Program-made: the position numbers and the translations under genes | In this document: positions 1-64,000 of the stretch, in pieces | How positions within the stretch are numbered: position 1 is the stretch's first letter | Layout of the letters: every line of letters begins with the position of its first letter | The notes under the pieces: generated by a model | The model's input: the letters and a program-made list of their open reading frames with translations, nothing else | The model's database searches: none | Told to the model about the DNA's origin: nothing | From: an uncultured Mycobacterium sp. | Lineage (GTDB): Bacteria; Actinomycetota; Actinomycetes; Mycobacteriales; Mycobacteriaceae | Length of the DNA: 64,000 nucleotides | NCBI GenBank assembly: GCA_964511995.1 | Contig: CAZEHT010000001.1 | Coordinates: 33,919 to 97,918, forward strand | Direction: 5' to 3'

Positions 1-704
1 ATGAACGCATAGACGACGGTTTCATTCACCGCGATGCCTACCCCCTTGGGTCCGCCCTTGACCGTCAAACCCCGGTAGCAGCCCACCAAGCCGGCGACGA
101 GTCCGAACAACAATGCCTTGATCTGAGCGAGGATGAGTTCGGGCAGACCCGTCAGCACGGTGAGGCCGTTGATGAAGGAGCCCGGGTTGACACCCTGCAG
201 GAATACCGAGAAGACGTAGCCGCCGGCGAGCCCGATGGTGCACACCAAGCCGTTGAGCAGCACCGCGACGAAGGTCGATGCCAGCATGCGCGGGACGACG
301 AGGCGCTGGATGGGATTGATGCCCAGCACCTTCATGGCGTCGATTTCCTCGCGGATGGTCCTCGCACCGAGGTCCGCGCAGATCGCCGTCGCTCCGGCAC
401 CCGCGACAACCAGCACCGTGACGATCGGGCCGAGCTGAGTGATGGTGCCGAAGGCGGTGCCTGCCCCGGAAAGGTCGGCCGCGCCGAGCTCACGCAACAG
501 AATGTTGAGGGTGAACGACACCAACACGGTGAACGGGATCGACACGAGCAAGGTCGGAACCAACGACACTTTCGCGATCATCCACGTCTGCTCAAGAAAT
601 TCCCTTAGCTGAAAGGGCCTGCGGAAGGTGTCGCGAAAGGTCTCCAGACTCATCGCGAAGAAACCGCCCACGCCCCGAATTGGAACCACGAGCTTCTTGA
701 TCAA
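1..704 (-). CDS. yrbE4A: Mce4 ABC transporter permease YrbE4A (3' end runs off the window)
   Basis: Manual minus-strand translation from TTG at 704 (RBS GGAAGGG upstream): LIKKLVVPIRGVGGFFAMSLETFRDTFRRPFQLREFLEQTW...GAADLSGAGTAFGTITQLGPIVTVLVVAGAGATAICADLGARTIREEIDAMKVLGINP...AVNETVVYAF, which matches Rv3501c. Not in the ORF track because no stop lies in the window. Confidence 0.93.
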   Translation of the reverse strand, partial: MIKKLVVPIRGVGGFFAMSLETFRDTFRRPFQLREFLEQTWMIAKVSLVPTLLVSIPFTVLVSFTLNILLRELGAADLSGAGTAFGTITQLGPIVTVLVVAGAGATAICADLGARTIREEIDAMKVLGINPIQRLVVPRMLASTFVAVLLNGLVCTIGLAGGYVFSVFLQGVNPGSFINGLTVLTGLPELILAQIKALLFGLVAGLVGCYRGLTVKGGPKGVGIAVNETVVYAF

Positions 705-906
705 CTGCCGGTTCCCTTCCCCGAGCCCAACATCGGTCGCCTGTAAGCGAAGCACGCAGGGCCGGAGCGCAATGGGTGTTTAAGACCCGTTAACTCTTTC
801 GGCCCTATCGTGAAACGGGATCATAGCGAGAATGTCAGCGCCGCAATGTCAAAGAACGAAAATAGTTTGTTCTCGCAGTTCAGGGGGCATTGGGTTGGGC
901 GTGTTC

Positions 907-920
907 TGGAACATGTTCCA
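907..920. promoter_or_regulatory. KstR operator upstream of the mce4 operon
   Basis: TGGAACATGTTCCA, a perfect palindrome matching the KstR consensus TnnAACnnGTTnnA. Confidence 0.85.
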
Positions 921-955
921 CTACAGGGCAACTGCCCACGGCCTGGTTGAAGACG

Positions 956-1882
956 TCAGTCGTCCAACAATCCGACAGCTGAAAACATCCGCTCCGGAGG
1001 ACGTCCAGCAAAGTATTCGGAGACCGCTTCGCTAAGCCTGCGCGGATCCCACGCATCGCCGTCGGCGACGAATTTGTGCTCGAGCACCGGCGCCGCGACC
1101 AACGCGACAGACCGGCCGTAGACGATGAAGACCTGCCCGTTGACCTCATCGGCGGCGGGTGATGCGAGGTACCGGACCAACGTCACGACATGCTCGGGCG
1201 ACAACGGGTCGACATCGCCCTCTTCCAGCGGCGGAGCGTCCCCGAAAGCGCCAGCAGTCATCGCAGTGCGCGCACGCGGGCAAATCGCGTTGGCACGCAC
1301 GCCATAGCGCGCCAAACCACGCGCAGCCGACACCGTCAGTGCGGTGATACCCGCTTTTGCCGCACCGTAATTCGCTTGGCCGGGGGGGCCGCCCAAGCCT
1401 GCCTCCGACGATGTGTTGACGAGCCGGCCGTAGACGGTCCCGCCGTTGAGCTTGGCCTTGTCTCTCCAGTAGGCGGCTGCATTGCGAGTCACGAGGAAGT
1501 GGCCGCGCAGGTGGACGGCGAGCACCGCGTCGAAGTCCTCGTCGGACATGTTGAACAGCATGCGGTCGCGCGTGATGCCCGCGTTGTTCACGACGATGTC
1601 GAGTCCGCCCAGGCCGTCCGCCACCGCGACCAGTTCGTCGGCCGTCGAGCGCTGGCTGATGTCGCCGGCCACCGCGACACCCTTTGAGCCCGCTGCCGAG
1701 ATGGCGTCGAGCACGTCGGACGACCCGAGGGCCCCGGCGACGTCGTTGACCACCACTGTGGCGCCGGCGCTGGCAAGACCGACGGCCTCGGCGCGGCCCA
1801 GGCCCGCGGCCGCGCCGGTAACCACTGCGATCTTTCCGGACAAATCGGTCACTGCGCCTTCTCCACTCACGGTTTCGGTCAA
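956..1882 (-). CDS. hsd4A: SDR 3-hydroxyacyl-CoA/17beta-hydroxysteroid dehydrogenase (Rv3502c ortholog)
   Basis: TGAAAGLG, NNAG and YGAAK SDR motifs; position between yrbE4A and fdxD. Confidence 0.88.
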   Translation of the reverse strand: MTETVSGEGAVTDLSGKIAVVTGAAAGLGRAEAVGLASAGATVVVNDVAGALGSSDVLDAISAAGSKGVAVAGDISQRSTADELVAVADGLGGLDIVVNNAGITRDRMLFNMSDEDFDAVLAVHLRGHFLVTRNAAAYWRDKAKLNGGTVYGRLVNTSSEAGLGGPPGQANYGAAKAGITALTVSAARGLARYGVRANAICPRARTAMTAGAFGDAPPLEEGDVDPLSPEHVVTLVRYLASPAADEVNGQVFIVYGRSVALVAAPVLEHKFVADGDAWDPRRLSEAVSEYFAGRPPERMFSAVGLLDD

Positions 1883-1895
1883 CGTATGAATACCT

Positions 1896-2087
1896 CTAGT
1901 CTTTGCGGAGCAGGGCTGCGCGCGGGCACTCGGCGATGGCCTGCTCGGCGACGTCCTCCTGGTCGGCCGGAATCTCGTCGACCTTCATCACGGCGTAGTC
2001 GTCGTCGTCGAGGTCGAACAGGTCCGGGGCGATTCCGACGCATACGGCGTTGCCTTCGCAACGGTCGTGGTCCACTTCCACCCTCAT
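1896..2087 (-). CDS. fdxD: Ferredoxin (Rv3503c ortholog)
   Basis: 63 aa, CEGNAVC...CP motif; synteny. Confidence 0.9.
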   Translation of the reverse strand: MRVEVDHDRCEGNAVCVGIAPDLFDLDDDDYAVMKVDEIPADQEDVAEQAIAECPRAALLRKD

Positions 2088-2235
2088 GACTCCTCCTAAC
2101 TACGAGTCTCCCCGGGGGTTCTCCTCAGGAGAATCCGGTGCCCGCGCGTCGGTGCCCGGGCCCGAGAAGCACCCTCGGCATCAGGATAGGACGCCCCGGG
2201 ACACGCTAGGCTGATACCGCCTTGGAGCCTAAGAC

Positions 2236-2249
2236 TAGAACGTGTTACA
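2236..2249. promoter_or_regulatory. KstR operator between fdxD and fadE26
   Basis: TAGAACGTGTTACA matches TnnAACnnGTTnnA in the divergent intergenic region. Confidence 0.85.
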
Positions 2250-2297
2250 ACCTGGTTGGAAGACGGGTTGTCGATTTATCGAGGTGAGGACGAACGG

Positions 2298-3479
2298 ATG
2301 CGGATCGGCTACAGCCCAGAGCAGGAAGAGTTGCGCCGCGAGCTGCGCGCTTACTTCGCCCAACTGATGACGCCGGAGCGCACGGAGGCGCTGACGTCTG
2401 CGGGCGGCGAGTACGGGAAGGGCAACGCCTACCGCGACACCGTCGCGCAGATGGGCAAGGACGGCTGGCTCGCGCTGGGCTGGCCCACGGAGTACGGCGG
2501 CCAGGCCCGCTCCAGCATGGACCAGCTGATCTTCACCGACGAGGCCGCCATCGCGGGTGCGCCCGTACCGTTCTTGACGATCAACAGCGTCGCGCCGACG
2601 ATCATGGCGTTCGGCACCGACGCCCAGAAGAAGTTCTACCTTCCCCGGATCGCGTCAGGTGACCTGCACTTCTCTATCGGCTATTCCGAACCGGGTGCCG
2701 GCACGGACCTGGCCTCGCTGCGCACCACCGCGGTGCGCGACGGTGACGACTACGTCATCAACGGCCAGAAGATGTGGACGAGCCTCATCCCCTACGCCGA
2801 TTACGTCTGGCTGGCGGTACGCACCAACGCCGATGTCAAAAAGCACCGCGGCATCTCGATGCTGATCGTCCCCACGACCGCGGAGGGTTTCTCGTGGACC
2901 CCGGTGCATACCATGTCCGGCGTCGACACGAGCGCCACCTACTACCAGGACGTCCGCGTTCCGGTGACCAACCTGGTCGGCGGGGAGAACGAGGGCTGGA
3001 AACTGGTGACCAACCAGCTCAACCATGAGCGGGTGGCGCTCGTCTCCGCTCAGCCCATCTTTCTTGCGCTCGACGGCGTTCGCGAGTGGGCGCAGAACAC
3101 CAAGGACGCCCGCGGCAACCGGGTTATCGACTCGGAGTGGGTCCAGCTAAATCTGGCCCGGGTGCACGCCAAGGCCGAGGTGCTCAAGCTGATCAACTGG
3201 GAACTGGCCTCATCCGAGGCCGCGGCACCGTCCCCGGCGGACGCGTCGGCCGCCAAGGTGTTCGGGACGGAACTGGCCACCGAGGCCTACCGGCTGCTCA
3301 TGGAGGTGCTCGGCACCACCGCGACACTGCGCGCGGACTCGCCCGGCGCCAAACTGCGCGGTCGGGTCGAGCGGATGCACCGGTCCTGCCTGATCCTGAC
3401 ATTCGGTGGCGGCACCAACGAGATCCAGCGCGACATCATCGGAATGGTCGCGCTCGGCCTTCCCCGGGTCAACCGCTAG
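2298..3479 (+). CDS. fadE26: Acyl-CoA dehydrogenase ChsE4 (Rv3504 ortholog)
   Basis: MRIGYSPEQEELRREL..., IGYSEPGAGTDLASL, TFGGGTNEIQR; ATG at 2298 follows GAGG. Confidence 0.92.
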   Translation: MRIGYSPEQEELRRELRAYFAQLMTPERTEALTSAGGEYGKGNAYRDTVAQMGKDGWLALGWPTEYGGQARSSMDQLIFTDEAAIAGAPVPFLTINSVAPTIMAFGTDAQKKFYLPRIASGDLHFSIGYSEPGAGTDLASLRTTAVRDGDDYVINGQKMWTSLIPYADYVWLAVRTNADVKKHRGISMLIVPTTAEGFSWTPVHTMSGVDTSATYYQDVRVPVTNLVGGENEGWKLVTNQLNHERVALVSAQPIFLALDGVREWAQNTKDARGNRVIDSEWVQLNLARVHAKAEVLKLINWELASSEAAAPSPADASAAKVFGTELATEAYRLLMEVLGTTATLRADSPGAKLRGRVERMHRSCLILTFGGGTNEIQRDIIGMVALGLPRVNR

Positions 3480-3497
3480 GAAACGCAGGAGATTCAC

Positions 3498-4613
3498 ATG
3501 GACTTTTCGAGAACCGAGGCATCCGACGACCTCGGCGGCCTGGTGCGTACCATCACCGAAGCGGTGTGCACACCCGAGCACCAACGTGTCCTCGACGGCC
3601 TGGACCAGCGCTTCGACCGCACTCTGTGGAGCAAGCTCATCGACGCCGACATCCTCTCGGCCGCCGCACCGGAGGTACTGGACGGCGGCGGCTACGGCGT
3701 ACTGGAGCAGACGGCGGTGCTCGAAGCGCTGGGACGCCAGTTGGCTGCGGTTCCCTACCTGGAGTCCGCCGTGCTGGCCGCCGGCGCTCTGGCGAAGTAC
3801 GGCTCCGCCGACCTGCGGCAGCAGTGGGGCATACCGGCGGTCGGCGGCACCAAGATCCTCACGGTCGCCCTCGCCGGAGAGATGGGCGAGGGTCCCGTCC
3901 AGGCTCAGGCCGCCGCCGACGGTTCCGGCTATCGGTTGACCGGCACCCGCACCCAGATCGCATTCGGGCCGGTCGCAGACGCCATCCTGGTTCCCGCCGA
4001 AACCGAGTCGGGCACCAGGGTGTTCGTCGTCGCGCCGGATGATCCCGGCGTCACCGTCACCGCGCTGAACACCACCGGCCTCGGCAGTGTGGGCCACCTC
4101 GAGCTGGCGGCCGTGCAGGTGGGCACCGACCGGGTCGTTGGAGCAGCCGACGACGCTGCCGAGGTCGTCGACTGGCTTACCGTCCATCGGGCCCTGGGTC
4201 TTTCGGCCTACCAGCTCGGCGTCCTGGCGCGCGCGCTGGAGATGACCGCGGACTACGCGCGCGAGCGCGAACAGTTCGGCCGTCCGATCGGCAGCTTTCA
4301 GGCGGTCGCGCAGCGGCTCGCTGACGGCTACATCGACATCAAGGGTTTGCGGCTCACGCTCACGCAGGCGGCCTGGAAGCTGCAGGAAGGCCTCGCCGCC
4401 GAGGTGGACGTGCGTACGGCGGCGTTCTGGGCCGCCGAAGCCGGCCACCGGGTCGCCCACACGGCGGTGCACGTGCACGGCGGCGTCGGGATCGACATGG
4501 ACCATCCGGTGCACCGGTACTTCCTGGCGGCCAAGCAGGCCGAGTTCGCGCTGGGCAGTGCGACCGGCCAGCTGCTCGTCATCGGGCGTGAACTGGCCGA
4601 CAGCCCCGCCTGA
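3498..4613 (+). CDS. fadE27: Acyl-CoA dehydrogenase ChsE5, partner subunit (Rv3505 ortholog)
   Basis: ACAD fold, REQFGRPIGSFQAV, HVHGGVGID; follows fadE26. Confidence 0.9.
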   Translation: MDFSRTEASDDLGGLVRTITEAVCTPEHQRVLDGLDQRFDRTLWSKLIDADILSAAAPEVLDGGGYGVLEQTAVLEALGRQLAAVPYLESAVLAAGALAKYGSADLRQQWGIPAVGGTKILTVALAGEMGEGPVQAQAAADGSGYRLTGTRTQIAFGPVADAILVPAETESGTRVFVVAPDDPGVTVTALNTTGLGSVGHLELAAVQVGTDRVVGAADDAAEVVDWLTVHRALGLSAYQLGVLARALEMTADYAREREQFGRPIGSFQAVAQRLADGYIDIKGLRLTLTQAAWKLQEGLAAEVDVRTAAFWAAEAGHRVAHTAVHVHGGVGIDMDHPVHRYFLAAKQAEFALGSATGQLLVIGRELADSPA

Positions 4614-4628
4614 GCCGAACGGCGCCCA

Positions 4629-6161
4629 TTGTCCAGCCCGACCGTCACGCAGCTGCTGGCTCCCCTGGCCGAGGTCGAGGACCGCGGGCTGCGCTGGGCG
4701 GAGAAGTCCGGAGAGGACGACAAGGTTTCGTTCGTCAGCTGGCGCGCACACATTCAGGACGCGGCCGCCCTGGCGGCGCTGTTGCGCGGCCGACTCGACC
4801 CCGACCGCCCCCCACACGTCGGACTGCTGCTGGGGAATACGCCGTTCTTCTGTACGATGCTCGTCGCGGCGGCCTTATCGGGGATCGTGCCGGTCGGCCT
4901 CAATCCGACGCGCCGGGGCGCGGCGCTGCAACGCGATGCCGACCACTCGGACTGCCAACTGGTGCTTGCCGACCGGGAGTATCAGCACACGACGCCTGAC
5001 GCTCTGCACGCGGTCGACGTGGAGTCCGCGGCGTTTGCCGCCGAACTAGCCCGACACGCCGGTGCAGCGGTCGAATTCCCCACCGTCGATCCCGAGGACC
5101 TTTTCATGCTGGTGTTCACATCGGGCACCGGCGGCGATCCCAAGGCGGTGCGGTGCACCCACGAGAAGGTCGCGTTCCCCGGCGTGATGCTCGCGACCCG
5201 GTTCGGCCTGGGCTCCGACGACACGTGCTATCTGTCGATGCCGCTGTTCCATTCGAACGCGATCATGGCGGGCTGGGCGCCCGCGGTGGCGGCAGGCGCG
5301 TCGATCGCGTTGCGTCGCAAGTTCTCCCCATCGGGTTTCTTCCCGGATGTCCGGCGGTTCGGCGCGACGTACGCCAACTACGTCGGGAAGCCGCTGTCCT
5401 ACGTCCTGGCCACTCCCCCGGCTCCCGACGACGCCGACAATCCGCTGCGGGTTGCCTACGGCAACGAAGGCGCACCACACGACCTGGACCGATTCTCCAG
5501 ACGATTCGGTGTCGAGGTGGTCGACGGCTTCGGTTCCACCGAAGGCGGCGTCTCGATCGCACGCACACCGGACACTCCCGATGCGGCGCTGGGCCCGTTG
5601 ACGGGCGGCGTGACCATCGTCGACGTCGACACCGGTGAGCAATGCCCGCCCGGAGTCATCGGCGAGCTGGTGAACACGTCCGGTCGCGGCCAGTTCCGTG
5701 GCTATTACAAGGATGCGTCCGCTGAGGCGCAGCGGATGGCCGGAGGCGTCTACCACAGCGGTGACCTGGCCTATCGGGACGAGAACAACTTCGCGTACTT
5801 CGCCGGGCGCCACGGTGACTGGATGCGTGTCGACGGCGAGAACCTGGGCACGGCGCCCATCGAACGCATCCTGACGCGCTATCCGGGCGTCACCGAGGCA
5901 GCGGTCTACGCGATCCCCGATGCGGGCGTCGGCGATCGGGTGATGGCGGCACTGGTCCTGCCCGAAGGAGCCGTTTTCGACCCCGGCGCGTTCACGGATT
6001 TCCTGTCCATACAGGACGATCTCGGTCCCAAGCAGTGGCCTTCCTTCGTCCGGGTCGCCACCACCCTGCCTCGCACCGAAACGTTCAAGATCCTCAAACG
6101 CCAGCTGTCATCGGAGGGCACCGCCTGCGGCGACCGCGTCTACGAGATCACCCGGCGGTGA
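4629..6161 (+). CDS. fadD17: Acyl-CoA synthetase FadD17 (Rv3506 ortholog)
   Basis: FTSGTGGDPK, GFGSTEGG, YHSGDLAY, RVDGENL; synteny. Confidence 0.88.
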   Translation: MSSPTVTQLLAPLAEVEDRGLRWAEKSGEDDKVSFVSWRAHIQDAAALAALLRGRLDPDRPPHVGLLLGNTPFFCTMLVAAALSGIVPVGLNPTRRGAALQRDADHSDCQLVLADREYQHTTPDALHAVDVESAAFAAELARHAGAAVEFPTVDPEDLFMLVFTSGTGGDPKAVRCTHEKVAFPGVMLATRFGLGSDDTCYLSMPLFHSNAIMAGWAPAVAAGASIALRRKFSPSGFFPDVRRFGATYANYVGKPLSYVLATPPAPDDADNPLRVAYGNEGAPHDLDRFSRRFGVEVVDGFGSTEGGVSIARTPDTPDAALGPLTGGVTIVDVDTGEQCPPGVIGELVNTSGRGQFRGYYKDASAEAQRMAGGVYHSGDLAYRDENNFAYFAGRHGDWMRVDGENLGTAPIERILTRYPGVTEAAVYAIPDAGVGDRVMAALVLPEGAVFDPGAFTDFLSIQDDLGPKQWPSFVRVATTLPRTETFKILKRQLSSEGTACGDRVYEITRR

Positions 6162-7837
6162 GCGCGGACCGCGGCGATCGCCCACGCGCCAGCCGTGACG
6201 ATATCGCGACGACGCTGCTGGACCGTCTCGGCGATACCCACCCCGGGCTGCGGACCCGGGAACGGGATTGGACGTGGGACGCGGTGGCGCGTGAATCCGC
6301 CGCCCGCGCCGCACTGGCCCGGTCGTTGCGCACCGAGAGCCCGTTTCATATCGGTGTGCTGCTGGATAACGTCGAAGACTTCGTGTTCTGGCTCGGCGGC
6401 GCCGCGCTGGCCGGCGCGACGATCGTCGGCATCAACCCGACCCGTGGTGCGGCCGAACTGGCCGGCGATATCCGTCACGCGGACTGCCAGCTGATCGTCA
6501 CCGACACCGCCCGCAGGCAACGGCTCGCAGGCCTCGACCTCGGCCTCGCCGCAGACCGCTATATCCTCGTCGACGATCCCGCCTACGGCAGGATGGTCGA
6601 CGACCACCGCGGCGAGCCCGGCGTCGCGGCGGGCGTGGGCCCCGATTCGCTGTTGCTGCTGCTCTTCACCTCGGGCACTACCGGCCTTTCCAAGGCCGTC
6701 AAATGCAGTCAGGGGCGACTGGCCCGGGTCGCGGCCACCGCCGTCTCGAAGTTCGGCCACACCCGCGACGACGTCGAGTACTGCTGTATGCCGCTGTTCC
6801 ACGGCAACGCGCTGATGGCCCTGTGGGCGCCGGCGTTGTCTGTCGGCGCCACGGTGTGCCTGACGCCGACGTTCTCGGCGTCCGGGTTCCTGCCCGATGT
6901 GCGATTCTTTGGCGTAACCTACTTCACGTATGTGGGCAAAGCGGTGGCTTACGTGCTGGCCACGCCCGAAGCGCCGGACGACGCCGACAACTCGCTGACG
7001 CGCGGCTTCGGCACCGAGGCTTCCCCCCACGACCGGGAAGACTTCAAGCGCCGGTTCGGCGCCGAGCTGTTCGAAGGCTACGGCTCCAGCGAAGGCGGCA
7101 ATATGGCCACCCCGGATGCTGACGCCCCGGCCGGAGCGCTCGGACGGCCAGCACGCAGCGGCGTGACGATCGTCGACCCGGAGTCGCTGGACCCCTGCCC
7201 GCCGGCGATTCTGGACGCCGGCGGTCGGGTACTCAACGCCGACGAGGCCGTCGGGGAGATCGTTGACCGCGACGGCGCCCGCGATTTCGAGGGCTACTAC
7301 AAGAACGAGGCGGCCGACGCCGAGCGGCTGCGCGGCGGGTGGTACTGGACCGGTGACCTCGGATACGTCGACGAAGCGGGTTTCCTCTACTTCGCCGGAC
7401 GGCGGGGCGACTGGATCCGCGTCGACGGCGAGAACACCTCGGCACTGATTACCGAACGGGTGCTGCGCCGCCACCCCGGCATCGTCGCGGCCGCGGTGTA
7501 CGCCGTGCCCGATCCGCGCTCGGGCGACCAGATGATGGCGGCCGTCGAAGTGGTCGAACCGGATTCGTTCGATGTCGCGGGTCTGGCCGAATACCTGGGC
7601 ACACAAAGCGATCTGGGCAGCAAAGGCATTCCGCGGCTGCTGCGGTTCTCCGCGCGCCTGCCCGTGACCGGATCCAACAAGGTGCTCAAACGCGAACTTC
7701 AGGCCCAACGGTGGCGCTGTGACGAACCGGTGTACCACTGGCCGGGCCGCGGGCGTCCCGAATACGTCCTTATGGACCGGGCTCGACTAGATGAGCTCGA
7801 CGCGGAGTTCACGCGCCACCGGCGCGACCACGTGTGA
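6158..7837 (+). CDS. Second FadD17/FadD1-like acyl-CoA synthetase
   Basis: FTSGTTGLSK, GYGSSEG, YWTGDLGY, RVDGENT; GTG start at 6158 overlaps the fadD17 stop (GTGA). Confidence 0.85.
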   Translation: MSADRGDRPRASRDDIATTLLDRLGDTHPGLRTRERDWTWDAVARESAARAALARSLRTESPFHIGVLLDNVEDFVFWLGGAALAGATIVGINPTRGAAELAGDIRHADCQLIVTDTARRQRLAGLDLGLAADRYILVDDPAYGRMVDDHRGEPGVAAGVGPDSLLLLLFTSGTTGLSKAVKCSQGRLARVAATAVSKFGHTRDDVEYCCMPLFHGNALMALWAPALSVGATVCLTPTFSASGFLPDVRFFGVTYFTYVGKAVAYVLATPEAPDDADNSLTRGFGTEASPHDREDFKRRFGAELFEGYGSSEGGNMATPDADAPAGALGRPARSGVTIVDPESLDPCPPAILDAGGRVLNADEAVGEIVDRDGARDFEGYYKNEAADAERLRGGWYWTGDLGYVDEAGFLYFAGRRGDWIRVDGENTSALITERVLRRHPGIVAAAVYAVPDPRSGDQMMAAVEVVEPDSFDVAGLAEYLGTQSDLGSKGIPRLLRFSARLPVTGSNKVLKRELQAQRWRCDEPVYHWPGRGRPEYVLMDRARLDELDAEFTRHRRDHV

Positions 7838-7853
7838 GGGAAGGGACCGCCGA

Positions 7854-9419
7854 ATGGTCGAGTCGAACGTCGAGTGGTATGCCGAATGCGATGTCCTGGT
7901 GGCGGGTTCGGGCGCCGGGGGCGTCACTGGGGCCTATACGGCCGCGCGTGAAGGTTTAGAGGTCGTTCTAGTCGAGGCGACCGACATGTTCGGCGGCACG
8001 ACCGCATATTCCGGGGGCGGCGGGATGTGGTTCCCGGCGAACCCGGTGCTGTTGCGAGCCGGGACCGACGACACCGTCGAGGACGCGCTGGAGTACTACA
8101 CCGCCGTCGTCGGCGATCGCACGCCCCGTGAACTGCAGGAAGCCTATGTCCGCGGCGGGGCGCCGCTGATCGAGTACCTGGAACACGACGAACGGCTGAA
8201 GTTTCAGGTGCTGCCGTGGCCCGACTACTTCGGCAGCGCTCCCAAGGCACGTGGCGACGGCATGCGGCACATCGTGGCGAAGGCGCTGCGGGTATCGGCC
8301 GTTCCGGAGCTGCGGGAGTCGATCCGCGGCCCGTTGGACGCCGATCGGCTCGGTGCCGCCCGCCCCGACGACTATTTCATCGGCGGCCGCGCGCTGATCG
8401 CCCGATTCCTGGTCGCCACGGCCAGATATCCCAACGCCTCGACACGGCTCAACACCGCACTGGTCGAACTGGTACTCGACGACGGTACGGTGACGGGTGC
8501 CGTGGTGGAAACCGGCGGACGGCGTGAGACGATTCGCACCCGCCGCGGCGTGGTGCTGGCCGCCGGCGGCTTCGAGCAAAACGATGCGCTGCGCGCCAGG
8601 TACGGGGTGCCCGGCTCGTCGCGGGACACGATGGGACCCTGGGGGAACCTCGGCCGCGCGCATTTGGCGGCCATAGCGGTCGGTGCGGACACCGACCTGA
8701 TGGATGAGGCGTGGTGGTCTCCCGGCCTCACCCATCCCGACGGGCGTTCCGCGTTCGCCCTGTGGTTCACCGGCGGCATCTTCGTCAATCGCCACGGCGA
8801 GCGTTTCGTCAACGAGTCGCAAGCCTATGACCGGCTCGGGCGCGAAGTCGTCTCGGCGCTGGCCGACGGCTCGGTGGCGCTGCCGTACTGGATGATCTAC
8901 GACGACCGGGAGGGTGTGGTACCGCCCGTGAAGGCGACCAACGTCTCGATGGCCGAACCCGAGCGCTACGTCGAGGCGGGGCTTTGGCACACCGCCGACT
9001 CCCTCCACGGGCTGGCCGTCAAGATCGGCGTTCCGGCGGATCGTCTGGTGGCTACCGTGGCGCGTTTCAACGAGTTCGCCGCCCGAGGTGTCGACGAGGA
9101 CTTCGGGCGCGGCGACGAACCCTACGACCGGGCGTTCTCCCGCGGCAAATCGCCCCTGCACCCCATCGAGCGGGCACCGTTCCACGCGGCGGCTTTCGGC
9201 ATCTCCGACCTGGGAACCAAGGGCGGATTGCGCACCGATCCCGCCGCTCGCGTGCTCGACGTATCGGGAAACGTGATACCCGGCCTGTATGCAGCGGGCA
9301 ACACGATGGCGGCACCGAGCGGCGCCGTCTACCCTGGGGGCGGAAACCCGATCGGTACGAGCATGGTGTTCGCCCATCTGGCGGTGATGGACATGCTCGA
9401 CGTGTCATCCCAGCAATGA
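7854..9419 (+). CDS. 3-ketosteroid Delta1-dehydrogenase, KsdD/KstD1-type FAD oxidoreductase
   Basis: GSGAGG FAD motif, GGTTAYSGGGGMWFPANPV, SDLGTKGGLRTD, YPGGGNPIG; closely resembles the Nocardioides/Pimelobacter simplex KsdD sequence as recalled. Confidence 0.82.
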   Translation: MVESNVEWYAECDVLVAGSGAGGVTGAYTAAREGLEVVLVEATDMFGGTTAYSGGGGMWFPANPVLLRAGTDDTVEDALEYYTAVVGDRTPRELQEAYVRGGAPLIEYLEHDERLKFQVLPWPDYFGSAPKARGDGMRHIVAKALRVSAVPELRESIRGPLDADRLGAARPDDYFIGGRALIARFLVATARYPNASTRLNTALVELVLDDGTVTGAVVETGGRRETIRTRRGVVLAAGGFEQNDALRARYGVPGSSRDTMGPWGNLGRAHLAAIAVGADTDLMDEAWWSPGLTHPDGRSAFALWFTGGIFVNRHGERFVNESQAYDRLGREVVSALADGSVALPYWMIYDDREGVVPPVKATNVSMAEPERYVEAGLWHTADSLHGLAVKIGVPADRLVATVARFNEFAARGVDEDFGRGDEPYDRAFSRGKSPLHPIERAPFHAAAFGISDLGTKGGLRTDPAARVLDVSGNVIPGLYAAGNTMAAPSGAVYPGGGNPIGTSMVFAHLAVMDMLDVSSQQ

Positions 9420-10961
9420 CGGGATGACCGCGTCGATCAGGTGGGGGCCCCGCCGCTCGAACGCGTCGGTCATCGCGGCCGCCAGCTCCTCGGCGGTCGC
9501 GGCGCGGCGTGCCGGCACTCCCATGCCTTCGGCGATCTTGACGAAATCCAGTGCGGGACGGCCCAAGTCGAGCAGATCCAGGGCCTTGGGGCCGGGGTTG
9601 GCGGCGTATTCGGCGCCGACGCGCCGCAGTTCGATGCGCAAGATGTCGTAGGCGCCGTTGTCGAAGATGACTGTTGTGACGCCGAGGCCTTCTCGGGCCT
9701 GCGTCCACAGCGCCGAAATCGTGTACATCGCCGATCCGTCGGCCTGCAGCGACAGCACCGGGCGATCGGGCGCGGCCACTGCGGCGCCGACCGCTGCGGG
9801 CAGGCCGTATCCGATCGCTCCCCCGGTCAGCGTCAGCAGGTCATGGGCGGGCGCACCCGCGGTCGCGGCGGCCACGGCCAGGCCCGCCGTATTCGATTCG
9901 TCGACGACGATGGCGTCCTCGGGCAGCAGTGCCCCGATGACGTGCGCGGCCGACAGAGCGGTCAACGGACCGGACGGCAGGTCTGGCCGGTTCAGCCCCG
10001 GCGTGGCCGCCTTGGTACCGGGCGCCACGTCATCCGCGAGATGCGCCAGGGCGGCGGCCGCCCGGTCATATCCGGCCAGGGTATGCACCTGGCAGCCGTC
10101 GGGGACCAGGTCGCTCGGCTTGCCGGGGTAGGCGAAGAACGATACCGGCGATGCCGCCCCGGCCAGGATCAGGTGACGCGCACCGGCGAGCTGGACCTGC
10201 GCGGCCTCGGCGAAATAGGCCAACCGCTCTACCGCGGGCACGCCGGCGCCGCGGCGTAGCCTGGCCGGGAAGGTTTCGCACAGCACACGCGCGCCGGTCG
10301 CTCCACCCACTCGAACGGCGCAGGCCAGTCCGTCGGAAGACGTTGCATCGCCGCCGATGAGAATCACCGTGGGTTCTCCGGATCGGAGCACGGTCGCCAC
10401 CGCGCGAACGGCGTCGTCGTCAACCGGCACCGGGGCGATCCGTGGCCGCGACTGGGCCGGCAGGGCGCCCTGTGACCACGCCACGTCGGCGGGCAGGATG
10501 AGTGTCGACACGGCGCCTTTGCGGCTGGCCGCCAACGCGTCGAGTGCGTCCGCCCCGATGTCCTCGGCGCGAAGCGTCCGCCGCGACCAGCCCGACACGG
10601 TGGATGCCAGCGCGTCGATGTCGGATTCCAGGGGGGCGTCGTACTTCTTGTGGTACGTCGCGTGATCGCCGACCACGACCAGTATGGGAATGTGGGCGCG
10701 GCGGGCATTGTGCAGGTTGGCCAGCCCGTTTCCCAGGCCCGGACCCAGATGGAGCAGGGCGGCGGCGGGCCGGCCGGCGATGCGGGCATATCCGTCGGCG
10801 GCGCCGGTCGCCACGCCTTCGAACAGCGTCAGCACGCCCCGCATGGCGGGCACGCCGTCCAGGGCGGCCACGAAGTGCATCTCGGATGTACCCGGATTGG
10901 CGAAGCACACGTCGACACCGCTGTCGACCATCGTGTGCAGCAAGGCCTGTGCGCCGTTCAC
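9405..10961 (-). CDS. ilvX: Acetolactate synthase large-subunit-like TPP enzyme (Rv3509c ortholog)
   Basis: VNGAQALL...FANPGTSEMHFVAALD, ADGSAMY TPP motif; GTG at 10961 after GGAGG. Confidence 0.85.
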   Translation of the reverse strand: MNGAQALLHTMVDSGVDVCFANPGTSEMHFVAALDGVPAMRGVLTLFEGVATGAADGYARIAGRPAAALLHLGPGLGNGLANLHNARRAHIPILVVVGDHATYHKKYDAPLESDIDALASTVSGWSRRTLRAEDIGADALDALAASRKGAVSTLILPADVAWSQGALPAQSRPRIAPVPVDDDAVRAVATVLRSGEPTVILIGGDATSSDGLACAVRVGGATGARVLCETFPARLRRGAGVPAVERLAYFAEAAQVQLAGARHLILAGAASPVSFFAYPGKPSDLVPDGCQVHTLAGYDRAAAALAHLADDVAPGTKAATPGLNRPDLPSGPLTALSAAHVIGALLPEDAIVVDESNTAGLAVAAATAGAPAHDLLTLTGGAIGYGLPAAVGAAVAAPDRPVLSLQADGSAMYTISALWTQAREGLGVTTVIFDNGAYDILRIELRRVGAEYAANPGPKALDLLDLGRPALDFVKIAEGMGVPARRAATAEELAAAMTDAFERRGPHLIDAVIPSLLG

Positions 10962-11016
10962 GGTCGGACCTCCTTCAGCAGCTCCGACACCCATGGGCGG
11001 CTTTGGGCGACGGGGG

Positions 11017-12131
11017 TCAGCTCCCGCGGATGGTGTCGAGGCGCCGGGTGGCGTCCTCGAAGCCGGACACCAGTTCACCGATGATGTCGGCAGCCGGACG
11101 GATGTCATTCATCCTGCCGACGCTCTGACCGACGGGCATCGCCATGGCGGTCGGGTCGGTGGACGCACTCATCCGCTGGTGTGCCTCGCCGACCAGGATG
11201 TTCTGCAGCGGCATCGGCAGGGGTTCGGGTGCTCCCTCGGCATCCCAGGCATCGGTCCACCGGCTCTTGAGCGGCCGTGCGGGCTTGCCGGTGTAGATGC
11301 GGCGACGCACGGTGTCGCTGGACGTGGCCGCCAGCAGAGCCTGCTGGATCACCGAGCACCGGCTTCGGTGCGTACCTCGAGGTCGTATTCGGCCGCCATC
11401 AGAAACGCAGAGCCTATCCACACGCCCTGTGCCCCCAGAGCCAGTGCGGCCGCCACCTGGCGGCCCGAACCGATACCGCCCGCGGCCAGCACCGGCGTCG
11501 AATCGCCAACCGCGTCGACGACGGGCACCAGCACCATCGACGCGATCTCGCCGGTATCGCCGCCGGCCTCGTTACCCTGGGCGATCACGATGTCGACACC
11601 GTTTTCCACATGCCGCACCGCGTGCGCAGCGCGGCCGGCCAGGGCGGCCACCGGGATACCGGCCGCGTGAACCTGGTCGATGACGTCTTTCGGCGACGAG
11701 CCCAGCGCGTTGGCGATCAGCGTGATCGGATGCGTCAGGGCCACCTCGACGTGGCCCCGTGCCACCGAGTGCAGCCAGCCGAGCACGCCCTCGTTGCGCG
11801 TTTCGTCGGCGGGCAGGGGCGGTACGCCGAGATCTGTCAGCGTCTCGGCGACGAAATCGCGGTGCGCTCGCGGGATCAGCTTCTCGATGTCCAGCGCGCT
11901 GCCCTCGGTGGGGACCTTGGCGGGCATCACGACGTCGATCCCATAGGGCTTGCCGTCGGTGTTCTCGTCCATCCAGCCCAAGAGCCCGTCGAGGTCGGAT
12001 GGATCGTTGAATCGGACGCGCCGAGCATGCCCAGACCGCGGCACGGCTGACCGCGGCCGCCGCCTTCTCCGAGGGCGTGAACACGAAGATCGGTAAGCGA
12101 TCCCGAAGCGTTCACACAGCTCGGTTCGTAT
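11017..12131 (-). pseudogene. Degenerate nitronate monooxygenase (2-nitropropane dioxygenase) family gene
   Basis: Family sequence is spread over three ORF-track frames (RTELCERFGIAY / FTPSEKAAAAVSRA / VRFNDPSDLDG...GAR* / SVIQQALL...IRGS). ATA sits where ATG would overlap the fadD19 stop. Single-base deletions near 12092, 12040, 12019 and 11356. The conserved GGHxG reads GGDTG. Confidence 0.85.
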
Positions 12132-13783
12132 CAAGTCTGCGTTCCGACGTGCTTGGCATGAACCTCGTCGGCGCCACGGGCCTCGGTTTGATCCTTGGCC
12201 CATCGGTAGTCGGGCTTGCCCGCCGGAGACCGCTTCACTTCGTCGACCAGCCACAGACTGCGCGGGACCTTGTATCCCGCGATCTCCGACCGCACGTGGG
12301 CGTCGAGATCGGCGAGCGACGGCCGGGCTCCGTCGCGGGGCTGGACCACGGCCGCCACATGCTGACCGAACCGCGGATCCGGCACACCGACGACGAGCGC
12401 GTCGAAGACGTCGGGATGGCCTTTGAGAGCGGCCTCCACCTCTTCGGGGTAAATCTTCTCGCCGCCGCTGTTGATCGACACCGAACCGCGGCCGAGCATC
12501 GTGACGCTGCCATCCGCCTCCACCTCGGCGTAGTCGCCGGGGATCGCGTAGCGCACCCCGTTGATGACGCGGAATGTCTGCCGCGTCTTTTCTTCGTCCT
12601 TGTAGTAGCCGACCGGGATGTGGCCCCGCTTGGCGATGATTCCCCGCACGCCCGACCCCGGCACGACCTCGTTGCCGTCCTCGTCGAGCACGACGGTGTT
12701 CTTGTCGATGTTCACCCGCGGCCCGCCGGTGTGCGACTGGCCCTTGGCCACGATGCTGGTACCGCCGAAACCCGTCTCCGACGACCCGATCGAGTCGGTG
12801 ATGACACGGTTAGGCAGCAACTCCAGGAACTTCTCCTTGATGCTCGTGGAGAACAGCGCCGCGGTGCTGGCAAGCAGGAACAGACTCGAGAGGTCGTAGG
12901 AATCTTCGGCGTCCTGATGTGCCAGCAGCGCGTCCAGCAGCGGCCGGCCCATCGCGTCGCCGGTGAAGAACAACAGGTTGACCTTGTAGTCCTGGATGGT
13001 GCGCCACACCTCCTCGGCGACGAACTCCGGTGCCAGGACGGTGGTATGGCCGGCGAACAACGACATCCAGGTCGCCGACTGGGTGGCCCCGTGGATCATC
13101 GGCGGAATAGGATAGCGCACCATCGGCGCATTGGTGGCGGCCTGTTTAGACAGGTCGTACTCGTCGGGCAACGGCTCGCCGGTGGCGAAGTCGGTGCCGC
13201 CGAACAGCACCCGGTAGATGTCCTCATGCCGCCACATCACGCCCTTGGGGAAGCCGGTGGTGCCGCCGGTGTAGAGCAGGTAGATATCGTCGGCACTGCG
13301 CGGGCCGAAGTCGCGCTCGGGCGAGCCCTGAGCGAGCGCGGTCTCGAACTCGACTCCGCCGTAGCGCTGGTAGTCCAGATCCGAACCGTCTTCGACCACC
13401 AGCACGGTCTTGACCTTCGGTGTGTCGGGCAGCACGTTGGCGACCCGATCGCTGTACTGGCGTTCGTGGACCAGGGCGACCATGTCGGAGTTGTCGAAGA
13501 GGTAGCGTAGTTCGGCCTCGACATAGCGGAAGTTGACGTTGACCAGGATGGCCCCCGCCTTGACGATGCCGAGCATCGCCACCACAATCTCGTTGCGGTT
13601 GCGGCAGTAGAGGCCGACCTTGTCGCCCTTCTGCACGCCGTGGTCGATGAGGTAGTGGGCCAGTCGATTGGCCTTCTCCTCGAGTTCTGCGTAGGTCAGC
13701 TGTTCGTCGCCGCAAACGAGGGCGACACGATCCGGCACGGCGTCGATGGCGTGCTCGGCGAGATCGGCGATATTCAGGGCCAC
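12131..13783 (-). CDS. fadD19: Steroid side-chain acyl-CoA ligase (Rv3515c ortholog)
   Basis: MALNIADLAEHAIDAVPDRVAL, YTGGTTGFPKG, NSGGEKIYPEEVE. Confidence 0.93.
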   Translation of the reverse strand: MALNIADLAEHAIDAVPDRVALVCGDEQLTYAELEEKANRLAHYLIDHGVQKGDKVGLYCRNRNEIVVAMLGIVKAGAILVNVNFRYVEAELRYLFDNSDMVALVHERQYSDRVANVLPDTPKVKTVLVVEDGSDLDYQRYGGVEFETALAQGSPERDFGPRSADDIYLLYTGGTTGFPKGVMWRHEDIYRVLFGGTDFATGEPLPDEYDLSKQAATNAPMVRYPIPPMIHGATQSATWMSLFAGHTTVLAPEFVAEEVWRTIQDYKVNLLFFTGDAMGRPLLDALLAHQDAEDSYDLSSLFLLASTAALFSTSIKEKFLELLPNRVITDSIGSSETGFGGTSIVAKGQSHTGGPRVNIDKNTVVLDEDGNEVVPGSGVRGIIAKRGHIPVGYYKDEEKTRQTFRVINGVRYAIPGDYAEVEADGSVTMLGRGSVSINSGGEKIYPEEVEAALKGHPDVFDALVVGVPDPRFGQHVAAVVQPRDGARPSLADLDAHVRSEIAGYKVPRSLWLVDEVKRSPAGKPDYRWAKDQTEARGADEVHAKHVGTQT

Positions 13784-13793
13784 GCAAACAAAC

Positions 13794-13807
13794 TAGAACG
13801 CGTTCCA
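13794..13807. promoter_or_regulatory. KstR operator upstream of fadD19
   Basis: TAGAACGCGTTCCA matches TnnAACnnGTTnnA, 10 bp from the start codon. Confidence 0.85.
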
Positions 13808-14030
13808 TTTCCTTTCAAGTTGCCCCACCGCAAATCCGGCCAAACCGGTGCGATGGGGCGGAGTCCAACCCGAACCATTGTGTCCAGTGTGGCCAATGGT
13901 GTTCGCCCGGCGAGCGCCCACTCGATGCACACCGACAGGCCCTAACGGCGCCCACGGGCAGCTTTGCGGCCCCCGGAATAGACGACCCCGGCTATTGCTC
14001 GCCGTCTCCTGGTCGAGTTCTCGTCGTCTT

Positions 14031-15236
14031 CTAGTTGACGACGCGGGGGCCCGGAGTGAACACGACCGGCATCGCCTCCAGGCCGCTGACGAAGTTCGCC
14101 GGGCGCAACGGCAGGGCGGACTCGTCGGCCAATCGCAGATCCGGCATCCGCTGCAACACGCGGGTCAGCATCAACCGCAGTTCCAGCCGGGCCAGCTGGT
14201 TACCCAGACAGAAGTGTGTTCCGAATCCGAAAGCCAAGTGGCTGTTGGGATTTCGATCAATCCGGAAGTTCTCCGGGTCACCGAAGACCGTCTCGTCGAA
14301 ATTGGCGGACTCGAACATCAGCATGAGCTTCTCGCCCTCCCGCAGTTCCGTATCGTGAAATACGGTGTCGGCGGTCAGAGTGCGGCACATGTTCTTCACC
14401 GGCGAGGTCCAGCGCAGCATCTCCTCGACGGCATCCGGCAGCAGCGCAGCGTCGGCCACCGTGCTCGACCATTGGTCCCGGTGACGCACCAGTTGCTCGG
14501 TACCGCCGGACAGCGTGTGGCGGGTAGTCTCGTCGCCGCCGATGAGGATCAGCAGAGTTTCCATGACGATCTCGGTGTCCGACATCCGCTGACCGTCGAC
14601 CTCGGCGTTGACAAGGACCGAGAACAGATCGTCTGCCGGTTCGGCGCGGCGCTTGGCGAGGACGTCCATGGTGAACGCGGTGTAGGCGGCGAATGTCTCC
14701 ATGGCCGCCGCCATCACCGTCTCGTCGAAGTGCGAGCTCAGCGCGCACACCAGGTCGTCGGACCAGGTCAGCAGCAATTCGCGCTGTTCGGGAAGCACGC
14801 CCAGCATGTCTCCGATGACCGCCATCGGCAGCGGCGCGGCGATGTCGCGGACGAAGTCGCATTCCCCGCGTTCGATGACCCCGTCGATCAGGGTGTCGCA
14901 CAGCCGCTCGATGGAGGGCAGTCTGTCCATCACCCGTTTGCGCGTGAATCCGGCGTTGACGAGCTTGCGGCGCAGCAGGTGAGCCGGGTCGTCCATGTCG
15001 ATCATGTAGGGCATCGCCGGCTGGTCCGGCCTGATTCCCCCGGCCGAGCAGAAGAGCTCCGGGTTGCGCTCCGCGTCGAGGACGGTCTGATAGGTCGTAG
15101 CGGCGGCCAGGCCGTTGCGGTCGCGGAAGACCGGCTGATTGGCGCGCATCCACTTGTATGCCTCACGGGCTCCCCCGTCGGCGTAGAAATTGCCGTCGGT
15201 CAGATCAACGTTGAGAGCGGACAGAGTCGACGTCAT
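14031..15236 (-). CDS. cyp142: Cytochrome P450 sterol C26/27-monooxygenase (Rv3518c ortholog)
   Basis: FGFGTHFCLG heme motif, GGDETT, EEMLRW; synteny. Confidence 0.9.
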   Translation of the reverse strand: MTSTLSALNVDLTDGNFYADGGAREAYKWMRANQPVFRDRNGLAAATTYQTVLDAERNPELFCSAGGIRPDQPAMPYMIDMDDPAHLLRRKLVNAGFTRKRVMDRLPSIERLCDTLIDGVIERGECDFVRDIAAPLPMAVIGDMLGVLPEQRELLLTWSDDLVCALSSHFDETVMAAAMETFAAYTAFTMDVLAKRRAEPADDLFSVLVNAEVDGQRMSDTEIVMETLLILIGGDETTRHTLSGGTEQLVRHRDQWSSTVADAALLPDAVEEMLRWTSPVKNMCRTLTADTVFHDTELREGEKLMLMFESANFDETVFGDPENFRIDRNPNSHLAFGFGTHFCLGNQLARLELRLMLTRVLQRMPDLRLADESALPLRPANFVSGLEAMPVVFTPGPRVVN

Positions 15237-15254
15237 GTCTGCGTAGTCTCCTGC

Positions 15255-15992
15255 CTATGACGGGATCTCGTGGGCGTCTCCGAAAGTCATCTCGACATTG
15301 TCGGATGACTGGGTGACGAATGCGCGCTTGGGCAACCCGAGGGCCGCGAGTTCCTGTGCGTACGGATGGTCTCCGAGCCACATCCGGACCCCACCGGCCC
15401 GGTATCGCACACCGGCCGGCCAGCTCTGCCCGACGGTCTCGCGGGTGACCCCGTCGCGGTGCGAATAGGTGCGGTAGACCCGTTTGCGCGAACCCAACAC
15501 CGCCGGGATCGGGATGCCGGGCCGGAACTCCATTCCCGCCACCAGCCGGCCGTCCACGCTGACATCGAATCCGAATTGACGGCCGTTGCGAACGGTGAAG
15601 TCGCCCAACACCTTCGGATAGCCCCAAATCTTCTGTCCAGCCTCCAAAGTGAACGCCTGGTCCACCGGGAGATGGTGGATGAAGGCGCCGGCGGACTGTA
15701 GTGCGCGCAGCCCGGTCGCGTTCGATCCCGGCGGATTCACCATCACGTTCGTTCCGTATTCGTAGTACGGACCGAGGTCGCCGTCGACATAGTGCATGAG
15801 CATCAGCACCACGACGGCTCGACGCGGGCGGAAGCGGCAGACCGTCAGGCTGCTGTAGTCGATCATCCGCTGAGCGGCGTCAGCGTCCACCGAGAACATC
15901 GCGACGTGCTGACGAGCCTTGCGGATTCGGATCGGCATGGTCAGCACCGTGCCGGCGATCGTGTGCTGGGAGAACTCTCCGGTGTCGGTCAT
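15255..15992 (-). CDS. Acetoacetate decarboxylase-family protein (Rv3519-like)
   Basis: SQHTIAGTVLTMP..., GDLGPYYEY, HHLPVDQAFTLEAG..IWGYPK; start placed at ATG 15992 within the longer ORF. Confidence 0.75.
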   Translation of the reverse strand: MTDTGEFSQHTIAGTVLTMPIRIRKARQHVAMFSVDADAAQRMIDYSSLTVCRFRPRRAVVVLMLMHYVDGDLGPYYEYGTNVMVNPPGSNATGLRALQSAGAFIHHLPVDQAFTLEAGQKIWGYPKVLGDFTVRNGRQFGFDVSVDGRLVAGMEFRPGIPIPAVLGSRKRVYRTYSHRDGVTRETVGQSWPAGVRYRAGGVRMWLGDHPYAQELAALGLPKRAFVTQSSDNVEMTFGDAHEIPS

Positions 15993-16036
15993 CTCGTCAA
16001 ATCTAGAGGGCGCAGTAGACAATCTGCAAGAAGTGT

Positions 16037-17068
16037 CTACACAAGGGCGGCGAGATCGCGGATCTGCTCCGTCGTCCGCGCGCCCACCACCATCATGGTG
16101 ACGCCGGTGGCCTCCCACGCGGCGATCTGCTTGCCCACGTAGTCGACGTCGCCGACGATCGCGGAGTCGTCGACCAGCTCGTCGGGAATGGCCTTGGCCG
16201 CCTCGTCCTTGCGGTCGCTGCGGAACAGCTTGGTGACGTCCTCGACCACCTCGGCGTAGCCCATCCGGCGGTACACGTCGGCGTGAAAGTTGGTACCTTC
16301 GGCGCCCATACCGCCCACGTAGAGGGCCAGATGCGGCTTCATGAGCTCCATGATCGCGGGCCTCTCGTCGGTCACCACCACCTGTGCGGTGGCGCAGATT
16401 TCGAAGTCTTCCCTGCTGCGGCGCGCGCCCGGGCTGGCGAAGCCCTCGTCGAGCCACTCGTTGTACATCGAGGCCAGCCGGGGACTGTAGAAGATCGGCA
16501 GCCAGCCGTCGCAGACCTCGGCGGCCAGCGCCACGTTCTTGGGTCCCTCGGCTCCGAGCATGATCGGGATGTCCGCCCGCAACGGATGCGTGATGGGCTT
16601 GAGCGCCTTGCCAAGCCCCGTGGTGCCCGCGCCGTGCAACGGCAGCGGGTAATGCGGGCCGGCACTGGTCACCGGCGCTTCACGCGCCCAAACCTGCCGG
16701 AGCACGTCGATGTACTCGCGTGTGCGCGCCAGCGGCTTGGGGAACCGCTGGCCGTACCAGCCCTCCACCACCTGCGGCCCGGACACACCCAGGCCCAGGA
16801 TGTGCCGGCCACCGCTGAGGTGATCGAGCGTGAGCGCTGCCATCGCACACGCGGTCGGCGTGCGTGCGGACAACTGAACCACCGACGTGCCGAGCCGCAT
16901 CCGCTTCGTCTCACGCCCCCACCATGCCAACGGGGTGTAGGCATCCGAGCCCCACGCCTCCGCGGTGAACACGGTGTCGAAGCCGGCGTCCTCGGCCGCC
17001 GACACGAGCTCGGCATGGTTTGCCGGCGGCTTGGCCCCCCAATAACCCAACTGGAGTCCGAGCTTCAT
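16037..17068 (-). CDS. LLM-class F420-dependent oxidoreductase (Rv3520c ortholog)
   Basis: MKLGLQLGYWG, AEAWGSDA, LGLGVSGPQVVEGWYG, GAEGPKNV. Confidence 0.88.
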   Translation of the reverse strand: MKLGLQLGYWGAKPPANHAELVSAAEDAGFDTVFTAEAWGSDAYTPLAWWGRETKRMRLGTSVVQLSARTPTACAMAALTLDHLSGGRHILGLGVSGPQVVEGWYGQRFPKPLARTREYIDVLRQVWAREAPVTSAGPHYPLPLHGAGTTGLGKALKPITHPLRADIPIMLGAEGPKNVALAAEVCDGWLPIFYSPRLASMYNEWLDEGFASPGARRSREDFEICATAQVVVTDERPAIMELMKPHLALYVGGMGAEGTNFHADVYRRMGYAEVVEDVTKLFRSDRKDEAAKAIPDELVDDSAIVGDVDYVGKQIAAWEATGVTMMVVGARTTEQIRDLAALV

Positions 17069-17125
17069 GGGTCCCGCCTTTCTGAGCCGCAGCACCCCGC
17101 GACGATGGCTGCTTGCCTCGGATGT

Positions 17126-17139
17126 TAGAACCTGTTCTA
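17126..17139. promoter_or_regulatory. KstR operator between the Rv3520c- and Rv3521-like genes
   Basis: TAGAACCTGTTCTA matches TnnAACnnGTTnnA. Confidence 0.87.
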
Positions 17140-17148
17140 CTCGATGCC

Positions 17149-18156
17149 GTGAACGCCAGTCAGAGCGGCCCGGCGCAGATCGATGAGCACGAACGGCCGC
17201 TTTCCGCGCCCTTGAAACTGTCATTCGACTACACCCGCTCGGTCGGTCGGGTCCTCGGGGAGTTCTTCACCGCTCTACGTGACAGGCGCATCGTCGGCGT
17301 ACGCGGATCCGACGGGCGGGTGCTGGTGCCGCCCGCCGAGTTCGACCCCGTCACCTACGCGCCGCTGACCGACGTGGTGCCCGTGTCCAGCGTGGGCACG
17401 GTGGTGTCGTGGACCTGGCAGCCCGAGCCGCTGCACGGCCAGCCGTTGGACCGGCCGTTCGCATGGGCGTTGATCAAGCTGGACGGTGCCGACACCGCGC
17501 TGCTGCACGCTGTCGACGCCGGGTCCGCGGACAAGCTACACAGCGGTGACCGGGTGCACGCGCACTGGGCCGCCCAGACCACCGGAGCGATCAGCGACAT
17601 CGCCTACTTCGTGCCCGGCGACCAGGCCGAGGAGGCCGGTACGGCCGACGACGGCAGGGACCCGGTGACGATGATCGTGACGCCCATCGATATCGAGATC
17701 ACCCACACCGCCTCACTGCCGGAAAGCGCCTACCTGAGGGCATTGCAGGAGGGCCGGCTGCTCGGGGCGCGGACCGCCGGCGCGGACGGCGAAAAACCGG
17801 GCAAGGTGTACTTCCCCGCACGAGAAGCGGACCCGAAGACCGGAAGGTCGCTCAACGAACTCGTCGAACTCTCCGACAAGGGGATCGTCACGACGTTCGC
17901 GATCATCAACATTCCGTTCGAGGGCCAGCGCATCAAGCCGCCCTATGTCGCGGCATACGTCCTGCTGGACGGCGCGGACATCCCCTTCCTGCACCTCGTC
18001 ACCGAAGTGGACGCCGCGGAGGTCCGGATGGGCATGCGAGTCGAGGCCGTCTGGAGGCCCAGCGATGAGTGGGGGCTGGGCATCGACAACATCGCACACT
18101 TCCGGCCGACGGGTGAACCCGACGCCGACTACGACTCCTACAAGCACCACCTCTAG
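17149..18156 (+). CDS. Tandem DUF35/OB-fold protein (Rv3521 ortholog)
   Basis: Two DUF35-like halves (FDYTRSVG..., RPFAWALIKLDG; PYVAAYVLLDG, GMRVEAVW); GTG at 17149. Confidence 0.85.
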   Translation: MNASQSGPAQIDEHERPLSAPLKLSFDYTRSVGRVLGEFFTALRDRRIVGVRGSDGRVLVPPAEFDPVTYAPLTDVVPVSSVGTVVSWTWQPEPLHGQPLDRPFAWALIKLDGADTALLHAVDAGSADKLHSGDRVHAHWAAQTTGAISDIAYFVPGDQAEEAGTADDGRDPVTMIVTPIDIEITHTASLPESAYLRALQEGRLLGARTAGADGEKPGKVYFPAREADPKTGRSLNELVELSDKGIVTTFAIINIPFEGQRIKPPYVAAYVLLDGADIPFLHLVTEVDAAEVRMGMRVEAVWRPSDEWGLGIDNIAHFRPTGEPDADYDSYKHHL

Positions 18157-18168
18157 AGAGGGCGCACA

Positions 18169-19233
18169 TTGACTGCCGCAACCGACATAGCCGTGGTCGG
18201 CTTCGCCCATGCGCCCCATGTGCGACGGACCGGCGGGACGACCAACGGCGTTGAGATGTTGATGCCCTGTTTCGCCCAGCTCTACTCCGACCTCGGCATC
18301 GAGAAGGGCGACATCGGATTCTGGTGCTCGGGATCCTCGGATTACCTTGCCGGACGGGCCTTCTCGTTCATATCGGCGATCGACTCGATCGGCGCGGTGC
18401 CGCCGATCAACGAATCGCACGTGGAGATGGATGCCGCGTGGGCGCTCTACGAGGCCTACATCAAGCTGCTCACCGGCGACGTCGAGACCGCGCTGGTGTA
18501 CGGCTTCGGGAAGTCGTCGGCGGGTATCTTGCGCCGGGTCCTGTCCCTGCAAACCGATCCGTACACCGTGGCCCCGCTGTGGCCGGACTCAGTGTCGATG
18601 GCCGGCCTGCAGGCCAGGGTCGGACTGGACTCCGGGGCGTGGACCGCCGAACAGATGGCCCAGGTCGCGCTCGATGCGATGGCAGCGGCCCCGCGGGTGG
18701 ATTCGGTGGAGCCGGCGGCCTCGGTGGACGAACTGCTCGGCCGGCCGTTCTTCGCCGATCCGCTGCGCCGCCACGACATCGCGCCGATCACCGACGGCGC
18801 GTCGGCGATCGTGCTCGCCGCCGGAGACCGTGCCAGGGAACTTCGGGAGCGTCCGGCCTGGATCACCGGCTTCGAGCATCGCATCGAAACGCCGATCCTG
18901 GGCGCGCGGGATCTCACCGCCTCGCCGTCGACAGCGGCGTCCGCCGCCGCGGCCACCGGCGGCGACGCCGCCTCGATCGAGGTCGCCGAGATCTACGCTC
19001 CGTTCACCCATCAACAGCTGATCCTGACCGAGGCGATCGGACTGCCCTCCGGCACCAAGGTGAACCCGTCCGGCGGCGCGTTGGTCGCCAACCCGATGTT
19101 CTCCACCGGCTTAGAGCGCATCGGCTTTGCCGCACAACACATTTTCGACGGTTCGGCGCAACGCGTGCTGGCACATGCCACCAGCGGCCCGGCACTGCAG
19201 CAGAATCTCGTCGCAGTCATGGAAGGGCGGTAA
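18169..19233 (+). CDS. ltp4: Thiolase-like aldolase subunit (Rv3522 ortholog)
   Basis: CSGSSDYLAGRAFSF, PITDGASA, NPSGGAL; synteny. Confidence 0.88.
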   Translation: MTAATDIAVVGFAHAPHVRRTGGTTNGVEMLMPCFAQLYSDLGIEKGDIGFWCSGSSDYLAGRAFSFISAIDSIGAVPPINESHVEMDAAWALYEAYIKLLTGDVETALVYGFGKSSAGILRRVLSLQTDPYTVAPLWPDSVSMAGLQARVGLDSGAWTAEQMAQVALDAMAAAPRVDSVEPAASVDELLGRPFFADPLRRHDIAPITDGASAIVLAAGDRARELRERPAWITGFEHRIETPILGARDLTASPSTAASAAAATGGDAASIEVAEIYAPFTHQQLILTEAIGLPSGTKVNPSGGALVANPMFSTGLERIGFAAQHIFDGSAQRVLAHATSGPALQQNLVAVMEGR

Positions 19234-19271
19234 CCGATGAGGGCTGGCGCGACGAGCGGAGGGCTCTTCTG

Positions 19272-20444
19272 ATGACCAAAAAACTCGCGGCGGTGCTCGG
19301 CACCGGGCAGACGAAATACGTCGCCAAACGCAAAGACGTATCCATGAACGGCCTCGTGCGCGAAGCGATCGATGCGGCGCTGGCCGATTCCGGTTCGACG
19401 TTCGACGACATCGACGCTGTCGTCGTCGGCAAGGCGCCGGACCTGTTCGAGGGCGTCATGATGCCCGAACTGTTCATGGCCGACGCCACCGGCGCGACGG
19501 GCAAGCCGCTGATCCGCGTCCACACCGCCGGCTCGGTTGGCGGTTCCACCGGGGTCGTCGCGGCCAGCCTGGTCCAGTCCGGCAAGTACCGGCGCGTGCT
19601 GACGATGGCATGGGAGAAGCAGTCCGAGTCGAATGCCATGTGGGCGTTGAGTATTCCCGTGCCGTTCATTAAACCCGTCGGCGCCGGTGCCGGCGGGTAC
19701 TTCGCCCCGCACGTGCGGGCCTACATCAACCGCTCGGGAGCGCCCGCGCACATCGGCGCGATCGTGGCGGTCAAGGATCGACTCAACGGGGCCAAGAACC
19801 CGCTGGCACACCTGCACCAGCCCGACATCACGCTGGAGAAGGTGATGCAGTCTCCGATGCTGTGGGACCCGATCCGCTACGACGAGACCTGCCCGTCTTC
19901 GGACGGCGCCTGCGCGATGGTGATCGGTGAGGAGCAGATCGCCGACGCTCGGGTGGCCGACGGGCATCCGGTCGCCTGGATCCATGCCACCGCGCTGCGC
20001 ACCGAACCGCTGGCCTACTCCGGCCGCGACCAGGTCAATCCCCAAGCGGGTCGCGCCGCGGCCGCTGCGCTGTGGAAGGCCGCAGGCATCACCAACCCGA
20101 TCGACGAGATCGACGTCGGCGAGGTCTACGTACCGTTCTCCTGGTTCGAGCCGATGTGGCTGGAAAACCTCGGCTTCGCGGCCGAGGGCGAGGGCTGGAA
20201 ACTCACCGAGGCCGGGGAAACGGCGATCGGCGGACGCATCCCGTTCAATCCGTCCGGGGGCGTGCTGTCGTCGAACCCCATCGGCGCGTCCGGCATGATC
20301 CGCTTCGCCGAAGCCGCGATCCAGGTTATGGGCAAGGCCGGGGACCACCAGGTTCCCGGCGCCCGCAAAGCACTTGGCCACGCCTACGGCGGCGGCTCGC
20401 AGTATTACTCGATGTGGGTTGTTTCCAGCGACAAACCCGAGTGA
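19272..20444 (+). CDS. ltp3: Thiolase-like aldolase subunit (Rv3523 ortholog)
   Basis: MTKKLAAVLGTGQTKY, TAGSVGGST, CPSSDGAC, GHAYGGGSQY. Confidence 0.88.
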   Translation: MTKKLAAVLGTGQTKYVAKRKDVSMNGLVREAIDAALADSGSTFDDIDAVVVGKAPDLFEGVMMPELFMADATGATGKPLIRVHTAGSVGGSTGVVAASLVQSGKYRRVLTMAWEKQSESNAMWALSIPVPFIKPVGAGAGGYFAPHVRAYINRSGAPAHIGAIVAVKDRLNGAKNPLAHLHQPDITLEKVMQSPMLWDPIRYDETCPSSDGACAMVIGEEQIADARVADGHPVAWIHATALRTEPLAYSGRDQVNPQAGRAAAAALWKAAGITNPIDEIDVGEVYVPFSWFEPMWLENLGFAAEGEGWKLTEAGETAIGGRIPFNPSGGVLSSNPIGASGMIRFAEAAIQVMGKAGDHQVPGARKALGHAYGGGSQYYSMWVVSSDKPE

Positions 20445-20455
20445 GATAGTGCCCT

Positions 20456-21334
20456 ATGAAATACACCTGCAGCGTCGCGATGGGCCCCATCCAGGAACTC
20501 GTCGAACTTGCCCGCACGGCCGAAGAAGTGGGATTCGATTCGGTCGCACTGCCGGACTCGCTGTTCTACATGGAAAAGCAGGCCGCCGACTATCCGTACA
20601 CATCGGACGGCTCGCGGATGTGGAACAAGGACACCCCGTGGGTCGATCCCCTGATCGCCGCCGCCGCCATGGGCGCGGTCACCTCGACGCTGCGGTTCTA
20701 CACCAACGTGATGAAACTCGGTTCCCGCAATCCGCTGCTGCTGGCGCGCCAGGTCGGGTCGGTTGCGAACCTGACCGGCAACCGGTTCGGCTTCGGTGTC
20801 GGGATCGGTTGGGCCCCCGAGGAATTCGAGTGGTGCGGGGTACCCTTTGCCAAGCGCGGCGCCCGAGTGGACGAGATGATCGAGGTCATCAAACTCGTCC
20901 TCGGTGGCGGCATGGTCGAGTACCACGGCACGTTCTTCGATTTCGACAGACTGCAGATGAGTCCCGCGCCTTCGGAGCCCGTACCGTTTTACGTCGGCGG
21001 TCACACCGAGGTGGCGCTCAGGCGGGCGGCGCGGGTCAGCGACGGGTGGACCAGCGCGATGATGACCTGCGAGCAACTGTCGGAGACCGTCGCAAAGCTC
21101 AAAGCGCTGCTGGCCGAGTACGGCCGCGCCGACGAACCGTTCGAATTTCAGGCGGTATGCATCGACAAGTTCGGCGTGGACGGGCATCGCGAACTGGCCG
21201 CGGCGGGTATCACCGACAACATCGTCATCCCGTGGATCTTCGACGGACTCGGCTTCGACGCCCCGCTGGAGGAGAAGAAGGACTCACTCAAGCGGTTCTC
21301 GGATACCTACATCGCCTCGGGGTGGCAGGACTGA
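20456..21334 (+). CDS. LLM-class F420-dependent oxidoreductase (Rv2161c-like family)
   Basis: AEEVGFDSVALPDS, DPLIAAAAMGAVTSTLR, GVGIGWAPEEF, RRAARVSDGW. Confidence 0.82.
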   Translation: MKYTCSVAMGPIQELVELARTAEEVGFDSVALPDSLFYMEKQAADYPYTSDGSRMWNKDTPWVDPLIAAAAMGAVTSTLRFYTNVMKLGSRNPLLLARQVGSVANLTGNRFGFGVGIGWAPEEFEWCGVPFAKRGARVDEMIEVIKLVLGGGMVEYHGTFFDFDRLQMSPAPSEPVPFYVGGHTEVALRRAARVSDGWTSAMMTCEQLSETVAKLKALLAEYGRADEPFEFQAVCIDKFGVDGHRELAAAGITDNIVIPWIFDGLGFDAPLEEKKDSLKRFSDTYIASGWQD

Positions 21335-21443
21335 ACCCCGCGCTTGCCACTGCCGCGGGACGCCGGATCACCTGCGGTAGGCTGACGCCGGGTACCCTGG
21401 ACAGACATCCCTCGTCGTCCCCAAACATTGGAATGCTGTCGTC

Positions 21444-22163
21444 TTGTCCCTCCGCCGCAGTTGCGCGAGCCCGATATCCGCTAGTCCACGATTCCTGTCC
21501 GTTCTGGTCCTGTCCGTTCCGGCGTTCGGGACGGCGATAGCCGTCGGCCTCGTCAGCCTCGTCGGATGCGCACCGTCGACACCCAATCGCGATCCGCGGT
21601 GGGGCACACAGCACAGTGCATCGGCACCCGGGCAGCCGGTAACCGGCACGGCAGCGCCGACAACTCCGCCGGCAAGCCAGCCGTCACCCCAGCCGGCCGG
21701 CGATATCGACTTCAGTCGGCTTCTGCTGGAGGCGGCGGATCTCACCGACGCCGATGACACCTTTGCGCTGCGGTCGTCGACGATCAACCCCAGCGGTGTC
21801 CCGGGCGGAAGCGCGCTGTTCGTAAATGCACCTGACACCCGCGCCATTTCGGACACCATCGCCGTCTTCCCGGATGCCGCGACAGCCACCGCAACCCTGC
21901 GGGGGGAGCTGTCGGCGGTGGACACCGTAGTAGCCGGCGGTAGCCCGCAGCCGTCACCCGTCGGCACGGACGGAATGATCGTCAAGGGCACCTCGCCGGA
22001 CGGCGCGAAGGCCGTCACGCTGTTGCTCTATACGCAAGGCCCCGCCATGGTGCGACTGAGGTTCGATAGCGCCCCAGGGGACCCGGCGTCGGATCGGTTC
22101 GTGACCAGCATCGGCAAGATGCAGCAAATCGCGCTCCGAGTAGGACTGCCGACCTCTGAGTGA
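21444..22163 (+). CDS. Putative lipoprotein (start uncertain)
   Basis: Hydrophobic stretch ending in the lipobox L-V-G-C, then a Pro/Thr linker and a globular domain. Confidence 0.6.
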   Translation: MSLRRSCASPISASPRFLSVLVLSVPAFGTAIAVGLVSLVGCAPSTPNRDPRWGTQHSASAPGQPVTGTAAPTTPPASQPSPQPAGDIDFSRLLLEAADLTDADDTFALRSSTINPSGVPGGSALFVNAPDTRAISDTIAVFPDAATATATLRGELSAVDTVVAGGSPQPSPVGTDGMIVKGTSPDGAKAVTLLLYTQGPAMVRLRFDSAPGDPASDRFVTSIGKMQQIALRVGLPTSE

Positions 22164-22247
22164 GCGCCCAGGCGCTTGAGAGTCGGGACTTTGGTCACCT
22201 ATTGTTCCAGCTAGGGCCGTCGATATTGCGAGTCCTGCCGCTAAAAC

Positions 22248-22261
22248 TGTAACGTGTTCTA
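22248..22261. promoter_or_regulatory. KstR operator upstream of kshA
   Basis: TGTAACGTGTTCTA matches TnnAACnnGTTnnA. Confidence 0.85.
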
Positions 22262-22288
22262 GTTAGAGAGCACTGATGGAGGCGCGAA

Positions 22289-23455
22289 GTGATGACGGAA
22301 ACAGCCCACACCGGCATTCGCGAGATCGATACCGGAGCCCTGCCGGACAGATACGCCCGCGGCTGGCACTGCATCGGGCCGGTCAAGGATTACCTGGACG
22401 GCGAGCCGCACCCCGTGCACGCTTTCGGCACGAAGTTGGTGGTGTTCGCCGACTCCGCGGGTGAGCCGCACATCCTCGACAGCTATTGCCGGCATATGGG
22501 CGGCGACCTCTCGCAGGGCACGATTAAGGGCGATACCGTAGCGTGCCCGTTTCATGACTGGCGCTGGGGCGGCGACGGCAAATGCAAGCTTGTCCCCTAT
22601 GCCAAGCGCACGCCGCGGCTGGCCCGCACGCGATCCTGGCACACCGACGTTCGAGGCGGCCTGTTATTCGTTTGGCATGACCACGAGGGCAACCCGCCGC
22701 AGCCCGAGGTGCGCATCCCGGAGATCGAGGAGTACTCCGGCGGCGAGTGGACCGACTGGAAGTGGAACTCGCTGCTGATCGAGGGTTCCAACTGCCGCGA
22801 GATCATCGACAACGTCACCGACATGGCGCACTTCTTCTACATTCATTTCGGGCTGCCGACGTACTTCAAGAACGTCTTCGAGGGCCACATCGCCTCGCAG
22901 TACCTGCACAACGTCGGCCGGCCGGACGTCAACGACATGGGGACCGCGTACGGCGAGGCCTCCCTGAAATCCGAAGCGTCCTATTTCGGGCCGTCCTTCA
23001 TGATCAACTGGTTGCACAACCGCTACGGCGAGTTCAAGGCCGAGTCGATCCTGATCAACTGCCACTACCCGGTGAACCAGGATTCCTTCATGCTGCAGTG
23101 GGGCGTCATCGTCGAAAGGCCCAAGGGGCTCGATGACGCCACGACCGAGAAGCTGGCCGAGGCGTTCACCGTCGGCGTCAGCAAGGGCTTCCTCCAAGAT
23201 GTCGAGATCTGGAAGCACAAGACCCGCATCGACAATCCGCTGCTGGTCGAGGAGGACGGCGCGGTCTATCAGATGCGTCGCTGGTACCAGCAGTTCTATG
23301 TCGACGTGGCCGACATCACTCCCGACATGACGGACCGGTTCGAACTCGAAGTCGACACCACCGCCGCCAACGCGAAGTGGCACGTAGAGGTGGAGGAGAA
23401 CCTCCGGCGGAAGGCCGAACAGAACGAAGGACAACCCACTCGGGTCTCCGGGTGA
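22289..23455 (+). CDS. kshA: 3-ketosteroid 9alpha-hydroxylase oxygenase subunit
   Basis: Rieske motifs CRHMGG and CPFHDW, DNVTDMAHFFYIH, QDVEIWKHK. Confidence 0.95.
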   Translation: MMTETAHTGIREIDTGALPDRYARGWHCIGPVKDYLDGEPHPVHAFGTKLVVFADSAGEPHILDSYCRHMGGDLSQGTIKGDTVACPFHDWRWGGDGKCKLVPYAKRTPRLARTRSWHTDVRGGLLFVWHDHEGNPPQPEVRIPEIEEYSGGEWTDWKWNSLLIEGSNCREIIDNVTDMAHFFYIHFGLPTYFKNVFEGHIASQYLHNVGRPDVNDMGTAYGEASLKSEASYFGPSFMINWLHNRYGEFKAESILINCHYPVNQDSFMLQWGVIVERPKGLDDATTEKLAEAFTVGVSKGFLQDVEIWKHKTRIDNPLLVEEDGAVYQMRRWYQQFYVDVADITPDMTDRFELEVDTTAANAKWHVEVEENLRRKAEQNEGQPTRVSG

Positions 23456-23922
23456 GTTCGCTGCCCGACACGCCGGATGTCGACCGACTCGCTCGGTCGA
23501 TGATCCTGCTCAATGGCGGTCACGACGACGATCATGAGCATGAGCATGAGCACGACGATGACGGTGTTCACGGCGGCTGGCGCAAAGCACCGGACTTCGC
23601 CTCCGAACCGGACCGCGCTGCCGCGGTTCACGCCGCCACCCAGCGTGACCGGGAGCGCTACCTGACCTCGGGGTTGGCGCCCGTCGACTGCCGGTTCTGC
23701 CACGCCACCGTCGCGGTCAAGAAGCTCGGGCCGGAATACACTGCGGTGCAATGGAATACGGAGGCGTCCCAGCGCTGCGCGGTGTTCGCCGAGGCGCGCA
23801 GCGCGGGCGCGGAAAGCGGCCGGATACGGTCATGTCCCAAACTGACCGACAGCATCACGCACGCGGTCGCGGAGGGCTGCCTGGAAGCCGTCTGCAGCGC
23901 TCCCCCACCCGGCGACGGCTGA
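23452..23922 (+). CDS. Rv3527-like conserved protein with His-rich stretch and Cys motifs
   Basis: GTG overlaps the kshA stop; PDVDRLARSM, CRFC, AVQWN, SCPKL; synteny. Confidence 0.8.
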   Translation: MSSLPDTPDVDRLARSMILLNGGHDDDHEHEHEHDDDGVHGGWRKAPDFASEPDRAAAVHAATQRDRERYLTSGLAPVDCRFCHATVAVKKLGPEYTAVQWNTEASQRCAVFAEARSAGAESGRIRSCPKLTDSITHAVAEGCLEAVCSAPPPGDG

Positions 23923-23962
23923 CCTTCTACCTTCGTTCTGCCCTCGTTCGCGCCGTCACGTC

Positions 23963-25105
23963 TCACAGACCCGTGAAGCGTTCCCTCACCTCTTCGGCAG
24001 TCAGCCCATAGTCGGCCAGCGAATAAGTGTGCTTGGGCGCCCGCGGGCCTTTGCGGCTTTCGTCGTGCATGTCTTGCATCGCCGTCCGGGCCGCGTCGGT
24101 CAGCTCCAGACGGAAATGGCGGTAAATACCACCGACCGTCTCCACGGGATCCTCGACGAAGTCGGAATACTCGACGTCACAGAACTGCGCGGGATCGTGT
24201 TTTGCCCGCTCGGCCGTGAACAGCTCCAATCCGCGTGACCAGGTTTCCAAGGCGTCCTGGCCGATCTGCGCGCCCACGAATCGATTGGACCAGCCTTCGG
24301 TGGTGTGCGCCGACAGCGAGCACATCGAAGCCAGAATCGTCTCGGCGGGCCGGTGGCACTGCACGACGAGTGCGTCGGGATAGGTGGCCATCAGCGCGTC
24401 GAGAGCGAACAGATGGCTGGGGTTCTTCAGTACCCAGCGCTTCTCGGCGTCGTCGAGCCCGATCAGCTGAAGGTTCTTGCGGTGCCGCCGATATGACTGC
24501 GTCCAATCCTGCCGGGCGAGCCACTGCGCGTAGGTGGGCAGGTGCGCCAAGGTCTCGTAGGAAACCGAGTGCAGCGACTGCCGCAGCAGCTGCCAGCACT
24601 CCTCCACCTCGTCCGGTGTCATGTAGTGCAGGCCCATGTACTCGGGGTTCTCGTTATGGGCCTTGGCGTATTGGGCATCGAGCTGTTGGAAGACCGGATT
24701 GTCCGACCAGGTTTCACGGGGCGGCCGGGGCTGCGGAAACTCGGCGAGCCACAGTTGCAGACCCTGGTGCGCCGGGTCGGCGGTGAGCAGCCTGTGCAGT
24801 GCCGTCGTCCCGGTGCGGGGCAGTCCCGTGACGAAAATCGGGCGCCAGATGTCCACCTCCGCGTGCTGCGGGTACTGCTTCCAGGACGCTTCCGACAGCA
24901 ATCGGGCCACCAGCGCATTACGCAGGAAGAACCGCTGCATCTTGCTGCCGAACTCGGTCAGGTCCTCGTCGCGCTGGTAGGACTCCAACAGCACTCCGAG
25001 GGCCTCGCGGTAGTTGTCGTCGTCGTCACCGAAGTCGTCGAGGCCCACGGCCTTGGTCGCCGAGGCGTGCAGATCCTCGACAGTTCCCACATTGGTGCGC
25101 ACCAT
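23963..25105 (-). CDS. Sulfotransferase family protein (Rv3529c ortholog)
   Basis: TGLPRTGTT PAPS-binding motif, WVLKNPSHL. Confidence 0.88.
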   Translation of the reverse strand: MVRTNVGTVEDLHASATKAVGLDDFGDDDDNYREALGVLLESYQRDEDLTEFGSKMQRFFLRNALVARLLSEASWKQYPQHAEVDIWRPIFVTGLPRTGTTALHRLLTADPAHQGLQLWLAEFPQPRPPRETWSDNPVFQQLDAQYAKAHNENPEYMGLHYMTPDEVEECWQLLRQSLHSVSYETLAHLPTYAQWLARQDWTQSYRRHRKNLQLIGLDDAEKRWVLKNPSHLFALDALMATYPDALVVQCHRPAETILASMCSLSAHTTEGWSNRFVGAQIGQDALETWSRGLELFTAERAKHDPAQFCDVEYSDFVEDPVETVGGIYRHFRLELTDAARTAMQDMHDESRKGPRAPKHTYSLADYGLTAEEVRERFTGL

Positions 25106-25887
25106 CAGACTTTGCACTCCCCACAGTTGACGTCGAGCGTCTGACCGGTGATACCACTGGACAGATCGCTGGCCATGAAAAGGATCGCCGAGGCTACCTC
25201 GTCCTCGGTTGGCAGCCGCTTGAGATCGGAGTTCGCGGCGGTCGTGGCATAGATCTGGTCGACGGTCATCCCGTACTTTCCGGCCTGATGGCCGAAGTAG
25301 CTCTTGAGCGTGTCGCCCCAGATATAGCCCGGCACGACCGAATTGACCCGTATTCCCTGTTCGCCGAGCTCACTTGCCAGTGATTGCGACATCGCCAAGA
25401 GCGCAGACTTCGCCATCTTGTACGCCCCGTATTTGGGCTGCGAATGTCGGATCACCATCGAGTTCACGTTCACCACCGATCCCTTGGCTTCGGCGAGCGC
25501 GGGCGTGAAACCTTGGATGAGTCGCAGCGTCCCCAACACCGTCAGCTCGATCGCGTCTCGGATGTGCTGATGGGTCGTATTGGCAAGCGGCTTCATCGAC
25601 GGAACCCGGAACGCGTTGTTGATCAGCACATCGACCTTGCCGTAGGCGTCCATCGACGCCTCGACCAGGTTCTCGACCGCAGTGTCGTCGGTGATGTCGG
25701 TACCGACGGACACCGCGCGCCGGCCCAGGGCGACGACCTGTTCGGCGACGGCGTCGAGGCGTTCGACCGTACGTGCGGCCAGCACCAGGTCGGCACCGGC
25801 CTCGGCGCACCGGCGCGCCAGCGTCGTCCCGAGTGCCGGCCCGACACCGCTGATCACCACCACTTTTCCATCGAGCAATCCCTGCAT
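25105..25887 (-). CDS. SDR oxidoreductase (Rv3530c ortholog)
   Basis: SGVGPALG, NNAF, YKMAK; synteny. Confidence 0.87.
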   Translation of the reverse strand: MQGLLDGKVVVISGVGPALGTTLARRCAEAGADLVLAARTVERLDAVAEQVVALGRRAVSVGTDITDDTAVENLVEASMDAYGKVDVLINNAFRVPSMKPLANTTHQHIRDAIELTVLGTLRLIQGFTPALAEAKGSVVNVNSMVIRHSQPKYGAYKMAKSALLAMSQSLASELGEQGIRVNSVVPGYIWGDTLKSYFGHQAGKYGMTVDQIYATTAANSDLKRLPTEDEVASAILFMASDLSSGITGQTLDVNCGECKV

Positions 25888-25899
25888 ACCGGCCCTCAC

Positions 25900-27027
25900 C
25901 TATCCCAGCATCCTGTTGGCGATTTGTCTCTGGCGCAGCGCGATTCGTGCGCGCCAGTCATTTTCGGAGATCGTGTTGGACTCGTAGTACGGCAGGACGG
26001 CCGACAGGTCGGCCACATCGACGAGCTCGACGGACGGGCCATCCGCTTCGCCCAGCGCCCGCGACAGCCGCTGCCACCGGAACTGCAGATATCCGCGCCG
26101 ATGCCCCAGCGTCTCCACCCAGTTGGTCACGTTCGGATTGGCATCCGATACCACGATGCGGATCTTTCCGTCCGGATCCGCTTGCGCCTGTGTGCCGTTC
26201 AGCGACGTCTGGTGGTTGATGTAGTCCAGGGAGATGTACCACAAGCTGCCCAGCTGGAAGCCGAGGTAAGGAGCATCCGTGATCGGCAGCGTAATGACAA
26301 GTGCCTGCTGCGGCGACAGGTCGAAGTGACCGACCGACGAGTATTGGGTGGCCAGGCCGCCGGGTGTCAGCCGCGGCGCGACCATGGTGTTCACCGGCAG
26401 GTCCAAATAGAACCACTGCGGAAACTGCAGCCAGGTCTTGACCCGCTGCACCAACTGCTTGCCGGCAACGGCGTAGCGCTTTTCGATCAGCTCACGAGTC
26501 AGCGGCGGCGGTGCGGTGCCCACGGTGTCGGTCCGGGAGACTGTAAGGGTCCCGCGTTGTGCCGACCAATCGTTGTAAACCTCGCGGATCACCAGTTGAG
26601 ATTGGCTTCGCGGCGTGACGCGCCATTCGAAGCTGCCGTCGGAAGCGATGTCGAGTTCCCGGTCATCGAAGGCGGCCTGACTGCCAGGGACGTTGTCCTG
26701 CGTGTACTCGCCGCCGAGCAACTGGAAGCTCAGATCGGTGGTCGTACCGCGACGGCCGGTGACGATGTACTCCTTGCCCGGTTGCACGCGCGTGCCGAAA
26801 TACAGGGTGTCCGGGTTGTCGAGGCCCATTTTGGTGAAGGGACCGGTACCCGATTGCAGAAATGGATGGTCGCGGTCGTAGTCGAAGGCAAGATGAGTGC
26901 ACGCCGAAATGCATCCCGCGAGGTACTGCAGACCTTCTAGGAGATCTGCCTCGGTCTCGATGTGGGGCGCGGCGGCGACCAGGCGCTCCGCCTCCGCGAT
27001 GGCGTCCTGAAGCGGGCGCGAGAACAC
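25900..27027 (-). CDS. Conserved protein (Rv3531c ortholog)
   Basis: KMGLDNPDTLYF, WYISLDYINHQTSLN, NWVETLGH; synteny. Confidence 0.85.
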   Translation of the reverse strand: MFSRPLQDAIAEAERLVAAAPHIETEADLLEGLQYLAGCISACTHLAFDYDRDHPFLQSGTGPFTKMGLDNPDTLYFGTRVQPGKEYIVTGRRGTTTDLSFQLLGGEYTQDNVPGSQAAFDDRELDIASDGSFEWRVTPRSQSQLVIREVYNDWSAQRGTLTVSRTDTVGTAPPPLTRELIEKRYAVAGKQLVQRVKTWLQFPQWFYLDLPVNTMVAPRLTPGGLATQYSSVGHFDLSPQQALVITLPITDAPYLGFQLGSLWYISLDYINHQTSLNGTQAQADPDGKIRIVVSDANPNVTNWVETLGHRRGYLQFRWQRLSRALGEADGPSVELVDVADLSAVLPYYESNTISENDWRARIALRQRQIANRMLG

Positions 27028-27152
27028 GGGCCGTACGCCTCCTTTGGTTCATTATTGGACCGAGACGGTAGATATTTGGATACGATGGTTCCGACCCTAG
27101 ATCGCCACCGTATGCGGCGTCAACCGCACCGGTTCCGCCCCTGGTTCATATC

Positions 27153-27166
27153 TGTAACAGGTTGGT
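27153..27166. promoter_or_regulatory. Degenerate KstR-like box
   Basis: TGTAACAGGTTGGT, one mismatch (last base) to TnnAACnnGTTnnA, between the divergent Rv3531c-like and iclR genes. Confidence 0.45.
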
Positions 27167-27177
27167 ACTTTACTGAA

Positions 27178-28083
27178 ATGACGAACCGCGAATCCGGAAC
27201 ACGGGTGTCTCCGCCCACCCGGCGGGTCGTCGCGGTTCTCGATTTCCTGTCCCGTCATCCCCACGAGCAGTTCGGATTGTCCGAGCTAGCCCGCCGGCTG
27301 GAACTGAGCAAGCCGACGTGCCTGGGCATCCTCACCACACTGACCGAAGCCGGCCTGCTGGTCCGCGATTCCGGCGACAAGACATACCGGCTGGGACCGG
27401 CACTGATCGCACTAGGCCATGCGGCGCAGGAAACCATGCGAGTCAGCCCCGCGGCCCGGGAGGAACTTCGCACGTTGTCGGCAACCTACAAGACGACCGC
27501 GGCGCTCTCGGCGGTGGTCGACGACCGCATCACCCTGCTGGAACTCGTCGCGCCGCCGGGTGTCGACCCGGGGGTTCGGGTCGGTCAGAACTATCCCTTC
27601 GCGCCACCCGTCGGCCTGATGTTCGTGCTGTGGGATGAAGAAGCGCTCCGAGACTGGCTGGCACGGCCCGCGACCATACCCTTGCGCACCAACACTGAAC
27701 GATTGCGGCACGTGATCACCCAATGCCGCTCCGCCGGCTACCTCGTCGAGCGCCAGACTCCCGGCGGCCGCCGCCTCTACGCGATGATGGCGGGCATGCC
27801 GAACGCACTGCCGGATGAACTGCGGGCATTGTTGGGCGAACTGGTTTCCGACATCGGAGAGCGGGTGCACCTCGGCAGCGACGGCGGACCGGGTCGCCGC
27901 CGCCACGACATCAGCGTCATCTCGGCACCGGTATTCGACCATCACCGCAGGCAGGCCATGGTCGCTTCACTGCACATCGGAGCCGAGCTCAGCGAAGCCG
28001 AGATCACCCGGCGCGCCAGGGACCTAGTATCGGCAGCCGACCGGCTGACGGGTCAATTGGGCGGAACGCCGCCGCCACGCTGA
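27178..28083 (+). CDS. IclR-family transcriptional regulator
   Basis: N-terminal HTH (GLSELARRLELSKPTCLGILTTL...YRLGPAL) and C-terminal GAF-like ISAPVFD; ATG at 27178. Confidence 0.85.
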   Translation: MTNRESGTRVSPPTRRVVAVLDFLSRHPHEQFGLSELARRLELSKPTCLGILTTLTEAGLLVRDSGDKTYRLGPALIALGHAAQETMRVSPAAREELRTLSATYKTTAALSAVVDDRITLLELVAPPGVDPGVRVGQNYPFAPPVGLMFVLWDEEALRDWLARPATIPLRTNTERLRHVITQCRSAGYLVERQTPGGRRLYAMMAGMPNALPDELRALLGELVSDIGERVHLGSDGGPGRRRHDISVISAPVFDHHRRQAMVASLHIGAELSEAEITRRARDLVSAADRLTGQLGGTPPPR

Positions 28084-28131
28084 CCTCCGCGCGCCCGGCC
28101 ACGAGGCCCGAGGGAACGGGGGCGTTACAGG

Positions 28132-29181
28132 TCAGGAGACCTTGGCGGCGTCCTGTTCACGCTTGATTTCCAGCGCGATGTCGATCAGCTGGTCCTCCTG
28201 GCCGCCGATCAGCTTGCGCTGGCCGGCCCGATGCAGCAGCTTATGCGCGGGCACACCGTAGCGCTCCGACTGCCGGATAGCGTGTTTGAGGAAGCTCGAA
28301 TACACCCCCGCGTAACCCATGATCAGGGCGTTGCGGTCGAGTAGGCATTCGCCGGGCATCGCCGGAGCGACGACCTCCTCGGCGGCGTCGGCGATGTCGA
28401 AGAAGTCGATACCGGTTTTGACGCCGATCTTGTCGAACACGCCGATGAGCGCCTCGACCGGAGCATTGCCGGCGCCGGCTCCGAAGCGGCGGCAGCTGCC
28501 GTCGATCTGCTTTGCGCCCGCACGCACGGCCTCCACGGAGTTCGCGACTCCCAGACCGAGATTCTCATGGCCGTGGAAACCGACCTGGGCGTCCTCTCCG
28601 AGCTCGGCGACCAGGGCCGACACCCGGTCAGCGACACCGTCGAGCACCAAAGCTCCGGCGGAGTCGACCACATACACGCATTGGCAACCCGCGTCGGCCA
28701 TGATACGGGCTTGGGCGGCCAACTTCTCCGGCGGAATGGTGTGGCTCATCATCAGGAAGCCGACGGTTTCCAGGCCGAGGTCGCGTGCCAGGCCGAAATG
28801 CTGGATGGACACGTCGGCCTCGGTGCAGTGGGTCGCGATCCGGCAGATCGACCCGCCATTGGCCTGCGCCTCTTTGATGTCCTCCTTCGTGCCCACGCCC
28901 GGCAGCATCAAGAAGGCGATCTTGGCGTCGCGCGCCGTCTCGGCGGCCAGCTTGATCAATTCCTGCTCGGGCGTCTTGGAAAAGCCATAGTTGAAAGACG
29001 AGCCGCCCAGGCCGTCGCCGTGAGTCACTTCGATCACCGGGACACCCGAAGCGTCCAGCGCCGAGACGATCGCGCCAACCTCGTCTTTGGTGAATTGATG
29101 GCGCTTGTGGTGCGAACCGTCGCGCAGCGACGTGTCGGTGATCCGGACATCCCAGATCGGGTTGAAGAAGATATCGCTCAT
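28132..29181 (-). CDS. hsaF: 4-hydroxy-2-oxovalerate aldolase
   Basis: [34 protein letters not shown]. Confidence 0.93.
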
Positions 29182-30116
29182 CGTGCTGACCCTCCTGCTG
29201 TCTGCGACACGCCCACCAGTTCTTTGGCGATCTCCTCGCCGACCTTGGTCGCCGCGGCGGTCATGATGTCCAGGTTGCCCGCGTACGGCGGCAGGTAGTC
29301 GCCGGCACCTTCGACCTCGACAAATGTTGTGACGACGTGGTTGCCGCCGTTGACCACCGAGGGCTCGTCGAACTGCGGCTCGTTGAGCAGCCGGTAGCCG
29401 GGCACATACGCCTGCACCTCGGCGACGACATCCTTGATCGACCGGGCGATCGCGTCGTGGTCGGCGTCCTCCGGTATCGCGCAGAAGATGGTGTCGCGCA
29501 TGATCATCGGCGGATCGGCCGGGTTGAGGATAATGATCGCCTTGCCGCGGGCGGCACCGCCGATGGTCTCGACTCCCCTGCTGGTGGTTTTGGTGAACTC
29601 GTCGATGTTGGCACGGGTGCCTGGACCGGCCGACGCCGAGGCCACCGACGCGACGATCTCCGCGTAGGGCACGACTCCGCCCGATTCGGCGACCGCGCGG
29701 CACACGGCGTACACGATCGGGATGGTGGCCTGGCCCCCGCAGGTGATCATGTTGACGTTCGGCGCGTTGAGGTGTTCGCGCAGGTTCGCCGGCGGAATGA
29801 CCGCCGGACCGACGGCGGCGGGCGTCAGGTCGATGGCGCGGATGCCGGCGTCGGCGTAACGAGGGGCAGCGTCGCGGTGCACATACGCGCTGGTGGCTTC
29901 GAATACCAGGTCCGGTTTCTCGTCGAGCGCCAACAACCAGTCGACGCCGTCCGGGCTGGTCTCCAGACCGAGCTTGCGCGCTCGGGCCAGGCCTTCGCTC
30001 TGCGGGTCGATGCCGACCATCCAGCGCGGTTCCAGCCAGTCCGACCGCAAGAGTTTGTAGAGCAGGTCGGTGCTGATGTTGCCCGACCCGACGATGGCCA
30101 CAGTCGCCTTTGACAT
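29178..30116 (-). CDS. hsaG: Acetaldehyde/propionaldehyde dehydrogenase (acylating)
   Basis: [32 protein letters not shown]. Confidence 0.93.
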
Positions 30117-30123
30117 AACGCTC

Positions 30124-30909
30124 CTATTCGAAAGTCAGTCGCACGGAACCCAAACCGGTGAAATCCGCAACGAATTGGTCACCGGGACGTGCGTCGATCG
30201 CCCGTGTGCACGAGCCGGGCAACACCACATCGCCGGCTTTGAGCCGGACGCCGAAGCTGTCGACCTTGCGGGCCAGCCAGGCCACCGCCGTCACCGGGTT
30301 GCCCAGCACCGCGTCGCTGCGCCCCTGCGCCACCACCTCGTCGTTGCGGCGCAGCACGGCATCGATGGCCGTGATGTCTATGTCTTTCGGCGACACCCGC
30401 TCGGTCCCCAACACCCAGCCTGCCGAAGAGGCATTGTCGGCGATGGTGTCGCACAGCTGGATGTTCCAGTCCTTGATCCGGGTGTCGATGAGTTCGATAG
30501 ACGGTGCGAATGCCGCCGTCGCTGCCAGGACGTCGTCTTCGGTGCAGCCGGCACCGGGAAGGTCGTCGGCCAGCAGGAACCCGACCTCGACCTCCACCCT
30601 CGGATACAAGTACCGGGCGGTGTCGACGGGTTTGTCCTCGAACACCTCCATCTCGTCGAGGAGGTGGCCGTAGTCGGGCTCGTCGACGTTCATCATCGCC
30701 TGCATGGCCTCGCTGGACAGCCCGACCTTGTGGCCCACCACCCTGGCGCCGCCGGCCACCCGTTGGCGGATGTTGATCAGCTGGATTTCGTATGCGTCCA
30801 CGACGTCGATCCCCGGATTGCCGGCGGTCAGCGGGTCGATGGCAACCCGGCTGCGCTCAGCCAGGGCCAGGTCGGCGGCGAGCACGGCACGGGTCTGGTC
30901 ATCGAGCAT
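30124..30909 (-). CDS. hsaE: 2-hydroxypentadienoate hydratase
   Basis: [36 protein letters not shown]. Confidence 0.92.
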
Positions 30910-30968
30910 TTCTGGTGAAGTCCCCTCGCTTCTGTGACCGGGGCAGTTGTTCCCGGGTGGGCCAATTC

Positions 30969-30982
30969 TATAACGTGTTCTA
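30969..30982. promoter_or_regulatory. KstR operator overlapping a likely -10 element of kstD
   Basis: TATAACGTGTTCTA matches the consensus and ends 1 bp before the kstD ATG. Confidence 0.85.
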
Positions 30983-30983
30983 C

Positions 30984-32666
30984 ATGACTGGACCACAGTA
31001 CGACGTCGTCGTGGTAGGCAGCGGTGCCGCTGGCATGGTCGCCGCCCTGGCGGCCGCTCACCAGGGACTATCAACACTAGTCGTCGAGAAGGCCGCGCAC
31101 TACGGGGGTTCGACCGCCCGCTCAGGCGGCGGAGTGTGGATCCCGAACAACGAGGTTCTCCGGCAAAACGGGGTCACCGATACCCCAGAGGCGGCCCGCA
31201 CCTACCTGCACTCGATCGTGGGCGATGTCGTACCCGCCGAGAAGATCGACACCTACCTGCACCGCGGGCCGGAGATGTTGTCGTTCGTGCAGCAGCATTC
31301 GCCGCTGAAGCTGTGCTGGGTGCCCAACTACTCCGACTACTACCCCGAAGCGCCCGGAGGCCGTGCCGGCGGCCGGTCGGTCGAACCGAGACCGTTCAAC
31401 GCGGCCAAGCTGGGTGCCGATCTGCCGGGGCTTGAACCCGCGTACGGCAAGGTTCCGCTGAATGTCGTCGTGATGCAGCAGGACTACGTTCGCCTCAACC
31501 AGCTCAAGCGCCACCCACGGGGCATGTTGCGCAGCCTCAAGGTCGGAGTGCGCACGATGTGGGCCAAGGCCACCGGCAAGAACCTGGTGGGCATGGGCCG
31601 CGCGCTAATCGCGCCGCTGCGGATCGGCCTACAGCAGGCCGGTGTGCCGGTGCGCCTGAACACCGCGATGACCGATCTCCTCATCGAGGACGGGGTCGTG
31701 CGCGGGATCTACGTCAGCGATACCAGTGCGCCGGAAAGCGCTGAGCTGCAACTGATCCGCGCCCGGCGCGGAGTCATTCTGGCCTCCGGCGGCTTCGAGC
31801 ACAACGAGCAGATGCGGGTCAAGTACCAGCGAGCGCCGATCAGCACGGGATGGACCGTCGGCGCGTCGGCCAATACCGGCGACGGCATCCTCGCCGCCGA
31901 GAAGGCGGGTGCGGCGCTGGAACTCATGGAAGATGCGTGGTGGGGCCCGACGGTGCCGCTGGTCGGTGCTCCCTGGTTCGCGCTTTCGGAGCGAAACTCG
32001 CCCGGGTCGATCATCGTCGACATGTCCGGCAATCGATTCATGAACGAGTCCATGCCCTATGTCGAGGCATGCCACCACATGTACGGGGGCAAGTACGGGC
32101 AGGGACCGGGCCCGGGCGAGCACATACCGGCGTGGCTGGTCTTCGACCAGGAGTACCGCGAGCGGTACATCTTCGCGGGCCTCAACCCGGGACAACGGAT
32201 TCCGACCAAATGGATGGAGTCGGGCGTGATCGTCCGTGCCGACACCCTCGACGAGCTCGCCGGCAAGACCGGTCTGCCGGTCGACGCCCTCAAATCGACC
32301 GTTGCCCGGTTCAACGGCTTCGCCCGTTCCGGCGTGGACGAGGACTTCCATCGCGGCGAGAGCGCCTATGACCGCTACTACGGCGACCCGACGAACGAGC
32401 CGAACCCCAATCTCGGCGAGATCAGCCGCCCGCCCTACTATGCGGCCAAGATGGTGCCGGGCGACCTCGGCACCAAGGGCGGCGTGCGAACCGACGTCAA
32501 CGGCCGCGCACTGCGTGACGACAACTCGGTGATCGAAGGTCTCTACGCAGCGGGCAATGTGAGTTCACCGGTGATGGGCCACACCTACCCGGGCCCGGGC
32601 GGCACGATCGGTCCCGCGATGACATTCGGGTACCTCGCCGCGCTGCACATCGCCGGAAAGCGCTGA
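30984..32666 (+). CDS. kstD: 3-ketosteroid Delta1-dehydrogenase (Rv3537 ortholog)
   Basis: DVVVVGSGAAG, GGSTARSGGGVWIPNN, PGDLGTKGG, YPGPGGTIG; synteny. Confidence 0.93.
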   Translation: MTGPQYDVVVVGSGAAGMVAALAAAHQGLSTLVVEKAAHYGGSTARSGGGVWIPNNEVLRQNGVTDTPEAARTYLHSIVGDVVPAEKIDTYLHRGPEMLSFVQQHSPLKLCWVPNYSDYYPEAPGGRAGGRSVEPRPFNAAKLGADLPGLEPAYGKVPLNVVVMQQDYVRLNQLKRHPRGMLRSLKVGVRTMWAKATGKNLVGMGRALIAPLRIGLQQAGVPVRLNTAMTDLLIEDGVVRGIYVSDTSAPESAELQLIRARRGVILASGGFEHNEQMRVKYQRAPISTGWTVGASANTGDGILAAEKAGAALELMEDAWWGPTVPLVGAPWFALSERNSPGSIIVDMSGNRFMNESMPYVEACHHMYGGKYGQGPGPGEHIPAWLVFDQEYRERYIFAGLNPGQRIPTKWMESGVIVRADTLDELAGKTGLPVDALKSTVARFNGFARSGVDEDFHRGESAYDRYYGDPTNEPNPNLGEISRPPYYAAKMVPGDLGTKGGVRTDVNGRALRDDNSVIEGLYAAGNVSSPVMGHTYPGPGGTIGPAMTFGYLAALHIAGKR

Positions 32667-32667
32667 G

Positions 32668-33528
32668 ATGCCGATCAACCTGGACGAAGCGCTGGGCGCC
32701 GAACTCGATCCCGTCGAATTCTCGTGGACCAGCACCGATGTGCAGCTCTACCACCTCGGCCTGGGCGCCGGCGGCGACCCGATGAACCCGCGCGAGTTGC
32801 GCTACCTGGTCGACGACACCCCGCAGGTACTTCCCACGTTCGGCAACGTCGCGCAGACGTTCCACGCGACCGAGCCGCCCGCGGTCAAGTACCCCGGCAT
32901 CGACATCGACCTGTGGAAGGTCCTGCACGCCAGCGAGGGGATTTCGGCGCCGGGCGCGATTCCCGCGTCGGGCACCGGCACCGCCGTAACCCGGTTCACC
33001 GATATCTGGGACAAGGGCAAAGCCGCGGTGATCTGGTCCGAAACCACGGTGACCGCACCTGACGGCGCGGTGCTGTGGACGCAGCGGCGGTCGATTTTCG
33101 CCCGCGGCGAAGGCGGATTCGGCGGCGCGCGCGGTCCCGCATCGACACCATTCGCACCAGACCGTGCCCCCGACCTGGAGATCGACGTCCCCACCCTCCC
33201 CCAGCAGGCACTGTTGTACCGGCTTTGCGGCGACCGCAATCCGCTGCACTCCGATCCCGAATTCGCCTCTGCCGCCGGGTTTCCCCGGCCAATCCTGCAC
33301 GGACTGTGCACGTACGGGATGACCTGCAAGGCTCTCGTCGACGCCCTCCTCGACGGCGAGGCGTCGCAGCTGGGCTCCTACAGCACGCGGATGTCCGGTG
33401 TCGTCTTCCCGGGTGAGACGTTGCGTGTCACAGCGTGGAACACGGGTGACCGCTATGTCGGCACGGTCAGCGTCCCCGCCCGCGACGGAGCCGTGGCGCT
33501 CAGCGATGTGGAGTTTGCGCCTGCCTGA
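32668..33528 (+). CDS. hsd4B: MaoC-like 2-enoyl-CoA hydratase (Rv3538 ortholog)
   Basis: YRLCGDRNPLHSDP, ILHGLCTYG hydratase-2 motif. Confidence 0.9.
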   Translation: MPINLDEALGAELDPVEFSWTSTDVQLYHLGLGAGGDPMNPRELRYLVDDTPQVLPTFGNVAQTFHATEPPAVKYPGIDIDLWKVLHASEGISAPGAIPASGTGTAVTRFTDIWDKGKAAVIWSETTVTAPDGAVLWTQRRSIFARGEGGFGGARGPASTPFAPDRAPDLEIDVPTLPQQALLYRLCGDRNPLHSDPEFASAAGFPRPILHGLCTYGMTCKALVDALLDGEASQLGSYSTRMSGVVFPGETLRVTAWNTGDRYVGTVSVPARDGAVALSDVEFAPA

Positions 33529-33609
33529 GGTGGGTAAACGCGGCCTGCTAATTTTTGGGACGTCTATCGGGCGGATTCCGTCAGCCCGACTTCAGGGAAG
33601 GGCAATAAC

Positions 33610-34319
33610 CTGAAGATCGGCAAGATCGCGGGCATCCTGTTGGCTGGCTCGGCGGCCGCCGCGGCCAGCGGGATTCTAGGTTCGCCGCTGGCGGTGGCCG
33701 ACGACACCACCGTGACCACCACCATCGGGCAGCAGGCAGAACTGGTCAACGGCGCCATCGTCCAGGGGTGGACCATAAACGGTCTCAAGCCGAGTTCCGA
33801 CGTGATCCCCTACTCAGCGCGCGGCACATCATGGGAGGCCACCGCTACCAACGAGGCGATTCAGGGATCGGGTGACCCCGATCGTCTCGAATCTCAACGC
33901 CCGGTCGGCCAGCGGCGATAACTACCGCGTCCTGTACGGCGTCGCGACTCCGCACAGCATCAACCCGTCCACGATCGCCCAGGGGGCAGAAGTCGATGGG
34001 CAAGGTGTACTTCGACGTCACCGATGAGAGCCCTGACACTGTCGTTTACAACTCCGCCGGCGATGACCTGCTCATCTGGAAGCCTGCGCCGGCTATCCAG
34101 CCGAGCCCCAATGGGCGCCCCCCTCCACGGGTGGCGCAGGTACCCAAACCGCTCCGGCCGCGCCGACTCCGGCGACGGGTAGCCAGGGCACTCCGCGTCC
34201 CCCCGAAAATCAAGAGCATTCTTCCCGGTGCCGCACGGCCGTCAGGGGACGCCCGCCTCCTGAGCGACGGGCCCGACTCCCGGGCTACCTCACGAATGAG
34301 ACTCCCACCATGCGTATAG
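33610..34319 (+). pseudogene. MPT63-like (DUF1942) secreted protein, frameshifted
   Basis: Signal-like N-terminus, then VQGWTINGLKPSSDVIPY..WEATAT; +1 shift near 33870 to VTPIVSNLNARSASGDNYRVL; second shift near 33985 to GKVYFDVT...LLIW. Confidence 0.72.
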
Positions 34320-34600
34320 GGCGTCGAGGGCCGGGCCAGGCGGATCCGATCGCACGACGCTGACCAGCATCCGTTCCTCGTCGCTCCACGCGACGGTCGG
34401 AATTTCTCGCGGCAAACCGCATACGAGCGTGCCACTGACATGCTGAGGCGTTGCGTTACGGCGCCACGGACCGGGTGTTCACTCACCTAACCGACAAGTG
34501 TCGAGGTGGTTTCTCGAATGGAGTGCGCTACTCCCCGGAGAGTCCAGCTCTGATCCTCGCCACCGCCGATCTGCCGCCTGCGTTCGTCCCGTCTATGTCG

Positions 34601-35788
34601 TCATGAGCTCACCATCGGGTAGTTGGGCAACTCGAATTCGTCGCGCATGCTTCGGGTGATGAGCAGGTCGGCGAGAGGGCGAAAGTTCATCGTTCGCATC
34701 ACCAGATCGCGAAACCAGATGCCCAGCCGCGTCTGGGTCGCGAAGACCGGGAGGAACTTCTGCGCGGCGGCCTGCTTGGCTTCGACGAAAGGGCGCAGTC
34801 GCGTCTCGTAGGCGGCGAAGGCCCGCCGGTAATCGCCACCAGCGCAGGCGAGTTCGCCGGCCAGCACGTAGGCCTCGGTCATCGCCAGACCGGTGCCCTC
34901 GCCCGCCATCAGCGAGACACACGCGGCCGCGTCGCCGACGAGCGCCGTTCGGCCTCTCGACCAGCGAGCCAGCCGGATCTGGCTGACGACATCGAAGTAC
35001 AGATCATCGACACCTTTGAGCGCGTCCAGGATTTGCGGACATTCCCAGCCGGCGTCACCGAACTCGCGGCGCAGCAGGGCTTTACGCGCGGTCAGGTCGC
35101 CGGGATCGGCGGCGTGGTCAGAGCGGAACACGAACAGGAACATGGTGCGATCCCCCCGCAGCGGAAACCGCCCGACGGATCGACCCGGCTGGCTGTGGGT
35201 GACGTAGACGAGTTCATCGCGGGGCCGATAGCCCTCGACGACGCACGCCGCGACCAGGCTGCCCAAATAGTGTTCGATGTCTGACTCGGGCCCGAACGTC
35301 AGCCGGCGCACATTGGAGTGCAATCCGTCGGCACCGACGACGAGGTCGAAGTCACGGGTCTTGGCCTGGCCGAAGCTCACTGACACGCCATCGGGGTGTT
35401 CGTTGATCGCGGTAATGCCGTCATCGAAGATGGTTTCGACGTCGTTGGCGATTGTGGCGTAGATGGCCGCGGCCAGGTCACCGCGCGGCAGGCTGGTGAA
35501 TCTGTCACCTGCCGCGCGGCGGAACGCCTCGACGCCCAGACTCGCTAGTACTTGATTGTCGGGTCCGACCGAGCGGACCGACTGCATCTGGTAGCCGGCC
35601 TCGCGGACGGCCACCTCGATTCCCATGAGTTGCGCGACGCGGTAGCCGACTCCCCAGAAGTCGATCACGTAGCCGCCGGTGCGAAATCGTGGTGCCCGCT
35701 CGATCAACGTCGGCTCATGACCGGTTCTGTGCAGCCAATGTGCCAACGATGGGCCCGCCACGCCGGCTCCGCTGATCGCGATCTTCAT
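34601..35788 (-). CDS. FAD-dependent monooxygenase/oxidoreductase
   Basis: MKIAISGAGVAG, GGYVIDFWG, DLVVGADGLHSNVR, LVGDAAAC...GEGTGLAM. Confidence 0.88.
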   Translation of the reverse strand: MKIAISGAGVAGPSLAHWLHRTGHEPTLIERAPRFRTGGYVIDFWGVGYRVAQLMGIEVAVREAGYQMQSVRSVGPDNQVLASLGVEAFRRAAGDRFTSLPRGDLAAAIYATIANDVETIFDDGITAINEHPDGVSVSFGQAKTRDFDLVVGADGLHSNVRRLTFGPESDIEHYLGSLVAACVVEGYRPRDELVYVTHSQPGRSVGRFPLRGDRTMFLFVFRSDHAADPGDLTARKALLRREFGDAGWECPQILDALKGVDDLYFDVVSQIRLARWSRGRTALVGDAAACVSLMAGEGTGLAMTEAYVLAGELACAGGDYRRAFAAYETRLRPFVEAKQAAAQKFLPVFATQTRLGIWFRDLVMRTMNFRPLADLLITRSMRDEFELPNYPMVSS

Positions 35789-35904
35789 GCCGTCAATTCC
35801 TTCCGCCGACCGATGGCGATGTCGTGGGCGGCCGCTGAAACGCCCTCGCCGCGAACCGCTGATTCCTGCCCTGTCGGGATGGCCGCCCCGGGTCGGACAT
35901 CGCG

Positions 35905-36387
35905 TCAACGCCGGATGGCCAACCGGACGAACGGCATTCGTTGCCCAACCGCCCGAAAGTCGGCCTCCGACCCGTCGACCGAGAAGCCCATCAGCCGAGG
36001 AAGTAGGTATCTCGCCGCGGCGCGGTGTTGGGCTGCGTACTGGGCGAAGACGTCGGCCCCCTCGTCGGCAGTCAGCGGTAGCGCCGTCACGGGGATCGTG
36101 TGTCTTCCGACCTGGATGCTGGCTTCCGGTGTGTGAAGGATGTTGCGGTACCAGGCGGCGGTGGATCCCCATCCGGAAGCAACCACGAAGCTTCCGTCCG
36201 CGGGGTCGTGTTCGACGACTTCCAAAATGACCTGGCGCTGCTTGCCGGAGACTCGCCCGATGTGATTGAGCAGCAGGACGCGTTTACCGAATAGCCAGCC
36301 CAGCCCGAGCCGATAGACGTAAATCGGCGCGCGGAACAAAGCCCGGCTCACCCCCGACGGCGGTCGCACGTTCTTCACGATCTTCAT
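35905..36387 (-). CDS. Deazaflavin (F420)-dependent nitroreductase family (DDN-like)
   Basis: LLLNHIGRVSGKQR, VVASGWG..AAWYRNI. Confidence 0.83.
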   Translation of the reverse strand: MKIVKNVRPPSGVSRALFRAPIYVYRLGLGWLFGKRVLLLNHIGRVSGKQRQVILEVVEHDPADGSFVVASGWGSTAAWYRNILHTPEASIQVGRHTIPVTALPLTADEGADVFAQYAAQHRAAARYLLPRLMGFSVDGSEADFRAVGQRMPFVRLAIRR

Positions 36388-36474
36388 CGGTTGCCTCCTC
36401 CAATGCGGAACGCTCGGAAATGGCCTGCCGCTCAACGGGTGAATCGCCAACCCTTTCTCACACTACGCCTATCG

Positions 36475-36519
36475 TTGCACCATGAACAATATCCAATTCG
36501 CATTTAGTGCAAGGTGCAT
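36475..36519. promoter_or_regulatory. Candidate MarR operator pair
   Basis: TTGCA-CCA-TGAAC and GTGCA-AGG-TGCAT in the AT-rich divergent intergenic region. Confidence 0.35.
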
Positions 36520-36564
36520 ATGGTGCTGGCTGGATGTATTCTCCGGAACGGAGGAAGGCCGCAC

Positions 36565-37086
36565 ATGACGTCAACGAGCAAGCACAGCCGCGCCAACGGC
36601 TCGTCGGAAGCCGTGGAATACCCCGTCAGGCTCGAACGAGCCACCCGGGGACTGTTCGCGCTGAACGTCTCCGTCCTCGAACACGTGGAAAACAGTGTGG
36701 GTCTGGAACCGCTGCGAGCCCTCCAATCGCTCGACCGCCGCGGCCCGAGCATGGTGGGCGAACTCGGCGACGACCTCGGCCTGGTGCCCTCCACCGCAAG
36801 CCGGCTCAGCGACCGCCTCGCGGAGGCCGGCCTGATCACTCGCCGCCCCGCACCGAGCAACCGGCGATCCACCTTGCTCGAACTCACCGACGCGGGCCGC
36901 GCCATCCTCGACGAACTGGTCGCGCTACGCATCCGAGCGTTCGGCGAGGTCGCCGACCACATGAGCGGCCAAGACCGCGACGCTCTCATTCAAGGGGCCC
37001 GGGCGTTCACCGCCGCACAGCAACGACTGTCCGACACGAGCACCAAGCAGCGCACCGAATCCCGCCGAGTCAGTGACAAGCCCTGA
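36565..37086 (+). CDS. MarR-family regulator
   Basis: SMVGELGDDLGLVPSTASRLSDRLAEAGLITR..SNRRSTLLELTDAGR. Confidence 0.85.
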   Translation: MTSTSKHSRANGSSEAVEYPVRLERATRGLFALNVSVLEHVENSVGLEPLRALQSLDRRGPSMVGELGDDLGLVPSTASRLSDRLAEAGLITRRPAPSNRRSTLLELTDAGRAILDELVALRIRAFGEVADHMSGQDRDALIQGARAFTAAQQRLSDTSTKQRTESRRVSDKP

Positions 37087-37172
37087 ACGTCCGCTCGAAC
37101 GAGGGACGTGACGTGGCGTCGCCGCCCGCGGTGCTCGAGCATCGGCATGCGAATCGTCGAGTAGGAAGCTCA

Positions 37173-38141
37173 CTAGGTTTGTCGGCCGTGCATTGCGGCC
37201 AAGCGGGCGTTGTAGGTGGCCAGTGCCGCGTCGTCGTCGTCAAGGTCAATCGACGAGTCGGCGCCGGCGCCGAGGGTCGTTTGTCGGCGGATGCGGTCCA
37301 GCCACGGGCCCAGGCTCGCGCCTGAGTCGTTGCGGCGGGCAATCCATCGGCCGCCGATGATGACCAAGAGGATCATCATCAGTCCGTCGCCGGCGAACCA
37401 CACGATGGCCCCGGCCATGGACTGGTCAGCAAGGGCGGACGGGCCCCAGTTTCGGGAGCCGGCGTACGCGGGCGCGAGGGCAGTTCTGGTCATCATCAAC
37501 ACAACGCCGACGAGGGTGTCAGGGCCCATGCAGAACGCGACGATGACAAAACTCAGGAACGGGGCCAGCGGCGGGTCGGTGGTCAGCTCTTCGCCGACCA
37601 AGGGGAGGAGCAACAGGTAGCCGGTGATCAGATATAGAGCCAGTTCGCTGTCGTGGATCCACAGGTGCTGGTTCATGGCCTGTTAAAAGCCGGTCAGGTG
37701 GGTGAGCACCAGCACCGCCGCATAGAGGGGGACGGTGAAGCGCGGTGTCATCAGCCAATGGAATGGCCTGCTCCCGCGGAAGCTGTCGAGACGGAGCCGG
37801 GTCGTGGGGCCGGCGGCGTTGTGCAGCAGCCGAATTGGCTGTGCCCACACTATTAGCGCGGGCGCCACCGTGATGAGTAGCAGGTGCACGATCATGTGCA
37901 CCCAGAAGAGGTGGTGGCTGTAGATCGCCAGCGGGCTGTTGACGACGAGTACGAGGATCGCGGCGGCGGCAACCGCTGACACCATTCGTCGGACCGGCCA
38001 GGGTCGCCCGGTGCGACCGAGTTGGATCAGCAGCAGAAGATAGACGGCGAGCACCAGCGTGACGAGTAGGTCGGCAACGGGTGCCGACGTCCAATCCGCC
38101 AGCACTGCAGCGCCGCTGGGCGGTGCGGTGTCCATCGTCAT
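37173..38141 (-). pseudogene. Cytochrome c oxidase assembly factor (Caa3 CtaG family) split by a nonsense codon
   Basis: Two in-frame ORFs: ...HLFWVHMIVHLLLITVAPALIVWAQP...THLTGF, TAA at 37683-37685, then QAMNQHLWIHDSE...DQSMAGAIVWFAGD. Confidence 0.75.
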
Positions 38142-38410
38142 GTCGTCGGCCCTGGGGTGGTGGTGTTCGGGCGGAGCTTGGCGAGCACCGCTTCGTAGGT
38201 GATCCAGCCGATCAGTGCGGTGTGATCCTCGTTCAGCACGGGCAGGCCCGTGCCACCGCGGCCGCCGAGTTTGGCGAGGATTTCGTCGGTTGTAGCGTCC
38301 GCGCCGACGGCGCTGGGCAACCCGATGAGCGGTTTGACACCCCGCGGCGGGTCGGGATCGTCGAGCGCTTCGGCGATGTCCTGCGCCGACGGGAAGTAGC
38401 GCGTTCGTCG
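38138..38410 (-). pseudogene. Orphan C-terminal CBS-like fragment
   Basis: LPSAVGADATTDEILAKL...GLPVLNEDHTALIGWITYEAVL resembles a CBS motif; no credible start. Confidence 0.4.
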
Positions 38411-38588
38411 TGGCCTGCGATGCGCGTCCGGGGAATCCGCGGTGCGGCGGCTTGTGTTTCCGCGCTGGGGGCGAGACTCATTTCTTTCGTCACCTTCGGC
38501 GGCCGTTTGGTTTGCTGAGCTGAGCACCGCGACTACCGAAAACGGGGGCATAATCAATGGTGACGGCGATCGTCAAGGAGTACCGGCG

Positions 38589-39074
38589 ATGCACGACTTG
38601 ATTCGCGGGATGGTCACTCTAGGGCATCACCATGTCGACGACTCGCTGCAGAACACCTTCGCCGAGGCGTCGATCATCAACCGTGTGATCGCGCAGCTGT
38701 ACGCGACCCGGTTCGACAAGCAGCTCGCGGCCGGCGTCGCACCCGAGCCCGGCAGCGCCCTCGCGGCGCACGTGGCACGATTGGCGTCGGCAGACGAGCG
38801 ACGCACGCTCGCCGAAACCCTGCAACACAGTGTTTCCGAGACCCACTCACGTCATCCGCGGATGTCGGCAACAATCCCCGTGGACCGGTCAGGCGTCGCG
38901 GCCGCAGTGGGTTTAATCGACCAAGTCGTGCTGCGCCTGCTTGGTCCGCGCCCGGTGAGCGCGCGCGGTGTCGCGCGGCTACGCCTGCTGCTGTCCGACG
39001 GTGCCGGGCCGATGTACTACTCTAGAGGCGGCGACCTGGCTGCCGAACTGCGCGTGGTGCTGGCCCAGCTGTGA
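38589..39074 (+). CDS. Hypothetical protein
   Basis: RBS AAGGAG then ATG; ends ARGVARLRLLLSDGAGPMY, a motif recalled from actinobacterial hypotheticals. Confidence 0.6.
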   Translation: MHDLIRGMVTLGHHHVDDSLQNTFAEASIINRVIAQLYATRFDKQLAAGVAPEPGSALAAHVARLASADERRTLAETLQHSVSETHSRHPRMSATIPVDRSGVAAAVGLIDQVVLRLLGPRPVSARGVARLRLLLSDGAGPMYYSRGGDLAAELRVVLAQL

Positions 39075-39330
39075 CCACACCGATCCCACCATTGCTGGCT
39101 TGGGTTCCGTCATCTTGGGTGGCTTCAGGGTCTGGCGCTAGTTTCGGGGCCCGGTTTGGTTCTGCCCGAACAGGCAGGGTCTGCTCGAACCACCGCGAAA
39201 TGTAGAAGTGGCGATGGTTGGCACGGTGACTCCTGCTGTGCCGGCCAGACGAGTCGGGACGCCGGCTGGCCGGTCTTGCAAGTGCCCAGACCCGACGACA
39301 GCATCTGTGGGATCTGGTGGGGGGATGAGG

Positions 39331-39822
39331 TCACATCGACCGGCCGCGGTCCCGGTGAGCGGCTGGCATGGACTGTTGGCGCCAGCGGTCCAGCAGTGCC
39401 GGGATCTCCAAGAGCAGGAAGGCGTAGAAGTCGCGCATCTGGGTGAGGCGCTGCCCGGCCAGGCTGTTCGACCCGGTGGCGGTGATCCCGGCCTCGGCGG
39501 CCGCGAGCATGGCTGAAATGACTGCGTTCTGGTTGGTGAATAGGAGCGCCCAGGCGTCGTCGCGCAGCCGGTAGTGGTCCCGGCGGCTGGCCGGCGCGGG
39601 CACGCGCTCGGCGAGGCCAACCGAGGTGAGCATTTTGATGGCGCCCGAGATCGCGCCCGAGCTCGCCTGGAGTTGGTCGGCCAGTTCGCCCATCGTCATG
39701 GTGGGCTGTTCGGTGAACAGCAGGGCGGCCAGAACCCGGGCGGTCATGCGTTGCAGCCCGTGGCTGGACAGAACGAGCGCAAGCTGCTCGGCACCTACGT
39801 TCGGATCTGCGGCCTCGGTCAC
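39331..39822 (-). CDS. GbsR/MarR-family regulator
   Basis: HGLQRMTARVLAALL..TMGELADQLQASSGAISGAIKML..GLAERVPAPASRRDHY. Confidence 0.82.
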   Translation of the reverse strand: MTEAADPNVGAEQLALVLSSHGLQRMTARVLAALLFTEQPTMTMGELADQLQASSGAISGAIKMLTSVGLAERVPAPASRRDHYRLRDDAWALLFTNQNAVISAMLAAAEAGITATGSNSLAGQRLTQMRDFYAFLLLEIPALLDRWRQQSMPAAHRDRGRSM

Positions 39823-39847
39823 CGGAATCCCCTCCCCGCCACGATCC

Positions 39848-39876
39848 TTCACAAATCTCTGAAGCTTCAGTATAGT
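39848..39876 (+). promoter_or_regulatory. Sigma-A-type promoter with a palindromic operator in the spacer
   Basis: TTCACA (39848-53), 17 bp spacer, TATAGT (39871-76); perfect palindrome CTGAAGCTTCAG at 39859-39870. Confidence 0.6.
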
Positions 39877-39978
39877 GGCTGCCGGTGCTCCGGGAAGTCT
39901 GGTCGGAATCTGGTAACCGTATGCGCGGTGACGGCGGTCCGACCGACGTGCCGCGCCGACCCAAAGGCGATTGAGCAT

Positions 39979-40884
39979 ATGCAGACCGTCACGGCCGCAG
40001 CCACATCATCGAGCGTCACGACCGAGGTGATCCGCGTCCGCGGGCTCACCTTCACCTATCCGAAGTCACCCGAACCGGCGGTGCGTGGCATGGACTTCAC
40101 CGTCGGCCGCGGCGAGATCTTCGGATTCCTCGGCCCCAGCGGCGCGGGCAAATCCACCACCCAGAAGCTGCTCATCGGCCTGCTCCGCGGACACGGCGGT
40201 GAGGCGGCCGTGTGGGGGCGGGACCCGCTCGCGTGGGGCCCGGACTATTACCAACGCATCGGCGTTTCCTTCGAGCTGCCCAACCACTACCAGAAGCTCA
40301 CCGGCGTGGAGAACCTACGCTTCTTCGCCTCGCTCTACGACGGCACGACGCTGGACCCGATGGAGCTGCTGGATGCGGTCGGCTTGTCCGACGATGCCAA
40401 CACCCGAGTTGGCAAGTACTCCAAGGGAATGCAGATGCGCCTGACGTTCGCGCGGTCGCTGATCAACGACCCGGAGCTGCTCTTCCTCGACGAGCCGACC
40501 TCCGGGCTGGATCCGGTCAACGCGCGCAACGTCAGGAACATCATCGCGGATCTGAAGGCTCGCGGCCGCACGGTCTTTCTGACGACCCACGACATGGTCA
40601 CCGCCAACGAGCTGTGCGACCGGGTGGCCTTCGTGGTCGACGGCCAGATCGTCGCCCTCGACACGCCCGCCGAGCTGAAAATTGCTCGTAGTCAACGGGT
40701 TGTGTGCGTGGAGTACCGCGGCAACAACGGCGGCCTCGACACCGCGGAGTTCGCGATGGACGGCCTGGCCGACGACCCGGCGTTTCACGAAGTGCTACGG
40801 AATCACCACGTCGAGACCATTCACAGTAGGGAAGCCAGCTTGGACGACGTCTTCGTTGAGGTCACCGGGAGGCGGCTGTCATGA
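39979..40884 (+). CDS. ABC transporter ATP-binding subunit, Rv2688c-like (fluoroquinolone efflux family)
   Basis: GPSGAGKST, YSKGMQMRL, LFLDEPTSGLDP; TEVIRVRGLTF and HHVETIHSREASLDDVFVEVTGR match Rv2688c as recalled. Confidence 0.88.
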   Translation: MQTVTAAATSSSVTTEVIRVRGLTFTYPKSPEPAVRGMDFTVGRGEIFGFLGPSGAGKSTTQKLLIGLLRGHGGEAAVWGRDPLAWGPDYYQRIGVSFELPNHYQKLTGVENLRFFASLYDGTTLDPMELLDAVGLSDDANTRVGKYSKGMQMRLTFARSLINDPELLFLDEPTSGLDPVNARNVRNIIADLKARGRTVFLTTHDMVTANELCDRVAFVVDGQIVALDTPAELKIARSQRVVCVEYRGNNGGLDTAEFAMDGLADDPAFHEVLRNHHVETIHSREASLDDVFVEVTGRRLS

Positions 40885-41591
40885 CCCGGCTGACGAGTGC
40901 CCTGCGGCTCGAGCTGACCCTTCAAATCCGGCAGCGGTTCCTGCACGCCGCGGTGTTTTCCGGACTCATCTGGCTGGCCGTGTTGCTCCCGATGTCGCGA
41001 AGCCTGCGCCCGATCGCCGAGCCCTACATCCTGCTGGGCGACATCTCGATCATCGGGTTCTTCTTCATCGCGGGCACGGTGTTCTTCGAGAAGCAGGAGC
41101 GCACCCTGGGCGCGGTCATCTCCACCCCGCTGCGGTTCTGGGAATACCTGGCCGCCAAACTTACAGTGCTGCTGCTGATCTCACTATGCGTGGCTTTGGT
41201 CGTCGCCACCATCGCCCACGGATTCTCCTACCGCCCCGCCCCGCTGCTGATCGGCGTCGTGCTCGGGACGCTGCTGATGCTGCTGGTCGGGTTCACCACG
41301 TCACTGCCCTTCGCTTCGGTCAGTGATTGGTTCCTGGCCGCGACCATCCCGCTGGCGGTGATGAACCTGCCGGTGCTGCACTACTGCGGCCTGTGGCCCA
41401 ACTCGCTGTTGTACCTGATCCCCACGCAGGGGCCGCTGCTGCTGCTCGGGGCGGCCTTCGACCAGGTCACCCTGACGCCGTGGCAAACCGTGTACGCGGT
41501 GGCGTACCCGGCGGTGTGCGTGGCGGCGCTGTGTGGGGCGGCCAAGGCGCTGTTCAGCCGCTACGTCATCGCAAAGTCCGGAGGAATGTGA
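40881..41591 (+). CDS. ABC permease, Rv2687c-like
   Basis: MTRL..ALRLELTLQ.RQ.FLHAAVFSGLIWLAVLLPM, FFEKQERT, LYLIPTQGPLLLLGAAFDQV. Confidence 0.86.
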   Translation: MTRLTSALRLELTLQIRQRFLHAAVFSGLIWLAVLLPMSRSLRPIAEPYILLGDISIIGFFFIAGTVFFEKQERTLGAVISTPLRFWEYLAAKLTVLLLISLCVALVVATIAHGFSYRPAPLLIGVVLGTLLMLLVGFTTSLPFASVSDWFLAATIPLAVMNLPVLHYCGLWPNSLLYLIPTQGPLLLLGAAFDQVTLTPWQTVYAVAYPAVCVAALCGAAKALFSRYVIAKSGGM

Positions 41592-42343
41592 TGACGTTAT
41601 CTACAGCTGGTGCAAAGGCATTCGCCGCGTTTGGTCGCAACGACCTGCGCGGCACCTATCGTGACCCACTGCTGGTCATGCTCGTCGCCGCACCCGTCAT
41701 CTGGACCAGCGGCGTCGCGCTGCTCACACCGCGCGTCACCGGGATGCTCGCCGACCGCTACGGGTTCGACCTGATCCCCTACTATCCGCTGATCTTGGCT
41801 GGATTCCTGCTGCTGACCAGCATCATCATCGCCGGCGGGCTGGCGGCATTCCTCGTTTTGGACGAGGTCGACGCCGGCACCCTGACCGCGTTGCGGGTGA
41901 CCCCGGTCCCGCTGTCCACCTTCTTCGCTTATCGTGCGGCAACGGTCATGGCAGTGACCACCGTCTACGTGGTCGCGACCATGTCGTTCAGCGGGATCCT
42001 CGAGCCCGGCCTGGTTCCGGCCCTGATTCCGATCGGGCTGCTCGCCGGGCTGTCGGGGGTCGTGACGCTGCTGCTGATCCTGGCCGTGGCCGGCAACAAG
42101 ATTCAGGGCCTGGCCGCGATCCGCGCCCTGGGCATGCTCATCGCCGGCCTGCCGTGCCTGCCGTGGTTCATCGATTCCGGCTGGAACCTGGCCTTCGGCG
42201 TGCTGCCGCCCTACTGGGCCGCCAAGGCATTCTGGGTCGCCAGCGACCACGGCATGTGGTGGCCGTACCTCCTCGGCGGCGTCGTCTACAACCTGGCCGT
42301 CACTTGGCCGCTGTTCCGGCGCTTCCTCGCCAAGAACACCTGA
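41591..42343 (+). CDS. ABC permease, Rv2686c-like
   Basis: AFGRND.RGTYRDPLLVML, ALRVTPVPLS, VLPPYWAAKAFWVASDHG. Confidence 0.86.
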   Translation: MTLSTAGAKAFAAFGRNDLRGTYRDPLLVMLVAAPVIWTSGVALLTPRVTGMLADRYGFDLIPYYPLILAGFLLLTSIIIAGGLAAFLVLDEVDAGTLTALRVTPVPLSTFFAYRAATVMAVTTVYVVATMSFSGILEPGLVPALIPIGLLAGLSGVVTLLLILAVAGNKIQGLAAIRALGMLIAGLPCLPWFIDSGWNLAFGVLPPYWAAKAFWVASDHGMWWPYLLGGVVYNLAVTWPLFRRFLAKNT

Positions 42344-42444
42344 CCAGCGATCGGCGCCAACCAGAAGGTCGGCGCTGCTAAGTTGGACGTCGGTGTGCCG
42401 GGAAGCCTGGTCGGCGTTTCGTTCCCGCGACCCAGGAGTACACC

Positions 42445-43308
42445 GTGAGCAATGCTGCCGAACAAACCGCGCTCGGTCCGATGGTCATCGTCGCCGCCGA
42501 GCAGCACGAACCGTCACCGTTGATCCGCGATCCGTGGGCGCAGCGCCTGCTTCCGTTGAGCGGTCGCATCGCCGCCGGGATCACACGGTGGTCACCGGCG
42601 CGGCGGGCGATGATCGCCGCGACCGAGAAGAAGTTTCCCGGCGGTTGGTCCAGCATCTTGTGCCGCAAGCGCTACATCGACGATCAATTGGTCAATGCCG
42701 TCGCAAAAGGTATTGACGTGGTTGTCATTCTGGGCGCAGGCTACGACACCCGGGCGTATCGCCTGCCCGAGCTCGCCGGGATCGCGGTCTGCGAAGTCGA
42801 TCTGCCCACCAACATCGCCCGCAAGGCCGCGGCGCTGCGGCGGTGCTTCGGCCGGGTGCCGCCCGCAGTGACGCTGCTTCCCGTCGACTTCGAAACCGAT
42901 GACCTCGGCGACCGGCTGGACCACGCGGGCTACGGACCGGGGGTCCGTACCTTCTTCGTCTGGGAGGCCGTGACTCAATACCTGACCGAGGCTGCCGTGC
43001 GGAAAACCCTGCACCATCTGGCCGACGTGGCGCACGGCAGCTGCTTGGCGTTCACCTATGTTCGCAAGGACTTTCTGGACGGAAGCTCGCCGTACGGCGC
43101 CCAGGGCACCTACCAGGATTTCGTGGTGAAACAAGGGCTCTGGCGTTTCGGCCTCCTCCCTGAGCAGGTCGCCGGTTTCCTCGCTGAGTACGGATGGCAC
43201 GAACGAGAGCAGGCCGGGCCCGACGAATACAACGCCCGCTACCTCCAACCGGCCGGCCGGCACAGTCCGGCATCGGAGATCGAGCGTGCGGTCTACGCCG
43301 AACGCTGA
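42445..43308 (+). CDS. SAM-dependent methyltransferase (leucine-carboxyl-MTase-like mycobacterial family)
   Basis: VVILGAGYDTRAYRL, EVDLP, LLPVDF, FFVWEAVTQYL. Confidence 0.85.
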   Translation: MSNAAEQTALGPMVIVAAEQHEPSPLIRDPWAQRLLPLSGRIAAGITRWSPARRAMIAATEKKFPGGWSSILCRKRYIDDQLVNAVAKGIDVVVILGAGYDTRAYRLPELAGIAVCEVDLPTNIARKAAALRRCFGRVPPAVTLLPVDFETDDLGDRLDHAGYGPGVRTFFVWEAVTQYLTEAAVRKTLHHLADVAHGSCLAFTYVRKDFLDGSSPYGAQGTYQDFVVKQGLWRFGLLPEQVAGFLAEYGWHEREQAGPDEYNARYLQPAGRHSPASEIERAVYAER

Positions 43309-43328
43309 GGCGGCGTTCCTCGAATTCC

Positions 43329-44618
43329 CTAGCCCAGGACGAAGTACCGCAGCCACAGGTAGACCGCGGAAAGCGCAATGGAGACTGCGGTGACGACCGC
43401 GCCTTTGCGGGTGAATTCCCAAAAGGAGATGGGATTGTCTGCGCGGCGCGCGATTCCGAGCATGACGACGTTGGCGCTGGCCCCGACGGCGGTCAGGTTT
43501 CCGCCGAAGTCGGCACCGAGGGCAAGGGCCCACCACAGTGCGTCCGGGTGGACCTGATCCGGCATGGCCGCGGCCAGCTCGCTGACAATCGGTGTCATCG
43601 TCGCGACGTAGGGGATGTTGTCGATGATGCCCGACACCGGTGCAGACACGCCGAGGATCAGCATCACCGTCAGTAACGCATTCCCGCCGGTCGCCGCGGT
43701 CGCCGATCGGGCCAGCTCATCGACCACCCCGGTTTTCACCAAGGCGCCGACCATGATGAACAGCCCCACGAAGAACAGCAACGTCTCCCACTCCACGCCG
43801 GACAGGTAGTCGCTGCGCTCCAGTCGCGAGATCAGCACGAGGACGCCCGCGCCGAGCAGCGCCACGATCGACGGTTCGATGTGCAGCACCCCGTGGGCGA
43901 TGAAGGCGGTGAACACCAGGACCAGGACAACCCCGCACTTGACGAGCAGGCGCGGATCGCGGATGGCCTCGCGCTCCTCCAGCGACATGACATCGGCGAC
44001 CCGCTCGGCGTCGACGTGAAACGAGCCGCGGAACAGGCGCGGCAGCATCGCAACGAAGACGACCATCACGATCACGACGATCGGCGTCATGTGGACGAGG
44101 AAGTCGTTGAACGTCAGACCGGCCCGGCTGGCGATGATGATGTTGGGCGGGTCGCCGACCAACGTCGACGCGCCGCCGATGTTGGAGGCGAACACCTCGG
44201 CGATCAGGAAGGGTGCGGCGTTGATCGCGAGCCGGTCACAGACCAGCAGCGTGACCGGGGCGATCAGCAAGACGGTGGTGACGTTGTCCAGCAGGGCTGA
44301 GGCGAACGCGGTGACCAGGACCAGCAGGATCATGATCCGCAGCGGGGAGCCCTTCGCGCGTTTGGCCGCCCAGATCGCGATGTATTCGAAGACGCCGGTC
44401 TGCCGCAGTACGCTGACGATGATCATCATCCCGAACAGCAGAAAGATGACGTCCCAGTCGATTCCGGTCTCTCGGGAGTAGAACACGTCGTCGGAGCCGA
44501 GCACGCCGACGGCGACCACGATGGCCGCGCCGGCCAGCGCGATGAGGGTCTTGTTGACGCGATCGCTGGCAATCAGCGCATAGGCGATCACGAACACCGT
44601 GATCGCGAGGACACTCAT
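43329..44618 (-). CDS. ArsB/NhaD-family permease, Rv2684 (ArsA)-like
   Basis: 429 aa; [49 protein letters not shown]. Confidence 0.87.
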
Positions 44619-44625
44619 CGGTCGT

Positions 44626-45123
44626 TCAGTGCTTCAGCGCCGCAGCAAGCAGGCGCGATGCGGTGATCACACCGTGCAACTTGCCATCCTTCATCACGGC
44701 TATCAGCGGACTTCGCAGCCGCGCCATCAGCGCGGCCACTTCGATGATCGTGTCATCGGCGTTGGCGGCGGGCACGTCGAGCAGGTGCTCGGGCAGCACC
44801 TCGCGCACCGTCTTGCCGCCCAACTTCTCGGCGGCGCGGTCGGCGGTCGATTCGTTGAGCACACCGGCCAGTGAGGGATCGTCTTGGACGTACTTGGGCA
44901 CGATGAACCGCACCACCTGGGAGGCCGGCAGCACGGCGTATGGACGCCCCGAGGAGTCGGTGACGACGATGCCGGGCAGCTGGTGCTCGGCCAGCATCCG
45001 GGCGGCGTCGAGCGCATTGGAGTCGATGGTCACCACCGGGAAGTCCTCGGCGATCTCCTCGGCATGCATGTCAGCACCATACGACCGTGTTGCGGCGTCC
45101 AACCCCGTTGCGGCAGTAATCAT
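44626..45123 (-). CDS. CBS-domain protein, Rv2683-like
   Basis: [51 protein letters not shown]. Confidence 0.85.
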
Positions 45124-45135
45124 CGTCTCCTTCGG

Positions 45136-46770
45136 TCATGAGCTCAGGTCCCGGCGCGAGTATCCGGCGATGCCCAGTGCGATCAGGACCGCGCCGATGA
45201 CGGCGAGCGCTGTGATGGCCGCCCAGTCGGGCGGCGCGTCCGGCACGGCCGCTAGGTGCCCGAACGGTGAAAGATTCACCAACCAGCTCGGTGCCTGCGT
45301 GCCCTGGGTGATCACGTAGAGCAGGAACCCGCCAACCCCTGGCAGCGAGCCGACGGCGCCGACCGCGGACGGGAACCAGCCGAGGGCCAGCGCGGCGGCT
45401 CCGAGCCCGAGCGACGCGATCGGCGCGGTGTTCAACGCGCCGGCAACCGCCGCCCCGATACCCATTGGGGCACCGGTGATTGCGGTTCCAGTCCACATGG
45501 CAAGTGCGGCAGCGACATGCAAACCCACGACACCGGCCATGGTGACCGCGACCTCGCTGCACACCAGACGCGTTCGCGACTTCGGCGCGGCGAACAGCGG
45601 AGTCCAGCGGCTGGCCCTCTCGTCGGCGACCATGGCGGCCAGCCGCGTCGCCGCGTACAGACCGGTGGGAACGGCCAGCAAGCTGAACAGCGCCGCGGCG
45701 AATCCATCGACCGAGTCGAAGCCGCCGAAGCCGGCGCCGGCGGCCAGCTCGGCGAAGCGGGGGTTGGCGTCGAAGAATTCAAGGATCGACGCGAACAGGG
45801 CGCCGACGAGAAGGAAGTACACCCCGATACCCGTCGCCCAACCGATGGTGGGCCGCATCGCGCGGCGCACCGCGAACCCGCCAATCGACCCCAGCAGCGC
45901 GTTTCGGGGTGCCCGGCTCGTCGCCACCGCCACCAACCCGGAGCCGACGTCGCGGCGCCGCGCACATCCAAGTGCAGCCCCCGCGAGCAGAACCGGAAAA
46001 CCGGCCAGCACCAGCAGCGGGGCCACCCGGTTGTCGGCGTAGGGCGCGGCGCGCGCCACCAGGCCGAACGGGGTTGTCCACGCCGCCCACGCCAGTGCAG
46101 GCACGCCATCGGCGAGCATCCGCAGCAGCAGACCCACACCCAGCACACCGGTTGTTAGACCGACCGCGGCGGATCGGGTCGGCATGATCTGGGCGGCCAG
46201 CACGCCTGCGGCGGCGAAAGTCAAGGTGACGCCCAGGACTCCGGCGGCATGGACCATGGCCCCGGTGGCGTCGGTACCGGCCGCCACCAGCGCCACTGCG
46301 ACCGCCGCGCCGATCGCCAGCGCCGATCCCACGAGTGCGCCCAGGCAGCGCAGCACCACATCGACGGTTCGCAGCCGGCCGGCGAGCAGAAGATCCCAGC
46401 GTCCGGCTTCTTCCTCACCACGGGTAATGCGGGTGGCGCTGAGCAGAATCCATACGCCGGCGAGGACCAGCAATGGAGTGCCGGTGCGCCACACGGTGAA
46501 CCCGCCGGCGTCGTCCAAGGCAACCGGTGTGCCGAACAGGATTCGGATCGCCGGGTTTTCGACGAGCGCCCGCAGACCGGATTGATCGATCGTGCCCCGG
46601 AACGTCGTCTGGTACTGGACGGCGACGACAGCCGACATTGCCCCGCAGATGACGGCGACGATCAGCGCACCGCGGCGAACCTGGCGCATGGCGAGCCCAA
46701 CGACGGCCCGGGCGGCCGCCGCCGATGGCACCGGCGCCACCGAGTACACCGGTAGTGCAGCGGCGGTCAT
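45136..46770 (-). CDS. ABC-2 exporter permease (polyketide/ionophore exporter type)
   Basis: Multi-TM; DDAGGFTVWR, TRGEEEAGRWDLLLAG, WLVNLSPFGHL..VP. Confidence 0.8.
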   Translation of the reverse strand: MTAAALPVYSVAPVPSAAAARAVVGLAMRQVRRGALIVAVICGAMSAVVAVQYQTTFRGTIDQSGLRALVENPAIRILFGTPVALDDAGGFTVWRTGTPLLVLAGVWILLSATRITRGEEEAGRWDLLLAGRLRTVDVVLRCLGALVGSALAIGAAVAVALVAAGTDATGAMVHAAGVLGVTLTFAAAGVLAAQIMPTRSAAVGLTTGVLGVGLLLRMLADGVPALAWAAWTTPFGLVARAAPYADNRVAPLLVLAGFPVLLAGAALGCARRRDVGSGLVAVATSRAPRNALLGSIGGFAVRRAMRPTIGWATGIGVYFLLVGALFASILEFFDANPRFAELAAGAGFGGFDSVDGFAAALFSLLAVPTGLYAATRLAAMVADERASRWTPLFAAPKSRTRLVCSEVAVTMAGVVGLHVAAALAMWTGTAITGAPMGIGAAVAGALNTAPIASLGLGAAALALGWFPSAVGAVGSLPGVGGFLLYVITQGTQAPSWLVNLSPFGHLAAVPDAPPDWAAITALAVIGAVLIALGIAGYSRRDLSS

Positions 46771-47690
46771 CGTGGGGCCTGGCCGTAAAAGTCGAGGAAG
46801 ATCTCCTCGAGCGTCGGCTCGCGCATCACCAGTGCGGTGACATCTGCACAGGCGAGCGCCCGCAGGACAGGTGCCGGTGGCCCGACCAGGTGAAACCGCA
46901 GACGCTGCCCGTCGAGGCGCTCCACATTCGACACCCCGTCCACATCGTCCAGGATCGGTGCCGCGTCGCGGTGGGACACTTCCACGACGGTTCGGCGCAG
47001 CCGGCGCAGATCGGCGACGCTGTCGATCTCGACGAGCCGCCCATCCCGCAGGATGGCCACCCGGTCGCAGACGGCCTCGACCTCGGCGAGTTGGTGCGAG
47101 CTGAGAAACACCGTCTGGCCCCGCTCCCGGGCCTCGGTGACGCAGCGGCGAAACTCGCGCTCCATCAAGGGATCCAGGCCGCTGGTCGGCTCGTCGAGCA
47201 CCAGCAGCGGCGCCCGGGTGGCGAACGCGGCGACCAGCGCGACCTTCTGCCGGTTGCCCGTCGAGTACGTCTTGCCCGGTCGGTCCAGGTCGAGTTGGAA
47301 GCGGTCGACAAGCTCCGCGCGGTACTCGACGTCAAGGCGCGCACCGACATTGCCGAGTAGCTCAAGGATCTCGGCGCCGGTCAAGGCCGGCCACAGCGCA
47401 ACGTCAGCCGGCACGTACGCGAGGTGACGGTGGGATCGACGGACATCGCCGGCCGCATCGCCGAAAACAGTTGCGGTGCCAGCGTTCGGGCGGATCAGGC
47501 CCAGCAGCACGCGAATCGTCGTGGACTTACCCGCGCCGTTGGGGCCGAGGAACCCGAACACCTCCCCGGCGGCCACGGTGAGCCTGAGGTCGTCGACGGC
47601 CAGGATGCGGCCGAACCGCTTGGTCACACCGTCGATGCAGATAGCGAAATCAGACGCGATGCGCGCGGGCACTGCCGAAATGGCGGACAC
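46767..47690 (-). CDS. ABC transporter ATP-binding subunit
   Basis: GPNGAGKST, YSTGNRQKV, LVLDEPTSGLDP. Confidence 0.9.
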   Translation of the reverse strand: MSAISAVPARIASDFAICIDGVTKRFGRILAVDDLRLTVAAGEVFGFLGPNGAGKSTTIRVLLGLIRPNAGTATVFGDAAGDVRRSHRHLAYVPADVALWPALTGAEILELLGNVGARLDVEYRAELVDRFQLDLDRPGKTYSTGNRQKVALVAAFATRAPLLVLDEPTSGLDPLMEREFRRCVTEARERGQTVFLSSHQLAEVEAVCDRVAILRDGRLVEIDSVADLRRLRRTVVEVSHRDAAPILDDVDGVSNVERLDGQRLRFHLVGPPAPVLRALACADVTALVMREPTLEEIFLDFYGQAPR

Positions 47691-47818
47691 GGGAACCTTT
47701 CATGAGTCGGCAAACTGACTGCCGACCCGACTTCCCGGCGCACCAAGACAGAATGTACTCCCGTCAGGCGTCCGGCACCAGAACACACTGGGGGCGTTCC
47801 CTCGAGTGATCGACCCCT

Positions 47819-48185
47819 TTAGGGGAACTGCAAGTGGGTGAGCAGCATGGCGAGCGCCCACACGAACAGTGCGGTCATGAACACGATCTCGCGCCACGCC
47901 AGTCCCGGTGTGGCCTGGATGGCATACGACATGAGTTTGCGTGGTGGCGTGGGTGTTTCGGGCATCTGCTCCGCAGGCAGGACGCGGCTGAACCGGCGGA
48001 AGAAGATTTGCATGGTCAGCATGCCCACGATGAGGCCGGTGATGAAGCTGAGGTAGTGCATCTGCGTCAGGAACAACAGCAACACCAGTACCACGATGAT
48101 GATCAAGGTGACGGTGTCGTAGATGCTGATGATTCGCCCGCCGCGTTCGTAATAGGAGGCAATCCGGCGGATCCGGGTGGGATAG
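47819..48185 (-). pseudogene. 5'-truncated membrane protein gene
   Basis: YPTRIRRIASYY..., with hydrophobic helices and a stop at 47819; the 5' end is replaced by IS sequence. Confidence 0.55.
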
Positions 48186-48328
48186 GGCCAGCAGTTGCTC
48201 AGCGAGCTGCCGTTGATCCAGTTCCATCGCCACGGCATCGAGTGTTTCTGACATCGTCAGTCCTTCCCGCCAAGCTCACGCCCGGCGTGTCAGACCAAGA
48301 TCAGATCCACCGTTCTTCTGACAGTCCC
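48186..48328 (-). mobile_element. IS256-family left end plus the first 23 codons of transposase
   Basis: Minus strand begins GGGACTGTCAGAAGAACGGTGGATCT, then RBS GGAAGGA and MSETLDAVAMELDQRQLAEQLLA, typical of mycobacterial IS256 transposase N-termini; the frame then turns into unrelated sequence. Confidence 0.68.
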
Positions 48329-48736
48329 TCACCGCCCCGGGTGTTTGCGTGGCATCGAAACTACGACGTTGGCTCCGGAGGTTTCGTGGGTCAGTTCGGT
48401 GATCACCGCTGAGAGCGTTCTGATCTTGCTTCGCAGTTGAGCATTTTCGGCAGCCATTTCCTGGTTCTGATCACGGGCCTGTGCAAGTTGTCGTTGCAGA
48501 GCCTCGGCATTCGGGGTGACGGGTCCGCACCCGACCGTCGCCTTGAACTCGTTCAGCAGATCGCTGTGATGTTCGTAGAGTCTCTGCCGTGATATTCCCG
48601 ACTCATCGGCCAAGGCCACCACGGTGTGTGCGCCGTTGCTCTGCTCGGCTTTGTTGTCCCGGAGGCGGTTGATAGCGGCCCGAACCCGCTGGCGTTCCTC
48701 ATCGTTGCCTGCCGCGGCATCGCCCGTGAGCGTCAT
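48329..48736 (-). CDS. Small HTH plus coiled-coil protein, TnpC-like (gene D)
   Basis: 135 aa; TVVALADESGISRQRLYEHHSDLL HTH-like segment, then heptad coil LQRQLAQARDQNQEMAAENAQLRSKIRTL; ATGA-coupled to gene C. Confidence 0.72.
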   Translation of the reverse strand: MTLTGDAAAGNDEERQRVRAAINRLRDNKAEQSNGAHTVVALADESGISRQRLYEHHSDLLNEFKATVGCGPVTPNAEALQRQLAQARDQNQEMAAENAQLRSKIRTLSAVITELTHETSGANVVVSMPRKHPGR

Positions 48737-50874
48737 TCGTTTTCCTCGTCGCGCTGAGGGATCGTCGTCGGCCGGCTAGATTCGTGTTCTGCGAGGGCCT
48801 TTCGGTGCTCGATCAGGCGGAACTGAATTCGTTGCCGCAGTGGTTCAGGGAGTGCGAGAGTCGCCAGGTCACGTTCGAGTGCTGTGACGTGCTGGCCAAG
48901 GTTGCCGGCGTCGCGGTCGGTGCGGGCGGCGTTGACGCAGCCCAAACGGCACCGACTCCAGAAGGGTTCAGCGGAGCTGTCGGCAGGTTCCAGGCAGGCT
49001 GCGGTGGCGCGCCGGAACACGCACGTCACGACCGCGCCGTGGTGGATCTGCAAGTCGGGGTTCGATAGTGCGTTGTCGATTTGCCTCTTGGTGGTCACCG
49101 TCAAACCCGCGAATGTGCTTGCCCTGGCAACGCGGGCCCGGTACTCATCGGCAGCCGGACCGGAGACGTGCTCGCCGCACTCCAGTCTTTGGGAATCGTC
49201 GTGGATGATCTCAGCACGGTGCAGAAACTGTTCGAAGGTGATGTCGTCGAGGAATCCTGCATCAGCTCCGCCGGCATAACCTTGGATCATTTGTGTGTGC
49301 AGGTGGCCGTATTGCGTTGCACCGGCGATCGTTCCACCGGGCCGCCGGACGATATGCCATGCCAGTGTGCGTCGCAATCGCGGCACCTGGATTGCGCCGT
49401 GCGGATCGGCGCCGATCAGCGGATGGCTGACTGCTGGAACGACCTCACGGTCGAACCATTCAATGAAGCTGGCGATGTCAGTGTTGATGGAGCCGGGTGT
49501 TCTCGTCCGGGTAGCGCCGAAGCGAAATTGGTCCTCGGAGAACAGCTTGAAACCCGGAAAGAGTAGATCGCTCACCGTGATCTGCTCAAGAACGCTGACG
49601 GCATGGGCGGTTTCGTCGGTCACGACCCACGGGATCGTGGCCGGCGATCGGTCCCTGCGCGGGCCTTCGGCCTTCAACTGGTGGCCGGACATCAGTGTCA
49701 ACGCCAACTTGGAGTCCCGGCTGATGCACCCGCGTCGCAGGTTGAGCGCCTCTCCGGTACGGACACCCGACAGGTAGGCGATCACGACGAAACAGGCCGT
49801 CGTAACGTGGCGCAGCAGTTCGACGAGTTCACTCGCATCGACAGGGAATGTGCGCCAGCAGTGCGTGCCGATGGCGCCGAATGTGCTGGCGCGCAACATG
49901 TCCACGTCGATCGGCAACCCATACTTGGCTAGCAGGACCGGGGTCTCTTTCATGCGTTTCAGTTCGGTGTGGTGCATCCACCCACCCACGGCCAACCCCA
50001 TCAGATCGACACTGGTCGTGTCGCCCGTCCGAATACCTGGCAGTGAGGCATCGTTGCGGCCCAGTGCAGCAAGCACGCATTCAAGTTGCTGCTTAGTTGT
50101 ATCGAACACCGACACCGTGCGAGTACGAGCCCGACGAATGTCCGGCGCGACCTGATGGGCTAGATACCGCATCGCGAGAAGGTTGCGCGCTGCGGGAAGG
50201 AGATCGGCGGCGACCGTGTGGGTGACCACCAACGCCGCCGAGAGCAGCGGCTCCATGACATCGGGATGAATGCGCGGGGTTGTGTTCGGCTTTCCCCAGG
50301 ATGACTCATAGTGGGCGAGCCCTCGTGCACTCGCACCGCCCCACAACGGACCCGCGGGGAGCCGGCAATGCGCGGGCAGGACATCCCGGTACAGGTGCAG
50401 ACGCTTGATGGCCTGCAGCGCCGAGCGTTTGGATTCGGCGCTGACACCGCTGGCCTCGGTGACGTGGTGCAGATAGTCGTCGAGGTGTCCGGCACTGACC
50501 CGATCGAACGATGTGACACCCCGCTCCAGCAGCCACGTCGTGAACCGGCGTAACGGCACCAGCTCACCCCAGATCGTCTTGATGTGCGGATAGAGCGATC
50601 GGGCACTGTCAAGGCGGGGTGCGTCGTCGACGATGTTGAGCAGGGCGAACAGGTAGAGCTTGCAGGCATGGCGAAATGGCATCGGGAACCCCTCCCAGTG
50701 CACGGCTTGTCCTGCACTGTGGCGGTCTTCGATCGCCGCGGACAGATCCCACACCGGGTCGCCGAATCGGCATCGGATCCCGTCGATGTGAAGCGTGCGG
50801 TTGACCACGACCTCTGTTGCGGGACCGACGTCGAGACCTGCCACGACGTCTGGCGCTTGAGCTGGGTGGGTCAT
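48733..50874 (-). CDS. Large tyrosine-recombinase-family protein with C-terminal Cys cluster (gene C, 713 aa)
   Basis: LSGVRTGEALNL, VPRLRRTLA, QYGH, QGY; CVFRRATAAC...RCRLGC; ATG at 50874 overlaps the gene B stop. Confidence 0.8.
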   Translation of the reverse strand: MTHPAQAPDVVAGLDVGPATEVVVNRTLHIDGIRCRFGDPVWDLSAAIEDRHSAGQAVHWEGFPMPFRHACKLYLFALLNIVDDAPRLDSARSLYPHIKTIWGELVPLRRFTTWLLERGVTSFDRVSAGHLDDYLHHVTEASGVSAESKRSALQAIKRLHLYRDVLPAHCRLPAGPLWGGASARGLAHYESSWGKPNTTPRIHPDVMEPLLSAALVVTHTVAADLLPAARNLLAMRYLAHQVAPDIRRARTRTVSVFDTTKQQLECVLAALGRNDASLPGIRTGDTTSVDLMGLAVGGWMHHTELKRMKETPVLLAKYGLPIDVDMLRASTFGAIGTHCWRTFPVDASELVELLRHVTTACFVVIAYLSGVRTGEALNLRRGCISRDSKLALTLMSGHQLKAEGPRRDRSPATIPWVVTDETAHAVSVLEQITVSDLLFPGFKLFSEDQFRFGATRTRTPGSINTDIASFIEWFDREVVPAVSHPLIGADPHGAIQVPRLRRTLAWHIVRRPGGTIAGATQYGHLHTQMIQGYAGGADAGFLDDITFEQFLHRAEIIHDDSQRLECGEHVSGPAADEYRARVARASTFAGLTVTTKRQIDNALSNPDLQIHHGAVVTCVFRRATAACLEPADSSAEPFWSRCRLGCVNAARTDRDAGNLGQHVTALERDLATLALPEPLRQRIQFRLIEHRKALAEHESSRPTTIPQRDEENE

Positions 50875-52655
50875 GATGCTTCGAGGTTTCCTGTCAGCAG
50901 AAGGTTGACCGTCTGGTGATCGCTGTCGGTGATCTCGGCGCGCGCGGCGCTCAGCTGGGCCTGTTCGTACTCGGCGAAGATGTCGTCCAGTTGCGCGAGG
51001 GGACCCGCGTGATCGGCGATCCACTGCCCGATGGGCATCTCTTGGCGTAGGCCGCGAAGCCGGTCGGCCACGACCAGTTGAATCGGTAGGTGGCGCGGGT
51101 AGGCGCGGGCGTTGCTGCAGTCCAGGCATGCCATGAACGATTGGCGGCACTGTTGACCGTCGATCGGCGAGTGCTCGAAATCGGCGCACGTACCCAGCAC
51201 GGCGTCCTGGCCGGATCCAGTGTCGTCGGTTTCCGGTTGTACCGTGATCGACCGTCGAGCCAGTGCGCGCGCGACCTGCTCGTCGAGAGCTTCGGCGACG
51301 ATCTGGAAGCCCTCGTTCCTGACAGGGTCCATGCGACTCAGGTAGCGAGCCAACGTCGCCGGGGTGTGGGACGCGGGTTTTCGTACCTGCTCCAGGTAGG
51401 TCTTGCGCAGCCGATCCATGCTGATCCCCAGGAGCAAGCCGTCATGGTCGGCATCACCGGTCAACCATGGCGCCAACCATCGCCGTCGCGTATTCACTCC
51501 GGAGGCTGTGCTACTTATCCCGTATCCGAAGAGTTTCTGTTCCACGTAGTCGGGCTGGGCGCTGTAGTAGATGAAAGCGCGCTGGGTCCCGGTCAGCGCG
51601 CGGGCCGGTGCGGTCAGTTCCAGCAGCAACATGAAGACTCCGTACGCGGTCGTCAGTGACGCGTTGGCCACTGCCGCACGCCGATTCTGCCCACCAAGCG
51701 GCCGCAGTTCGGGGCGCAGCGCGGTCACCGGCACCGTCATGACCGACCGTTTCCCACGACGGGGCTTGTTGGCGTTGACGAACACGATGCCGGGTTCATC
51801 GGGGCTGCTGGCGTGTCGGTGCGGCGCGGGCAGCGAGTCCAGCGTCGACAGATTCAGGCCGGTCAGTCCAGCGAGGAGAACACCAAATGCCCATGCCTCG
51901 GCCGGGCTGAGATGCAGCAACGACTGAAGATGGCATCCACCGGCCGCCGCGGCTACCCGCCGCGTCACGTAAGCCCGTGCACCCGAAGCAGTACGAGGGA
52001 AATCTCCCTCGCGGGCGCAGTGATCGAGCACTTCGGCCAGACTACGATGGGAGTCTGCGCGGGGGAGGTGATCGAACTGTCCCGCGCGATAGTCGTCGAC
52101 CATCTGCCAATGAGTCCGCAATCGGGTACGTGCGCGCCGCACCATTCCCCGTGCCACGACGGTGATGCGGCGAAGCTCCTCGGTGGTATAGGGCTGGCGT
52201 GCGGTGTTCGTCTTCGGGTGACGCACGCGCGTGAACGCCTGGCGTGCCTCATCGGAGGTGACAGGACTACAACGCAGCAGCGTCTTCAGGCTATGCAACG
52301 GGCCAGGACCGCTGGGTACCCGACACGATAAGGCGAGGAGCCGGGCATCCGCGGCGGACAAATCTGCCAGTCCCTGCATTCCTGGCCGGTTTTCGGCGAG
52401 CCAGCAGCACGCGTGCCGGGCAGACTGCCACAGCGCGCCAGCACCCCTCAACCGCTTGGATACGCCCAGCACACCGGTGGCGTCCTCGAAGGCGATCGCG
52501 AAATCGCGGCGGATTCCGTCTTTGCCCGGCAGGGATCCGAAGTCGAAGTCCTTCGACTGAGTGCCATCCTCGCTGACGAACGTCACGATCAGCCCGCGTC
52601 GCCGCAATACCGGTCGCCATGCCGGATCCGGCTGCGCCGCCCGGTGACCCGTCAC
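50871..52655 (-). CDS. Degenerate tyrosine-recombinase-fold protein with Cys cluster (gene B, 594 aa)
   Basis: LTGLNLSTL at the box I position (Asn for Arg), NKPRRG, MDRLRKT, SHT, RYL; CADFEHSPIDGQQCRQSFMACLDC. Confidence 0.68.
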   Translation of the reverse strand: MTGHRAAQPDPAWRPVLRRRGLIVTFVSEDGTQSKDFDFGSLPGKDGIRRDFAIAFEDATGVLGVSKRLRGAGALWQSARHACCWLAENRPGMQGLADLSAADARLLALSCRVPSGPGPLHSLKTLLRCSPVTSDEARQAFTRVRHPKTNTARQPYTTEELRRITVVARGMVRRARTRLRTHWQMVDDYRAGQFDHLPRADSHRSLAEVLDHCAREGDFPRTASGARAYVTRRVAAAAGGCHLQSLLHLSPAEAWAFGVLLAGLTGLNLSTLDSLPAPHRHASSPDEPGIVFVNANKPRRGKRSVMTVPVTALRPELRPLGGQNRRAAVANASLTTAYGVFMLLLELTAPARALTGTQRAFIYYSAQPDYVEQKLFGYGISSTASGVNTRRRWLAPWLTGDADHDGLLLGISMDRLRKTYLEQVRKPASHTPATLARYLSRMDPVRNEGFQIVAEALDEQVARALARRSITVQPETDDTGSGQDAVLGTCADFEHSPIDGQQCRQSFMACLDCSNARAYPRHLPIQLVVADRLRGLRQEMPIGQWIADHAGPLAQLDDIFAEYEQAQLSAARAEITDSDHQTVNLLLTGNLEAS

Positions 52656-54160
52656 ATTGGGACTGTCAACACACGAGGTTCACCAACGCCGACTGTTGCG
52701 ACAAGCCGCTCAAGGGATTGTCGATCGTCGGCATCCATCAACGCGATGAGCTCCTCCACTTGCAATGCCTGAAACGGCTCGAGATAGACGCTGCGTGTCA
52801 CCTCGGCACTTCGGTGTCCGAGAAGTGTCGCCAGCAGAAACCAGACATCGCCAAGCTGATTACGGAAGTCGCGCTGCTCCTGCTTGGTCAACATGTCGGT
52901 ACGGCGCCACGCCACGAACGTGGCGATGCAAAACCACCGCAGCGCAAAGGAATGCCTCAGCATGTGGGGACGGCACCACAACGGAGTTCCCCCTGATGGT
53001 GCAAGCGCTTTCGCGACCCTAGAGTTCGCGCGGTCGAATGTCTTGTACCAGGAATGTTTGGGGCGAGGTGTCCCGTCGTGATTGAGCCACAGCCACATCG
53101 GTTCCAGGCCATCACGTCCCCGGCGGAACAACGTCATTCGTGTGGACGGCCCGAGCGCTTCCAGCCGAACAGTACGACGCGATCCCGTCGCATCAATGAC
53201 CTCCAGCTGCCCATCCTTGCGGACGTGTTCAACGACCCAGCGATCGGCTAACTGCTCATAGCGACCGGCACGTTGCGCACGGGCGATGGCAGCAGTGCGA
53301 CTACCTTCCTGCAGATAAAAGTGGACTTGTTGGGCGACGCGGCGCCGCATCCAGAACGCTCGACCGCTACCGCCCTTCGCGCAATGAGACGCCACGCGCG
53401 AACGCACGAGCCCCTCAGAGCCCGACTCGGGCACCTCGATGGTCAACATGCTGGCCCACTCGCCGATTCGTAAACCCGTCCCGAACAACCCCTCCACGAA
53501 CGCGACGTCGCGATCCTCAGTAGCTCCCCGCCAATCGTCGCGCGGCACGCCCTCCCTCGTGAAACCGCGCAACCCCAGGTTCCGCCACAACCGAAATGCT
53601 TGCGGGGTAAGCCACTTCACGTCGGCCCTGCGCATTCCCGACGGTGTGCTCTCCAACACGATTTGACCCCCGCCCATCCAAGACGTGGCAATCGCACGGG
53701 CCCGGACGGGGTTGTCGATTCCGTGCTGCTCGGCCGCCCACGAGTAGAAACCGCGGATTGCCGCGCGATCGACACAGAAACTAGTTGGACTCACGTGCTG
53801 AGGATTCTCCTCAGCCGACAAACGCCATTCCTTAAACGCAGCCAGTTCCGATCGCGATGCCTGATCCCATCGAACGCCCATCGCGTGCAGAAAATCCAGC
53901 CACACCTTCAACGACAAAGCGTAACGACGCAACGTCCCCGTTGCTCGTCCCCGCACCAGCGGATCTCGCCAGTAGGCATTCACCAACACATCCGCCCGGC
54001 CCCACGGATCAAGGAAGAACGGAGTGCCATCACGCGCACCGTTTCGCTTCGCCCAGGTCTTGACATCACCCAACCCTGGAACCAGGTCGTCCACCGATAC
54101 GAACCGCTGCTGGAAGTCGTAGAAATGAAGAGTCCAACCATCAGCCGAAGCATCCGCCAT
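52652..54160 (-). CDS. Tyrosine recombinase/integrase with complete active site (gene A, 502 aa)
   Basis: GTGLRIGE, AKGG, PHMLRHSFA, LLGH, SVYL (R-K-H-R-H-Y); N-terminal core-binding-like helices TLRRYALSLKVWLDFL; RBS AGGAGG. Confidence 0.9.
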   Translation of the reverse strand: MADASADGWTLHFYDFQQRFVSVDDLVPGLGDVKTWAKRNGARDGTPFFLDPWGRADVLVNAYWRDPLVRGRATGTLRRYALSLKVWLDFLHAMGVRWDQASRSELAAFKEWRLSAEENPQHVSPTSFCVDRAAIRGFYSWAAEQHGIDNPVRARAIATSWMGGGQIVLESTPSGMRRADVKWLTPQAFRLWRNLGLRGFTREGVPRDDWRGATEDRDVAFVEGLFGTGLRIGEWASMLTIEVPESGSEGLVRSRVASHCAKGGSGRAFWMRRRVAQQVHFYLQEGSRTAAIARAQRAGRYEQLADRWVVEHVRKDGQLEVIDATGSRRTVRLEALGPSTRMTLFRRGRDGLEPMWLWLNHDGTPRPKHSWYKTFDRANSRVAKALAPSGGTPLWCRPHMLRHSFALRWFCIATFVAWRRTDMLTKQEQRDFRNQLGDVWFLLATLLGHRSAEVTRSVYLEPFQALQVEELIALMDADDRQSLERLVATVGVGEPRVLTVPM

Positions 54161-54249
54161 TCCCGGCCCCCTCCTACGTCACGACCATTGCCCCATCATC
54201 ACCGACGCACTTCCCCAAACGTCTTCGACACGCCTGTCGGGCAGAGAAC

Positions 54250-54998
54250 CGGCGACTGGATGTTTGCCGGGCAGATCACCACTGCTTCCGGCCGTATCGC
54301 GCCCGCGAGCCCGGCACCCAGGGTGGCCTTGTGTGCCGTGAGGGTGAAAGTTGCCGTCGTGGGGGCACCCGGATCCGTATTGTTGCCGCACTCGACCACA
54401 GCCGAAGCGCCGGGGACCGAATCGACCGGCTCGCAGACGCCCGGCGCGTAGCCGGCAGGAAGCAGACGCAACAATCGTGCTTCGGCTTCGGTGTCGCGGC
54501 GCGAGGCCGGGGTGGCGGTTGAGCTGTGTGGTTGTCACCGGTGTTGTGACCGATGGCGGCATCGCCTCGTTCGCCTCGGTGCCGGGTGACGGTCGATTCG
54601 TAAGCCAGAAAGCCAGTCCGCCGGCCGCTCCGAAAATGACCAGGGCACCCGCACCGAGCATGGCGCGTCGCGCACGGGCTCGGCTGGCCGCGCGGGACCG
54701 GGATCCCGGAAACTCGAAGGGTTCCGGAGCGAGGGGAAACTCGAGGTCGCCCATCAGCGGCGACGACGGCACCGGTGATGCGAAACATCTCGACGAGGCT
54801 CATCCGCCGAGGTACCTGGATCAGCGCCGGCCGGGGTGGCACTCCTTGCAGGACTCCAGCCGGAACCCCACCCGAAGGAGGCGAGGGTGGGCAGCGGCTC
54901 GGATCGTCGGTGTCGGTCCTGGATTCCACCTCATCGGCGGTCGGAGCCGACCGCGGCTGCCCAGCTGGTGGCGGATCTGGCGGCATAGGCCCGATCAC
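54250..54998 (-). pseudogene. Pro-rich single-pass membrane protein with Ser/Thr-kinase-type extracytoplasmic domain, frameshifted and truncated
   Basis: Pieces lie in three frames: Pro-rich N-terminus; TM GAGALVIFGAAGGLAFWL; LLRLLPAGYAPGVCEPV...VECGNNTDPGAP...VVICPANIQSP, cut off at ~54249. Confidence 0.6.
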
Positions 54999-55206
54999 TG
55001 GCGCGCCCTCACGTAGCTGGCAATCACTGCGACCCCGGATCCCCTCTGATCCAGGCTGCCGAACCCACTTTCAGTCGAGGGCAGTGGGCGCAGCCGCCGA
55101 AAAAGCCGGTACCAGAGCTCGGCGCGCATCCGTCGAACGTCAGGGCCGGCTATTTCCCGGCCCAACTGTCGGCCAGGCACCAGCAGCACCGGGACAAGGT
55201 CGGAAT

Positions 55207-56190
55207 TCAGGCGCTCGCAAGCATCGGGCCTTCGACCTCCAAGACGGTCGACAGCCATCCCAACGTGCGCCGGATACCTTCCTGGACATCGACGCAGGGG
55301 CGCCAACCGAGTTCATCGCGGGCTTTCGCCCAGTTCAGTGTGAGCGCGCGTGAGTCGTCGATTTCGAAGTCGTCGGGACCCGATGCCGGTGTCCCGTCCA
55401 GTGCGGCGCACATGAGCCGGTAGACCTCCGACGAGGTGGTAAGGCGGCCGGTACCGATGTTGTACGTACCGGTCAGGTGGCCCGGCGCACCACCAGCGAG
55501 AACAAAGGCGTCGACCACATCATCGACGAATACGAAGTCATGACCGCCGACCGCGTCGCGATGAATCACGAAAGGGCTTCCGGTGATCAGCGCGCTGCCC
55601 AGAACCGAGACGATGCCCGACTCACCGTGGCGGCCCTGGCGTGGCCCGTATACGTTGCCCAAAGCCAGGCAGATCGGCGAGATCCCGTACTGCTCAGCAT
55701 ATGCGCGAAGGTACATCTCTCCGGCAAGCTTTGCGACGGCGTGCGGTGATCGAGGGTCGAGCGCACCGGTTTCGTCGACGAAGCGGGGTTGCCGTCCGTA
55801 CCGCGAGTTCCCCGAGGCGGCGTAGACAATCCGCCGTACGCCGGCCCGCCGGCTGGCCTCACAGAGGTTGATCGTTCCCAGGACGTTTGTGCGCGCGTCG
55901 AGTTGGGGATCGGCGAAGGCATGACCGTGGTCGTCGCGGGCGGCGAGATGAAAGATCACCTGTGGGTTGGAGCCCTCGACGATATCGCCGAGTTCGGGCG
56001 CTTGGATATCGAGGCGCACAAGGGTGAACCTGCCCGCATGGTGCTCACCGAAGCTCTGTGCTCCGGCAAGGTTCTCCTCGGGGCCGCCGCGCAGGTTATC
56101 GACGCCAACCACCTGATGGCCGTCGGCGAGCAAACGGTCAACGAGGTTGGATCCGATGAATCCGGCGGCACCGGTGACCAGCGCCCGCAT
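55207..56190 (-). CDS. NAD-dependent epimerase/dehydratase (GalE1-like), atypical active site
   Basis: TGAAGFIGS, TNVLGTINL, NVYGPRQ, DFVFVDDV, YNIGTG; the YxxxK motif reads SPHAVAK. Confidence 0.85.
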   Translation of the reverse strand: MRALVTGAAGFIGSNLVDRLLADGHQVVGVDNLRGGPEENLAGAQSFGEHHAGRFTLVRLDIQAPELGDIVEGSNPQVIFHLAARDDHGHAFADPQLDARTNVLGTINLCEASRRAGVRRIVYAASGNSRYGRQPRFVDETGALDPRSPHAVAKLAGEMYLRAYAEQYGISPICLALGNVYGPRQGRHGESGIVSVLGSALITGSPFVIHRDAVGGHDFVFVDDVVDAFVLAGGAPGHLTGTYNIGTGRLTTSSEVYRLMCAALDGTPASGPDDFEIDDSRALTLNWAKARDELGWRPCVDVQEGIRRTLGWLSTVLEVEGPMLASA

Positions 56191-56221
56191 GTCAATGACC
56201 CTCTTGTCTCATCGGTGTGCC

Positions 56222-56269
56222 AGCGGAGGCGAGCTCAATTGCGTCGCCTCCGCCAGCCATCCAACCGGG
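56222..56269. repeat. Palindromic repeat, copy 1
   Basis: AGCGGAGGCGAGCtcaaTTGCGTCGCCTCCGC...CATCCAACCGGG; near-identical to 61212-61270. Confidence 0.7.
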
Positions 56270-56819
56270 CATCGAGCGGGGATGGTCAAGCTCCGATTGG
56301 CGTGGCACACCGCCCCCTTCCCCCGCGAGACGGTCTGAGCGAATCACGAATCGCAAACTCATTGAGGTTAGCTCACGAGATTCACCAAGGCGTCCGCCTC
56401 GCTATCACTTTGCGAAAAGTACCATCGTCTGACGAGTGTCGCAAGACCGATCCGAGGAAACATTCTTGTTACTTGACAGCGCGATTGTAGATCCGCTAAC
56501 GATTTGCCGCAGAGACCCGATAAATCCCTATTTTGCTGCGTGTATGCCTCGATACGCGAATGTGTCAGGCTCGCCAGCGCCACCCGATACCAGCGGGCTT
56601 TCCCTCTTTTGGCAACGCGATTCTGCTTTCGCACGGTTCACCTCCACCCCTTACCACTCAACTACTACCGGGCGCGGAGGACCCGGGTGCGACGGTCCAT
56701 GATTCGACGCTGTCTCATATGACAGCTAATATCTCGACAAGGGCCGAACTCGCGCAACGCAGCAGAGCAAGCGAGCGCCGGCGCATGAGATGTGACCCGC
56801 GACAGAACCGGACTGACTA

Positions 56820-57455
56820 ATGCCGATACCGTATGCAGGCGTGACCGACCCTGGGCCGGCGCCTGCGAAGCCGCAGGGCACCCGCCGCCCCGTGTTTGGC
56901 GCTGGTTCGTCCGGCAAACGCCGACCGTGGCGCAGCGGGTTAATAGCATGCCTGCTGCCAGTCCTGGTGGCGGTGAGCGGATATCCCGCGTACATGCGGC
57001 CTCAGGTTGATCCGTTGCGTCATGCCGACGCGATACTTGTGCTCGGCGGTTTCGGAAAAGAGCGCTACCTGTACGGTTTGGACCTCGCCAAACAGGGTTG
57101 GGCACCCAACCTTGTGGTGTCCAACCCGCAAGGGGCCGCCAATGTCTGGGAGCGAAACTTCTGCACCAAGCCACCGGCCCGAGTAGTCGTGCATTGCTTT
57201 GTCCCCGATCCACAGACCACCAAAGGGGAAGGACGGGAACTGCGACGGTTGGCATCACAGCACGGATGGCACACGGTAATTGTGGTCACCTTCCGACCAC
57301 ACGTCTCACGGGCTCGGTTCATCCTAGGGCGTTGCTTCGATGGGGATCTTGTCATGCAGGCCAGCCCCGATCACGTCTCCCCGGCAAGATGGGTGTACGA
57401 GTACGGGTACCAGACCGCCGGTTATGCCCGCGCCGTATCGCAGCCCGGGTGCTAA
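56820..57455 (+). CDS. YdcF/DUF218 family protein
   Basis: N-terminal TM, ADAILVLGG, TTKGE, VIVVTFRPHVSRARF. Confidence 0.8.
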   Translation: MPIPYAGVTDPGPAPAKPQGTRRPVFGAGSSGKRRPWRSGLIACLLPVLVAVSGYPAYMRPQVDPLRHADAILVLGGFGKERYLYGLDLAKQGWAPNLVVSNPQGAANVWERNFCTKPPARVVVHCFVPDPQTTKGEGRELRRLASQHGWHTVIVVTFRPHVSRARFILGRCFDGDLVMQASPDHVSPARWVYEYGYQTAGYARAVSQPGC

Positions 57456-57771
57456 GCAAATGCGCCATGGGAGGCGCGTGCCCAAATTTGGGATGGCCAG
57501 ATCCGATGAGCCTTGCCGGTCACCCATTGCGGGAACTGGTGTGCTCTGCTCGTACACCACCTTGGTGGGCGCAACGCGGCTCGGCCGCTGGTTCATACAG
57601 TTAGATGCCTTCAAGGCCGCAGCTTCCACCGCGGCCAACACCAACGAGATCAACCCGCACTGACAACGATCACACCCACCGGCACCCTCAACGACGATTC
57701 ACAACACGTCGTCGTCATCGGCAGAGACGGTCAACCGGGTCCGTTCGGCGTCGACGTCGGGTGGGCCCGGC

Positions 57772-58242
57772 GGCAACGTGTACTCGATCCGCGACGGACG
57801 CAGCGTCGGGTATGCGGCGACGACGATCAATGGCCGGCTGGCGGCGATTTCGGGTTCCTCTCGTATCGGCAGATGCGGGATGGATCGGCGGCCAATCCGG
57901 TGCCGAACGGCGGCCTGGCGCGGCAGCGCCGCCGGTGAGCATAGTGGTCTGCTGACTCACCCGCGAAAGCCCAAGCAGCGCTCGCGGTTACGGTACGGAA
58001 GCCGCGGCGGCGGCTGCGCGGTCGGGACCGCAAGGAGACGACGGCGCTGTTGGGAGCCTGCGCACCGAGCGGGATCGGGCGATCGTGGATGCTGTTTTCC
58101 GGGCTGCGTTCGGCGGAGGTGCTCGGTCTGGGGTAGGCCGAGGTGCCAGCCGGGCATCCGCATGCGCTGCGGCACACTTTCGGTACCGCGCTGGCCCGAG
58201 GCCGGTGTGGACCTGGCGGTGCTGCGGGCGCTACTGGGTCAC
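57772..58242 (+). pseudogene. Heavily degraded tyrosine recombinase (RIT-like) remnant
   Basis: Motifs in shifting frames: GNVYSIRDGRSVGYAATTINGRLAAISG; RTERDRAI; MLFSGLRSAEVLGL; GHPHALRHTFGTALA; AGVDLAVLRALLGH. Confidence 0.72.
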
Positions 58243-58278
58243 GAATCCGGTCGTGCCGTGTTCGCTGAGGGCGGAAAG

Positions 58279-58350
58279 CAGCGCCTCGATGTCGACCCTG
58301 GCGTAGACCCCAGTGCTCAACATCCGACGGTGCCGCAGCACGTGTCCAGC
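58279..58350 (-). pseudogene. Second tyrosine recombinase C-terminal remnant
   Basis: GHVLRHRRMLSTGVYARVDIEAL resembles the box II tail GQVLRH...TTxxYAKVD. Confidence 0.5.
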
Positions 58351-58947
58351 GCATCGACCTTTCGGCACCCCGAGGAACTCCTCAATCCTTTGCCATAGCG
58401 TGGTAATTAGCGTTAGAAGAGATTTAATACTTAGCGAAATCACAGTCCAGCTATGCGGTTATTAGGCGAAGCTCTATGGGGTTACCGCGCGGATCATTCA
58501 GGGCCCCTTCCTACGCACGTCGGTGCGCAGACCTTGCAGTCCACGCGGTCATTTGCGCGCAGCGAATGATCGCGCTGACCGGTGGAGCGTTCGAGCGGCT
58601 CCGGCATGGTCCACGTTCGAAGATATTCGACATTTCCGCTGCTAGCGTGGCCTAGAGGTCGGTTTCCACCGCGGTGCCACGAACGCAGCCACCACCGTCG
58701 CGGGGACCGCAATATGTGATGTGCATCACAGTTTTGACCCTTGTCCCACCTGGGATGCGTTCGTCAATCGAGGTGTCCTTGACCAGCAGAAACAGGAGTA
58801 AATTGGAAACGTTATTGACATGTAATAGTTCTGTTATCTGTGTTATCTACGACATCTGGGCGTTGCAAATCGGAGTTTTGTTTGTATGATTCCGTCGGAA
58901 CCGGGAGGGACATTTGGAGTAAATCGGGGGATTATTGGAGTAGAGGG

Positions 58948-61185
58948 ATGATCGCAGAGTATAGGGGTCACGTCGGGAAGGTGGCGGTGGCCCTGTGGCT
59001 AGGGGCGGCCGTCGCCGCAGGAAGCGGTGTCGCCTCGGGAGACACGGGTGATGCGGATTCCTCCGGTTCGCCGTCTCGGGAGCCTTCGTCGAGTTCGCCA
59101 CCCAGCAGTTCGTCTCAGAAGCCGACGCGTGGGTCCGCGAAATTACCGAGGTCTGTAACCGCGTCGGGAACGTCCGGCTCGGACAGATCATCGATTAGCC
59201 CCACGGACAGTAGGCGGCAACAGACCTCGCGAAATGGGTTGAGCCACCTCGGCCCGAGGTCATCCGATCCGACAGCACCCGCTTCTGTTCGCGGTTCGGC
59301 CACAAGCGGTGGTGGCGGCCCCGAGAAGTCCAGCTCCACTCGGCGCCATCCTGCGCCTAGAGCTGCCGACAAAACTCCAACTCAAGAGCCGAGTGATAGG
59401 GCCGGCACCGCCTTCAAGGACGGCGGGGATGCGGTCGACCAGCCAGCGACAGCAGTTGCCGAACCCCCAAGCCTCGGCGCGCCGGCAGTGGGCGCCGGAC
59501 TGTCGGAATCCCCGGTGAAAGACGGATTGACAGACCGGCAGCCGGGTGCGGCAGACCACAAAATCAGTGCGGATAAGTTCGCCACGCGCGGGAAGCGGGC
59601 AGACCGAACATCCGGCCAGGAGTCTCGGGCAGCCGCACATATCACAGCGATGCGGCGGGTGGCTGATGGCAAATTTGCGACCGACGCCGAGCGGCGAGTA
59701 CGGATGCTTCCGCGGAGCAACAACGGCGTTCTATCCGCTGTAGATACGTCCGCCCTTCCCAACGCGACGAAGTCCCTACAGGACGCACTGGCTCCCCTGA
59801 CCGCTCAGACAAGAGAGTCGGAGGAATTCGAGTCGGAGCAGCTCCCCTTCGCGCCAACCTTCGTCGCTGCGCCTCCGACGGCGCAAAGGAAGGTGGGAGA
59901 GCAACTGGCCGAAGCTGGAACGGCAGCAGATAACACGAAAACTCCAACTGCTCCCGGCGAAGAAGCTTTAACGATGGCGATGCTGGGCTGGGTGCGCCGC
60001 GAATCTGAGCGGTCCTTGCGTGAAGACGCAGGACAAAGTGCGCAACTCGGGGTACAGAGCGCTCAAAGTGCCGACGATGTGGCGGCTGAGGCCACCCTAT
60101 TCTCGGAGGAGGCGCAGGTGGCCGCCCCACCGGCCCTTCTAGCCGCCGCGGCCGCGGACACAACTGCACCTGTGGTCAGGATCACCAGCACCGCCGGACG
60201 GGTGTCGGGCACCGTGACCCTGACCGCCACCGCCACCGACAACGTGGGTGTGACCGGCGTGCAGTTCCTGGTGAACAACACGCCGTTTCGCTCCGTGGAC
60301 ACCAGCGCGCCCTACACGCTTACGGTGAACACCACCCCGGCGGACAACGGCACCTACACGGTCGCCGCGCTAGCCGGTGACGCCGCCGGCAACATCGCCA
60401 CCTCGGCACCGGTCACCGTCATCGTCGCCAACAATGTGGCATCTGAATTGCCTCCGGCCTCTTCGGCGCCACTGTTTGTCGGCGACTACAGCACCGGCGA
60501 TTTAAGCCAGTGGCCGGTAATACAGAACAAGCTGGTCAACGATCCGCCGAAGTATTATCCGGGCGGCTACCCGGTGACTATCCAATACGATCCCGCAGGC
60601 GCCTATGTCGCACGATATGAGCTGCGTGACGGTGATGGCGATATACCGGCAGGGTCGGGCACGGAGCGCACCGAGGTGTCGGGCGGCGGGAACAGCAGCA
60701 TCACCGGCGGCAGAGAAGGGGAGGTCCGCTATTACGAGTTCTGGACGAAATTCCCGTCAGGCTGGACCAACAACGGCAGTTGGGGCGTCACAAATCAGTG
60801 GCACGGCGATGGCCCGGGGAGCCCCCCAGTGGCTTTCGGCTGGAACACTTGGGACGGGTACCCCACGCAATGGGCTTTGCGCACAGGGCAGAACGCGACG
60901 GTGTTGTGGAGTGCCCCAATTGATACCGATCAGTGGCATAAGGTCACGATGGAGATCAAATGGTCGAGGACGTCCAGTGGTTACGTCAAGTTGTGGTATG
61001 ACGGAGTGCCGCAGACACTTCGAGGTGGCGGGTTGCAGTGGAACGGTCCGACGATGAACTCCGGTGACACGTTCACCTACTATAAGGAGGGCCTGTACCG
61101 GGCGGGTGATGCGAGAGCGACGGCGGTGATCTATCACGCCGGGTACCGGGTGTGCTCCCGCGCTGACTGCCTGACGTCGACATAA
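58948..61185 (+). CDS. Secreted protein: signal peptide, S/T/P/A linker, bacterial Ig-like domain, polysaccharide lyase-like (heparin lyase I-like) domain
   Basis: VAVALWLGAAVAAGSGVASG signal; DTTAPVVRITS...TLTATATDNVGVTGVQF...DAAGN Ig repeat; ARYELRDGD..ERTE, NQWHG, QWHKVTMEIKWS..GYVKLWYDG, YKEGLYR. Confidence 0.75.
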   Translation: MIAEYRGHVGKVAVALWLGAAVAAGSGVASGDTGDADSSGSPSREPSSSSPPSSSSQKPTRGSAKLPRSVTASGTSGSDRSSISPTDSRRQQTSRNGLSHLGPRSSDPTAPASVRGSATSGGGGPEKSSSTRRHPAPRAADKTPTQEPSDRAGTAFKDGGDAVDQPATAVAEPPSLGAPAVGAGLSESPVKDGLTDRQPGAADHKISADKFATRGKRADRTSGQESRAAAHITAMRRVADGKFATDAERRVRMLPRSNNGVLSAVDTSALPNATKSLQDALAPLTAQTRESEEFESEQLPFAPTFVAAPPTAQRKVGEQLAEAGTAADNTKTPTAPGEEALTMAMLGWVRRESERSLREDAGQSAQLGVQSAQSADDVAAEATLFSEEAQVAAPPALLAAAAADTTAPVVRITSTAGRVSGTVTLTATATDNVGVTGVQFLVNNTPFRSVDTSAPYTLTVNTTPADNGTYTVAALAGDAAGNIATSAPVTVIVANNVASELPPASSAPLFVGDYSTGDLSQWPVIQNKLVNDPPKYYPGGYPVTIQYDPAGAYVARYELRDGDGDIPAGSGTERTEVSGGGNSSITGGREGEVRYYEFWTKFPSGWTNNGSWGVTNQWHGDGPGSPPVAFGWNTWDGYPTQWALRTGQNATVLWSAPIDTDQWHKVTMEIKWSRTSSGYVKLWYDGVPQTLRGGGLQWNGPTMNSGDTFTYYKEGLYRAGDARATAVIYHAGYRVCSRADCLTST

Positions 61186-61207
61186 CCAGCGAAGGCGGTC
61201 AATGTTG

Positions 61208-61248
61208 GCCTAGCGGAGGCGAGCATCGTTGCGTCGCCTCCGCTAGGC
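61208..61248 (+). terminator. 15-bp stem hairpin after the lyase gene (palindromic repeat, copy 2)
   Basis: GCCTAGCGGAGGCGA (61208-22) and TCGCCTCCGCTAGGC (61234-48) are exact reverse complements. Confidence 0.65.
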
Positions 61249-61625
61249 ATTAACCAGGCATCCAACCGGGACGATAGGGCTCATTGGGCTTGGATTGGCG
61301 TGACACGCCTCCGTTCCCACGGCTACATCGCCGGGGGCGAAGACGACCGGCAGCTTCCTTGAGAGGCCCAACGCTTCGTGGGGACAAGCGCTGAATGAGT
61401 TGCATACATTCGCGAGCTGTCCAGGACAGCCGGATCAGTGGTTGGAGCGGAACGACCGGGCGCAAGCTTCCTCGACACCAATGTTCACCAGACTCGAAGG
61501 TGGCAAACACACAAGCCGGCAGAGCATACGTTTTTGGAGGGCTCGGTTCGACGGGGTAACAGCGTATCGCTTCAGGGAGACCCACGCCGGGATCCAACAG
61601 CGTGCACAGCAGCCGAACGACAACC

Positions 61626-61643
61626 ATCAGGCAATTGCCTGAT
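61626..61643 (-). terminator. Perfect 18-bp palindrome just downstream of ltp2
   Basis: ATCAGGCAATTGCCTGAT, 6 bp after the ltp2 stop. Confidence 0.5.
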
Positions 61644-61649
61644 CGGCAA

Positions 61650-62825
61650 CTACCCCAGAATCAACCCCGACGTCGGCACACCCGTCCCGGCCGTGACCAG
61701 CACATGCTCAACACCGTCGACCTGGTTGACCGATGTCCCGCGCAGTTGCCGCACACCTTCGGCGATGCCGTTCATACCGTGGATGTAGGCCTCACCTAGC
61801 TGACCGCCATGGGTGTTGATCGGCAACCGCCCACCGATCTCGATCGCGCCGTCGGCAATGAAGTCTTTGGCCTCACCCTTCCCACAGAACCCCAGCTCCT
61901 CCAACTGGATCAAGGTGAACGGGGTGAAATGGTCGTAGAGCACCGCCGTTTGGATGTCAGCCGGCGACAGTCCGGACTGTGCCCACAGCTGGTCGCCGAC
62001 CAAGCCCATTTCGGGCAAGCCGAGTTCTGGCCGGTAGTAGCTGACCATCGTGTACTGGTCGACGCCGGAGCCCTGCGCCGCCGCCGTGATGACGGCCGGC
62101 GGCTGCTTCAGATCCTTGGCCCGCTCCGCAGTAGTGACCACGAGCGCGACCGCACCGTCGGTCTCCTGGCAGCAGTCCAGCAGCCGCAGTGGCTCTGCGA
62201 TCCACCGCGAGTTCTGGTGGTCCTCGATAGTGATGGGCTTCTGGTAGAAGTAGGCCTTCGGGTTCTTGGCAGCGTGCTTACGGTCGGCCACCGAGATCGC
62301 GCCGAAGTCCCGGCTGGTCGCGCCTGAGGCGTGCATGTACCGCCGGGCGATCATCGCCACCTGGGCGGCTGGCGTGGACAGACCGTGCGGATAGGAGAAC
62401 GCGTTGTCGGCCTGCGTCGAATTTGCCGTTGCGCCGGCAGAGCCCGCCAGCGCGGTCTGCACCTGACCGAACCGCATGCCGGAACGCTCGTTGAACGCTC
62501 GGTAGGCGACCACACACTCGGCCACCCCGCTGGCCACCGCGATCGCGGCCTGCTGCACCGTGCCACATGCCGCGCCGCCGCCGTAATGGATCTGGGAGAA
62601 GAACTTCAGTTCGCCGACGCCCGCGGCGCGTGCAACTGCCTGCTCGGTGTTGGAATCCATGGTGAAGGTGACCAGGCCGTCGACATCGGACGGCGACAGG
62701 CCGGCGTCGGCGACGGCGTCCAGGACGGCTTCGGCGGCGAGCCTGAGCTCACTGCGTCCCGAGTCCTTCGAGAAGTCGGTGGCACCGATGCCGACGATGG
62801 CCGCCGCACCCGACAGGCCTGTCAT
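61650..62825 (-). CDS. ltp2: Lipid-transfer/aldolase Ltp2 (Rv3540c ortholog)
   Basis: GIGATDFSKDSGRSELRLA, PLRLLDCCQETDG, NTHGGQLGEAYIHG. Confidence 0.92.
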   Translation of the reverse strand: MTGLSGAAAIVGIGATDFSKDSGRSELRLAAEAVLDAVADAGLSPSDVDGLVTFTMDSNTEQAVARAAGVGELKFFSQIHYGGGAACGTVQQAAIAVASGVAECVVAYRAFNERSGMRFGQVQTALAGSAGATANSTQADNAFSYPHGLSTPAAQVAMIARRYMHASGATSRDFGAISVADRKHAAKNPKAYFYQKPITIEDHQNSRWIAEPLRLLDCCQETDGAVALVVTTAERAKDLKQPPAVITAAAQGSGVDQYTMVSYYRPELGLPEMGLVGDQLWAQSGLSPADIQTAVLYDHFTPFTLIQLEELGFCGKGEAKDFIADGAIEIGGRLPINTHGGQLGEAYIHGMNGIAEGVRQLRGTSVNQVDGVEHVLVTAGTGVPTSGLILG

Positions 62826-63238
62826 GCGGGGTCCCCAATCGTCGGCAAAGACGGCAAAGTCAAGCTGGCCGTCGCGATCACGTGGTCACCCAAGCTGTTG
62901 GAGCCAATCACCTTGCACGTCACCAGCTCACCGTCGACCGCGGTCACCTCGCCACGGAACGTGACGGTGTCATAGGCATACCACGGCACCCCGAGTCGCA
63001 GCCCGATGGACTTGATCCGCGCACACGGACCAGCCCAGTCGGTCAGATATCGCTGCACCAGCCCGGTATCGGTGAGGATGTTGACGAAGATGTCCTTGGA
63101 GCCCTTGGCCTGCGCCTTGTCCCGGTCGTGGTGCACGTCCTGGTAGTCGCGAGTGGCGATGGCGGTCGAGACGATGAAGGTCGGATCGCCGTAGATCGTC
63201 AACTCGGGCAGCTTGTTTCCCGCGGTTACCGTGCTCAC
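62822..63238 (-). CDS. chsH1: Enoyl-CoA hydratase subunit ChsH1 (Rv3541c ortholog)
   Basis: ATRDYQDVHHD, IFVNILTDTGLVQRY, RLGVPWYAYD. Confidence 0.9.
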   Translation of the reverse strand: MSTVTAGNKLPELTIYGDPTFIVSTAIATRDYQDVHHDRDKAQAKGSKDIFVNILTDTGLVQRYLTDWAGPCARIKSIGLRLGVPWYAYDTVTFRGEVTAVDGELVTCKVIGSNSLGDHVIATASLTLPSLPTIGDPA

Positions 63239-64000
63239 GTGACCGGCTCCCAGGCGTAGAGGGTCCAGGCCGGGCCGGTGGCCGACTCCGGAATGTCGAT
63301 GTAGGTCGCCCGAACCGGCAGCCCGATCTGCACCGACGCGGGGTCGGCGCCGCGCAACTCCCCAAGCATCCGCACCCCTTCCTCGAGCTCGATGAGCGCG
63401 ATGACGAACGGCAGGGTGCGACCGGGCACCTTCGGGGCGTGGTGCACGACGAAGCTGAACACGGTGCCCTTGCCGGAGGACACGACGTAGTCGACCGGTT
63501 CGCTCTTGTCCTGCCAGATAGCCGGCACCGGCGGGTGGGTCAGGCTCCCGTCGGCGCGCCTCTGGATGCGCAGCTCGTGTGCATTGACCCCGTCCCAGAA
63601 GAACTTCGTGTCCCGCGAGACCGCCGGGCGCATCAGCTTGTCCGGGTCCAGGTCATCCGGGACCGCGGGAACCGCCTTGAGTTCCCCTTTGTCACGAGGA
63701 ATGAACTTCATGACGCGCCACATCATCTCGGCGACCTCTTCAGTGCCGACCGTCCAGGTGATCTTCTGGTTTATGAAGTAACCCTCGCCGAGAGCGGTCT
63801 GCTTGGGTCCGACGACATCGGTGAGCTCGGCGCTGATGCTGACAGCCTCACCCGGTCGTAGATAGCGGTGGTAGGTCTGCTCGCAGTTGGTGGCGACGAC
63901 GCCGACGTAGCCTGCTGCATCGAATAATTCGATGATCTTGCTGAACGGATCGTCGTCGGGTCTGACACCGCCCAGACCCCGCATGGTCCAGACCTGGATC
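63235..64000 (-). CDS. chsH2: ChsH2, MaoC plus DUF35 (Rv3542c ortholog; 5' end outside the window)
   Basis: IQVWTMRGL, VVATNCEQTYHRYL, RPAVSRDTKFFW, FVIALIELEEGVRM. Confidence 0.9.
   Translation of the reverse strand, partial: IQVWTMRGLGGVRPDDDPFSKIIELFDAAGYVGVVATNCEQTYHRYLRPGEAVSISAELTDVVGPKQTALGEGYFINQKITWTVGTEEVAEMMWRVMKFIPRDKGELKAVPAVPDDLDPDKLMRPAVSRDTKFFWDGVNAHELRIQRRADGSLTHPPVPAIWQDKSEPVDYVVSSGKGTVFSFVVHHAPKVPGRTLPFVIALIELEEGVRMLGELRGADPASVQIGLPVRATYIDIPESATGPAWTLYAWEPVT

Follow-up and report, generated by a model that had tools for sequence, protein, structure and literature searches.

Four tightly coupled genes for recombinase-like proteins, found in a 64,000-nucleotide stretch of DNA from an uncultured Mycobacterium sp. 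(the whole of which is called here the window), raise the question of what kind of mobile unit they serve, and whether this unit is a new one. A first-pass annotation of the same DNA had concluded that the cassette fits neither Tn554 nor RIT elements, and proposed a Tn554-like transposon with an extra recombinase-fold subunit that would represent an undescribed system. The reading favoured here, to which we give a probability of roughly 85%, is that positions 34476-54249 hold an integrated mobile element of the SE type, identified from its sequence and belonging to a distant actinobacterial branch (Table 1). SEs are strand-biased circularizing integrative elements, with SE-6945 and SE-6283 as examples (Nonaka et al. 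2022, PMC9345347; Idola et al. 2023, PMC10214605).

Table 1. Features of the element and of its target gene in the window. Cargo genes are listed in order from gene D; the labels of the ABC transporter and the CBS-like protein come from ORF translations as read, without Pfam support.
Feature	Position	Strand	Basis
Integrative element, 19,774 bp (left-end recombination module and cargo)	34476..54249	-	flanking target-gene halves, shared end motifs
Target gene, 5' part	54250..54772	-	ORFs, comparison with intact homologues
Left terminus with terminal inverted repeat GGTTCTCTGCCCGACAGGCGTGTCGAAG	54223..54250	-	25-mer uniqueness, conservation, pairing with right end
Gene A, IntA-like tyrosine recombinase, 502 aa	52652..54160	-	Pfam, motifs, hhalign
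Gene B, Tfp-like degenerate recombinase-fold protein, 594 aa	50871..52655	-	hhalign, invariant residues
Gene C, IntB-like large tyrosine recombinase, 713 aa	48733..50874	-	alignment, AF2, Foldseek, hhalign
Gene D, Srap/TnpC-like small protein, 135 aa	48329..48736	-	weak Pfam, hhalign
Cargo, about 13.8 kb	34507..48328	.	ORFs, Pfam
Cargo: IS256-family remnant	48187-48328		match to transposase start in L013
Cargo: small membrane protein	between IS256 remnant and ABC transporter		
Cargo: ABC transporter	45136-47690		label from reading ORF translation
Cargo: CBS-like protein	44626-45123		label from reading ORF translation
Cargo: CitMHS/ArsB-like permease	43329-44618		
Cargo: LCM methyltransferase	42445-43308		
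Cargo: ABC-2 transporter	about 39950-42343		
Cargo: two MarR regulators	between ABC-2 transporter and CtaG		
Cargo: split CtaG	37173-38141		
Cargo: F420H2-dependent quinone-reductase-like gene	35905-36450		
Cargo: FAD monooxygenase	34601-35797		
Right terminus with terminal inverted repeat CCTCGACACTTGTCGGTTAGGTGAGTGAACA	34476..34506	-	sequence, end motif of relatives
Target gene, 3' part, GPWRRNATPQHVSGTLVCGL...DALYAWWESHS then stop codon	34290..34475	-	tblastn

The ORF list bears out the four unbroken minus-strand ORFs of the first description, and the 4-bp overlaps are also found as described, with GTGA at 52655-52652 and ATGA at 50874-50871 and 48736-48733. Genes A to D form an operon, translationally coupled through these overlaps, which lies at the left end of the element and has a GGAGG Shine-Dalgarno sequence upstream of the start of gene A. 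The span 48329-54160 initially assigned to the cassette holds for the recombination module and not for the element: the first-pass annotation overlooked that these genes make up just one end, the left, of a 19.8-kb island that also has 13.85 kb of cargo. A conserved four-gene order across Actinobacteria, which the first-pass annotation had suggested looking for, is present in most of 42 Actinomycetota genome loci at identities from 93% down to about 30%, and the A-B-C-D arrangement is therefore not a product of chance.

The motifs originally named for genes A, B and C were all recovered in translations and alignments. The product of gene A matches Phage_int_SAM_1 (2e-9) and Phage_integrase (1.6e-5) in Pfam, with a SAM-like core-binding domain followed by a catalytic domain that carries the R, HxxR, H and Y residues (motifs GLRIGE, HMLRH, LGHRS and SVYLE), and is predicted to be an active tyrosine recombinase. 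Gene C, whose ORF stays open upstream as far as 51189, is counted from the ATG that gives 713 aa because its homologues and the public gene call have this length. Its catalytic residues are R372, K401, R501, H524 and Y533, within the motifs SGVRTGE, QLKA, RLRRT, YGH and QGYAG, and a C-terminal extension bears a Cys cluster (Cys618/627/642/646). An AF2 model of this protein (pLDDT 79.7) found in Foldseek only tyrosine recombinases among its best 16 matches, with probabilities up to 1.0 and with Cre, Xer, IntI and lambda Int as the proteins matched. Gene C probably encodes an active large recombinase.

Gene B is the degenerate member of the set. Its box I reads TGLN, with Asn268 in place of Arg I in an invariant manner across 20 homologues, while K297, R417, H430 and Y438 are kept and a Cys4 cluster (Cys490/503/510/513) is found at the C-terminus. 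No Pfam or NCBIfam match was obtained for gene B; its profile and that of gene C align as paralogues (probability 92.5%), in agreement with the early proposal that B and C are both related to recombinases. Recombinases also head the Foldseek matches of the gene B model, at E values of about 1 and with the model partly of low confidence, and the protein is best described as a candidate recombinase-fold protein without the catalytic Arg I, a fold weakly supported by Foldseek. As regards gene D, an HTH-like N-terminal part and a coiled-coil-like C-terminal part, together with weak Pfam matches to HTH_7 and DUF6262, point to a putative small DNA-binding coiled-coil protein.

SEs carry the genes intA-tfp-intB-srap, all four of them needed for attL x attR recombination (PMC9345347, PMC10214605), and this order at the left end of the element is the one followed by A-B-C-D in the window. 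Profiles of the window genes were compared through hhalign, without secondary-structure scoring, to those of a reference set of 7 SE loci from plasmids, and each window gene paired only with its positional counterpart: A with IntA (probability 92.6%, E 4.4e-7, 361 columns), B with Tfp (93.9%, E 1.5e-7, 442 columns), C with IntB (99.6%, E 7e-25, 563 columns) and D with Srap (97.8%, E 1.3e-12). Cross-pairing (B-IntB, C-Tfp, A-IntB, C-IntA) never exceeded 10%. In the B-Tfp alignment TGLN is paired with TGQN, as are the Lys, the LR[KQ]T motif, the Tyr and the C..C..C cluster, so that both proteins have Asn for Arg I plus a Cys cluster. Protein sizes are also alike, with 502/594/713/135 aa in the window and 398-545, 567-620, 663-720 and 135-173 aa in SEs, where the second gene (about 570-620 aa) likewise encodes a recombinase-like core with an incomplete RHRY set, and where a large, catalytically complete IntB and a small Srap/TnpC-like protein correspond to C and D. 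Moreover, the terminal inverted repeats of SEs are imperfect (motifs C and C', 13-19 bp). SEs insert at a small number of specific intragenic sites, as the family of the window element does, and their cargo is enclosed by srap and the right end; both they and the window element are without conjugation genes.

Homology with SE-6945 and SE-6283 suggests that the four proteins jointly recombine attL with attR to yield a circular copy, in which the joined ends would form the recombinase core site GAGTGAAC-ACCCG-GTTCTCTG; such a circle might then integrate at the same motif elsewhere. In Vibrio, SEs show a strand-biased, copy-out reaction with a 6-bp footprint and without an empty site (PMC9345347, PMC10214605).

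Differences from the known SEs concern sequence, hosts and sites. BLASTP between window and SE proteins was not significant, B-Tfp and D-Srap included, with box I of C against IntB as the sole exception (E 0.001), and it is the profile-profile scores, from 1e-7 to 1e-25, that make the homology link. Window-type elements have Actinomycetota as hosts, and A-B-C is found on alphaproteobacterial plasmids too, whereas the hosts of SEs are Gammaproteobacteria; because of these hosts and the failed BLASTP the element is filed as a distant SE member and not as an ordinary one. In this regard, published PSI-BLAST searches with SE queries had retrieved no homologues of tfp or srap beyond Gammaproteobacteria (PMC10214605), and the window sequences are too diverged for BLAST or for that PSI-BLAST. 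The literature survey recognized SEs as a tfp-srap block retrieved by PSI-BLAST from SE queries in a gammaproteobacterial host; the window element falls outside this definition, which is a matter of the survey rather than of mechanism. Its end motifs and its target in a kinase ectodomain (NIQSP|GPW, see below) are equally unrelated to those of Vibrio SEs. Since SEs have been reported only in Gammaproteobacteria, the window element would be a new and distant member: what appears to be new here is the actinobacterial branch of SE-type elements, the four-gene layout itself being already described.

The proposal of a Tn554-family transposon whose extra recombinase-fold subunit makes an undescribed hetero-oligomeric system draws on real similarities. 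Tn554 has an ordinary recombinase (TnpA), an abnormally long one (TnpB) and a small TnpC, as in window A, C and D, and lacks any counterpart of B (PMC10214605), which would then be the added subunit; its insertion is site-specific and without target duplication, and the same actinobacterial genera and plasmids also host Tn554-like elements of three genes (Van Houdt et al. 2012, PMC3414803). The weak DUF6262 match of gene D is also given by an SE Srap. In the Tn554 family of Staphylococcus and Enterococcus, however, tnpA and tnpB are adjacent, a published layout that sets the window apart; in every locus examined here the ordinary and the large recombinase are separated by a 594-aa gene, and the three-gene arrangement is thus not found. 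What in the first-pass annotation was a Tn554-like design survives as to its ordinary, large and small TnpC-like proteins joined by a degenerate recombinase-like subunit, but SEs have exactly this layout, and B and Tfp are homologues down to shared signature motifs, so the system is not an undescribed one. At the level of architecture, hhalign of A-D to all four SE proteins places the arrangement in a named and experimentally characterised family, and these profile matches seem largely to refute its novelty, leaving the extra-subunit transposon as a very unlikely explanation. The separation from three-gene Tn554 and from RIT does stand on gene count, order and sizes. RIT elements (recombinase in trio) likewise have three recombinase-family genes in a row within a putative transposable unit; their proteins of 315-410 aa all have the catalytic Tyr and a complete active site, and the elements have 34-bp terminal repeats and no small fourth gene (PMC10214605). 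With proteins of 502/594/713 aa, a B without Arg I and the fourth gene D, the window cassette was rejected as a RIT.

A closer neighbour in design is the GInt, or genomic island with three integrases, in which ginABCD at one end are followed by cargo and by a poorly conserved, AT-richer far end, with short imperfect direct repeats. In GInts three recombinase-like proteins and a small TnpC-like one are cotranscribed, the cargo begins at the stop of the fourth gene and insertion is intragenic and site-specific in a tripartite island; all four genes are essential, and a circular intermediate and diverse cargo have been described (Bardaji et al. 2017, PMC5385486). Over its final 50 bp the window element is, in the same line, less GC-rich than the DNA around it. 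The gene order nevertheless differs, with the degenerate subunit third (GinC), after the catalytic ginA and ginB and before a small ginD, and not second as here, and the proteins are smaller (401/437/543/132 aa in E. coli Sakai). The A-D families gave hhalign probabilities of 3% or less with the Sakai GInt (ECs_3512-3509), a weak negative because single sequences were compared, against 93-99.6% with SEs. A GInt is extremely improbable.

The boundaries of the SE-type element are marked by its target. Both halves of a membrane-protein gene flank it, 19.8 kb apart, and the insertion is in frame between the codons ...NIQSP|GPWRR.... The product of the 5' part, which is frameshifted upstream, is anchored in the membrane and has a Cys-rich extracytoplasmic domain ending in ...AVVICPANIQSP at the junction; intact homologues read ...VVVCPGNIQSP|GPWRRN..., and the 3' part has 49% identity to an intact kinase tail (tblastn, E 5e-15). 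The attL junction is ...CAGTCGCC|GGTTCTC and the attR junction ...GTGAACA|CCCGGTCCGTGG. The left terminus holds the palindrome CGACA-N4-TGTCG, and its 25-mer occurs once in the window (0 expected by chance) and is near-invariant over 13 related loci with differing flanks. On the right, the motif TGTCG-N-(A/G)TGAAC(A/T)|CCCGG is common to the window element, that of M. lehmannii (L001) and a 15,276-bp element on an M. avium plasmid (L045) with the same end motifs. As terminal inverted repeats, GGTTCTCTGCC-CGACAGGCGTGTCGAAG of the left end pairs with TGTTCACTCACCTAAC-CGACAAGTGTCGAGG, the reverse complement of the right end, in an imperfect and gapped manner.

Comparison of occupied and empty alleles, also advocated in the first-pass annotation, confirmed both ends and target: the M. 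lehmannii occupied allele differs from a vacant one (L062) by an insertion of 11,822 bp with a 2-bp alignment overlap. The nucleotide similarity of 15 close relatives is limited to the core, the surrounding DNA being different. Recombination takes place at a short CCGG-containing sequence, with no visible duplication of the target beyond the length of that sequence. The codons CPGNIQSP adjoin 12 of the 14 close copies, L012 occupies this site in inverted orientation, and 13 of 14 lie at NIQSP|GPW; the element is found in either orientation at a target that is one codon junction in the conserved extracytoplasmic domain of Ser/Thr kinases and related membrane proteins. A Nocardioides subgroup is inserted elsewhere, in a nuclease gene at its IDAPE codons.

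Whether the copy in the window can still move is a separate matter. It may be a fixed or decayed relic, either a once-mobile island now immobile in this organism or one whose recombinases have turned to a host function; coverage of the element in the source metagenomes is single-copy and uniform, the metagenome contigs with this sequence showed neither a circular form nor an empty-site variant or an excision junction, and an IS256 remnant, a split CtaG and a frameshifted target gene are present. Even active SEs yield few circles, about 0.001 per chromosome (PMC9345347), and not seeing them in contigs is therefore of little weight. The four ORFs are unbroken with their catalytic residues conserved, and both termini are intact and match the ends of relatives, which speaks against a relic, a highly improbable reading.

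Copies are found on plasmids too. The gene B family comprises 1,079 cluster representatives, and the roughly 1,000 Tfp-like clusters cover Actinomycetota as well as alphaproteobacterial conjugative and Ti plasmids. A broader and rather doubtful interpretation is that SE-type four-protein machines form an ancient superfamily of several phyla, whose branch in the window would target a conserved codon junction in surface-sensor kinase ectodomains and exchange the C-terminal 61 residues of these for a conserved, element-encoded tail of 16 residues. As the Tfp-like B retains Lys, Arg II, His and the nucleophilic Tyr, this subunit might still be capable of cleavage or serve as a half-site partner. 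If true, SE-type machines would no longer be a peculiarity of Gammaproteobacteria.

The cargo that follows srap up to the right end differs from copy to copy among relatives: sulfide-detoxification genes are found in the M. lehmannii element, phosphonate/phosphite genes in one from Nocardioides (L027), as compared with cargo-less L030 and L034 at one site, and mer or ars genes in others.

Two four-gene families of tyrosine-recombinase elements, the ginABCD islands (GInts) and the SEs, or strand-biased circularizing integrative elements, have already been named and tested (PMC5385486, PMC9345347, PMC10214605). In GInts the genes are ginA, ginB, ginC (degenerate) and ginD (small), and excision and integration require the complete set (PMC5385486); in SEs they are intA, tfp (degenerate), intB (large) and srap (small) (PMC9345347, PMC10214605). 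The coupled genes A to D of the window keep the SE order, in which a recombinase is followed by a degenerate protein, a large recombinase and a small protein, and their protein sizes agree with those of the SE counterparts. Pairwise BLASTP of the window proteins against SE proteins was not significant except for a box-I match between C and IntB. Profile-profile comparison with seven reference SE loci from plasmids, located through the coordinates in the supplement of the SE paper and a tblastn search, matched each gene to its positional counterpart (see the table), while the cross pairs B-IntB, C-Tfp, A-IntB and C-IntA each stayed at 10% or below. Earlier hhalign comparisons of B with Tfp and of A with IntA had been negative with two-sequence SE profiles and turned positive with the seven loci. 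In the B-Tfp alignment TGLN lies opposite TGQN, so that both proteins carry Asn at the Arg I position, and the hairpin Lys, the LRKT/LRQT box, the Tyr and the C..F.xC.xC cluster are paired as well. All comparisons of A-D with the GInt of E. coli Sakai, obtained in the same way as the SE loci, were negative, a weak test made with single sequences whose outcome fits the differing gene order of GInts.

In this regard, the first-pass annotation had proposed a mobile cassette with an extra recombinase-like subunit that fits neither Tn554 nor RIT (recombinase in trio) elements, and had seen in it a candidate for an arrangement not described before. The cassette is indeed mobile and has such a subunit, and it falls outside both families, the comparison with Tn554 being based on literature descriptions of that element; three-gene Tn554-like elements of Actinobacteria consist of adjacent short and long recombinases plus TnpC (Van Houdt et al., PMC3414803). 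The novelty of the arrangement had to be abandoned, as the architecture is the known one of SEs. No new kind of system is revealed; the novelty lies in a distant branch, found in actinobacteria and with relatives in Alphaproteobacteria, of a family that had been described as confined to Gammaproteobacteria.

Features of the element in the window and coupled A-B-C genes on alphaproteobacterial plasmids (SE column: profile-profile probability and E value against seven SE loci)
Feature	Position	Strand	Size or remark	SE counterpart
Whole element	window 34476-54249		19,774 bp	
Gene A	window 52652-54160	-	502 aa	IntA, 92.6%, E 4e-7
Gene B	window 50871-52655	-	594 aa	Tfp, 93.9%, E 1.5e-7
Gene C	window 48733-50874	-	713 aa, counted from ATG	IntB, 99.6%, E 7e-25
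Gene D	window 48329-48736	-	135 aa	Srap, 97.8%, E 1e-12
IS256-family remnant	window 48187-48328		left end of the IS, directly after the D stop codon	
Two ABC transporters	window cargo		label from reading of translations	
CBS-like protein	window cargo		label from reading of translations	
CitMHS/ArsB-like permease	window cargo			
LCM methyltransferase	window cargo			
Two MarR regulators	window cargo			
Caa3_CtaG, cytochrome oxidase assembly factor	window 37173-38141		two ORFs, profile positions 1-120 and 127-235	
F420H2-dependent reductase-like gene	window cargo			
FAD monooxygenase	window cargo			
Coupled A-B-C, Sphingomonas pISP0	L043 2868-8214			
Coupled A-B-C, Sphingobium pTK1	L058 321-5613			
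Coupled A-B-C, Agrobacterium pTiT37	L044 4202-8151			

The ORF list bore out the four minus-strand reading frames first proposed, which overlap on the coding strand as GTGA (A-B), ATGA (B-C) and ATGA (C-D), with a GGAGG located 5' of gene A. In A, Pfam detected a core-binding domain of SAM-like type and a weak Phage_integrase domain; C gave no more than a faint integrase signal, D weak HTH and DUF6262 signals, and B nothing. Alignment of homologues showed that A conserves the R of GLRIGE, HMLRH, LGHRS and the Tyr of SVYLE, and that R372, K401, R501/R502, H524, Y533 and four C-terminal Cys are invariant in C. In the same kind of alignment B has an invariant Asn268 at the Arg I position (TGLN), retains K297, R417, H430 and Y438, and carries the Cys cluster C490/C503/C510/C513. 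The claim that B and C are recombinase-fold proteins holds with different strength for each. For C the prediction is firm: its AlphaFold model (pLDDT 79.7) retrieved only tyrosine recombinases among the top 16 Foldseek matches (XerA, Cre, XerH, IntI and lambda Int, with probability up to 1.0). The B model (pLDDT 72.8) contains disordered stretches, and when it was searched whole its best matches were Cre, XerA and lambda Int, but at E about 1. Comparison of B and C by hhalign was at first negative, on shallow alignments, and reached a probability of 92.5% (E 5e-7, 455 columns) once the alignments were more diverse; an xRLR[RK]T box and the C-terminal Cys cluster are common to both. B is thus, at the level of sequence profiles, a paralogue of C, and on this basis a recombinase fold can reasonably be assigned to it. 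Searches of PDB sequences with the B and C profiles gave nothing significant.

The cassette, initially taken as the whole unit, turned out to make up just the left end of an island of 19.8 kb. In 15 close relatives, similarity at the nucleotide level is confined to window 54285-48320 and ends about 10 bp past the D stop codon. A cargo-less element of 5.95 kb, ending at GACTGTC and with a left junction CTGCC/CCGG (slashes mark junctions), was refuted by intact target orthologues and by comparison of empty and occupied alleles, which identified CPGNIQSP as target sequence and showed that the elements carry cargo; the window sequence GGGACTGTC is the tip of the IS256-family remnant and not an element end. 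A right end near window 23455, which matched the reverse complement of the left end, was also rejected, since the target gene is not continued in its flank. The left flank of 12 of the 14 copies codes for one and the same Cys-rich extracytoplasmic domain, for which no Pfam family was found, ending in ...VVxCPGNIQSP at the junction, and intact orthologues of the kinase split in M. lehmannii read ...CPGNIQSP/GPWRRNDT...WWGTHS. At the M. lehmannii locus, an empty allele matches the DNA on either side of an insertion of 11,822 bp, the two matches overlapping by 2 bp, where attB reads cagtcc-cccgg-cccgtgg, attL cagtcgcc/GGTTCTCTGCCCGACAGG and attR ...TGTCGAGTGGGCGAATGAACT/cccggcccgtgg. The 3' half of the window target (GPWRRNATPQ...YAWWESHS) lies at 34472-34293, preceded by the same right-end motif as in M. 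lehmannii (...CGACACTTGTCGGTTAGGTGAGTGAACA/cccggtccgtgg), and the element therefore has the limits listed in the table. The copy on an M. avium plasmid measures 15,276 bp.

The element ends form imperfect inverted repeats, GTTC(T/A)CT plus CGACA..TGTCGA(A/G)G; simple local alignment of wrongly placed ends had given no inverted repeat. One copy (L012) occupies the same site in reverse orientation, which fits the palindromic CCGG core. In a Nocardioides subgroup the target differs, being the IDAPE codons within a nuclease gene, and copies at that site occur with and without cargo; the codons are active-site codons of a thermonuclease-like gene, to which the element lies antisense. In the window (54199-54249) and at the equivalent positions of 13 loci, the target ORF runs 16 codons into the element (VLCPTGVSKTFGEVRR, then stop), a tail that supplants the 61 residues at the C-terminus of the target protein and, owing to its overlap with the terminal repeat, is conserved from element to element. 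Next to it, at window 54250-54772, the target gene shifts frame between the membrane anchor and the Cys-rich domain, by either a frameshift or an assembly error. A further stretch of about 345 bp (window 61654-62000), 7.4 kb from the element, is 82% identical to segments of two MAG loci (L007 2595-2941 and L011 5911-6250) that lie 600-900 bp upstream of the element left end.

Between D and the right end, the window element holds 13.85 kb of cargo, most labels of which are backed by Pfam; its CtaG gene is probably a frameshifted pseudogene. The IS256 remnant keeps its terminal repeat, GGGACTGTCAGA..., together with the first ~22 transposase codons (MSETLDAVAMELDQRQLAEQLLA); M. septicum has the same IS in complete form, 64 bp past D (L013, from 14568). 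As read from ORF translations, the M. lehmannii element carries sulfide-detoxification genes and a Nocardioides copy (L027, 8350-20693) a 6.3-kb phosphonate/phosphite cluster (phnCDE-like, ptxD-like, phnM-like and GntR genes), with two others at the same site (L030 and L034) having zero cargo. Mercury-resistance genes are present in the M. chubuense plasmid copy and arsenic-resistance genes in a Streptomyces plasmid copy.

By extension from SE experiments, movement would need all four proteins and pass through a circular intermediate, and may show strand bias. Joining of the ends would give a circle with GAGTGAAC-ACCCG-GTTCTCTG, a typical layout of a recombinase core site, and the attS junction is expected to read ...GTGAAC(A/T)-core-GTTCTCTGCC. 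In the source, a metagenome-assembled mycobacterium-like genome, the element has uniform, single-copy coverage, and in metagenome contigs aligned to the region the only joints were chance ones in ABC-ATPase motifs, with none from excision or from a circle. In active SEs, circles arise at about 0.001 per chromosome (PMC9345347), a rarity that makes this absence uninformative.

A profile search collected 1,079 cluster representatives of the B family at E <=1e-3; B homologues, all annotated as hypothetical and devoid of Pfam domains, occur in Mycolicibacterium, Rhodococcus, Nocardia, Streptomyces, Amycolatopsis and others, plasmids included. Scanning one genome per species yielded 42 loci, all in Actinomycetota, nearly all retaining the A-B-C(-D) order while identities fall from 93% to about 30%, and distant versions on plasmids still have all four genes, overlapping by 4 bp. 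Homologues of all four genes are found in mycobacteria, Rhodococcus, Nocardia, Streptomyces, Nocardioides and Frankia, also on plasmids. Moreover, BLAST gave significant similarity to A, B and C for the A-B-C trios of three alphaproteobacterial plasmids, one of them a Ti plasmid (see the table). In pISP0 and pTK1, C is not followed by a recognisable D gene, and the trio sits in a conjugative backbone with an ArdC-like gene on one side and a zincin-like gene on the other; pTiT37 has a short coiled-coil ORF 3' of C.

The SE papers concluded that Gammaproteobacteria are the only hosts, found this range unusually narrow and argued from it for host dependence. The complete actinobacterial sets and the alphaproteobacterial trios lift that restriction, and with the homology to SEs annotators can name hundreds of clusters of the form "integrase - hypothetical - integrase - hypothetical". 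The mechanism, including the role of the Tfp subunit, can be tested in Gram-positive hosts that grow in culture (M. lehmannii, M. septicum and M. chlorophenolicum). Cultured strains with a copy are M. lehmannii CECT 8763 (L001), M. septicum DSM 44393 (L013), M. chlorophenolicum DSM 43826 (L008) and M. canariasense CCUG 47953 (L005). Beside an empty target in Mycobacterium sp. pW049 (L061 6489-9554), 3' of the uninterrupted kinase gene, lies a cluster made up of an integrase of 388 aa, a protein of 567 aa that matches nothing in Pfam and a further integrase; the first integrase matches gene A weakly (24% identity, E 2e-4), and the cluster may be a different multi-recombinase element.
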